A DNA stretch of 63,271 nt, filler included, from Reclinomonas americana ATCC 50394 (taxonomy: Eukaryota), in the NCBI GenBank assembly GCA_048213135.1. It is 8 parts of 5 records of this genome, joined end to end, with 100 filler letters (N's around TTAATTAATTAA, not from the genome) between each part and the next. Parts side by side here need not be neighbours in the genome. Positions count along the whole stretch, not along the records: positions 9,965 to 19,034 come from PS015608.1; 7 more parts are not named here. The stretch is one strand, 5' to 3'. The position numbers and the translations under genes were made by a program. The notes beneath the pieces were generated by a model. The model worked only from the letters and a program-made list of their open reading frames with translations. It did no database searches and was not told the DNA's origin. Below are positions 1 through 63,271 of this stretch, piece by piece (position 1 is the first letter of the stretch; the number at the start of each line of letters is the position of its first letter).

Positions 1-506
1 TCTGCCAAGTGCTGTGGCTGCTCAAGTACGAGACAACGGCGGGGCTCGGTTTGTTGCACTCATTTGCCTCCCCCGCTCCCCTGTCTGTACATCTCTCTCA
101 CACACATGCTACCTCGACAGGTTGGCTGGCTGCCGGCACTCTGTCTGGCGGCCTCGGTCTGGCGGCGATTGTGTTCTTCACACCCGCCCTCTGCAACGTG
201 CTGCACGACTTTGTGTCGTCAGATGTGGTGTGGTTCTACCTCTCCGATGTCTCCATGGTTCGTGCATCGATGCATCGCACACCTCACCCGTCTCTCCTCC
301 ACTCCTCACATTATTCGCTCGCGCAGATTTGCCTCGCGAAGTACGTGATGGTGTCGCGAGAAGCCGTGGCCAACAAGACCATGGACATCGACGACATGGA
401 GGCGCAGCAGCCGCTCGTGGTGCACCCGTCAATCAACACCACCAGCAGCAGTGGCACTACGACCATCAGCCGCATCTCACCATACGGCAACATGGTGCGG
501 CTGTGA
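1..506 (+). CDS. 3' part of a multi-pass membrane protein of unknown family (5' end outside window; 2 introns)
   Basis: Hydrophobic segments (WLAAGTLSGGLGLAAIVFF, VVWFYLSDVSM-ICLAKYVMV) are interrupted by two GT..CAG introns; stop at 504-506. Confidence 0.5.
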   Translation, partial: CQVLWLLKYETTAGLGLLHSFASPAPLSVHLSHTHATSTGWLAAGTLSGGLGLAAIVFFTPALCNVLHDFVSSDVVWFYLSDVSMVRASMHRTPHPSLLHSSHYSLAQICLAKYVMVSREAVANKTMDIDDMEAQQPLVVHPSINTTSSSGTTTISRISPYGNMVRL

Positions 507-623
507 GCACACTCCAGGCCATTTTCTCTCTCTCTCTCTTTGCCAATTACCCCGCTTTCCCCTGTCGTGTTTTTTCTTTTCCGCTCCTTGTAATTCAGTC
601 GTCTTTTCTCACATGCCATACGT

Positions 624-1292
624 CTATGATGCGGGTCGCTTCTGCTCTTGCTTGTTGTCTGCGCCGTCGCTCTTGAACTGCGACAATCGCGCGTGAGAGA
701 GAGATGCACAAAGAGGAGAGACACCACCAGGGACGCAACAAAGCCCAGCACTCGTCGCCGCCTCTCCGGTGCATTCTCCTGCACCTTGTCGACGAGCTCC
801 CGCGGCTGCGCAGTCACCAAACAATCGTCAGTCCCTTTACAACACACACTAAGCAAGGAAGCAAACCGCAACAGTCTTGACGCCCATGGCGACACCGACC
901 GCCACTGCCCCCGCCGCAAACACCGCTGCACACAAGGCCGTCGCCCGCCACAGCGTCTGCCACGCGAGTTGTCGCGCCTCCTTGCGCCTCCGCTCCATCT
1001 CCTCCACACCGCCGAAATCGTGATCATACCCGCCTCCGCCACTGCTGTCATCGTCGGCATTGCCACGGAGAAGACCACCGGCCCATGCGCGATTGGCGGC
1101 CGAGTCGGGCGCGCTGGACTGTCGCAGAGCGTGGGCCAGGGTGCTGCGTGCAAAGTCGTCGTTCACAGGTTGACCGCTGGACAAGTGCAGGTCGACCTCC
1201 TTCTGCTGTTGCTGGTGCTGTTGCGTGGTGAATGCTCGGTGCAGCAGTGCTGGTCTGGGGGTACGAAGCAGTTGGCGCACGATGAGCAACAT
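624..1292 (-). CDS. Mitochondrial inner-membrane protein, TMEM242/AIM11-like; exons 1292-873, 805-740, 677-624
   Basis: N-terminus is Arg-rich and acid-free (MLLIVRQLLRTPRPALLHRAF), like a presequence. The spliced core LAWQTLWRATALCAAVFAAGAVAVGVAMGVKT-PRELVDKVQENAP resembles the TMEM242 family TM motif as I recall it. Both introns keep frame using T|GTTGCG donors. Confidence 0.55.
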
Positions 1293-1480
1293 GATGGTGA
1301 ATTTCCGATGACGAGGACGATGTCCTTCTTCTCCTCTCAACGACACATCGCATAGTGCGTACACTTCCTCGTCTAGAGAGAGAGAGAGAAAGAGAAACAG
1401 CGAACTTTTTTGTTTGCAGAATCGCGTGGCCAGACGCTGTCGACGTCGAGGGCCAGCGCGCGATCGCTGGGCATTTGGTG

Positions 1481-1567
1481 CTATCTCATGGGGAATGCGA
1501 TGTCTGTCACACGCCGCGACTCGAGTTGCAGTGGATATCGCTGCTGCTGCTGTAGTTGCAGTTGTTG

Positions 1568-1607
<40 letters not shown>

Positions 1608-4600
1608 AATTGCTGCTGTTGCGCAAAGAACGGATGTTGACGGCGCAGCAGAACAAAGCCGCCGTTGGGTGGTGGTGAGAAGAGCACGGGCGGCAGCACC
1701 TGCGGCTCGCCATTGACAAAGGCTGTGCTCACGGTGGTGAGTAAGCTGGCGGCGCAAGAAAACATGATAAAAGCAAAACTTACGCAACTGCTCGGCACCA
1801 CATCCAGTGGCACCACGGAGCCGGGCGAGCTGGGGACGAGTTCCGCACTCAGCTTATTCCTGTTTGTCGCACGCTGACAGCGTGCACAGCAGCACCAGCC
1901 CAGCAGGATCGCGGTGGCGACGAGTGCGGTGCCGCCGGCGGCCACCAACAGCCACACCCACCAGGGCAGGCCGGAGGACGAGGTGCGACTTGCGCTGTCG
2001 GGCGCATCGCCCGTGGTGGACACGCGCAGATTGGCCGACGGAATCGACTGGCCGAACGAGTTCACAGCGCGCACATTGACAATGTATGGCGTGCCCGGCT
2101 GCAGGCCGCTCTGCGTGTACGTGTAGGCGGAGCGTGCGGCAGAGGAGACGTCGGAGGCGTTCTTGAAGCCCACAATCGGCCGGCCGCCATTCTCCGGAAA
2201 CACCTGGATCTGGTAGCTGGTGATGGCCGCCAGTCCGCCATACGCTGGCGTCGAAAAGTTAATGGTCAACGAGGTGTCGGTGACGGTGCTGCGCGTTGGC
2301 GCCGTCGGTGCTGCCGCCTGACCCGTCTGCGTCGTACTGCCCTGCGTCGGCGTGCCCACATTGCTGTTGGCGGTGCCTTGCGAGCCCTGCCCGAGACCGA
2401 CGGCGTTGCTGGCTACCAGGACGAGGCGGTAGCGCGACGTGGGCTTGATGGTGAACATTAGTTGCGTGCACAGGCCGTACACAGTCGGCACGGTGCCTGT
2501 GGTGCTCGTGCTGCCGACCACGGCCGTGTTGAGTCGCAGGCCGTCGGCCGCGCTCGGGTTGCCGGTCGACGGCAGGAATCGCGTGGTCCACTGCCAGTAG
2601 ACCACGTAAAACACCGTGGCGGTGCGTGAGCCGACACCCAGCGCAGACCACGACAAGCGGTACTCGTTGGCCGCGTAAAAGTCGATGGACGGCGGCGCCG
2701 CGGGTGGAACCAGGTCGGCGAGCAGCAGCGGCGACGCCTGCACATAGACGGACCGCGAAATGGCGCTCGTGCCAATCGAGTTGGTGGCCGTCAGATAGAA
2801 GCGGTAAAAGTTGCCGCTGAGCACCGTAACCGTCGTCGTCGAGTCGGAGACCTTCAATGTCGCTGCCGGCTGCGTCGGGGAGATGGCGGACTCGCCGACA
2901 AGCACCTGCTCGACAATGGGTGTCGAGCCGCCAGTGGCCGTCGACCACGAAAGAGTAATGGCGCTGCCGGTGTTGCTCACCACGAACAAGTTGGTGGGAT
3001 CGTTGGGCACTTGGCCCGTCAACACGTTGTTGTTGCTGAGGCCGTTGTTGGCGCTGCCGTCCACGAACGACGCCTGCACTGTCGACTGTCCCACATCGTT
3101 AATGCCGCGCACGTCGACAAAGTAGGTGTTGGCGTCGGCGAGGCCTCGAATCACCGCCTGCTGCACCGAGGTGATGTTCTGCGCCAGCGTGCTGGCAGCC
3201 AGAGGCCGCCATACCACCAGCCACTGCGTAACGAATCCCTGCCCGCCCGTCTCCAGCGGCTGGCCCCACGTGAGCCAGATGGAGGTCGATCGTTTCAGCA
3301 GCAAGTTGGACGACAGCGATGTGATGCCGCCGGGCCGCACGGCCGCCGACGCCGTGGTGATGGTGATCACGCTTGCCGACAGGGCAGTCTGGTAGCCGTT
3401 GAACGAGGCCACGCCGACGCGATACTTGGTGTTGGCGTTCAGGCCGTTGACGGAGAGCGTCGAGGTGGAGGAACCGAGCGAGCCTTTGAACTGCGTAACA
3501 AACGTGTCGGGCACAAACGTTGTCGAAGTGGAGGTGGCATTGGTCAGGCCTTGCACCAGCAGCTGCACGCCAACAAACTGCAGGTCGCCATCGGAGGTGG
3601 CCAGCGACGCCTGTGTGCCAATGGCCGTCGAGGGCGTGGAGAGTGTGAAAGTCGCGTAGCCGGCACCCACTGTGCCTGCGGCGCCTCCGGTGGAGATGGC
3701 CGGCAGCGGGTACGGCCGCACCACTGCATTGACAATCTGCAGCGTGGTACTTGATCCGGGACCACTCTGCGTCGACAGCACATCCTGGTCCGTGCGCACA
3801 TTCGTCGCCTGCACGGCGTACGTGTACGACTTGCCGGGGACCGTGGAAAACGTATAATTCGTCACCACCGAGGTCCACGTGAACAGGCGACTGCAGCCGT
3901 TGGTGGTCTGGCTGACGATGTAGCCCGAGATGGCAGAGCCGCCGACTCCGACCGGCGCCGCCCACGACACATTGGTCACCACGTCCTGGTAGAAATTGCC
4001 GGCAAACCCGACGCCACCACCATTCGGCACCCCGCCCTGCGAGTTCCGCACACCGCCCACCACCGTCGGCGCTGCCGGAGCAGTTGGTAGATCGTCTGCG
4101 CACATGGGATGGGGTAAGTATAAACACGGGCCAATGCTTTCAGTGCAGTGTCTCCTGCCCCGTTACACGTAACTCGTGGTGTGTGTGGTGAGGCTGAGGT
4201 TGGCGGACGCCACCGAGTTGCCGGAGCTGCTGGTGGCAAACACGCTGTACGCGTAAAACGTGCTGGGCGTGAGGTTGGTGTCCTGAAACGACACCGCGTC
4301 GCCACTCGTCGGTATTGGAACGGTGGTGTACAGCGTACGAAGGGCGGTACCGATCCCGCGGAACACAGAGAAGCCACTCACAGGATTCGAGCCGAAGCTC
4401 TGCGCAATCGTCCACGTGAAACTGATGGTGGTGGTCGTGTACTGCGTCAGCGTGATGTCTGGCGGCGTGGCCGGAATAACTCCAGCCATCACAGGCGTCG
4501 TGATCCCCACGGCGACACTGAACTGACACGTCACCGGACTGGAGGCAGTACCGGCCGGGTTGAAGGGCGACGAGGAAGGAAAGGCGATCGAAAACTGGTT

Positions 4601-7600
4601 GCTGGCGCACACTTGCAGCGAGACAAACGTGTTGACCGGCAGCCCGCTGACATCGACAAAGTACGAGGTCAAGTTGCCGTTCCACCCGACAGTGCCACTG
4701 CCGCCATTGACGGGCGGGATAAAGGTCGAATCCAACGCCACGGCGGCCGTGGTGGTGACCGTCGACACAAACGTGGCTCGGTTGATGGAGTAGACGACGC
4801 GGAAGGGCGACAAACTCGGATGTGCGGTCGTGACATTGCTCTGGGAGGCGTTGGAGGTGGCCAGGTTGTCGCCGCCCACATTCACCGGTGTGCTGAAAGT
4901 GAGTCGCAAGCCCGACGAGAACAGACGCGACATGGTCACGTTGGTCGGGGCGGCCGGCACATCGCCATTTTTCTCCGTGTTGACAAAGGCCGTCGCTGAG
5001 CTCGTGGACACCAGCGAATTGAAGGTCGCCTTGACGCGCACCGAGTATGCCGTGTCGGCCGTGAGGCTCACACTGCTGGTGGTGCTGCCACTTGTGGTCG
5101 TGAAGCCAGTGATTTGCTGATAAAAGCCGGTGGCCAGCGGAAACAGACCGTAGAATGAGGTGAAGACGGAGCCGTTGCTGACTGTGGAGCCAAGCACGGC
5201 CGGCTGCTCTGTACCACTGCCAATGGCCACCGTGAAGGCAAAGGAGAAGCTCGAGGTGCCGCCACCGGCAGTTCCGCCCCACACGTTGGGGAGGGCGAAG
5301 GCCACCACAAACGACGTGGAGGTGATCTGGTCCACCATGGGTAGTGTGGCGGCCGACGGCACCGTCTTGTTGGCGACGGCCATGGTGACCACCACGGTCG
5401 ACGAGTAGGCGAGGAAGCCGCCGAGAAATCCCGCATTGCCCGTGCCGTTGTTGTAGGCGACCTTGACGACGCACGAGCTGCCGGTGACGCCCATGATCTT
5501 GGCCAGCACACGATTGCGGGTGATGCTGGCGCTGGCGGTGGCCGTCGACACGCCCAGGTCGTTGAGATCGCTCACCGTTGGCACCGTCGCCGTGCCTCCA
5601 TCGCACGTGCTCAGCACAAACCACGACGGATTGACGGCGACACCCACATTGCCGGCGGGCGCCTCCCATTCCAGCACAAACGCCGAGTTGGTAATGTAGC
5701 GCACAGTGCTCGACAGCGTTGGCGCCGTCGGCGACACAATGGCGGTGGCCGGCGCGTCGCTGGTGGTGAACGAGCCGGTCCACGCACTCTGCGACCGATT
5801 CACTTGCGTGTTCGTGTACACCGACACGGTGTACGGGGTGAGAGAGTTGAGGGCGCCGAGAGTAATGGAGCGCCACGACCCCATAAAAGTCTCCGAGAGC
5901 GTCACTGTGGTGCCGTTGTTGGGTGTGCCGACGGCGAAGGCTCGCTGCGAGTTGCCTTGCGTCGTCAGCACCAGAAAGGCGGCAAATGTCGCGCTCGTCG
6001 CTCCCACATCTTGCGTGCTCAGGTTGCCCTGACCGACCACGCTTGTCGGCAGCTGCACCCAGACAACCGCCGACAAGTTGGTCACGTAATAAATCGCATT
6101 GGTCGACTGTGTGACCACATCCGGTCGATTGGTGGCGGTGTAGGCACTCAGTGACGACACAGTGGCGACCGTAGTGGGAGAGTTCTGTCCGTTCGGCAAC
6201 GTCACAGTGGCGCCCATGGTGTAAAAGCGACCGGGAGAGAGCGTCGACAGCGTGCACAGAAACGCATCGTTGTGCAGACCAGCGGGCTGGAACAGCACGT
6301 TGCAGGAGACGGAGGGTGTCACCGCCGTGCCACGTAGCGTCAGCGTAAATGTCGGCGAGGGCGTAACCGCGGCGGCTGTCAGCGATGCGCCCGACGACAA
6401 AATCGCAAAATTGTTGGCGCTGTACGTCGCTTGCGCCACTGTCAGCGTCAGCGCAATGGTCGCCGTGGTATCGGTCAAATCCACCAGCGCAACCGACGCT
6501 AGTGCGCCACCGGCAGCTGCCGGTGCCGCAATGACATCGGCACCGGTGTTCGGCGCCGCACCGTTCCGACTGCAACAGTAGATCACCAGCGGCGGCTGAC
6601 CGCTGAGACTGGTGATGCTGACGCCGACAGTGTTGAGTGTGCCGAGGGTAATGGCACCGATGGTCGGCAACCGCGTGCACGTGTTCGTCGCCCACGTCAG
6701 CGTGAGACCGACGGCACTGGTGTAGCCCTGGCCGGCCGACACGACCGTGACCGCCGTCCCGTTTACCACATTGCCGGCGCCATCGGCCAGCACCGTGGCC
6801 GCGGCACCTGCGCCGCCATTGCCGTTGATGCTGAAGGAGAGTAGCGTGTTCGCGCCGCAGCCGGCACCCGTGGCGCCCGCCGTGACACCGATCGCCGTCA
6901 CAGATGTGGTGGCGGCCAGTGAACCGAGTCGCACGGCCACGGTAAATGTCAGGGAAGTGGGAACGGCGGCCTGCATGAACGGGAAGAGAAAGAGAATTGA
7001 GGGCAATGCTCCATGAATCAGTGATGCGCAGCGGTGTGACGAAGCAACGAACCGATGATGTGGGGTTGAGATAAACTGCGTCGGCCGTGGGCACGGCAAA
7101 CTTCGAGGCAAGCGCCGACGAGCCCGACATCATGCTGATCGCTGCAAAAGACGGAAACCCGGCCGTGACAGAGGCGGCAACCTTGCCGTTGTTGACTGGT
7201 CGACCGGGGCAGAAGACGATAAAGTCGACACCGACTGTGAGGAGACCATTCGCTGATGTGCCGCCAATCACACTTTTGCCGTCGCGACCGTAAAACACCG
7301 GCAGAGTTGGCGTGTTGATGACGCTGTTGTCGGCGACCTGCGCCGCCAGGGCCGTGGCCGTGAGGCCGGCCGCATTGGAGACCAGCACACCGGGACGCGT
7401 GGAGACAAGGAAGGAGAGAATGCCGGCGACCACCAGCGACCCGCTCACATCGGTGGCAGCCATGTTCAGCGACCCCGTTCCGCCACTGCCATTGGCGGCA
7501 AACGAGTACGGCGTCACCGCAAATCCGTCGGTGCCGATGTCCGTCGGCGCACCGTTGATACTGTAGGAGCACGAAGTGGAGGTGACGGCCACGGAGGCCC

Positions 7601-8414
7601 AACACGACAGAACGGTAATGCTCGGCGCCCACTGTGGCGTGGAGCCAGTGGACAGAGTGAGGAGCACCTGTCCGCCGACCGTGGTCGCCGGCGAGCCAGC
7701 GGTCGCCAGCTGCCGCCACGATTGCACACCTTCACCCACGGCACTCACGGCCTGCACGCGCACCAAGTACGACGGCGCGGTGAGTCCCTTCAGTAGCGAT
7801 CTCCCTCCACTCACTCGCCCGACACTTGTGACCACCACCGTCACTGCAGAGGGCGCGGAAAACACCGTCGACACCGTCGTTCCAGTATTGTCGGTGGCAG
7901 GGGCGGCCTCCACACGAAACTCAGACAGCGCAGCACCCGTGCGTTGCGGTGCATCCCACGAGATGAGACCGCCATTGGTGGCCACAGTGACCACCGTCAG
8001 ATTCGCATTCTGAATCGCGTCGGGCGTCTGCTTCCCATTTGTCGTCGTCACACTCAGCGCGGCGGACCACAGGCCGAATCCCCATTCGCCGACGGCGCGC
8101 ACGCGAACCGAGTACGCCGTATTCGGCTGCAGCAGACCACTGGCAGAGTCGGCGCCCGTCCCGTTGACGACGCACGAGACGGTGGTGAATGGCAGGGGTG
8201 GCGAGGTGAACGGCACCGCGACCTGGCCCGCGTCGTCAAAAAAGGTCACCGCAGTCCACCCGCCGGCTTGCGTCTTGACTAGGGAGGGAAACGGAGAGGG
8301 AGTGAGAAGAGAAAGAAGGAGAAGGAGAGGGAGAAGGAGAGGGAGAAGGATGGAGAGAGGGGAGAGGGAGGCAAACAGATAGGCAGACACACTGACAGAC
8401 GAACAATCAGCGAC

Positions 8415-8459
<45 letters not shown>

Positions 8460-9320
8460 ACAGACGAAGAAATGTATTAGTAAGTTTACTCGACAACTCT
8501 GCNNNNNNNNNNNNNNNNNNNNNNNNNNNNNNNNNNNNNNNNNNNNNNNNNNNNNNNNNNNNNNNNNNNNNNNNNNNNNNNNNNNNNNNNNNNNNNNNNN
8601 NNNNNNNNNNNNNNNNNNNNNNNNNNNNNNNNNNNNNNNNNNNNNNNNNNNNNNNNNNNNNNNNNNNNNNNNNNNNNNNNNNNNNNNNNNNNNNNNNNNN
8701 NNNNNNNNNNNNNNNNNNNNNNNNNNNNNNNNNNNNNNNNNNNNNNNNNNNNNNNNNNNNNNNNNNNNNNNNNNNNNNNNNNNNNNNNNNNNNNNNNNNN
8801 NNNNNNNNNNNNNNNNNNNNNNNNNNNNNNNNNNNNNNNNNNNNNNNNNNNNNNNNNNNNNNNNNNNNNNNNNNNNNNNNNNNNNNNNNNNNNNNNNNNN
8901 NNNNNNNNNNNNNNNNNNNNNNNNNNNNNNNNNNNNNNNNNNNNNNNNNNNNNNNNNNNNNNNNNNNNNNNNNNNNNNNNNNNNNNNNNNNNNNNNNNNN
9001 NNNNNNNNNNNNNNNNNNNNNNNNNNNNNNNNNNNNNNNNNNNNNNNNNNNNNNNNNNNNNNNNNNNNNNNNNNNNNNNNNNNNNNNNNNNNNNNNNNNN
9101 NNNNNNNNNNNNNNNNNNNNNNNNNNNNNNNNNNNNNNNNNNNNNNNNNNNNNNNNNNNNNNNNNNNNNNNNNNNNNNNNNNNNNNNNNNNNNNNNNNNN
9201 NNNNNNNNNNNNNNNNNNNNNNNNNNNNNNNNNNNNNNNNNNNNNNNNNNNNNNNNNNNNNNNNNNNNNNNNNNNNNNNNNNNNNNNNNNNNNNNNNNNN
9301 NNNNNNNNNNNNNNNNNNNN

Positions 9321-9368
<48 letters not shown>

Positions 9369-9782
9369 AACAGCGAGAAATGATTGAAGTTTATCGCAAC
9401 TCTGCACTTGAAAGTATGGCGACTGCAGCTGCACGCGACGAATATCGGTGCCGGTCTGGCCGAGTTGCGTCGGCGGCGTAAACGACAGCACAAATGAGGT
9501 GGCGGCCATGTACCTCGCCGTCAGGCTAGTTGGCTGCCGAGGAGTGCCTGACACCGGCACCGACACCACCAGCGGTTGCGAGCGCACACCTTCCCCGTAC
9601 GCATTGACAGAGAACACCTGGACGAAACACATACGCTGGTGAGAGGCAACACCTAAGAGAGCGGGTGCATGTCACTTGATTGTGCGCACCGTGATCGAGT
9701 ACTGCACGCCCTGCTGTATGTTCTGATCGAATGAGCGTAGCACCAGGCCGTAGCACAGACTAAAGCCTGTCACTGAGGTGCA
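1481..9782 (-). CDS. Giant type-I membrane protein with multiple fibronectin type III domains (>2,200 aa, 5'-truncated); exons 9782-9690, 9617-9401, 8278-7053, 6970-4174, 4095-1789, 1722-1481
   Basis: Repeated FN3 signatures (LQPNTAYSVRVRAV, LTPSTFYAYSVFA, GLQPGTPYIVNVRAVNSFG), a single TM helix WWVWLLVAAGGTALVATAILLGW, a juxtamembrane CCCARC cluster and a polyQ tail. Splice phases are consistent. Confidence 0.85.
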
Positions 9783-10057
9783 CTGTCGAGGGGAGGGCGA
9801 GGAGCAATGAGCAGGGAGGGGGAAGAGAGGGAGGAGAAAGGGAGAAGGGAGGGAGAAGGGAGGGNNNNNNNNNNNNNNNNNNNNNNNNNNNNNNNNNNNN
9901 NNNNNNNNTTAATTAATTAANNNNNNNNNNNNNNNNNNNNNNNNNNNNNNNNNNNNNNNNNNNNTGTGAAGATGCACTGCGACAGTTGGTCATGCAAATC
10001 GGAGTCTCTACTTACATTTCGCGACTTGCGCAAGACACAACTTTTGCCCCACACTCG

Positions 10058-10144
10058 GGTTAAGGGTCAAGGGCCCAGGAAGCCAACGGTCAAGAGCAAA
10101 GGGTCAAGGGTAGGGGCCCCCGGGTTAAGGGTCAAGGGTCAAGG
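10058..10144 (+). repeat. Degenerate T(T/C)AAGGG heptamer repeats, telomere-like
   Basis: gggttaagggtcaaggg, aagggtcaagggtagggg, gggttaagggtcaagggtcaagg. Confidence 0.5.
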
Positions 10145-11020
10145 AGCTGCATCCTGTCACATTCACCGTCGGGTCAAAACTAANNNNNNNNNNNNNNNNN
10201 NNNNNNNNNNNNNNNNNNNNNNNNNNNNNNNNNNNNNNNNNNNNNNNNNNNNNNNNNNNNNNNNNNNNNNNNNNNNNNNNNNNNNNNNNNNNNNNNNNNN
10301 NNNNNNNNNNNNNNNNNNNNNNNNNNNNNNNNNNNNNNNNNNNNNNNNNNNNNNNNNNNNNNNNNNNNNNNNNNNNNNNNNNNNNNNNNNNNNNNNNNNN
10401 NNNNNNNNNNNNNNNNNNNNNNNNNNNNNNNNNNNNNNNNNNNNNNNNNNNNNNNNNNNNNNNNNNNNNNNNNNNNNNNNNNNNNNNNNNNNNNNNNNNN
10501 NNNNNNNNNNNNNNNNNNNNNNNNNNNNNNNNNNNNNNNNNNNNNNNNNNNNNNNNNNNNNNNNNNNNNNNNNNNNNNNNNNNNNNNNNNNNNNNNNNNN
10601 NNNNNNNNNNNNNNNNNNNNNNNNNNNNNNNNNNNNNNNNNNNNNNNNNNNNNNNNNNNNNNNNNNNNNNNNNNNNNNNNNNNNNNNNNNNNNNNNNNNN
10701 NNNNNNNNNNNNNNNNNNNNNNNNNNNNNNNNNNNNNNNNNNNNNNNNNNNNNNNNNNNNNNNNNNNNNNNNNNNNNNNNNNNNNNNNNNNNNNNNNNNN
10801 NNNNNNNNNNNNNNNNNNNNNNNNNNNNNNNNNNNNNNNNNNNNNNNNNNNNNNNNNNNNNNNNNNNNNNNNNNNNNNNNNNNNNNNNNNNNNNNNNNNN
10901 NNNNNNNNNNNNNNNNNNNNNNNNNNNNNNNNNNNNNNNNNNNNNNNNNNNNNNNNNNNNNNNNNNNNNNNNNNNNNNNNNNNNNNNNNNNNNNNNNNNN
11001 NNNNNNNNNNNNNNNNNNNN

Positions 11021-11489
11021 NTCTAGATACAATGTGCTGCCCATCGGGAGTGACAGCGACGGAGAAGACGGGCTTGGAGTGGCCCGTCAGGCACTCCACC
11101 TCGTCACCAGTGGCCAACAGCCACACACGCACAGTCTTATCCTGACTGCCACTCACGACGAGCTCGCCCGAGGGAGCAAAGGCGACTGTCAGCACACCAC
11201 TCGAGTGACCGTGCAGCTGCAGCGCTTCCTCTCCACTCTCCATTGACCACACGCGCACGGTCTTGTCCAAGCTGCCGCTCACAATGTGGTCGCCAGTGGG
11301 AGAGAAGGCGACGGAGAGCACTGTGCCCTCGTGGCCCTCAAAATGCCGAGCATCCTTGTAATTGGCGAGTGTCCACACGCGCACAGTCTTGTCCTCGCCG
11401 CTGCTGACAGCGTGCAGGCCGTCGGGAGCAACGGCCACAGAAGAGACGCGACCGTATTCGTCGTACACGTGGCTCAAGAACACAGACAT
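11021..11489 (-). CDS. WD40-repeat protein, 5' part (3' end lost in gap); related to the 50.8-58.5 kb family
   Basis: Repeats of GH..V.SVA..PDG..VSGS.DKTVRVW; ATG at 11489. Confidence 0.85.
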
Positions 11490-11955
11490 GTTGAGTGAAA
11501 GAAACAAATGCTGCAATTTGCATAAATACCATCGACGTCGAGTGCATTCCCCGTCGACCATTGAGCCCGTCATCCGGATCCAACGAGCCTAACAGGGCTC
11601 GCAGCAGGTAGTCTCTCGCACAGCAGACAAGCTTGCAAGACGAATTCGAAAAAACGTCGCAGAACAATTGCACGTCGGCATGAATATTCTCTGTTCGCGC
11701 AATCACACACCAGCGACTTTCACTCCCTCCTCTCGCTCGCAATATACATGCGCAGGCAGTGGCATACTACACTCGCACGCACGCAACACCGCATGTCCCA
11801 CCTCGATATCTCGCAGTAATTTCGACGACTTCTCACGCACCAATCAATTTGCAATCCGCAACCGCAATGTCACAACAGCCCACTGGCAAGTCCCTCTTCT
11901 TCTCACCACTCTCCTCTCACTCTCTCACTCACTCTCCCTCACACACACACAGACG

Positions 11956-14639
11956 ATGGTGGCCTGCGCAGTGCACGCGGACGTCGCGCCCCCTCTGCAC
12001 CTGCTCCTCCTCTCGACGACGAGCAGGACGAGAACAAGCCGCCTGCCTCCTCCACAACAACCACAGACGGAAGAACCCGCGCCTTATCTCACCCGGCGCC
12101 CGATCGCCGACCATGGTTTCGTAACAACACAGCAGGCAGCAAACCGCGTCCGATAACTCCTCAGCACCAATCGCCCTCGCCACTCTTCTTCCCGCCACAC
12201 ATGTGCACCTCGAGTATACTCTCTGTGTCCTCGGCCTCCTCTGCGTCGACTGCATCGCTGCAAAGACCGCGATCGGCGGTGCAGTTGGTGTTAGNNNNNN
12301 NNNNNNNNNNNNNNNNNNNNNNNNNNNNNNNNNNNNNNNNNNNNNNNNNNNNNNNNNNNNNNNNNNNNNNNNCGAGAGGGCGCGTCTGAGTTTCGGTGCG
12401 TTAGTGGCCGAAGAATTGCACTCCCCATTCCTGCGCCTCTCTCCGTGACACGCCTGTCGTAGATGGTTTCGTGTTCCGCTGGGTGAGCCGGCCGATTCGC
12501 CACTGGCCGAGGAGATTGTGGCGGCGCGCGGATCGCGGGTGTACATTGCGCGAACGGGCGATGTGGGCATGCAGCTGGCGTTTGAGTACACGCCGGTGCG
12601 AGACGTGGATGGTCTGCGGGGCGCGCCGCAGCGTGCCTTGTCGGCCGTCGTCAAGAGTTACGTGTGTTGGTGAGTGGTTTCTATGTACCGCTTCTGCGAT
12701 CTCACACACGCAGAGTGTGCGTTGCAGGCGGTCAGTGCATCGGCGAGATCGTGCTGCACACGGCGCCGTTTGAGGGTCCGGCGGTGCCTGTTGGTCACAC
12801 GGTGCGCGGCATGACGTGCTTGCGATGCGTGCCGCTGGCGGCGAATGGTGGTGGCGGCGATCTGGATCGTGATCGAGTGGTTGTGGAGTGGAGCTGGGAG
12901 CGCTCCATGAACGGCAATGCGTACACGCCGTGTCGACCAGTGTGCACCAGTGCGGAGCGCGACTACACCACCAACGCCGACGACGTCAACTGCCATGTGC
13001 GTCTGGTCGGAAGGCGGTGGAGGGCGCACGATCGGCGTCTGCTGGAGGTTGTCGCGTCGTCGGCTGTCACGGTGGAGATGAGTTGCGTGTGACGGGGGAA
13101 GGGGGAAAGGGGAGAAGGGGAAGGGGGGAAAGGGAGAAGGGAAGAGACTGGCAAGCCTCTCAACGCACGTTCAGAAGGCGAGAGTGAAAGACAAGGAAGA
13201 GGGAGAGAGAGAGACAAACAGGGGAGGAGTTAAGTCAGTCAGTGACCTACGCGAGAAAGGGAAGCCTAAAGCGAGACGCCGTGGATTGCCAGTTGCACTT
13301 GCGACGAGTAACAGAGAGCAAGGAAGGGAGAGAGGGAGAAAGAGAATTGGCAGTCGTCTGACCAATGAGAGGGAAAGACAAGCCTGACTGTGAGATGTCG
13401 TTGATTACCAATTGCGCATGCGGAGAGTACCAGAGAGCAAGGAAGAGAGAGACCTGGCAATCATAGGACTGACGCGAGCACTCACGCTCACAAGGAAGAG
13501 TGAAAGAAGAGCCTGGAAGTGAGATGAAGTGTTGCGCTTTCTCGAAAGTTACTGAGAAGTGGCAAGGGAAGCAGCAAACATCGTATTCGCGTGTATGAAA
13601 GAGAGAGAGAGAGAGAAAGAGCAAGGAAGAGAGAGAGAAAGAGCAAGGAAGAGAGACAGAGAAGGAATGGACTGTCGTTTGACCACACGAGGGAAAGAAG
13701 AGCCTGGAAGTGAGATGCAGTGTTGCGCTTTCTGAAAACAGAGAAGGGGCAAGGAATGCAGGAAACATCGTTGCAGAAGAATGCACCCACGTGTGAGAGT
13801 GACACTGTTCTCACAACAACTGCCCGTAGGTGCCAAGCTTCGAATTGCGACCCTGCGCAGCCTGCAGCAACGCGAAACAGTGCATCCGGTGGTCGACACC
13901 GTCACCGGCACGGAGCTGATGCTGGTGTTTTCTCGCGAGAAATTCCGTGTCGCCAGCAAGTCGCGTTCCGGCGGCAATGGTGCCACGCTGATGAAGCGCT
14001 CGTGGAACAGTCACGAAATGGTCGGCAAGCGTGGATTGTGATAGCATTGTACTGTGCGGATCGCTGACTGTTGCTTGCCGCAGGATATGCGAGTGGCGGC
14101 CGATTCGGAAGACTCGTGTCAGCTGGAGATTCAGATGGTGAGTCGGCTTTCATTTTATCGTTTATGCTGGTCGCTTACATGCTCTCGTGTCCCAGTCGCC
14201 AGCCGACATTCTGCGAGTCACGATTGACGGCAAGGAGGCAGCGGATTCACTAATTGTGCTCTTCCGCTTGCTTGCTGCCATGGCGACGGTGCGTCTTTGT
14301 CTTTGTTGGCTGATGTGTTTTCTCTTTCCTCAAGAATTCGTCGCACAGAGCATTCTCGATGAGATCTGCGGCGATGCGGGGGCGTCGGAACGCTGGAAGA
14401 CACAGCCGCGCGATCCAGGCGCGCACTGTCCGTACCGTGCGCGATTGCAGCCGCGCTCTGTGCCCTCTGGCCGCCGCCGCCCACCATCTCGTATTGTTGC
14501 GTCGTGCGGTGCTGCTTCTCCGTGGCTGTTGATTTGCTCACCGCCATGCGCACAGTTGTACTCGGGCCGCCAGTCGCTTGCCTGGAATCACGCCTACAAA
14601 ATGGTCTCCAGCTTCTCCTTCCCTCCCATGGACGAGTAA
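11956..14639 (+). CDS. AIR9/SCAB-like protein with two A9-type Ig domains and a PH-like domain (5' exons uncertain)
   Basis: The exon near 12463-12656 reads WFRVP...RVYIARTGDVGMQLAFEYTPVRDVDGLRGAP, which matches the AIR9 A9-repeat motif. A second repeat (WSWERS...YTTNADDVNCHVRL) is followed by a beta-rich segment ending in the helix GKEAADSLIVLFRLLA. Confidence 0.6.
13140..13810 (+). repeat. Degenerate purine-rich intronic repeat
   Basis: aagaagagcctggaagtgagatg..gtgttgcgctttct recurs at about 13505 and 13695; agagcaaggaagagaga recurs several times. Confidence 0.7.
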
Positions 14640-14684
14640 ATATGTGTACAACAATCTAGGTTTCATGCATTATTGTCGCACGCG

Positions 14685-16760
14685 TTACTCTTCTGGCGTT
14701 GATGGTGGTGGTGGAGGTGGTGGTGGTGACGAAGGTGGTGAGGGCGATGCCGACGGTTGAGAGACACTCTTGCCGGGTGCCGTGGTTCTGCCGGCGCTCT
14801 TTGGTCTGCGAGTTGGCGCGGCCAGCGGCTGCAACAAGGGAAAGAGAGTGCAAGTGAGCAACAGCGGAGTCTCGTTATTCCCCTCTCTCAATCCACACTC
14901 CACCATATCAATGTCACGATCGGCGCCACTGTCCCCCACCGGCGCCTCCACAATCGGCTCCGTGAATTGCACCGGTGGTCCACCCTCCGGCACACCCTCG
15001 AATGGCGTTACTCGCAGCTGCGCCGCCGCGGTCTTGGTTGGTGTTTGGTACGACACGCCAAAGAGGAACCAGCGCTGCGCCAATTCGTCGCCACCGACAC
15101 CCATGTGTTTCGCCAGCTCTGCGTCCTCTTTCCAGCGCCCACTTTGCGCCGTCGCCACATCCTGCCCGACGTGATGAGGAGGAGCACTGTCACACCACAA
15201 CCGGCGAGGCGAGCGAAGCATTTACCTGCTCCGACATGCCCTGCTCTTCGTACCACACACGCAGGGGGTCCTCGCGACGCGACACAATCACCGTCACGGT
15301 CGTCTGTGGTGGCTTGGCCATGACGGAGCGCGCCAGTGGGTGGTGCAGGCCCAACAGACCCGCCTCTGGCAAGTGCTCGTGCTCGCCAACAATCTGCGGT
15401 GACGGATCAGCTGATGGACAGGGAGGCGGTGGCAGTGGAGAGAGAGAGAGACCTGGAAAATGTGTGCAGTGCGACTCGCCAGGTGGACCATGTTGACCAC
15501 GGAGCCGATCTTGACGTGATCGTCGGCTTGCATGCCACCGTAGAGCACGTCTGGGGGGAGGCAGGGAATGAGGAGGAGGAGAAGAAGGAGGAGAAGAAGA
15601 AGAAGAAGAAGAAGAAGAAGGAGGAGGAGGAGGAGGAGGAGGAGGAGGAGGAGGAGGAGGAGGAGGAGGAGGAGGAGGAGGAGGAGGAGGAGGAGGAGGA
15701 GGAGGAGGAGAGGAGGAGGAGAGAGAGAGAGAGAGAGAGTAGAGAGAGAGAGAGAGAGNNNNNNNNNNNNNNNNNNNNNNNNNNNNNNNNNNNNNNNNNN
15801 NNNNNNNNNNNNNNNNNNNNNNNNNNNNNNNNNNNNNNNNNNNNNNNNNNNNNNNNNNNNNNNNNNNNNNNNNNNNNNNNNNNNNNNNNNNNNNNNNNNN
15901 NNNNNNNNNNNNNNNNNNNNNNNNNNNNNNNNNNNNNNNNNNNNNNNNNNNNNNNNNNNNNNNNNNNNNNNNNNNNNNNNNNNNNNNNNNNNNNNNNNNN
16001 NNNNNNNNNNNNNNNNNNNNNNNNNNNNNNNNNNNNNNNNNNNNNNNNNNNNNNNNNNNNNNNNNNNNNNNNNNNNNNNNNNNNNNNNNNNNNNNNNNNN
16101 NNNNNNNNNNNNNNNGGGGCGTGTAAAGAAAATAGCAGAGACCGAGGAATGCAAGAGGGAGAAGAGAGAAGACAGAAGAAGGCAGTTGAAGTGACTTTGA
16201 TGGGGCGTGTAAAGTGACAGCAGAGACAGAGGAATGCAAGAGGGAGAAGGGAGAAGACAGAAGAATGCAACTGAAGTGACTTTGATGAATTGTATGACAG
16301 AGAGAGAGAGAGGGGAAAGCAAAAAGAAAGAGGGGAGAAGAGAAGAGGAAGGAGAAGACAGAAGAATGCAATTGAAGTGACTTTGATCGCGAATGTGTGG
16401 ATTACACAGAGTGGGCGATGTGAAGAGAGATAGAGAGAGGCAGGAAGGCGCAGAAGGAGAGGAGAGAGAAGAGAGAATGCAATTGAAGTGACTTTGATCA
16501 CAAGCTCACTCCCTCTCTCTCCTTTTGTCTCCCTTCCTCTCTCTTCCCTCTCTCCTCTCTGCTCTCTTCTCCCTCTCTCCCTCACACACACCCAACACCA
16601 GCGCAAAGTACGCCGAAGTCATCGGAAGTCGCGCATCGTCCTCTGAGCTCACAGGCAACACATGATGCCGTTGCTGCAACGTCGACGACGTTGAGAACAA
16701 CGCACACGCGCGAGAAGCGCACGACAGCGAGAGCAGCAGTGGCCTTCGCGCGAGGAGCAT
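14685..16760 (-). CDS. Putative mitochondrion-targeted GreA/GreB/Rnk C-terminal-domain protein; exons 16760-16592, 15550-15453, 15393-15226, 15161-14685 (last may contain an in-frame intron)
   Basis: Presequence-like N-terminus MLLARRPLLLSLSCASRACALFSTSSTL. The spliced DHVKIGSVVNMVHLASRTAHIFQ|IVGEHEHLPEAGLLGLHHPLARSVMAK aligns without gaps to the GreA C-domain pattern V..G..V...L.S......IVG..E.....L.....P.AR....K. Confidence 0.7.
16115..16500 (+). repeat. Intronic degenerate tandem repeat, unit about 85-110 bp
   Basis: The core gaatgcaa.tgaagtgactttgat occurs about 4 times. Confidence 0.8.
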
Positions 16761-16844
16761 TCTTGCGTGGAGGACACGGACGTGCGGGACGAGGCGCGAG
16801 CACGCACTGGCCGTTGTGTGACTGGTTTACTCATTGATACACGC

Positions 16845-17649
16845 ATGGCGTACCCGCCCGAGCTGCGACTCAAGTTACGCGCACGTGTGTGTGTGAGAGA
16901 GTGAGAGAGAGGGAGGGAGAGAGGACGTGCAGCTGTTGTTTGGTGTTGTGTGTCAGTCAGTGTTTGAAGGCGCACGCTCAGAACGCAGATGTACCAATGA
17001 GCTCGCTTGCATGGTGAAAGTGTCGCCCGGTTGAAGACACACGCTTAGAACGCAGATGGATGAATGGGCTTCTCTTCTGCATCATGAAAGTGTCGCTCAG
17101 TTGAAGACGCACACGTAGATGGATGAATGGGCTTCTCTTCTATGTCACTTGCATGGTGAAAGTGTCGCCCAGTTGAAGGCGCACACTCAGAACGCAGATG
17201 AACCAGTGAGCGTTCTCTTTTGCATCATGAAAGTGTCGCTCAGTTGAAGACGCACGCTTAGAACGCAGATGAACCAATGAGCGTTTCTCTCTGTCTATCT
17301 TGCATCGTGAGAGTGTCGCCCAGTTGAAGACAGACGCTCAGAACATAAATGCATGAACGAGCGTTTCTCTCTGTCTATCTTGCATCGTGAGTGTGTCGCT
17401 CAGTTGAGACGGGCGCTCAGAGCGCAGATGAAACCAGTGAGCGTTTCTCTCTCCCTCCCTCTCCTCTCTCTCCCCCCCTCCTCTCTCTCCTTCTCTCGCT
17501 TTGTTGTCTTGCCACTGACGTTTTTTTCGCCTTCAGGCATGTGCTTGGTCGGTCGACGGGTTTCTTGCATGCAGTCGGCGACTCGTCAGTGGCGCTGCGT
17601 GCGGGTTCACAGCTGGCGTTTCTGAGAGCGGATGAGCAGTCGGAAGGAG
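16845..17649 (+). CDS. CFAP43: Probable N-terminal exons of CFAP43 (16845-16873, 17537-17649)
   Basis: Spliced MAYPPELRLK|HVLGRSTGFLHAVGDSSVALRAGSQLAFL resembles the first propeller strands of CFAP43. Same strand as the C-terminal CFAP43 exons beyond the gap. Confidence 0.55.
16963..17447 (+). repeat. Intronic minisatellite, about 7 copies of 60-80 bp
   Basis: Unit approximates ttgaagacgcacgcttagaacgcagatg...tgcatc.tgaaagtgtcgc.cag, repeated head to tail. Confidence 0.9.
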
Positions 17650-19204
17650 GTATGTGCGCACAGAGAGACAGGAACTCACATGATAGCCTGCAAACCCCTC
17701 TGTCACTCACTCATCCGTTCAGAAAGAGAGAGAAGAGCTGCCTCAGTCCACACTTACACCCCCTCGTCCCTTCATCCATCTCGCTCCTGTTTCAGAGAGA
17801 AGCCGAAGCAGTCTATAGGCACACCCCGCGTTCCTCCATCTCTATCGCTCTCCTCTCACTCCCATACACACTTAGGAGCTGNNNNNNNNNNNNNNNNNNN
17901 NNNNNNNNNNNNNNNNNNNNNNNNNNNNNNNNNNNNNNNNNNNNNNNNNNNNNNNNNNNNNNNNNNNNNNNNNNNNNNNNNNNNNNNNNNNNNNNNNNNN
18001 NNNNNNNNNNNNNNNNNNNNNNNNNNNNNNNNNNNNNNNNNNNNNNNNNNNNNNNNNNNNNNNNNNNNNNNNNNNNNNNNNNNNNNNNNNNNNNNNNNNN
18101 NNNNNNNNNNNNNNNNNNNNNNNNNNNNNNNNNNNNNNNNNNNNNNNNNNNNNNNNNNNNNNNNNNNNNNNNNNNNNNNNNNNNNNNNNNNNNNNNNNNN
18201 NNNNNNNNNNNNNNNNNNNNNNNNNNNNNNNNNNNNNNNNNNNNNNNNNNNNNNNNNNNNNNNNNNNNNNNNNNNNNNNNNNNNNNNNNNNNNNNNNNNN
18301 NNNNNNNNNNNNNNNNNNNNNNNNNNNNNNNNNNNNNNNNNNNNNNNNNNNNNNNNNNNNNNNNNNNNNNNNNNNNNNNNNNNNNNNNNNNNNNNNNNNN
18401 NNNNNNNNNNNNNNNNNNNNNNNNNNNNNNNNNNNNNNNNNNNNNNNNNNNNNNNNNNNNNNNNNNNNNNNNNNNNNNNNNNNNNNNNNNNNNNNNNNNN
18501 NNNNNNNNNNNNNNNNNNNNNNNNNNNNNNNNNNNNNNNNNNNNNNNNNNNNNNNNNNNNNNNNNNNNNNNNNNNNNNNNNNNNNNNNNNNNNNNNNNNN
18601 NNNNNNNNNNNNNNNNNNNNNNNNNNNNNNNNNNNNNNNNNNNNNNNNNNNNNNNNNNNNNNNNNNNNNNNNNNNNNNNNNNNNNNNNNNNNNNNNNNNN
18701 NNNNNNNNNNNNNNNNNNNNNNNNNNNNNNNNNNNNNNNNNNNNNNNNNNNNNNNNNNNNNNNNNNNNNNNNNNNNNNNNNNNNNNNNNNNNNNNNNNNN
18801 NNNNNNNNNNNNNNNNNNNNNNNNNNNNNNNNNNNNNNNNNNNNNNNNNNNNGTTACAGGTGTGGATTGATGGTGCGATGCTCTGCGCGTGTGTGTGAGA
18901 GAGAAGGGGAGAGAGAGAGAGAGTGGGAGAAGAAGAAGAAGAAGAAGAAGAAGAAGAAGAAGAAGAAGAAGAGAGCCTGCTCTTCGCAGTGTAAGATGAA
19001 GGAAGGGTCCAGAGGGTGCAAGTGTGGACTGAGANNNNNNNNNNNNNNNNNNNNNNNNNNNNNNNNNNNNNNNNNNNNTTAATTAATTAANNNNNNNNNN
19101 NNNNNNNNNNNNNNNNNNNNNNNNNNNNNNNNNNATTGATGGCAGCAGACTAGCTTCGTTGTGCAACTGTGCTGACACGCCCTTGTGTCCTTCTCCTCCC
19201 ACAG

Positions 19205-20489
19205 GTGACACTCGATGAGCTGAAGCAGCAGGCGTCGCAGACGTCAACAGAGGTGGCGCAGTTCCGCCGTGAGGTGGTGGCGGCGCAGAGCGAGTTTGAG
19301 GAGATGAAGGCGGAGGAGCGCGAAATGGCGGCCGAGAAGAACTTCAAGCTCAAGTTTGCCGACGCACCCGATCACGTCGATCATCTGTGGAAGTTGTTCC
19401 GAAGGAGACCAAAGGTGCGAGGCGGGGAGAGAAGTGCGAGTATGACATGCGTTCCAAATGTCTCACCATCTTGTGCCTTGTTCGTCGAGCAGCCACTGGT
19501 CGCCCAACAGCGACCACCATCGTCGTCGGGGGTGGCGGCCACCGCCGCAGATCCGTTTGGCGGCGTGGAGAGTTCACCGTCGATGATTGCCACCGAGGCA
19601 CCGGCGGAGCCACCGGATGTGTTGGATGTCATTCGCGATCGACCAGAAGGCATCAGCGATGTGGTGTGGGAGCGATTCTGGGAGTGGCGAAAGTACAAGA
19701 TGGCCAAGGAGCGCGACATCAAGTTTGCGGCGGAGCGTCTTGCCGAGATGGAGGCTCACTTGCAGAAGCAGGAGGCCGACGAGGCCACTTACAACCGCGA
19801 GGTATGGAATTTATTAGTGGACGCAACAGAGTGCGTGACTCTCACCACTCACCTTATCTGTGTGAATGCAGATGATGTCGGCCTCGGCTCTGGTGAAGGA
19901 GTTGCATCAGGAGCGCATCGACTCGGCCTACAACACCGACTGCATCCTCACACTGAGGCAAGGCCAGGTGGAGGTGGAGCAGGCGGCTGTCGTCACCGAC
20001 TACGGCAACTCGGTGCTCATCAACAACAAGATTGTGCGCGGCCTCAACGACGAAATCCTGCGTGCTGCCAATGAGAACATTGACTGCCTGAAGCAAATTC
20101 GTGACTTCCGCAAGCAAGTGCGCCAGCTGGAATGGTGCGTGACAGCCGCCGCCCCCCATGAATTGGCAAGCAACTGTACTCATTGTGAGTGTGATGTACA
20201 GGAACTTGGACAAGCTGGACCTGGATGCGGAGCACTTTGCGGTGCTGAAGAACGAGTTCTACTTGCTGCGCATGACCAAGAACATGCAGGAGTTCATCAA
20301 GGGTGGCGAGAATGCGTCGCAGGACGCCGTCAAGACGGAGCTGCTCGGCAAGAAGGAGTCGATGCGCAAGATGTTCGAGGCCAAGATCAAGGAGAAGGAC
20401 AACCAGATCCGCAAGCTGCGGCGTCAGATTCGACAGCGTGTCGAGGAGAACCACATGCTGGATCAGCGTATCCGCGAGCACACTGTCAT
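19205..20489 (+). CDS. CFAP43: Cilia- and flagella-associated protein 43, C-terminal coiled-coil region (partial, 3 introns)
   Basis: Motifs VDHLWKLFRRRPK, RPEGISDVVWERF, LRQGQVEVE...DYGNSVLINNKIVRGLNDEI and RQLEW match the CFAP43 C-terminus. Confidence 0.88.
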
Positions 20490-21549
20490 NNNNNNNNNNN
20501 NNNNNNNNNNNNNNNNNNNNNNNNNNNNNNNNNNNNNNNNNNNNNNNNNNNNNNNNNNNNNNNNNNNNNNNNNNNNNNNNNNNNNNNNNNNNNNNNNNNN
20601 NNNNNNNNNNNNNNNNNNNNNNNNNNNNNNNNNNNNNNNNNNNNNNNNNNNNNNNNNNNNNNNNNNNNNNNNNNNNNNNNNNNNNNNNNNNNNNNNNNNN
20701 NNNNNNNNNNNNNNNNNNNNNNNNNNNNNNNNNNNNNNNNNNNNNNNNNNNNNNNNNNNNNNNNNNNNNNNNNNNNNNNNNNNNNNNNNNNNNNNNNNNN
20801 NNNNNNNNNNNNNNNNNNNNNNNNNNNNNNNNNNNNNNNNNNNNNNNNNNNNNNNNNNNNNNNNNNNNNNNNNNNNNNNNNNNNNNNNNNNNNNNNNNNN
20901 NNNNNNNNNNNNNNNNNNNNNNNNNNNNNNNNNNNNNNNNNNNNNNNNNNNNNNNNNNNNNNNNNNNNNNNNNNNNNNNNNNNNNNNNNNNNNNNNNNNN
21001 NNNNNNNNNNNNNNNNNNNNNNNNNNNNNNNNNNNNNNNNNNNNNNNNNNNNNNNNNNNNNNNNNNNNNNNNNNNNNNNNNNNNNNNNNNNNNNNNNNNN
21101 NNNNNNNNNNNNNNNNNNNNNNNNNNNNNNNNNNNNNNNNNNNNNNNNNNNNNNNNNNNNNNNNNNNNNNNNNNNNNNNNNNNNNNNNNNNNNNNNNNNN
21201 NNNNNNNNNNNNNNNNNNNNNNNNNNNNNNNNNNNNNNNNNNNNNNNNNNNNNNNNNNNNNNNNNNNNNNNNNNNNNNNNNNNNNNNNNNNNNNNNNNNN
21301 NNNNNNNNNNNNNNNNNNNNNNNNNNNNNNNNNNNNNNNNNNNNNNNNNNNNNNNNNNNNNNNNNNNNNNNNNNNNNNNNNNNNNNNNNNNNNNNNNNNN
21401 NNNNGAAGAGAACAAAATTTTCTGTTACTCTTGGTGTGTGTGTGTGTGTGTGGTAATAATAGTAACGCGGTGGCAAGCAACGAGGAAGCAGCAAGAGAGG
21501 AAGGAATAGTCAGATCGAGAGATGAAATAATGTGGCAGGGCGAGCTGGC

Positions 21550-22976
21550 TCACAGCAGCGTCTCTGCCTGCAGTCTTCGCAACCGCGCCCGTTCCAGCTC
21601 GGCCCGCGCACGCTCGCACTTGCGCACCGAATCCTGCAGTTCGCGAGAGGCCACCGCCTCGGTGACGCGCAGCAGCTCCAATGTTACCTCATCCTGCGTG
21701 CGCCAAGGTCAGCAAGGGCGGAAGAAGGCTACAAGAGAGAGAGAGAGAGATGAAAAGAATGACAACGCAACTCGAGGCGAGCGTCGTGTCGGCGACAGCG
21801 GTCGGCGTGCCGACTCGGGCGACATGGACGACACCGACTTGTAGGGCGAGGGCGGCGAGCGCAGATACGGCGACGAGTGGTCGTGCACCGACAAGCCGGC
21901 CTTCTCCAGCAGCGGGGTGGGGAAGCGCTCAAACACCGTCGGTGGCGAGCGGCCAATCGCCGAGTACGAGTACGGTGTGGAGGGCAGTGGCCGACCACCG
22001 AGACGCGTCTCCGACACGGGCGTGTCGGTGGACTTGACCGAGTGCGCAGGCGGCGAACTCATATAGTAGCCCTCGCTCAGTGCCGGCGAGTGCAGGTAGC
22101 GCGAGCGCGGTAGCGCCGCGGTCGGTGAGGTGGCCGCCGAATACGACGCCGTCAGCTTGCGGTCGAGATCCTCGTCGAAATACGGAGGCTTGCGCAGGGG
22201 GTTGCGCTGCACGAGGTACGGGCTGAGGTGGTCCGGCGAGCGGCCGCTCAGCGCGTCAATCTCGCTACGAGGGAGAATGTGAGTGAGAGAGAGAGAAGAG
22301 TGTGCAGGTGGGCGGGTTTCCGCTGACCTCTGCAACGACTCGCGCAAGCCCGGCGACGATCCCAGTCGCGGTGGCGAGAATGCCACACGCTCCACGCGGA
22401 ACGACGACGGCGGTGAGCGCGGTCGGTAGCGCGGCGAGAAGCCCGACTCGTGACGCCGATTGCTGTCAATCAGCTCCGGCAACTCCACCGGCGTCCACTC
22501 GCCCTTTGTCTCCACCAGTGGCTCATTGCGGTACACAAAGGGCGACGGCTTGGGCACGGGAGGCGGCGACACGGAGCGTCTGCGTGGCGGTGACGTAGGC
22601 GATGCGGGTCGGTAGAGCGGGGCTTCCGAGGCGTGACCGCTGTGGATGCGGGGCTGCAGAGAGGAGGAAGGGTGGGTGAGGAGAAGAGGGGAAGGATGAG
22701 GGAAGGGTGGAAGGAGGAGGGAAGGGTGGAAGGAGGAGGGAAGGGTGGAAGGAGGAGGGAAGGGTGGAAGGAGGAGGGAAGGGTGGAAGGTGAGTGCAAG
22801 AGTGTGAAAAAGTCACCGCACTGCTTCTCACATGCACATGCACTCTCTGTCTCTCTGTGTGTGTATGTGTGTGTGTGTGTGTGTGCGTGTGTGTGTGTGT
22901 TTGCAAGAAAAGTCACCGCACTGAGCAACAGCGTTTCTCCGTGCTCTCTCCCACTCTCCCTTACACGCATGTTCTA

Positions 22977-23058
<82 letters not shown>

Positions 23059-23556
23059 NNNNNNNNNNNNNNNNNNNNNNNNNNNNNNNNNNNNNNNNNN
23101 NNTTAATTAATTAANNNNNNNNNNNNNNNNNNNNNNNNNNNNNNNNNNNNNNNNNNNNCCTCTCTCTCTCTCTCTCTCTCTCTCCTCCCTCCCTCCTCTC
23201 TCTCTCTCTCTCTCTCTCTGTCTGCACACACACGCAACATACTCCTCTGGCCACAGTCGAGAGCCCGCAGCGGCCTCCGCAAACGCCTCATCATCATCCT
23301 GCAGCGGACGCGCAGGCACAGGCACAGGAGGAGCAGGAGAAGGACTTCTTGCGCGAGGCTGCGGGGAGGCGCGCGAGAGGGAGGCACGAGCGTCACCGGC
23401 GGAGAAGAAGTGGTGCGCAGAGTCGGCGAGCGACGGGATCTTGTCGTGCGGGTCGGGCGAGAGAATGAGCCCGTCGCGGAAGTGCACGTCGAGGCCGTGT
23501 GGCGCGTAGATGCGGTCGACGCGAGAGAGAGTGGCTTCGAGACTCGGCACGGTCAT
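21550..23556 (-). CDS. Ser/Pro/Arg-rich hypothetical protein with a C-terminal coiled coil (spans a linker)
   Basis: GC-rich exons with many SP motifs. The last exon DEVTLELLRV...RLQAETLL* joins in frame through an A|GTTGCGT donor at 21771. Confidence 0.6.
22690..22790 (+). repeat. Intronic 19-bp minisatellite (gggaagggtggaaggagga)n
   Basis: About 5 near-perfect tandem copies. Confidence 0.9.
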
Positions 23557-23799
23557 GGCTGCTGCTGGGAGAGAGAGAGGGCTCAGTGTTTTCGTGAGCG
23601 GCTCTCAAAATTTCAATCGTAGACTTTGGCGCGTTGTTTACGGTTTTCTTGCTTCCCAGCGATAGCAACTGCCTTCGTGTCTTGTGCCAACAATACTCAA
23701 ATCGTGTTCCGTGTGGCTGTACTCGTGCGTTTAGAGGAGTTCCGTGTCGCAATCGAGCGTCGAAATCGAATTCGAATTCGAGATCGCGCGCGACCGAGA

Positions 23800-24125
23800 A
23801 TAACTGTGCCTGGCCAACTGACAAGCAACAGCTAGCTGTCTTGATGACCAAGTGGAACCATATCCAAAACACCAACACAAACACGAATCTTGAGGCAGCA
23901 GCAGGTTCCTTGTGTGTGTGCGGTCGCTCTCGGAGCTCTGAACAAGTCGAGAACTGCGATCTTTATCGATACCGCGGCCAACTGTGCATGGCCGACAAAC
24001 AAGCAACAGCTGTCTTGATGGCCAAGTGGAACCATATCCAAAACGCCAACACAAATACCAGCGGCAGGTTTTCTTTTCGCTCTCGGAGCTCCGAACAATT
24101 GCAAGTCGGGAACAGCGATCTTCAC
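23800..24125 (+). repeat. Tandem duplication of about 175 bp in the intergenic region upstream of ATG2
   Basis: actgtgc.tggcc....acaagcaacagct..gtcttgatg.ccaagtggaaccatatccaaaac.ccaacacaaa occurs at about 23802 and 23981. Confidence 0.9.
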
Positions 24126-38669: not shown

Positions 38670-40872
38670 TCTCGCTTTCTTTCTTTCTTTCTTTCTTTCT
38701 CTTCTTCTTCTCTCTCTCTCTCTCTCTCTCTCCTATTNNNNNNNNNNNNNNNNNNNNNNNNNNNNNNNNNNNNNNNNNNNNNNNNNNNNNNNNNNNNNNN
38801 NNNNNNNNNNNNNNNNNNNNNNNNNNNNNNNNNNNNNNNNNNNNNNNNNNNNNNNNNNNNNNNNNNNNNNNNNNNNNNNNNNNNNNNNNNNNNNNNNNNN
38901 NNNNNNNNNNNNNNNNNNNNNNNNNNNNNNNNNNNNNNNNNNNNNNNNNNNNNNNNNNNNNNNNNNNNNNNNNNNNNNNNNNNNNNNNNNNNNNNNNNNN
39001 NNNNNNNNNNNNNNNNNNNNNNNNNNNNNNNNNNNNNNNNNNNNNNNNNNNNNNNNNNNNNNNNNNNNNNNNNNNNNNNNNNNNNNNNNNNNNNNNNNNN
39101 NNNNNNNNNNNNNNNNNNNNNNNNNNNNNNNNNNNNNNNNNNNNNNNNNNNNNNNNNNNNNNNNNNNNNNNNNNNNNNNNNNNNNNNNNNNNNNNNNNNN
39201 NNNNNNNNNNNNNNNNNNNNNNNNNNNNNNNNNNNNNNNNNNNNNNNNNNNNNNNNNNNNNNNNNNNNNNNNNNNNNNNNNNNNNNNNNNNNNNNNNNNN
39301 NNNNNNNNNNNNNNNNNNNNNNNNNNNNNNNNNNNNNNNNNNNNNNNNNNNNNNNNNNNNNNNNNNNNNNNNNNNNNNNNNNNNNNNNNNNNNNNNNNNN
39401 NNNNNNNNNNNNNNNNNNNNNNNNNNNNNNNNNNNNNNNNNNNNNNNNNNNNNNNNNNNNNNNNNNNNNNNNNNNNNNNNNNNNNNNNNNNNNNNNNNNN
39501 NNNNNNNNNNNNNNNNNNNNNNNNNNNNNNNNNNNNNNNNNNNNNNNNNNNNNNNNNNNNNNNNNNNNNNNNNNNNNNNNNNNNNNNNNNNNNNNNNNNN
39601 NNNNNNNNNNNNNNNNNNNNNNNNNNNNNNNNNNNNNTCTTCTTCTTCTTCTCTCTCTCTCTCTCTCTCTCTCCCATTTGCACCTGTCGCGAGGCCGCCG
39701 ACGCGGCTGTCTCTGTGGCCGTGGCCAGATGTGGTGCGCCGGAACCAGCCTTCAGGCACCAGCGCCGCTGCGCTTGATCGGCCGTGATCGTCAGGCATCC
39801 AAGAACGCCACTGTTCCGTTGGCGAGTCAGCGCCACACAACAAAAAGTCTTCATGACCCAGCGAGACGCAACTTGTCGCAGCCATACACCAACATCTTGT
39901 GCTTGATGCTCTCCGCGTCGGCGAATCCAGGCCCATCGTGCGACGGATCACGCGCCTCGTACAGCATCAACGACTCGACAGCACCCTGCGCCCAACAACC
40001 GCATTAGCCAACTTGTCAGTGACAGGCACTCTTGCCTCCGCGCACGCAACTTCCACGCCAATCTCATACACAGGCTCGGCACCCTGCAGAATGCGAATCA
40101 TGCGATCCTTGCAGCCGAGCGTCGGATTCATGCGGCCCGTGTTGACCACATCTCCAACAATCATATCACGAATGCCTTTGCCAAACAACACAATGAGCAC
40201 GAACAGATACAGGCTACCAGCAGCCAAGCAATACATAACGATCCGGTGCTACATAAAAGTGCTCCTCCTTCTCCTCCTTGAACTCGCGAAACATGTAGTC
40301 GCCCGAGGACCACAGTTGCGGGGGTGCGAGCACAATGAGCGACAGTGGCTCGACCACATCGACGGCCTCAAAGGCGAAGAACTCTTTGCCTTTCTTGGAG
40401 AGACCGCGGACTTGTTGCCCGGAGGAGTAGAAGAACTTGTCGCCGACACGACACACGCAGAGAATGGGCTTGGTGCCTGGAAGTGACTTGTAGGATGACT
40501 GATTGACAGTGATGAAAGTGTGAGTGGAAATGGAGAAAGAGGATGAGAGGAGGAGGTGAATGTAACTCGTATTCCTGTGCGTGGCATAGGGAGTGTGTGA
40601 GTGGCACAGTGAGACAAGTGAGTTGGTTTGATTTCGCGCGCGCGCAACTTCCTTTCTTCATACTGAATGTCTGCACAACGCCATCGCAATCGCCGACGAC
40701 CACCTGTGTGCTTATGTGTGTGTGAGAGAGAGAGACACACACAGAGAGAAGGCAAAGAGAAAGAGAGTGTGACCTTTTGTGTGGGTCTGCGGCCTGGAGG
40801 CATGACGACCATGGCGCGGCGGTTTGTGCAGCCCGCCGCGAGCATGTCGACGCGTCGAAAGGAGAGCTCCAT
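34598..40872 (-). CDS. BBS7: Bardet-Biedl syndrome 7 protein (BBSome subunit), about 13 introns including an 8-nt microexon
   Basis: Colinear matches to BBS7: TQK-VVVGDCDGVV, VRGLSKKGKEF, DGVRDLIIGRDNG-SLEVYSFD, STYSG, LLATYRC...RLEMRIRTVEG, KPLSLHTR, FSFNEIHSWV, LYIDKWKLKG. Confidence 0.96.
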
Positions 40873-41181
40873 GGTGTGATGAGGAGTCGAGAAAAGAACA
40901 CACACAGCGCGACACGGGCGGGCGCGATTGAAGTCAACGATCACTCCATCGGATCCATCGACACTTTTTTCCATCATTGTGCGAGAGAGGAAATGACGCA
41001 CAAACGCAGCGTGCGATGGTGCATTCGGCAGCGGTGTTATGGTAGTGGCGGGGTCATGTGCAACCACGCAGCGACGACACGGCAATCATCCGCGCTTTTG
41101 TTTTCGCGCCCACCGTCCATTCCATTCACCGATACTCTTTCTATCATTGTGCGAGAGAGGAAGACACAAACTCCACGAAAC

Positions 41182-44100
41182 ATGGAGCTCGGAAGCGATG
41201 GAGGCGGGAGTGTGCCGGCCGCAGTGGAGACAAGCAGTGGAGGCGATGAAAGCCGACGCGCGTTAATCATGGATGAGTTGTTGTCGTCAGTTGGCGCGTT
41301 GTTGTCACGACGATCGGCGACTGTGTGTGAGCTGCTCACCATCGCAGACGACGATCAGTGCCGCACATTGTGTTACAAAGGCACGTGCCCTCACTCACTC
41401 GCTCGCTCGCTCGGAAGTCGATGATGATGATTGACGATCAGACGCTGAAATGCATGTTTTTCCTCTCTTGATCGCCAGTTCTTGCCTATGTGGAGGTGCA
41501 GCGGAAGCGACCCTGGTCGCCTGCGCTGCTGTTGTGCGCAGAGGCGGAGCTAGTTGACGCCTTGCATCGCCTGGCCACGTCACTGCTGCAGTGTTTGCAG
41601 AGTGAGCTCGACAAGAGTCGCGTCCGCGCGCTGACCAATGCGTGGCTGACTATGCTGTCGGTGGTGCGTCGCTGGTGGTTCCGAGAGCGCGCGACTGAGG
41701 ATATGGTGTGCTCTGTATGTTGCGTCTCTCCTGGGAAAGCAATGGATGGTGGTGTGTGAGTGGCAGTTGGTGATGTCATGTACATGCGCGCAGATCGGGA
41801 GTTGCGGTGTCGTGATCGACCGCTGAGCGATCGGCGGGAGTGGCAGCTGCAGCGGCTGCTGAATGTGTTGCCTGCGGGCACGCGGGCGATGCTGCTTATG
41901 TCGCTGTCGTCGTCGTCGTCGGTTGCAAGAGACGATCGTGTGAATCTCGATTCCGAACACGAGGCGCCCTCGTCGTCATGTGGTTGCGTTGGTCGCTCTT
42001 GTGTTGTCCCTCGTGTTGCTTGTTGCTCACGTGCGCATGTGTGTGCATCAGTTCTGCTGTCGTCGTCGGCATCGTGCCCGTCGCTGCTTGATTTGCAGTC
42101 GCCGCACGTCGATCGGTGCCATCAGCCGAGACCCGTGTTGAGCACTGCGTGTCGTTGCGTTGCATGTGAGAGGCCCTGCATGCACGCGAGTCCTGACCTC
42201 CGTCGCCTTACCACAGCCTCCATTCGCTGGACAACACTCGGGTTCTCCACGCCTTCACCTCCGCCACTGCTGCTGTCGAACCACGATCAGTCGGTGCGCA
42301 CAAGCGCCGTCGGCAGCCGCATGGTCGTGTGCGGTGGTCCACTGTGCGTGTCGGCGGAGGTGGTGTACTTTGAGTTCCGCCTGCGCCTGCTGGTCGACGC
42401 CTGGCGCGCCAGCCAAGTCAAGATCGGTCTGTGCGACGTCGAGTGGGCGTCAACGATCCGCGAGGCGAAACTCGAGGCACCGTACGCATTCAGTTACTGC
42501 CCGCTGCGTCGATCGTCGGCCGATCCGTCGCTCGCAGTGGAGCCGGGTGCCTCGGTGCGACTCGGCCTCGCACTCGATCGCGTCACTGGTGCGTTGTGCA
42601 GGATATCGGCATCGATAGCTATGCAATGACTCACTGGCGCTGCTCTCACACAGGCTGCATGCTGGTGTGGAAGTCATCCAGCGACTCCACCATGCTACCC
42701 ACACGCTTCCGCGCCTCGCTGCTCAGCGTGTCTGGCACAGCGTGGCCGCAAGCCGCACAGATGCCTCGTCTTCGTCCGTTCGTGTTGCTGACGGATCCAC
42801 AAGTCGAAGCCACGATTGTCGATGCGGAGGCTTCGATGCCGTCAGATCTGCCAGAGGCAGTCGCCAAAGTACGCAAGCATCACGCTGTGCTTACGTGAGA
42901 GAAGGACAAGGAGAGAGAGAGAGAGAGAGGGTGGATATGTGAGCCAGACAATTGCCAATGTAAAGAAAGATCGCTGAAAGCAACAGCTTCCCGACACTGT
43001 TCTCCTTTTGTCTGGCTCATTCTCACACAGCAGCATCACGAAGTATCCGGCGGACGATATCTAGCGACGGGACAGACACGTTCGTTTGACAGGTTTATCT
43101 TCTCTCACACACATACGACACATGGCCTCTGCAGCTGAAGCCTCAGTGCGAGAAACACTCGCAGCAGTGCTGGAGGCTGTCACCAGTGGCAACGCCTCTG
43201 AGAAGGAGATCAAAGCACAAGTCCATCGCGCAGCACATGCTCGTTGCGTCCCCCCACTGACTGCCTCCTCCTCCACCCTGCTCCTCTCTCACACACACAG
43301 TCTCTCAGTCAACACATACCTGGCGCACTGGGACGTGGAGCACCAGACACCACCTCCCGAGTACGAGGATCACGCGGGAGAGATCCGCAACAGCACTGAG
43401 CGACTGATTCGCGAGGCACCGCGGCAAGGCGGGCGCGAAGTCAGCAACTCGGACGAGTTCTCGGAGCTCAAGGACGTGCATCGGAGACTGGCTAGCAAGC
43501 GCAACAGTCTGACGTCGACCGCAGGCAGCATGTCGTCCTGGGTGCATGTCGAGCGGAGGTCTGTGTCGCCGACACGGACGGTGGACTCGGGAGCGGCGAG
43601 TGGAAGCAGTCCGTCGAGGGCATCTGCTGCTGCTGCTGCTGCTCCTCCAATGCCTGCATCACCTGCTCGTTCGACCGGGCTGGCCTCGTCTGCCATTGAC
43701 TCGGTGGCGTCCATTGTCGGCCATGTGGTGCCTCCTTCTGCTGCTGCCGATGGTGATGGACAGGCACTGTGTGTGGAGACTCGTTGCGTCGTTGTTGCTC
43801 CTTGCTCTTCTCCCACGCGTCGCTCAATGTCGTCGTCAACAGCGGAGCTCGAGTGGCGCGTCACGGACCCGCTGGATCGGCAGAATCTGGTGGTGCGTGC
43901 CGGTGGCGAGGAGGTGGTGTCGCCGGACTTTTGCCAGCGCATCGCGCTGGCCATGCCGAGGGGCACGTGGGCGCCGACAGAGTCGTCGATTCTCTACTTT
44001 GAGATCATGCTCGGTATGAGCGCGCGGCCGTTTGGCGACGAGGATACGCTGGCCATGAACAGTGTTCGTGTTGGCCTGCGTGACCCCGATGTGCCGTCGG

Positions 44101-45433
44101 TCACCTACAGCGACCGCGATTCGTGCATGGTGTCGCCGCTGCTGGGCGACAAGGTTGACCAGCGGCTCAATGATCATTTGGGGGTGTCGGTGCACCACGC
44201 GTCGGGTGAGGGAATAGGGAAAGGGCATAGAGGGGAAGGGGGGGGACAAGAGGAGAAGGGGGAGACAGAGGAGAAGGGGGAGGGGAAGAGAGGGGAAGGG
44301 GAAAGGAGAAGGGGATGAGAGAGGGAATGCGCAGCAGAGTCTTTTGTTCTTCTTCCGTTACTCCCTAGCTGTGTGATGTCTTTTCTGGCGTGTGGATAGT
44401 GGTTGCGGCGAGAGAACGGGCAGGGAAGAATGTGTGTTGTAAGAGTATTGCTCGTCCTTCCTCGGTGTGCATCTTGTGATTGGTTGTGTGGCGGGAGGAG
44501 AGCGTACAGAGGGCTGTCTTTTGTGTTGGCTCCCTTGTCTGTGTGGCCGTCATTTCGCTGCACTTCGTGTGGAGGATTCGCTGAAGAGAGGAGAGGAGGG
44601 ATGGCAGTTGTTTCTTCATCTCCTCTGTTCTTGCGATGCGTTTGAGAGCACGGCGAGTGGGCGTGCTGTCAGACGCACATGTCTCTCTCTTCTTGTCTGT
44701 TCGTGCTTCTGTTTGTGGTGGTTCGTGTGATGAATTGCGTGAAGAGAAAGAGAGAGGGCGAGAGTGTCTGTTGTTCCTTCCATCTCATCTTCCCTTGCAA
44801 ATAAGTAAGATGCACGGTGGGAGAGTGCACGACTGCAGTCAGACTCTTTTATCTTGCCGAACTTGTCTTCTTGGTTCTGTTGTTCACTGCTCTGTCTCCT
44901 GCTCTCCCTTTCATGAAACCTGTTGTGGATAGTGGTGTGCAGGAGAGAGGTGCACGGCGAGCTCGAGGGAGTCTGTTGTCAGACTCGGAGTCCCGTATTT
45001 CTTGTTGTCTGCTTGCAATATGAGGCTTGGCCAAACTCGGCTCTTCTGGGTCTCTGCTCCCTTTCTCTTTCTCTGTCTCTCTCTTCCCTTCTCCTCTTTT
45101 TCTTGAGACGTTTGTTGCCGAACTCATCCTGTCTTGCTCTCCTGTCCTTCTTCCTCTCTCTCGAAAGTTGCTTCCTCCTTCTCCTTGCGTCTGCTCACTC
45201 ATTCCCTCATCGCAGGCACGGTGCTCCTGTGGCCGAACCGCCTCGCGCAGCCAAACGGCAAACCGAAGCTGGTGAAGCGCAACCCCAACGTCGGCACGAT
45301 GGACAAGCCATTCATGCCGGCCGTGCGCCTGACGTCGCCCATGCAAGTGGCCACCATCATCAACAACCCACAAGTGCCCAGCACGCTCCTCAAGTACATG
45401 GAGCAGCAAATCAGCAGCGCATCCGCGGTATAA
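41182..45433 (+). CDS. Protein with two divergent SPRY/B30.2-like domains (may be two genes split near 42.9-43.1 kb)
   Basis: VYFEFRL...VKIGLC...VRLGLALDRVTG...LRPFVLL and LYFEIML...VRVGL...DHLGVSVHHASG-TVLLW...FMPAVRL follow the SPRY strand pattern. Confidence 0.55.
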
Positions 45434-45886
45434 GATCAATAATCGTCAATGAAGCAGCTCTGTTATCGCGAGAACCCGCGGTTGGATGTGCCGTGCACCA
45501 CGACCGCAGAAACCATATCGATATCGCTCGTGCAAGTGCGTCAAATTCACTGCTCTTCCACGCTGTTCCGCGTTCGATGCAGATCGCTGGTCTCGACTAA
45601 TCACTAGTAACGACGCCCCCACTGCTTCACGGATCCGGACTCCGCTTTCGCCTGGCTTCGGCCTTCTCCCGAGATTGGAATTGCCGTGTTCAAAGCAATT
45701 GCAATTGTGCATGAACTAAATCCGCTTCTGTGATGCAGATCGCAGTTCTCGACTTGTTGAAAGGTCCGAAAATGATCCTACCACTCTGCCTAGGCTATAG
45801 TTGGACTTTATTAAGCCAGGTGAGGTGACAGACGATTTCCGGCGAAACACGACAACTTCGGACATTAACCTATCGCGCGAGGAGAC

Positions 45887-47909
45887 ATGCTTCTCACGCG
45901 ACTCAGAGCATTCAGTGAGGCATTGGAGGCCATGCGCGCAGAGGCAGATCTGGAGGTGATCAGAGAGGAGTCAGAGTGGCTGATCCAGCAAGGTCTTCCA
46001 CAAGATCACTCGCTGTCACTTGTTGTTGTCTGCTCACACACCCTCTCGCACAGTCACTGTGGAGGTTGAGCAGCTACACTCAGGCTATCCCTCGCCTCTT
46101 CTGGTGGTCGAGGCCGAGGCAGTGCTTTCGGTCATGGGAAGAGTGGCGAGGGAGGTGCATGCGAGGGGTGCGGTGGTGTTTCCGCGCGGAGGCGACTGGC
46201 TGCGTGCGTTCAAGAACCTCAGTGCGCGCTGGGCGGGGTTTGTGGCGTCGCCTGTCGCTGTGCAGCAGTGTTGTTGCGTGGGGAAAACGGGGAGGAGAAG
46301 GGAGAAGGGGAGGAAAGGGACAAGAAAGGAGAGGGCAGATCAGGATCCATTCTCGTTGAGCTACAGGGGAGGTAATTGTGAGCATAGAGGAGAGGCGAGA
46401 ATGAGACAGTGAGTGGAGGACAGAAGGGGGAAGGGAGGATGATGAGCAGGGACAGGCTTAAAGTTAAAGGAAAATTGAAGGATGAGGGCAAGTTGTTCTC
46501 GTTGAGCAGCAGGGGAGGTGTAGTGAGCAGAGAGGAGAGTCCGGAATGAGGCAGTGAGTGGAGGAGAGAAGGCGGGAGGGAGGAGGATGAGCAGGGACAG
46601 GCTTAAAGTTAAAGAAATTGAAGGATGAGGGCCAGCTGTTCTCGTTGAGCTGCAGGGGAGGTAATAGTGGCAGAGAGGAGAGGCGAGAATGAGGCTGTGA
46701 GTGGAGGAGAGAAGGCGGGAGGGAGGAGGGGAGAAGGGAGGAGGGTGAGCAGGGACAACAAGGATGAATGGAAATTGAAGGAAGGCCAGTTGTGGGGAGG
46801 TCATGTGACTTTGGTGTAACGGAGGGTGGGAGCTTCCGGAAGGAATGCAGGGAAGGAGTGTGGAGGGAATAGGGAACAGAGCATGAGGCACTGAGAGAAT
46901 TCAGAGCAACAGATGGGAAGGATAGAAGTGAAGAGAAAGGAACAAGAAGAGTTCTCCTTGTCACGTCGGTGTTGCTCCGTGAATTCCTTTCTCATCCCCT
47001 TCTGTTATCCCCTTGAGCTTCCTTACCGGCTCTCCTCCCTTCTCTCTCAGTTCCTCGCGTTCTTAAGGGGAGAGACACCAGGGTTGCCTGAGCTTGAGGG
47101 CCTCAGAGTTCCGGTCTCATTCCCCTCCTTTCCCTACACAGTGAAGCACCTGGTGAGAAGGAGACGCGGACACGATGCGCATGGGAGTGGCGACGACGAT
47201 GGCGATGACGGAGAGCTCTCAGCGGCGGTGCAGTGCTTGCAGGGCCGCGTGCAGGAGCTGGTGACTGACGGTGTGTTGGTGGCACTCCGACCTCGTTCAC
47301 AGCACTCGTTTTCCTGACTCGAGCTGTCGCAGCATCGTTCCGGTGGTGCGTCGAGTCGATGGCAGACGTGGAGCACTCGGACTCATCGGTGTGGATACGG
47401 CGCGCCGGCCCAGACACGTGCGTGGTCAAGTGCCGTGGCGCGCGGGGGCTGACCGAGAGGCCCGTGTATCTGTCGTTTCTGGTCGAGTGTACCGTGCTGG
47501 CGGTGGATGCGGCCGCCAGTCCGCGCTTCGCCGTGGGCGTGAGAGAGGACTCGCACGACTCGTCGACCATGGATCGCGCCACGGCGCGGTACGTCAAGCC
47601 GTTTGTGCAAGAGTCTGGCATTGCGTTTTCGTTTGGCGATACCCTCGGCCTCACGCTGAATCGAACCACCGGTCTGTCTTCTGTTTCCGTCGCTGTCAAC
47701 CATCTCTGCTCACTCGTGTTGCGCACACAACAGGCGACGTATTTGTGTGGTCGTCAAGGCAGCAAGAGGCACGCCGGCTCAGCTGCGACTTGCCACCGCT
47801 CGAGAACCCGGTGGCATTTGTGCGCCTCACTCCCGGCATTCGCGTCACCCTGCAGCCGCACGCACCAGTGCCGGCCGACTGCGTGAAGCGCATGTATGGT
47901 TCTGGCTAG
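45887..47909 (+). CDS. Protein with a C-terminal divergent SPRY-like domain (some splice sites unresolved)
   Basis: CRGARGL...FAVGV...FSFGDTLGLTLNRTTG-DVFVW...PVAFVRL; stop at 47907-47909. Confidence 0.55.
46348..46790 (+). repeat. Intronic tandem repeat, 3 copies of about 145 bp
   Basis: ttctcgttgagc..caggggagg...gagcagggaca...gaaattgaagga starts at about 46350, 46496 and 46639. Confidence 0.9.
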
Positions 47910-48024
47910 CGAGAGAGAGAGGGAGAAGAGAACAATACTAGGAATAAAGAAGTACATGTTATACAAGGCAGGTGGTTTTACAACAGAAATTTTTCACAAT
48001 TGCGGCGGCGGCGGCGGAGCATAC

Positions 48025-49582
48025 TCACGCCGCACCACCTCCGACTCCTCCATGGCGCGACAGCCGAGCCACACGACCCGCACCGACACTGCCTGTGACG
48101 GCACTCGACGACAGCAGCGATGAGGAGGAGCGAGGGGGCATGGTCGTCATGGTGGAAGAGCGCGTCATGACGGTTCGGCCACTGCTCGCCGTGGTGGTGG
48201 TGGTGGTGGTCGACGCAATGCTGCTCGTCCGCGACAAGTGGCGCACGGTGCCACTGGATGCCACCTGCGGCTGCGACGACGACGACATCATGTCACCGAG
48301 TCGCGGTGCGCGACGCACATGCGACGCGAGTGTCGACGGAACCGCGCGTGTGGAGCCCGTGGCGGCCGCCAGACCCGGCGACGACATACGGCGCGACTGG
48401 CCGGCACCGCGACTCTCGCTACGTGGCGCCGATGACGACGAAAGCGGAACAGAGCCAGCAGGCCGAATGCTCGCAGAGGGCGAGGCGCCGGCGATTGATG
48501 ATCGGCTGACGGGGCGGAAGGGATCGGCCATGCCCGTTGGCAGCGGGGCCACACTGCGAGTGGTCGTCAGAGAGAATGGCAAAGGAGGGGGGAAAGAAGA
48601 TGGGAGACAGAGGGGGGTGTACCGTTGTTGGCGATTTGGGGACGGGCGACGCACAGGCGCCGGGGCAGTGGAATCAAAGGCTGCGTTGGGGGGAGTGAGA
48701 TTGTGAGAGAAAGAAACTCTTTCAAAGTATAAATCCACAAACCTGCCATGAGCGACGAGGCCGCGGCCGCAGCCGACGACGTGGCCGAGCGGAAGGAGCG
48801 CGGAGCAGCGCTCGCCTGGCGCGGCAACGACTCACTCAACTCGGCGACATTGCCGCTGCTGCGCAGGTCACCCAGCGACTGTGTCGACGAGCGAAGCGGC
48901 GAGCTGCGACGGCGACTGGGAGCCGCGGAGACGGATGCCGCCAGCGCTGCGCCAGCGAGTTCGGTGGAGCGAGCCACCGCCGACGACAGGCGCTGCCGTG
49001 TAATCGAGGAGGAGGCCGCAGATGGAGGTCGCATGAGTGGAGGTGGAGGCGGGGGTGAGGGCGGGGATGACGACGAGGCTGATGAGGAGGGTGCGGGCTG
49101 TCGCGGTAGCGGCGCTCGCGAGACAGGCTGCTCTTGCTGGTTGCCCAGCACATTGGCTCGCGCACTGGCAAAGTTTGAGGAGGAGGACGGTCGCCACAGT
49201 CCACGCGACGACGGTGCACGACCGCTGTTGCCACCACCACCACCACCACTACCGCTTGCGCCGCTGCTGAAAGCCAGCGGAGGAGGTGGGGGTGGAGAGG
49301 GAGGAACCAGCTGGTCGACCTGAGCGAGACGACGAAAACAGAGGGGGGTGATGCACGGCAACGGTAGTGAGGCGCATGCGGCACTCACAGGCAGCAGTGG
49401 CTGGGGTGGCGGCAGTGGTCGGAGTGCGGCCGACAGGGGTCGTGAGCGGGCCGGCGCCGGCGACTCTGGTGGCATCGACGATGCGGTGGTGCTTGTCGCT
49501 CCGCGGCCCTCCTCGGCCAGTGCATCGCGGACGTCGTTTCGGCAGAGAGGGCACTGGGCGCTGGTTTTGAACCAGGTGCGAA
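48025..49582 (-). CDS. Ser/Ala/Pro-rich low-complexity protein, 3' part
   Basis: Long GC-rich ORF segments separated by short pyrimidine-rich introns; no recognisable domain. Confidence 0.55.
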
Positions 49583-49908
49583 NNNNNNNNNNNNNNNNNN
49601 NNNNNNNNNNNNNNNNNNNNNNNNNNTTAATTAATTAANNNNNNNNNNNNNNNNNNNNNNNNNNNNNNNNNNNNNNNNNNNNCCGAACGTTTACTACGCA
49701 CTGCACTCTCTCTCTCTCTCCTCCTCCCTCCTCTCCTCCTCTCTCTCTCTCCCTCCTCTCTCTCTCCCTCCCTCTCTCCCTCTCTTTCACACACACACCT
49801 ACCTCCACAATCCCTGTGCAAGAGAATCAGAAGCGGAAACCTCGCAGAAGAGACAAGTCGGAGACTGTCGGAGATTGATTGCTCTCTCACCGTTGGCGCT
49901 GCTTGCAG

Positions 49909-50657
49909 GTCGGAGTTCTCGACATTGATGTGTGCGGCCCGTCCATCCCAAAGATCCTCGGCCTCGAGGGCCACTCGGTGCATCAGTGCTCCGATGGGTG
50001 CGCGTTGCTTCTTCTGTTGTCTTGCCTTTCCTCTGCGTCTGATGTCGCGACAGGTGGGTGCCTGTGTATGCCGACGCCAGCAAACGCTTGCGCGTGATGA
50101 GCATTGGCTTTCTGCTGGCGAGTCCCGACGATGCGGTGGTGTGGCGTGGACCGCGCAAGACCGCCATGATTCGTCAGTTTATTGAGGATGTGCACTGGGG
50201 CGACGATGTCGACTATCTGCTGGTGGACACGCCGCCGGGCACCTCTGACGAGCACATCACTATTGTGGAGATGCTGCAGGAGGTGCCGAACGCCGGTGCG
50301 GTGATTGTGACCACGCCGCAGGGTGTGTCGCTCAGCGACGTGCGCAAGGAGATCACGTTCTGCCGGCGCGTGGAGTTGCCGGTGCTTGGCCTGGTGGAGA
50401 ACATGAGTGGATTTGTGTGCCCGCACTGCGCCGAGTGCACCGACATTTTCATGAGTGGCGGCGGTCGGGAGCTGGCCACCGCCTGCAGCATCCCGCTGCT
50501 CGGACAGGTGCCCATTGACCCGCAACTGTCGGCTGCCGAGGACGCCGGCGAGGATTTTATCAGCAACTTTCCCGATACGCCAACAGGCAGGGCACTGGCG
50601 GCCGTGGTGAGTGCCCTCGAGCGGGAGGTGGAGGAGAGAAGGATAACGCCAAAGTAA
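49909..50657 (+). CDS. NUBP2: Cytosolic Fe-S cluster assembly factor NUBP2/CFD1, 5'-truncated; exons 49909-49997, 50054-50657
   Basis: [66 protein letters not shown]. The HQC and CPHC.EC motifs favour Cfd1 over Nbp35. Confidence 0.88.
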
Positions 50658-50769
50658 ATAGAAGGGGGAAGTGCGATGCTCTCGGTCGTTCAAGAAGGGA
50701 TGCGAACTGTGGGTGGGACACGTGGAACGCTTTACTTTGAAGAGATGCGACCGACAACAACGGACAGCC

Positions 50770-51972
50770 TCACCAACCAGGGGCCCGACGCTGCACCAAC
50801 TCTGCATCCTCCAGCACAAAGCACCGCAGAACGACATCCACCAGGATCCAATCGCGATCATCATCGTCAACAAGGAGCTCATTGATGGCTTGCACAGCCG
50901 AAAGCGCGACTGCAAGCTCCTGCTGGGCGAGCGCACGCGCCGTGGACCACACTCGTATCGTGCGATCTGCGCCTCCACTCACGATATGCTGGCCATCGGG
51001 GGTGATGGCAACAGACGGCACCCAGTCGGTATGTCCCTCCAGTCGTCGCACCTCCTCACCACTCGCCAGTGACCACACTCGCACTGTCCCGTCGGCACCG
51101 CCACTCACGATGAGTTGACCATCGGGAGTGACAGCCACAGACTTCACCAGACTAGTATGCCCCTCCAACCGTCGCACTTCCTCACCACTCGCCAGTGACC
51201 ACACTCGCACAGTCTTGTCGCCACTGCCACTTACAATGTACTGACCATCGGGAGTGACGGTGACAGCATACACTATACCTGTGTGCCCCACGCATCGTCG
51301 CACATCCTCGCCAGTTGCCAGTGACCACAGTCGCACAGTGTTATCAATGCTGTCGCTCACAATTTGAAGAACGTCGGGAGTTACTGCGATCGAGTATGCG
51401 AGCTCGGTGCTAATAGTGTGTCCCTCAAGCCGCCGCACTTCTGCGCCAGTCGCCAGCGGCCACACTCGTATCGTCCAGTCAAAGCCCCCGCTCACCACGT
51501 GTGAACCATCGGGAGTGACGACGACAGACACCACGTATGCCATACCAGTGTGCTCTTCCAATCGGTGTACTTCCTCGCCACTCGTCAATGACCACACACG
51601 CACTGTCTCGTCATCACTGCTGCTTACAATGTGCTCACCATCGGGCGTGACGGCGACCGAGTGCACACCTCTACTGTGTCCTTCCAAGAGTCGCACCTCT
51701 TCACCGCTCGCCAGCAACCACACTCGTATTGTGTTGTCGTAACCGCCGCTCACAATGTGCCGACCGTCGGGAGTGACGGTGACAGAGGTCACAGCAGCAG
51801 AGTGTCCCTTGAAGACCTGCACCTGCTGTGAGACGCACCAGGGACAGACAAGAAGGGTGCCACACGCACACTCACACACGCACCTTCGTGATCATCCTGT
51901 TCTCGCGCGCGTGTGCGTGTGAAAGACAGAGAATGAATTGGGCTCGCATTGTCTTCTCACATCTCGCGCCAT
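50770..51972 (-). CDS. WD40 array copy A: 12-nt first exon (MARD), 7 WD40 repeats, conserved tail
   Basis: Seven repeats of about 42 aa, then STARALAQQEL...RAPGW*. Confidence 0.92.
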
Positions 51973-52199
51973 TTCTCTCCCCTGCCCGAGCTGCAGCCAC
52001 GTTAACTGCCGCACACGTTCATACGTGGACGTGAATGTAGATGAGTGCATTTTGGCAGGCTGACACGACATCTATCGTCTCGGAGCAATGAAACATTGAC
52101 TCAAGCAATCACTTTACATCACACTCGCTTGACTCAACTGACGCTGGGGGCGCGCAGCCTTCGCGTGGTACGAGGGCCAGCAACAGACGACACCTTCTA

Positions 52200-53426
52200 T
52201 TATGCTTCACGCCACCCAGGGGCCCGACGCTGTACCAACTCTGCATCCTCCAGCACAAAACACCGCAGAACGACATCAACCAAGATCCAGTCGAGATCAT
52301 TGTAAACGAGCAGCTCATTGATGGCCTGCACGGCCGAACGCGCGGCCGCAAGCTCCTGCCACGCCAGTCCACGCTCTGTGGACCACACTCGTATCGTGCG
52401 ATCTGCGCCTCCACTCACGATATGCTGACCATCGGGGGTGATGGCAGCAGACGGCACCCACTTGGTGTGTCCTTCCAGTCGTCGCACCTCCTCACCACTC
52501 GCCAGTGACCACACCCGCACTGTCTTGTCATGACCACCACTCACAACAAATTGACCGTCAGGTGTGACGGCGACAGACTGTACCTCATTAGCATGACCCT
52601 CCAGCCGTCGCTCCTCCTCACCGGTGGCCAGTGACCACACTCGCACCGTTTCGTCGTCACCGCCGCTCACAATTTGTTTACCATTGGCAGTGACGGCGAC
52701 AGACAACACATTTCCAGCGTGTCCCTCATATCGTCGCACTTCCTCGCCAGTTATCAGTGACCACAGTCGCACGATCCCGTCGTCACCCCCACTGACAACG
52801 TGCTGACCGTCGGGGGTGACGGCGACCGCGAACACGGCGTCAGTGTGTCCTTCAAGACGTCGCACCTCCTCGCCACTCGCCAGTGACCACACTCGTATTG
52901 TCTTGTCATAGCCCCCGCTCACCGCGTGTGAACTATCGGGAGTGACAGCGACACAGAACACCAATTCATAGTGTCCCTCCAACACATGCACTTCCTCGCC
53001 AGTTGCCAGTGACCACACTCGCACAGTTCCGTCATCACCGCCACCCAGCACGTGCTGACCGTCGGGAGTGACAGCGACCGCGCTCACACTTCCAGTGTGT
53101 CCTTCCAGCCGCCGTGATTCCTCGCCACTTGTCAGAGACCACAATCGTACTGTGTCGTCGTAACTGCCGCTGATTATGTGCTGACCATCGGGAGTGACGG
53201 CGACAGACAACACCCAAGAAGTGTGCCCCTTCAGAATCTGCGCCCGTGCACTTGCGGTGAGATGCACCGAGAGCAGGCAACAAGGCGCCACCAGCACACT
53301 CACACACGCACGCACCTTCGTGATCATCCTGTTCTCTCTCTCGCGCGCGCGCGTGTGTGTGTGTGTGTGTGTTTGAAAGACAGAGAGAGCATCAGACTCG
53401 CATTGTCTCCTCACATCTCGCGCCAT
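52200..53426 (-). CDS. WD40 array copy B (complete, 7 repeats plus tail)
   Basis: Same structure as copy A; intron after MARD. Confidence 0.92.
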   Translation of the reverse strand: MARDVRRQCESDALSVFQTHTHTHTRARERENRMITKVRACVSVLVAPCCLLSVHLTASARAQILKGHTSWVLSVAVTPDGQHIISGSYDDTVRLWSLTSGEESRRLEGHTGSVSAVAVTPDGQHVLGGGDDGTVRVWSLATGEEVHVLEGHYELVFCVAVTPDSSHAVSGGYDKTIRVWSLASGEEVRRLEGHTDAVFAVAVTPDGQHVVSGGDDGIVRLWSLITGEEVRRYEGHAGNVLSVAVTANGKQIVSGGDDETVRVWSLATGEEERRLEGHANEVQSVAVTPDGQFVVSGGHDKTVRVWSLASGEEVRRLEGHTKWVPSAAITPDGQHIVSGGADRTIRVWSTERGLAWQELAAARSAVQAINELLVYNDLDWILVDVVLRCFVLEDAELVQRRAPGWREA

Positions 53427-53652
53427 TTTCTTTCGCCATGCAAGCTTGCAGCCACGTCAACTGCCGCACGCGTTCATAAGTGGACGTGAAGGCGAATCTT
53501 TGCAGGCTGACACGACAACGATCGTCTCGGAACATTGGCATGCAATTGGTCGGGCGAGGGTGGCACCTCACTTCACGTTCATCGGCACTTCATTCAGTCC
53601 ACCGCGGGTGCGTAGCCTTCGTGTGGTATGCGATCGATAACAACGGACAGTC

Positions 53653-54681
53653 TTACCAACCAGGGGCACGACGCTGCACCACCTCTGCATCCTCCAACAC
53701 AAAACACCGCAGTACGACGTCGACCAGGATCCAGTCGCGATCATCGTCAACAAGCAGCTCATTGATGGCCTGCATGGCCGACCGCGCGACTGCAAGCTCC
53801 TGTCCGGCAAGTGCACGCGCCGTGGACCACACTCGTATCGTGCGATCTCTGCCTCCACTCACAATGTGCTGACCATCGGGAGTGACGACTACAGAATGCA
53901 CCGCAGAAGTGTGCCCCTCCAGTCGTCGCACCTCTTCGCCACTCGCCAGTGACCACACTCGCACTGTCTTGTCATCACCACCACTCACAACACATTGACC
54001 ATCGGGTGTGATTGCCACACACTGCACCTCTCCAGTGTCTCCTTCCAGCAGTCGCTCCTCCTCACCACTCGCAAGTGACCAAACTCGCACCGTTTCGTCG
54101 TCACCGCCGCTCACAATGTGTTTACCATTGGCAGTGACGGCGACAAACAACACATTTCCAGCGTGTCCCTCATATCGTCGCACTTCCTCGCCATTTATCA
54201 GTGACCACAGTCGCACGATCCCGTCGTCACCCCCACTGACAGCGTGCAGACCGTCGGGGGTGACGGCAACAGACCACACCGTGTAAGTGTGCCCTTCCAG
54301 AAGTAGAGCCTCCTCACCAGTCGCCAGTGACCACACTCGCATTGTCTTGTCATAGCCCCCGCTCACCACGTGCGAACTATCGGGAGTGACAGCGACACAG
54401 AACACCAACCCATCGTGTCCTTCCAACACATGCACTTCCTCGCCAGTCGCCAGTGACCACACTCGCACAGTTCTGTCATCACTGCCGCTCACAATGTGCT
54501 CACCGTCGGGAGTGACAGCGACCGAGTTCACACCTCCAGTGTGTCCTTCCAAGAGTCGCACTTCCGCGCCACTCGTCAGAGACCACACACGCACTGTGTT
54601 GTCGTTGCTGCCACTGACGATGTGCAGGTCATCGGGGGAGACGGCGACAGAGTTCACTGCAGCCGTGTGTCCCTTGAAGAT
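53653..54681 (-). CDS. WD40 array copy C (7 repeats plus tail; first exon lost at linker)
   Basis: Acceptor cag|atc at 54681; seven repeats. Confidence 0.9.
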   Translation of the reverse strand: MFKGHTAAVNSVAVSPDDLHIVSGSNDNTVRVWSLTSGAEVRLLEGHTGGVNSVAVTPDGEHIVSGSDDRTVRVWSLATGEEVHVLEGHDGLVFCVAVTPDSSHVVSGGYDKTMRVWSLATGEEALLLEGHTYTVWSVAVTPDGLHAVSGGDDGIVRLWSLINGEEVRRYEGHAGNVLFVAVTANGKHIVSGGDDETVRVWSLASGEEERLLEGDTGEVQCVAITPDGQCVVSGGDDKTVRVWSLASGEEVRRLEGHTSAVHSVVVTPDGQHIVSGGRDRTIRVWSTARALAGQELAVARSAMQAINELLVDDDRDWILVDVVLRCFVLEDAEVVQRRAPGW

Positions 54682-54882
54682 CTGCGCCGCCCGCCAGCGG
54701 TGAGATAAAAAGGGTGACACACACACACACGCACGCACGCACGCACCTCCGAAAGCATTGATCACGCGTGTGTGAATGTGGANNNNNNNNNNNNNNNNNN
54801 NNNNNNNNNNNNNNNNNNNNNNNNNNTTAATTAATTAANNNNNNNNNNNNNNNNNNNNNNNNNNNNNNNNNNNNNNNNNNNN

Positions 54883-55218
54883 GCGGACAAGTCTGTGCGA
54901 GTATGGTCGCTGGCGAGTGGAGATGAAGTGCGACGACTGGAAGGACACACTTCATGGGTGTCGTCTGTTGTTGTTACTCCTGATGGCCAGCACATTGCAA
55001 GTGGAGGCGGAGATTGCACGATACGAATGTGGTCCACGGCACGTGCGCTTGCCGGGCAGGAGCTTGCAGCCGCGCGCTCGGCTGTGCAGGCCACCAATGA
55101 GCTGCTTGTTGAAGAGGATGATCGCGATTGGATCCTTGTGGATGTCGTTCTGCGGTGTTTCGTGCTAGAGGACGCAGAGGTGGTGCAGCGTCAGGCCCCT
55201 GGGTGGCGTGCAGCATGA
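54883..55218 (+). CDS. WD40 array copy D, 3' fragment
   Basis: Last repeat plus tail, followed by the family spacer and the next MARG start near 55433. Confidence 0.85.
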   Translation, partial: ADKSVRVWSLASGDEVRRLEGHTSWVSSVVVTPDGQHIASGGGDCTIRMWSTARALAGQELAAARSAVQATNELLVEEDDRDWILVDVVLRCFVLEDAEVVQRQAPGWRAA

Positions 55219-56121
55219 TAGAAGGTGTCGCCTGTTGCTGGCCTCCGCGCCACACGAAGGCTGCGCGCCCCCAGCGTCAGTTGCATCAAGCGAGTGTGAA
55301 GTGAAGTGTGAATTTCTTGAATCAGTGTTTCACAAGCGTCGTTGTGCCAACCGGCACATCACCCAACCTCCGCAGCCACGTACGATCAGGTGCTGGATGT
55401 CAAAGCGGCTGCAGCTCGGGCAGGGGAGAGAAATGGCGCGAGGTGNNNNNNNNNNNNNNNNNNNNNNNNNNNNNNNNNNNNNNNNNNNNNNNNNNNNNNN
55501 NNNNNNNNNNNNNNNNNNNNNNNNNNNNNNNNNNNNNNNNNNNNNNNNNNNNNNNNNNNNNNNNNNNNNNNNNNNNNNNNNNNNNNNNNNNNNNNNNNNN
55601 NNNNNNNNNNNNNNNNNNNNNNNNNNNNNNNNNNNNNNNNNNNNNNNNNNNNNNNNNNNNNNNNNNNNNNNNNNNNNNNNNNNNNNNNNNNNNNNNNNNN
55701 NNNNNNNNNNNNNNNNNNNNNNNNNNNNNNNNNNNNNNNNNNNNNNNNNNNNNNNNNNNNNNNNNNNNNNNNNNNNNNNNNNNNNNNNNNNNNNNNNNNN
55801 NNNNNNNNNNNNNNNNNNNNNNNNNNNNNNNNNNNNNNNNNNNNNNNNNNNNNNNNNNNNNNNNNNNNNNNNNNNNNNNNNNNNNNNNNNNNNNNNNNNN
55901 NNNNNNNNNNNNNNNNNNNNNNNNNNNNNNNNNNNNNNNNNNNNNNNNNNNNNNNNNNNNNNNNNNNNNNNNNNNNNNNNNNNNNNNNNNNNNNNNNNNN
56001 NNNNNNNNNNNNNNNNNNNNNNNNNNNNNNNNNNNNNNNNNNNNNNNNNNNNNNNNNNNNNNNNNNNNNNNNNNNNNNNNNNNNNNNNNNNNNNNNNNNN
56101 NNNNNNNNNNNNNNNNNNNNN

Positions 56122-56280
56122 NGAGTTCACACCTCCAGTGTGTCCTTCCAAGAGTCGCACTTCCGCGCCACTCGTCAGAGACCACACACGCATTGTGTAG
56201 TCGTTGCTGCCACTGACGATGTGCAGGTCATCGGGAGAGATGGCGACAGAGTTCACTGCAGCTGTGTGTCCCTTGAAGAT
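56122..56280 (-). CDS. WD40 array copy E, 5' fragment nearly identical to the start of copy C
   Basis: IFKGHTAAVNSVAISPDDLHIVSGSNDY; flanked by gaps, so possibly an allele or assembly duplicate. Confidence 0.65.
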
Positions 56281-56649
56281 CTGCGCCGCCCGCCAGCGGT
56301 GAGATAAAAAGGGTGACACACACACACACACACACACGCACGCACGCACGCACGCACCTCCGAAAGCATTGATCGCGCGTGTGTGAATGTGTGTGTTATG
56401 TCGGGAAATGTTTTGCTCGCGATCCTNNNNNNNNNNNNNNNNNNNNNNNNNNNNNNNNNNNNNNNNNNNNNNNNNNNNNNNNNNNNNNNNNNNNNNNNNN
56501 NNNNNNNNNNNNNNNNNNNNNNNNNNNNNNNNNNNNNNNNNNNNNNNNNNNNNNNNNNNNNNNNNNNNNNNNNNNNNNNNNNNNNNNNNNNNNNNNNNNN
56601 NNNNNNNNNNNNNNNNNNNNNNNNNNNNNNNNNNNNNNNNNNNNNNNNN

Positions 56650-57529
56650 GGTCGCTGTCACTCCCGACGGTGAGCACATTGTGAGCGGCGGTGATGACGA
56701 GACAGTGCGAGTGTGGTCATTGGCGAGCGGCGAGGAAGTGCGACGGTTGGAGGGACACGATGGATTGGTGTTCTGTGTCGCCGTCACTCCCGATAGTTCA
56801 CACGCAGTGAGCGGAAGCTCTGACAAGACAATACGATTGTGGTCACTGGCGACTGGCGAGGAGGTGCGACGTCTTGAGGGGCACACTGTCACCGTGTTCT
56901 CAGTCGCCGTCACCCCTGACGGTCAGCACGTTGTCAGTGGGGGTCGGGACGAGACCGTGCGACTGTGGTCGCTTGCCACTGGCGAGGAGGTGCGACGGCT
57001 TGAGGGACACGCGGGAACCGTGTTGTGTGTCACCGTCACTCTCGATGGTCAGCACATTGTGAGTGGGGGCGTGGACATGACGATTCGGTTGTGGTCTCTG
57101 GCCACCGGTGAGGAGGAGCGACTGCTGGAAGGAGACACTGGAGAGTTGCAGTGTGTGGCAATCACACCCGATGGTCATTTTGTCGTGAGTGGAAGTGATG
57201 ACAAGACAGTGCGGGTGTGGTCACTTGCCGACGGCGCGGAGGTGCGACGACTGGAGGGACACACTGCCTGGGTGTCATCTGTTGTTGTTATTCCCAATGG
57301 CCAGCGCATTGTGAGTGGAGACGGAGATGGCACGATACGAGTGTGGTCCACGGCGCGTGCGCTCGCCCAGCAGGAGCTTGTAGTCGCGCGTTCGGCCGTG
57401 CAGGCCATCAACGAGCTCCTTGTTGACGATGATCGCGATTGGATCCTGGTGGACGTCGTGCTGCGGTGTTTCGTGCTGGAGGATGCAGAGGTGGTGCAGC
57501 GTCGGGCCCCTGGGTGGCGTGAAACATAA
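56650..57529 (+). CDS. WD40 array copy F (5'-truncated by gap; about 6 repeats plus tail)
   Basis: Open frame to RAPGWRET*. Confidence 0.9.
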
Positions 57530-57771
57530 TAGAAGGTGTCGCCTGTTGCTGGCCTCCGCGCCACGCGAAGGCTGCGCGCCCCCAGCGTCAGTTGAGTCAA
57601 GCGAGTGTGAATTCGAAGTGAAGTGTCAATTTCTTGAATCAGTGTCACAAGCGTCGTTGTCACAACCGGTACATCACCCAACCTCCGCAACCACGTACGA
57701 TCAGGTGCAGAATGTCAAAGCGGCTGCAGCTCGGGCAGGGGAGAGAAATGGCGCGAGGTGAGAATCGCGAG

Positions 57772-58000
57772 CGACGGCGACAGACAACACCCAAGAAATG
57801 TGCCCCTTCAGTATCTGCGCCCGTGCACTTGCGGTGAGATGCACCGAGAGTAGGCAACAAGGCGCCACCAGCACACACACACACGCACGCACCTTTGTGA
57901 TCATCCTGTTCTCGCGCGCATGTGCGTGTGCTATGCGTGTGTGTGAAAGACAGTGAATTACAGTACTCGCTGCGCATTGTCTCCTCACATCTCGCGCCAT
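57772..58000 (-). pseudogene. WD40 array copy G, truncated after about 14 codons of repeat 1 at an inversion junction
   Basis: MARD exon, intron and ILKGHISWVLSVAV run directly into the reverse complement of another copy's start. Confidence 0.75.
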
Positions 58001-58212
58001 TTCTCTCCCCTGCCCGAGCTGCAGCCGCTTTCACTTCCTGCACCTGATCTTGGTGACGTGCCCTTGGCACAACGACGCTTGTCTCGGAACAATGAAATAC
58101 TGACTCAAGAAATTGACACTTCACTTCGAATTCACACTCGCTTGACTCAACTGACGCTGGGGGCGCGCAGCCTTCGTGTGGCGCGGGGGCCAGCAACAGA
58201 CGGCACCTTCTA

Positions 58213-58545
58213 TCATGCTTCACGCCACCCATGGGCCCGACGCTGCACCACCTCTGCATCCTCCAACACAAAACACCGCAGCACGACGTCGACCAGGATC
58301 CAGTCGCGATCATCGTCAACAAGGAGCTCGTTGATGGCCTGCACGGCCGAACGTGCTGTCGCGAGCTCCTGTTGGGCGAGCGCACGCGCCGTGGACCACA
58401 CTCGTATCATGCCATCTCCGTCTCCACTCACGATATGCTGGCCATCGGGGGACAAAGCGACAGAATGCACCGCAGAAGTGTGCCCCTCCAGTCGTCGCAC
58501 CTCTTCGCCACTCGCCAGTGACCACACTCGCACTGTCTTGTCCGA
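58213..58545 (-). CDS. WD40 array copy H, 3' fragment
   Basis: Last repeat plus tail ending RAHGWREA*. Confidence 0.85.
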   Translation of the reverse strand, partial: SDKTVRVWSLASGEEVRRLEGHTSAVHSVALSPDGQHIVSGDGDGMIRVWSTARALAQQELATARSAVQAINELLVDDDRDWILVDVVLRCFVLEDAEVVQRRAHGWREA

Positions 58546-58825
58546 NNNNNNNNNNNNNNNNNNNNNNNNNNNNNNNNNNNNNNNNNNNNTTAATTAATTA
58601 ANNNNNNNNNNNNNNNNNNNNNNNNNNNNNNNNNNNNNNNNNNNNGGGGGAAGGGAAGGGAATGCAAGGGAGAGGGAAGGAGATGGAAGGAGATGGAAGG
58701 AGAGGGAAGGAGAGGGGGAGCGAGCAAGGAAGGGAGAAGGGAGACAGAAGATAGGAAGGGAGAAGGGAGGGAGACGAGAGTGAGCCAATTCGTCAACAGA
58801 TTGCTAGTAACGGTGAGAACGCAAC

Positions 58826-60475
58826 GAGCAATGTCGATGGTGGTCACCAAGCCGTAGGCCTGCGACGGAGCCGGGGCCAGGTTGGTGCCGCTCCAGCGTC
58901 CACACACTGCAGACACGTAAAATTAACAACATGTATGTGAGAAAGAGAGAGTGCGGTGGACAAGTCGCAACGATCATAGCGGCTGGGGCGAGCCAAAATC
59001 GTCGGGTTGACGGCGGCGTCCTCCGTGTCCACTGTCAGCGTGTAGGTGCCGGCGCTGAATGAGATGCCCGTGATGGTCACCGCTGTGTTGGCCACGCCGT
59101 CGGTGCAAGCCTCGGTCTGCGCCGGGTCGACCATGATGAATGCCAGTGCGTCACTCAGAGAGCCGCCATTGTTGGCGACCGGCATGGTCAGCGTCTGGCC
59201 GACACTGGCCGTGCGGAGAACAGAAGTGGGGCGTGTGGCCAGGGCTGCCGATAAGGAGAAGAATATCAAACCACCGCAGTCAGGCACAGGCACAGACACA
59301 AGCACAGGCACAGGCATAGACACAAGCACAGGCACAGCTCACACAGTCACTCACTCGCACTCTCATTCTCTCTCTCTCACACACACACTCTCTCTCTATC
59401 TATCTTTCTTTGCCGCTCTCTCCGCCTTGTCAACCAAACTCACCAAGGAACACCTGGCTGAACTGCGCAAAGGTGCCGCCCGCAGAGCCCGTCAAAGACA
59501 CGCACAGGTAGCCACTGGTGGCAGAGGCCTGTCCACTGGTGTCGAACGTGAGATCAATCGTCGTGGCCGGACCTGTGCCCGAGGTCGGGAACGTGTGCGT
59601 GACGGTGACACTCAAGTTGCCAGTGCAGTCTGAGTTTTGGTAGACGCGGTAGGCCGTCGTGGCGTACACCGCGTCGCCGGCCAGCGGGTAGCTGCCGCCG
59701 GTGAGTTTGACGGCGTGAACGGTGGAGGCGGCCCACAGGCGGATGGGAGAGGGAGTTTGAACAGTAGCTGCACGAAGGGAAGGAAGGGGGAAGGGGTGAG
59801 AAGGGGAAAGGGGATAAAAGGGGAGAACGAGGGAAAGGGAAAAGGGGGAATGTAATGAGAGATCTGGTACTTTGATACAAGTGTGTGCGTGTGTACGTGT
59901 GTTCACCGCTTCTCAGACTTACGTGGTTTGTATCACATACGCTCTCTTTACCTCTGTTCTCATGCTCTCTCTCTCTCTCACACTCTCTCTAATCTCTCTG
60001 TTCTCACCTCGTTTTTCTTAGTAGGCTCTATTCTCTCTCTCTCTCTTTTTCTCTTTCTCTCTCTATCCTGCCCTCCCTTTCCCTCTCACTGTGTGTTCAC
60101 GGACGACGCAACGGTGCACCAAAACCGTGCCGATCCATGCGTACGATCCGCTGGAGTGCCAGCGAGCGCACACTTGATACGTGCCCGGGGCGGCGGCGAC
60201 TGAGCTGTTGCCCAGCGCATCGGCCACAAAGTTGACCTGTGCCGATGTGCTGCCGGAGCCGAGCGAGACGCTGGTGTTGGGGAGGGTGGTGGCCGCCGTG
60301 CACGGAGTGGAGGTCGGCTCGGCGGCGACAAACACCGCGCCGGCATCGGAGGCCGGTGTGCGCAAATCCGTGCCAATGAGCGAGAGCGGCGAGTTCTGCA
60401 CACCGCCAGGCAACAGCGCCGGCGACGTTGGCTGCGCGGGACTCGGCACCTCCGGCAGAATGTTGCTCACGGAGG
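58826..60475 (-). CDS. Internal fragment of a secreted or surface protein with repeated beta-rich modules; exons 60475-60113, 59767-59444, 59244-58972, 58906-58826
   Basis: Ser/Thr/Gly-rich modules, each with two Cys and a GTYQVCARW / GYLCVSL / RYDLCGRW motif; all junctions are phase 1. Confidence 0.7.
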
Positions 60476-60677
60476 CTGCGAAACGGGAGGTGAGACTCAC
60501 AATCCACAATCGACAATCCACACACACACANNNNNNNNNNNNNNNNNNNNNNNNNNNNNNNNNNNNNNNNNNNNTTAATTAATTAANNNNNNNNNNNNNN
60601 NNNNNNNNNNNNNNNNNNNNNNNNNNNNNNTTTCTCGACGCCCATTCTTCATTTCCCTCTTTTTCACAATATCAATG

Positions 60678-61620
60678 TCAGTGCTTGCCGGGTTGATGTT
60701 CGCCCTCGTGTGTCCGTCGCTCGAACGATGGGCGCGTCTGGACGACCCGGTGCATGTGGTGCTTGTGCACACGGCCAGGTATGTCAGGCGTTTCCTGTTG
60801 GCATTTCAGCAAATCACTGAAAGCGGTGAGATGTAGCGGTGCGTGGGGACTGTTCGCTGTCGGACTGTTTGCCAACCGGAGCGCCGTGGCTGAGACGTAC
60901 CACACCGCAGTGACCTCGCAGTATGGGTTACTGTTGGGGGTGAGTGACGACTTGCATTGTACCAGATATTTCAGTTTCCTTTATTCCTCCTGGTGTCATC
61001 ATGGGCAGGGCGGCATTGAGCAACTCGGCGTGCAAACGCTCGGCATTATGCTGGTGATTGTGTGGGCCATCGTCATTGTTCTTGCCGTGTTTTGGCCGTT
61101 GAGCGCCACCCTCGGCATTCGCCTGCCGATACCGCGACCCGTCAGCGACGCGCTGCTCACTCTGACCACCACGCACGTGGTCATGGACGACCCCACGCCC
61201 TCTTCCGGTGCGTTTCTCGTCGCAATCTCGAACATGTTCGTCTGCCCCTTATCTTGCTGCTGGCAGGCCTCACGGTACCGTCGCGCAACCTGCGCATCGT
61301 CCTGTCACCACCGGCACAGCGTGGCGGCAGCTCGGCAGCTCTCCTCTCACCGCCCCATGCAGTCGGCGACACGCCCGTGGCGCAGGATTACGACTTGTAT
61401 CGACGATCGCCGGGCGACACGGTCGACATTCAGGGTTTGTCGACCAGCAGATGTGTGTGTGTGTGTGTCATCGTGGCATCCTTCTCACCGCACCCTGGCT
61501 GCAGATCCCGTGGCTGGCTTGGATGCACAAATCGCACACGCGGTCGACGTGGCGCTGGAACAGGTGCATTTGCGCCGGCGATGGCGTGCCGAGGCTCCCG
61601 ACGCGCCTCCGCGATGGTGA
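60678..61620 (+). CDS. AMT: Ammonium transporter (Amt/Mep family), C-terminal part with several introns
   Basis: RLDDPVHVVLVH, GAWGLFAVGLFA, YGLLLG-GGIEQLGVQ and LGIRL match Amt helices 9-11. Confidence 0.85.
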
Positions 61621-61719
61621 GAAAATGAACGTCCCCGATGTATTATCCTATTGAAGTCACACTCCCTCGCGCGCGCGCGATTACACTGTCGCCTAAAGTA
61701 GAGTAGAGTAGGAGGAGCT

Positions 61720-62522
61720 TCAGAACATGGCAGCACCACCGGCCAGCAAGTCCTGCAGTGACGTTGGCTTCTTGCCAGTGATTTTCTCCACGTGGCCGCT
61801 GGGTGCGGGTCCTTTGCTGTGCGCATACATGTCCAGCAGCTCAAACACACCCTCGGCTTGCCAGTCGGGCATGCCCAGCGACTTGAAGGCGTCCACCACG
61901 GCTTCGCGATCCACCACATTCACGTACTCGTACGACTCGCTGCTTTGCGTCACCTCGGTGAGGATGAGCGCAATGCCGGCGCCAGTGTTCCTGCGTACAT
62001 GCACATGCATCAGCAACATACGGAGGAAAGCGCGCATGCCCTCCCGCCGCGCAACTTGTCGTCAGAGGTCAGCACCATCGTCTTGTTCTTGGTGACCGCC
62101 GATTTGTAGTTGGCCGCAATCGCCGCCACGCACTGCGCAAAGTCCTGCACCGACGAGCCGGCAAACCAGCCGTCCTCACCCAGGTGCATGTACACCTTCT
62201 TGGAGGCCTTGATGCCGGCCGCCATGCCAAACATGTTCTCGAGGAAGAAGTCCATCTGCAGGATCGTGTAGCTCTTGCGGCACGACTTGATGGCGGCCTC
62301 GGCGCCGGCAAACTGGCGATCAAGAGAAGGGGTGTGAGAGGGATGCTGGGCATTTCGAGGTTGTCGAGAGAAAGGGACAAGTTGATAACCTGGCGTTGGA
62401 AGAGAATGTCGGTGCGCTCGCTGGCAAATGGCACGGAGAGCATGATGATGTGCTTCACTGAGGCGGTGTGCGCCGCGGCGTGCACGTAGCGGGTGGCCAC
62501 TTCGCCGCGGTCCTCGGAGCCC
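61720..62522 (-). CDS. NmrA-like (atypical SDR) NAD(P)-binding protein, C-terminal two-thirds
   Basis: VKHIIMLSV, YTILQMDFFLEN, SVQDFAQCVAAI, MPDWQAEG, VEKITGKKPTSL. Confidence 0.85.
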
Positions 62523-62653
62523 TGTGAGGGGGAGGGAGGAGGAGAGGAAGAGAGGGGAGGGAGTGAGAGAGAAGGCGAAGAGAAGAACAGGAGGGAGAAG
62601 GAGAGCAGAAGGGGGCAAGTTCGGAGAACGCTTCAGAGGAAGGGGAGACCCAC

Positions 62654-62745
<92 letters not shown>

Positions 62746-62768
62746 NNNNNNNNNNNNNNNNNNNNNNA

Positions 62769-62996
62769 GTGTTCATCAACGGCGCGACTGGATACGCCGG
62801 TCAACCGACGCTGGCGGCGCTGGCGGCTCGCGGCTACTTTGACGTGACAGTGGCGACGCGTGACGCGGGAAAGAACGCCGACAAGATCAAGGCGGCGGCG
62901 CCGGCGGCCAATGTCGTGCAGATCGCCGATGATAAGGATGAGGCGGCGGTGGTGGCGGCCATGGACGGCGCAGAGGTCGTCGTCGTGATTCCGCCG
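62769..62996 (+). CDS. NmrA-like protein N-terminal Rossmann exon (probably the mis-oriented 5' part of the preceding gene)
   Basis: VFINGATGYAG nucleotide-binding motif through VVVIPP, then a GTGAGT donor. Confidence 0.8.
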
Positions 62997-63271
62997 GTGA
63001 GTATTTGCAAAGGGTGAAGGGAGGGTGTCTTTTGTATTGTGCTGGTATTGTTGTTCGCCTGGTAATAATCTCCTCATGGTCACTACAAATCCCGACAATC
63101 TCTCTCTATTGCACAGTGTCGTTCTGCTTGTGGTGTGTTGAGGGCGCTTGCATTGTGTCATGCATTCTCGAATCGTGCTCCGGGACGATTCACGCGCACG
63201 GCTCTCTCCTCTCTCTCCCTCTTGGGTCTCTCTCTCCCGCTTGGGTCTCTCTCTCTCTCTCTCTCTCTCTC

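What the first reader, a model, noticed from the sequence alone, without database searches (positions are those of the whole stretch)
14685..16760. Nucleus-encoded, mitochondrion-targeted bacterial Gre-factor-like protein lacking the visible catalytic coiled coil
Seen: after removing a 59-nt intron, DHVKIGSVVNMVHLASRTAHIFQIVGEHEHLPEAGLLGLHHPLARSVMAKPPQTTVTV aligns gap-free with the GreA C-terminal domain (as recalled, [58 protein letters not shown]). A final-strand-like QRWFLFGVSY follows an insertion of about 45 aa. Exon 1 looks like a presequence and joins exon 2 in frame with no coiled coil between. Established: Gre factors act on multisubunit bacterial RNA polymerase; jakobid mitochondria retain that enzyme, and I recall a mitochondrial GreA/B homologue reported in Andalucia; Rnk keeps the C-domain with a short coil. 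Inference: an Rnk-like or truncated regulator of a bacterial-type mitochondrial RNA polymerase, and a clue that the host is a jakobid.
Basis: partly seen in the sequence, partly recalled or inferred. Interest (0 to 1): 0.85.

Follow-up and report, generated by a model that had tools for sequence, protein, structure and literature searches.

The report
Spliced nuclear gene for GreA-type factor
This is a real, intron-containing gene of an unidentified flagellate protist that encodes a relative of the bacterial transcription-rescue factor GreA with a mitochondrial-looking leader, much like one already reported in the jakobid Andalucia, and its apparently missing catalytic arm falls exactly on a hole in the assembly.

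Summary
On the minus strand, removing a canonical 59-nt GT..AG intron (15452-15394) joins two exons. Their product scores 27.2 bits (per-sequence E 1.6e-10) on a GreA-family HMM I built; 0 of 2000 shuffles reach 10 bits. hhalign gives 94% probability over E. coli GreA residues 75-158.

The domain is GreA-type, not Rnk-type: 30.5 bits on GreA, 19.9 on GreB and 3.8 on Rnk-like C-domain profiles.

Exon 1 has a presequence-like start (4 R/K, 0 D/E in 38 aa), then 'PMT'. That N-terminal signature occurs in 34 of 34 GreA rows, 0 of 11 GreB rows and 0 of 13 Rnk-like rows.

No coiled-coil coding is visible in the assembled window. However, a 357-N gap flanked by repeats lies between exon 1 and exon 2, exactly where that exon would be. 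A direct in-frame join is also possible, so the truncation is unresolved.

By eye that protein is colinear with this one.

The host was not identified. This is a new member of a known kind, of moderate interest.

The parts
16586..16760 (-). Exon 1. ATG at 16760-16758. About 38 aa are presequence-like, then 'LPMT' at residues 46-49 and a short hydrophobic stretch. The 3' end is uncertain: phase-1 donors leave the last exon base at 16592 or 16586.
   Evidence: GC3 is 0.71. PMT is expected 0.0054 times per 56 aa in this window's six-frame background.
15551..16585 (-). Interval between exon 1 and exon 2: repeats plus the assembly gap. It holds 85-nt tandem repeats at 16116-16311, a 357-N run at 15759-16115, and (GAG)n/(GA)n at 15570-15758. 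It is either one ~1 kb intron or two introns around a hidden coiled-coil exon.
   Evidence: No GreA N-domain-like piece was found in the assembled flanks.
15453..15550 (-). Exon 2. The acceptor is CCCCCCAG|AC and the exon starts in phase 1. It encodes x-VLYGGMQADDHVKIGSVVNMVHLASRTAHIFQ, which is the linker and first strands of the GreA C-domain.
   Evidence: It scores 4.3 bits alone and contributes to the 27.2 bits when joined.
15394..15452 (-). Intron, 59 nt, GTCTCTCT...CACCGCAG.
15226..15393 (-). Exon 3, 56 codons. It encodes IVGEHEH...HPLARSVMAK...TVTVIVSRREDPLRVWYEEQGMSEQ, the core of the GreA C-domain including the conserved P-x-A-R...K motif.
   Evidence: Pfam PF01272: E 0.049, 14.1 bits, profile positions 27-65 of 77. 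NCBIfam GreA equivalogs: E 0.043-0.1. Also.
15162..15225 (-). Intron, 64 nt, GTAAATGC...TCGGGCAG.
14904..15161 (-). Exon 4, 86 codons. A C-terminal extension with no family match.
   Evidence: No Pfam or NCBIfam hit. -3.5 bits on the GreA HMM.
14829..14903 (-). Putative intron, 75 nt, GTGGAGTG...TGTTGCAG. It is in frame and has no stop, so retention cannot be excluded.
14685..14828 (-). Exon 5: a proline/serine-rich tail and the stop codon (14687-14685).
   Evidence: GC3 is only 0.47, so this is the least certain exon.

Best explanation
This is a functional, spliced nuclear gene descended from bacterial GreA. It is the counterpart, in an unidentified flagellate protist, of the 'divergent mitochondrion-targeted GreA/GreB homolog' described in Andalucia godoyi.

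The product starts with an arginine-rich, acid-free leader that most likely imports it into mitochondria. This step is inferred from composition. The leader is followed by the GreA-specific N-terminal 'PMT' start and, after the unassembled stretch, a GreA-type C-terminal domain and an extension of about 130 aa of unknown role.

In bacteria, as I recall the literature, this C-domain docks the factor at the rim of the secondary channel of the multisubunit RNA polymerase. The inferred mechanism is therefore the same docking on a bacterial-type organellar polymerase.

Whether the protein also carries the coiled coil that reaches the active site and stimulates transcript cleavage cannot be read from this assembly. 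I lean about 55:45 to the view that the coiled-coil exon lies in the 357-N gap, so that the protein is an ordinary cleavage factor and not a truncated one.
For: Shown:
- Canonical introns of 59 and 64 nt restore one frame.
- Spliced exons 2+3 score 27.2 bits, E 1.6e-10 per sequence, on a 52-row GreA-family HMM. The single exons score 8.9 and 4.3 bits.
- 0 of 2000 shuffles reach 10 bits; the maximum is 4.8.
- hhalign gives 94% probability and E 1e-7 to 2.5e-8 over E. coli GreA 75-158.
- 11 of 27 C-domain columns that are at least 80% conserved are identical, and 17 of 27 are identical or in the same residue group.
- C-domain profile scores are GreA 30.5, GreB 19.9 and Rnk-like 3.8 bits.
- PMT lies at exon-1 residues 47-49. 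P[MLIV]T occurs at the N-terminus of 34 of 34 GreA rows, 0 of 11 GreB rows and 0 of 13 Rnk-like rows.
- The first 38 aa hold 4 R/K, 0 D/E, 9 S/T and 13 A/L.
- GC3 is 0.69-0.80 in exons 1-4.
- Independent weak pointers for exon 3 alone: Pfam PF01272 at E 0.049, three NCBIfam GreA equivalogs, and ESM Atlas top three clusters all GreA_GreB at 0.86.

Precedent: PMC7050145 passages and row 518 of its supplementary file 1. By my own eye-count, that Andalucia protein is colinear with exons 1-4. The shared elements are M-T-(T/S)..A-Y at the N-domain start, DV(V/L)Y at the linker, (Y/F)QIV, and W.....V.Y..PT. About 19 of 68 positions are identical with one 1-residue gap. This count was not computed by a tool.
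Against: - No curated threshold was passed. Pfam on exon 3 alone gives 14.1 bits against a cut-off of 26.9, and the spliced protein could not be handed to the curated libraries or to the fold tools.
- No fold was predicted.
- No relative of exon 3 was found among 1.84 billion representatives; the single hit at E 3.3e-4 is repeat-like.
- The word-indexed search also found nothing.
- Mitochondrial targeting rests on composition only, and the hydrophobic moment is low (maximum 0.36).
- The host and its mitochondrial polymerase are unknown.
- No coiled coil is present in the assembled sequence.
- Both edges of the gap lie in repeats, so the gap may hold only more repeats.
- An intron of about 0.8 kb that holds an N gap, with no residues missing, exists in the BBS7 gene of this window. 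A 1-kb intron here would therefore not be an outlier.
Confidence: 0.55

Rival explanations
1. A truly coil-less GreA. Exon 1 splices directly to exon 2, so the product keeps the leader, a stub of about 10 residues of the N-domain, and the C-domain. It would dock on the polymerase's secondary-channel rim without reaching the active site. It would act as a competitor or occluder, or as an adaptor through its C-terminal extension, and not as a cleavage factor.
For: - Phase-1 donors at 16592 (GTGTGT) and 16586 (GTGAGG) allow an in-frame join to the phase-1 acceptor at 15551. The first gives Asp, which matches the D of the DV.Y linker.
- No N-domain-like coding occurs in any of 1257 six-frame pieces.
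- Both gap edges lie inside repeats.
- Long introns of 0.6-0.85 kb occur in BBS7 in the same window.
Against: - The run GGTGTGTGTGAGG offers donors in all three phases, so phase compatibility carries no information.
- The Andalucia counterpart has about 60 residues between the two shared landmarks (counted by eye).
- A well-conserved GreA-type C-domain and the retained PMT start suggest a working full-length factor.
- 357 N is enough room for an exon of about 180 nt.
Confidence: 0.3
2. The host is not a jakobid and has no bacterial-type mitochondrial polymerase. The GreA-derived domain has been co-opted for another organellar role, for example as a nucleic-acid or ribosome-associated protein.
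For: - The host was not identified. NUBP2 best hits are only 53-67% identical and come from animals, chytrids and Amoebozoa. BBS7 gave 3 hits at 43-54%.
- The genome is intron- and repeat-rich, unlike the compact A. godoyi genome.
- A weak PDB hit of exon 3 to the kinetoplastid mitoribosomal protein mL73 (E 1.5).
Against: - The mL73 hit is at noise level. Exons 2 and 4 give no colinear hit.
- A 2025 paper states that the GreA/GreB factor is absent from the available euglenozoan mitoproteomes (passage).
- The only published eukaryotic precedent I found is in a jakobid.
- The polymerase-docking motif region P-x-A-R...K is kept.
Confidence: 0.12
3. The leader is a plastid transit peptide, and the factor serves a plastid-encoded bacterial-type polymerase in an alga.
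For: S/T- and A-rich, acid-free leaders are common to both organelles. The host is unknown.
Against: - No plastid-related gene was seen among the 143 window ORFs scanned.
- The window encodes NUBP2/Cfd1, which I recall is missing from the green lineage.
- I recall that cyanobacteria lack Gre factors, so there is no ancestral plastid GreA.
Confidence: 0.04
4. Chance similarity, or a decaying pseudogene.
For: Exon 5 has a low GC3 of 0.47. No expression data could be obtained.
Against: - The profile score is far beyond the shuffles.
- Three canonical introns keep one frame with no stops.
- GC3 is high in exons 1-4.
- The subfamily-specific PMT start lies in the right place.
Confidence: 0.03

Closest known systems
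Andalucia godoyi nucleus-encoded, mitochondrion-targeted GreA/GreB homologue (gene model _04888; Gray et al. 2020, PMC7050145)
   Same: - Nuclear gene with an N-terminal leader and a divergent GreA-like C-domain followed by a long non-homologous C-terminal extension.
- Shared landmarks by eye: M-T-(T/S)..A-Y after the leader, DV(V/L)Y linker, (Y/F)QIV, and W.....V.Y..PT.
   Different: - The Andalucia protein shows about 60 residues (the coiled coil) between the first two landmarks. Here that interval is unassembled or absent.
- As I read the unlabelled column of its supplement row, the Andalucia gene has no intron. This gene has at least 3-4.
- This C-domain keeps the bacterial P-x-A-R motif, which the Andalucia protein lacks by eye.
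- About 49 extra residues lie here before the W...PT landmark.
- The comparison is manual, because the sequence was not stored and could not be given to a tool.
Bacterial GreA (E. coli b3181 and 33 other Pseudomonadota rows used here)
   Same: - C-domain homology: 30.5 bits on the GreA C-domain profile, and 15 of 58 identical to E. coli GreA without gaps.
- The PMT start of the N-domain.
   Different: - A eukaryotic, spliced gene with a leader peptide.
- The coiled coil with its acidic tip is not visible.
- A C-terminal extension of about 130 aa.
- Several conserved residues are changed, for example S-x-x-S before the Pro becomes G-x-x-H, and the P-G-G turn is lost.
Rnk (regulator of nucleoside diphosphate kinase) and Rnk-like short Gre-family proteins
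   Same: They share the Gre C-domain fold family. If the coil is truly missing, the overall size class would be similar.
   Different: - The C-domain scores only 3.8 bits on a 13-row Rnk-like profile.
- Rnk-like rows lack the PMT start (0 of 13).
- It works at most 'like' a short Gre-family protein and is not a member.
GreB
   Same: Same domain family. The C-domain scores 19.9 bits on an 11-row GreB profile.
   Different: It scores lower than on GreA. GreB rows have no P[MLIV]T start (0 of 11).

Membership tests
GreA/GreB C-terminal domain superfamily (Pfam PF01272) | Significant profile match across the domain | tested here: met
   Spliced exons 2+3 score 27.2 bits, E 1.6e-10, on HMM positions 81-146 of 157 of a local 52-row HMM. 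hhalign gives 94% over E. coli GreA 75-158. 0 of 2000 shuffles reach 10 bits.
GreA/GreB C-terminal domain superfamily (Pfam PF01272) | Score above Pfam's curated gathering cut-off (26.9 bits) | not testable with these tools
   Only contiguous DNA can be handed to the library. Exon 3 alone gives 14.1 bits, E 0.049, and exon 2 alone gives no hit.
GreA/GreB C-terminal domain superfamily (Pfam PF01272) | The C-domain fold, recalled as a beta-sheet packed around a helix | not testable with these tools
No model was made.
GreA proper (transcript cleavage factor) | C-domain closer to GreA than to GreB or Rnk | tested here: met
   30.5 bits (GreA, 34 rows) against 19.9 (GreB, 11 rows) and 3.8 (Rnk-like, 13 rows). 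The group labels are mine, set by score and by the E. coli references. One extra ORF, L128_-0_0, was dropped.
GreA proper (transcript cleavage factor) | N-terminal P-M-T start of the N-domain | tested here: met
   LPMT at residues 46-49 of exon 1. P[MLIV]T occurs in 34 of 34 GreA rows, 0 of 11 GreB rows and 0 of 13 Rnk-like rows. Chance expectation is 0.0054 per 56 aa. This was a post hoc test.
GreA proper (transcript cleavage factor) | N-terminal antiparallel coiled coil with acidic tip residues (D41/E44 in E. coli, recalled) | tested here: inconclusive
   None of 1257 six-frame pieces resembles HMM positions 1-80; the best other piece scores 3.7 bits. However, 357 N lie between exon 1 and exon 2.
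Rnk family | Rnk-type C-domain and N-terminus | tested here: not met
   3.8 bits on the Rnk-like profile. The PMT start is absent from 13 of 13 Rnk-like rows.
Jakobid mitochondrial GreA/GreB homologue (Andalucia type) | Colinear similarity to the Andalucia protein beyond what bacterial GreA shares | tested here: inconclusive
   Manual comparison with the row printed. The landmarks are shared and about 19 of 68 positions are identical. No tool could be given that sequence.
Jakobid mitochondrial GreA/GreB homologue (Andalucia type) | Mitochondrial targeting | tested here: inconclusive
   The leader's composition fits: 4 R/K, 0 D/E, 9 S/T and 13 A/L in 38 aa. Its amphipathicity is low, with a maximum hydrophobic moment of 0.36. 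No targeting predictor or localisation data were available.
Jakobid mitochondrial GreA/GreB homologue (Andalucia type) | Host with mtDNA-encoded rpoA-D and no phage-type polymerase | not testable with these tools
   No genome is held for the window. No sequencing run was listed.

The most novel reading that the evidence does not exclude
The assembled structure is the true one. This would be a natural GreA that has lost its whole coiled-coil exon but kept the PMT stub, a conserved polymerase-docking C-domain and a new tail of about 130 aa. It would be imported into the organelle as a secondary-channel rim binder (an anti-Gre or occluder, or an adaptor), possibly in a lineage outside the known jakobids.
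Probability: 0.3. Interest if true: 0.6.

Novelty: new member of a known kind. Interest (0 to 1): 0.36.

Why it matters
Jakobids are the only eukaryotes known to transcribe mtDNA with a bacterial-type multisubunit polymerase. Nucleus-encoded bacterial accessory factors show how much of the ancestral transcription apparatus survived.

In the papers I searched, one such GreA/GreB homologue is reported, in Andalucia. A second, independent and more bacteria-like example, which keeps the P-x-A-R motif and the PMT start, would:
- help define the eukaryotic family;
- give a profile for finding it elsewhere;
- serve as a nuclear marker hinting at a bacterial-type organellar polymerase in an unannotated protist genome.

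If the coil is truly gone, it would be a natural experiment on what a Gre C-domain does alone.

Tried and rejected
- Whole-genome search of the host: no genome is held.
- Sequencing runs for 14640-15560: none was listed, and no RNA holder was listed. There is therefore no cDNA check of the splicing or of a hidden exon.
- Word-indexed homologue search with exon 3, longer proteins: 16 candidates, none scored.
- phmmer of exon 3 against 1.84 billion representatives: 1 hit, E 3.3e-4, 529 aa, 7 stretches, matching only query residues 16-37. I judged it repeat-like and did not follow it.
- PDB sequence search. Exon 3 gave 8 hits at E 0.32-1.5: PikAIV thioesterase, cytochrome b5 and kinetoplastid mL73, with no Gre factor. 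Exon 4 gave 1 hit at E 1.8, phage Hoc. Exon 2 gave 0 hits.
- The mL73 lead was rejected. It is at noise level with no colinear support. A review passage places mL73 in the kinetoplastid central protuberance. The Andalucia mitoribosome paper has 0 occurrences of GreA.
- ESM Atlas on exon 4: Rep_fac-A_C fragment clusters at 0.91, but recognition was 1718, below the 2300 guide value. I treated this as noise.
- Last-strand test: deleting the ~49-aa stretch so that RWFLFGVSY follows the hairpin did not raise the HMM score (27.1 against 27.2 bits).
- Host identification. The NUBP2 exon gave best hits of 53-67% identity among 120 listed, with no close relative. The BBS7 exon gave only 3 hits. The host stays unidentified.
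- Rfam at gathering thresholds: 0 matches in the window.
It was redone through handles.
- Structure prediction and complex prediction were not run.
Full report
**What is there.** The finding lies on the minus strand of a GC-rich (about 0.6), repeat-rich, gap-ridden eukaryotic scaffold with 26 N runs totalling 6849 N. Reading the sequence, the stop-to-stop frames and the exon translations gives this model:
- Exon 1 runs from the ATG at 16760 to about 16592/16586.
- A ~1 kb interval follows, made of 85-nt tandem repeats (16116-16311), a 357-N gap (15759-16115) and (GAG)n/(GA)n (15570-15758).
- Exon 2 is 15550-15453, behind a strong CCCCCCAG acceptor.
- A 59-nt GT..AG intron follows.
- Exon 3 is 15393-15226.
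- A 64-nt GT..AG intron follows.
- Exon 4 is 15161-14904.
- A putative 75-nt in-frame intron follows.
- Exon 5 runs to the stop at 14687-14685.

GC3 is 0.69-0.80 in exons 1-4 and 0.47 in exon 5.

**Is the GreA likeness real?**

Evidence from exon 3 alone is only suggestive:
- Pfam PF01272 gives E 0.049 and 14.1 bits against a cut-off of 26.9, over profile positions 27-65 of 77.
- Three NCBIfam GreA equivalogs give E 0.043-0.1.
- The three nearest ESM Atlas clusters are all GreA_GreB at 0.86, a level the tool calls a lead only.

The spliced product cannot be handed to the curated libraries, so I built a local test set:
- E. coli greA, greB and rnk.
- 80 named gammaproteobacterial greA loci.
- 30 loci from an even draw of 81 Pseudomonadota genomes, all 81 of which carry the family, plus 5 further loci.

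From these I built a 52-row HMM: 38 ORFs plus every sixth of the 80.

The exons were spliced inside the script from window coordinates. Results:
- Exons 2+3 score 27.2 bits, per-sequence E 1.6e-10, against 8.9 and 4.3 bits for the single exons.
- 0 of 2000 shuffles reach 10 bits; the maximum is 4.8, with 1607 shuffles given any score.
- Among 1257 six-frame pieces of the whole window, the best is the exon-3 frame at 7.6 bits, and nothing else exceeds 3.7.
- hhalign gives 94% probability and E 1e-7 to 2.5e-8 over E. coli GreA residues 75-158.
- Of 27 C-domain columns at least 80% conserved in the 52 rows, 11 are identical and 17 are identical or in the same residue group. These include the G, the IVG..E stretch and the P-x-A-R...K motif.

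The homology is real, and the intron is needed to see it.

**Which Gre-family member?** I fetched 20 further loci with weaker family matches and sorted all rows into three groups: 34 GreA, 11 GreB and 13 Rnk-like. The sorting used score and the E. coli references. One extra ORF was dropped.

C-domain-only profiles give the window 30.5 bits (GreA), 19.9 (GreB) and 3.8 (Rnk-like).

Exon 1 also reads LPMT at residues 46-49, right after the leader. P[MLIV]T at the N-terminus occurs in 34 of 34 GreA rows, 0 of 11 GreB rows and 0 of 13 Rnk-like rows. PMT is expected only 0.0054 times in 56 residues of this window's six-frame background, although this was a post hoc test.

The gene is therefore GreA-derived, and 'Rnk-like' is not supported. 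Exon 1 seems to encode a leader plus the very start of the GreA N-domain.

**The coiled coil.** No coding piece like the N-domain exists in the assembled window. Phase-1 donors end the exon at 16592 (giving Asp) and at 16586 (giving Tyr). However, the run GGTGTGTGTGAGG offers donors in every phase, so this carries no weight.

The unassembled 357 N lie exactly between the N-domain start (exon 1) and the linker (exon 2).

Points for a hidden exon:
- The Andalucia counterpart has about 60 residues between these same landmarks (by eye).
- The docking domain is conserved.
- The gap has room for an exon of about 180 nt.

Points against:
- Both gap edges lie inside repeats.
- Long introns occur nearby. 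Mapping a BBS7 homologue shows introns from about 64 nt up to about 0.6-0.85 kb, and one of them holds a 94-N gap with no residues missing.

I lean 55:45 to a hidden exon, but this is open. 'Truncated' should not be claimed from this assembly.

**The last strand.** hhalign instead closes the domain inside exon 3, with PLRVWYE on E. coli GreA 152-158. Removing the intervening stretch does not raise the HMM score (27.1 against 27.2 bits). By eye, the Andalucia protein's W.....V.Y..PT matches the exon-4 candidate. Both readings stand.

**Precedent and host.** Gray et al. [quoted passage not shown] They also found no phage-type polymerase in it or in four other jakobid genomes. I read passages of the paper and row 518 of its supplementary file 1.

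A 2025 paper on diplonemid mitoproteomes (PMC12699882, one passage) lists this factor as absent from the available euglenozoan mitoproteomes. My searches of the held library for GreA with jakobid or Andalucia terms found no other report. Subscription papers are not covered.

The window is not from A. godoyi:
- The protein differs.
- A. godoyi is compact and intron-poor.

The window encodes flagellar genes (CFAP43, BBS7), ATG2, NUBP2/Cfd1, WD40 arrays and a giant fn3 protein. The best NUBP2 relatives are 53-67% identical and are animals, chytrids and Amoebozoa. BBS7 gave three hits. The host is an unannotated flagellate. 'Jakobid' remains a reasonable but untested guess.

**Mechanism.**

Shown:
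- A spliced gene.
- A GreA-type C-domain.
- A GreA N-terminal start.
- A leader whose composition suits import (4 R/K, 0 D/E, 9 S/T and 13 A/L in 38 aa), although it is weakly amphipathic.

Inferred from what I recall of bacterial Gre factors:
- The C-domain docks at the secondary-channel rim of a multisubunit polymerase.
- With a coiled coil, the factor would stimulate cleavage of backtracked RNA.
- Without one, it could only occupy the site.

The role of the C-terminal extension of about 130 aa (exons 4-5) is unknown. It has no family match, and the Atlas lead is at noise level.

**Verdict.** The gene is a new member of a known, published kind. Interest is moderate. It would rise if the gap proves empty of an exon or if the host proves not to be a jakobid.

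Noticed in passing
window 16116-16311 and 16964-17452: Tandem repeats with 85-nt and 71-80-nt units flank exon 1 on both sides. (GAG)n/(GA)n microsatellites abut the gap at 15570-15758.
   Followed up: no
window 10125-11588 (-), 55330-56922 (-): WD40-repeat open frames run straight into N gaps (10184-11021, 55446-56122). Gaps in this assembly therefore do cut coding sequence.
   Followed up: partly
window 34610-40501 (-): BBS7 gene in at least 8 pieces, with introns from about 64 nt to about 0.85 kb. Residues about 200-237 of the best homologue were not found; they fall next to a 900-N gap at 38738-39637.
   Followed up: partly
window 49906-50654 (+): NUBP2/Cfd1-type cytosolic Fe-S assembly ATPase. 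Pfam's best model name was NUBPL. The best relatives are only 53-67% identical. I recall that Cfd1 is absent from the green lineage, which would argue against a green-algal host.
   Followed up: partly
window 1481-9671 (-): Very large fibronectin-type-III repeat protein with a C-terminal hydrophobic segment and a poly-Q tail, interrupted by an 818-N gap.
   Followed up: no
window 19154-20489 (+), 33081-34480 (+), 50773-57526: CFAP43 coiled-coil exons, the ATG2 C-terminal region and an array of near-identical WD40 propeller genes. Adjacent Pfam-matched frames imply short introns of at most 68-77 nt in ATG2 and CFAP43.
   Followed up: no
window 15161-15050 (-), exon 4: By eye, the stretch AK..G.GGDEL....RWFLFGVSY in exon 4 loosely echoes the second half of the C-domain in exon 3 (AK......TVTV......RVWYE). 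It could be a degenerate partial duplication. HMMER gives it no score.
   Followed up: partly
window 14142-14639 (+): An open frame on the other strand ends 45 nt from the stop of the GreA-like gene, in convergent arrangement. It has no Pfam match at E 1e-5.
   Followed up: no
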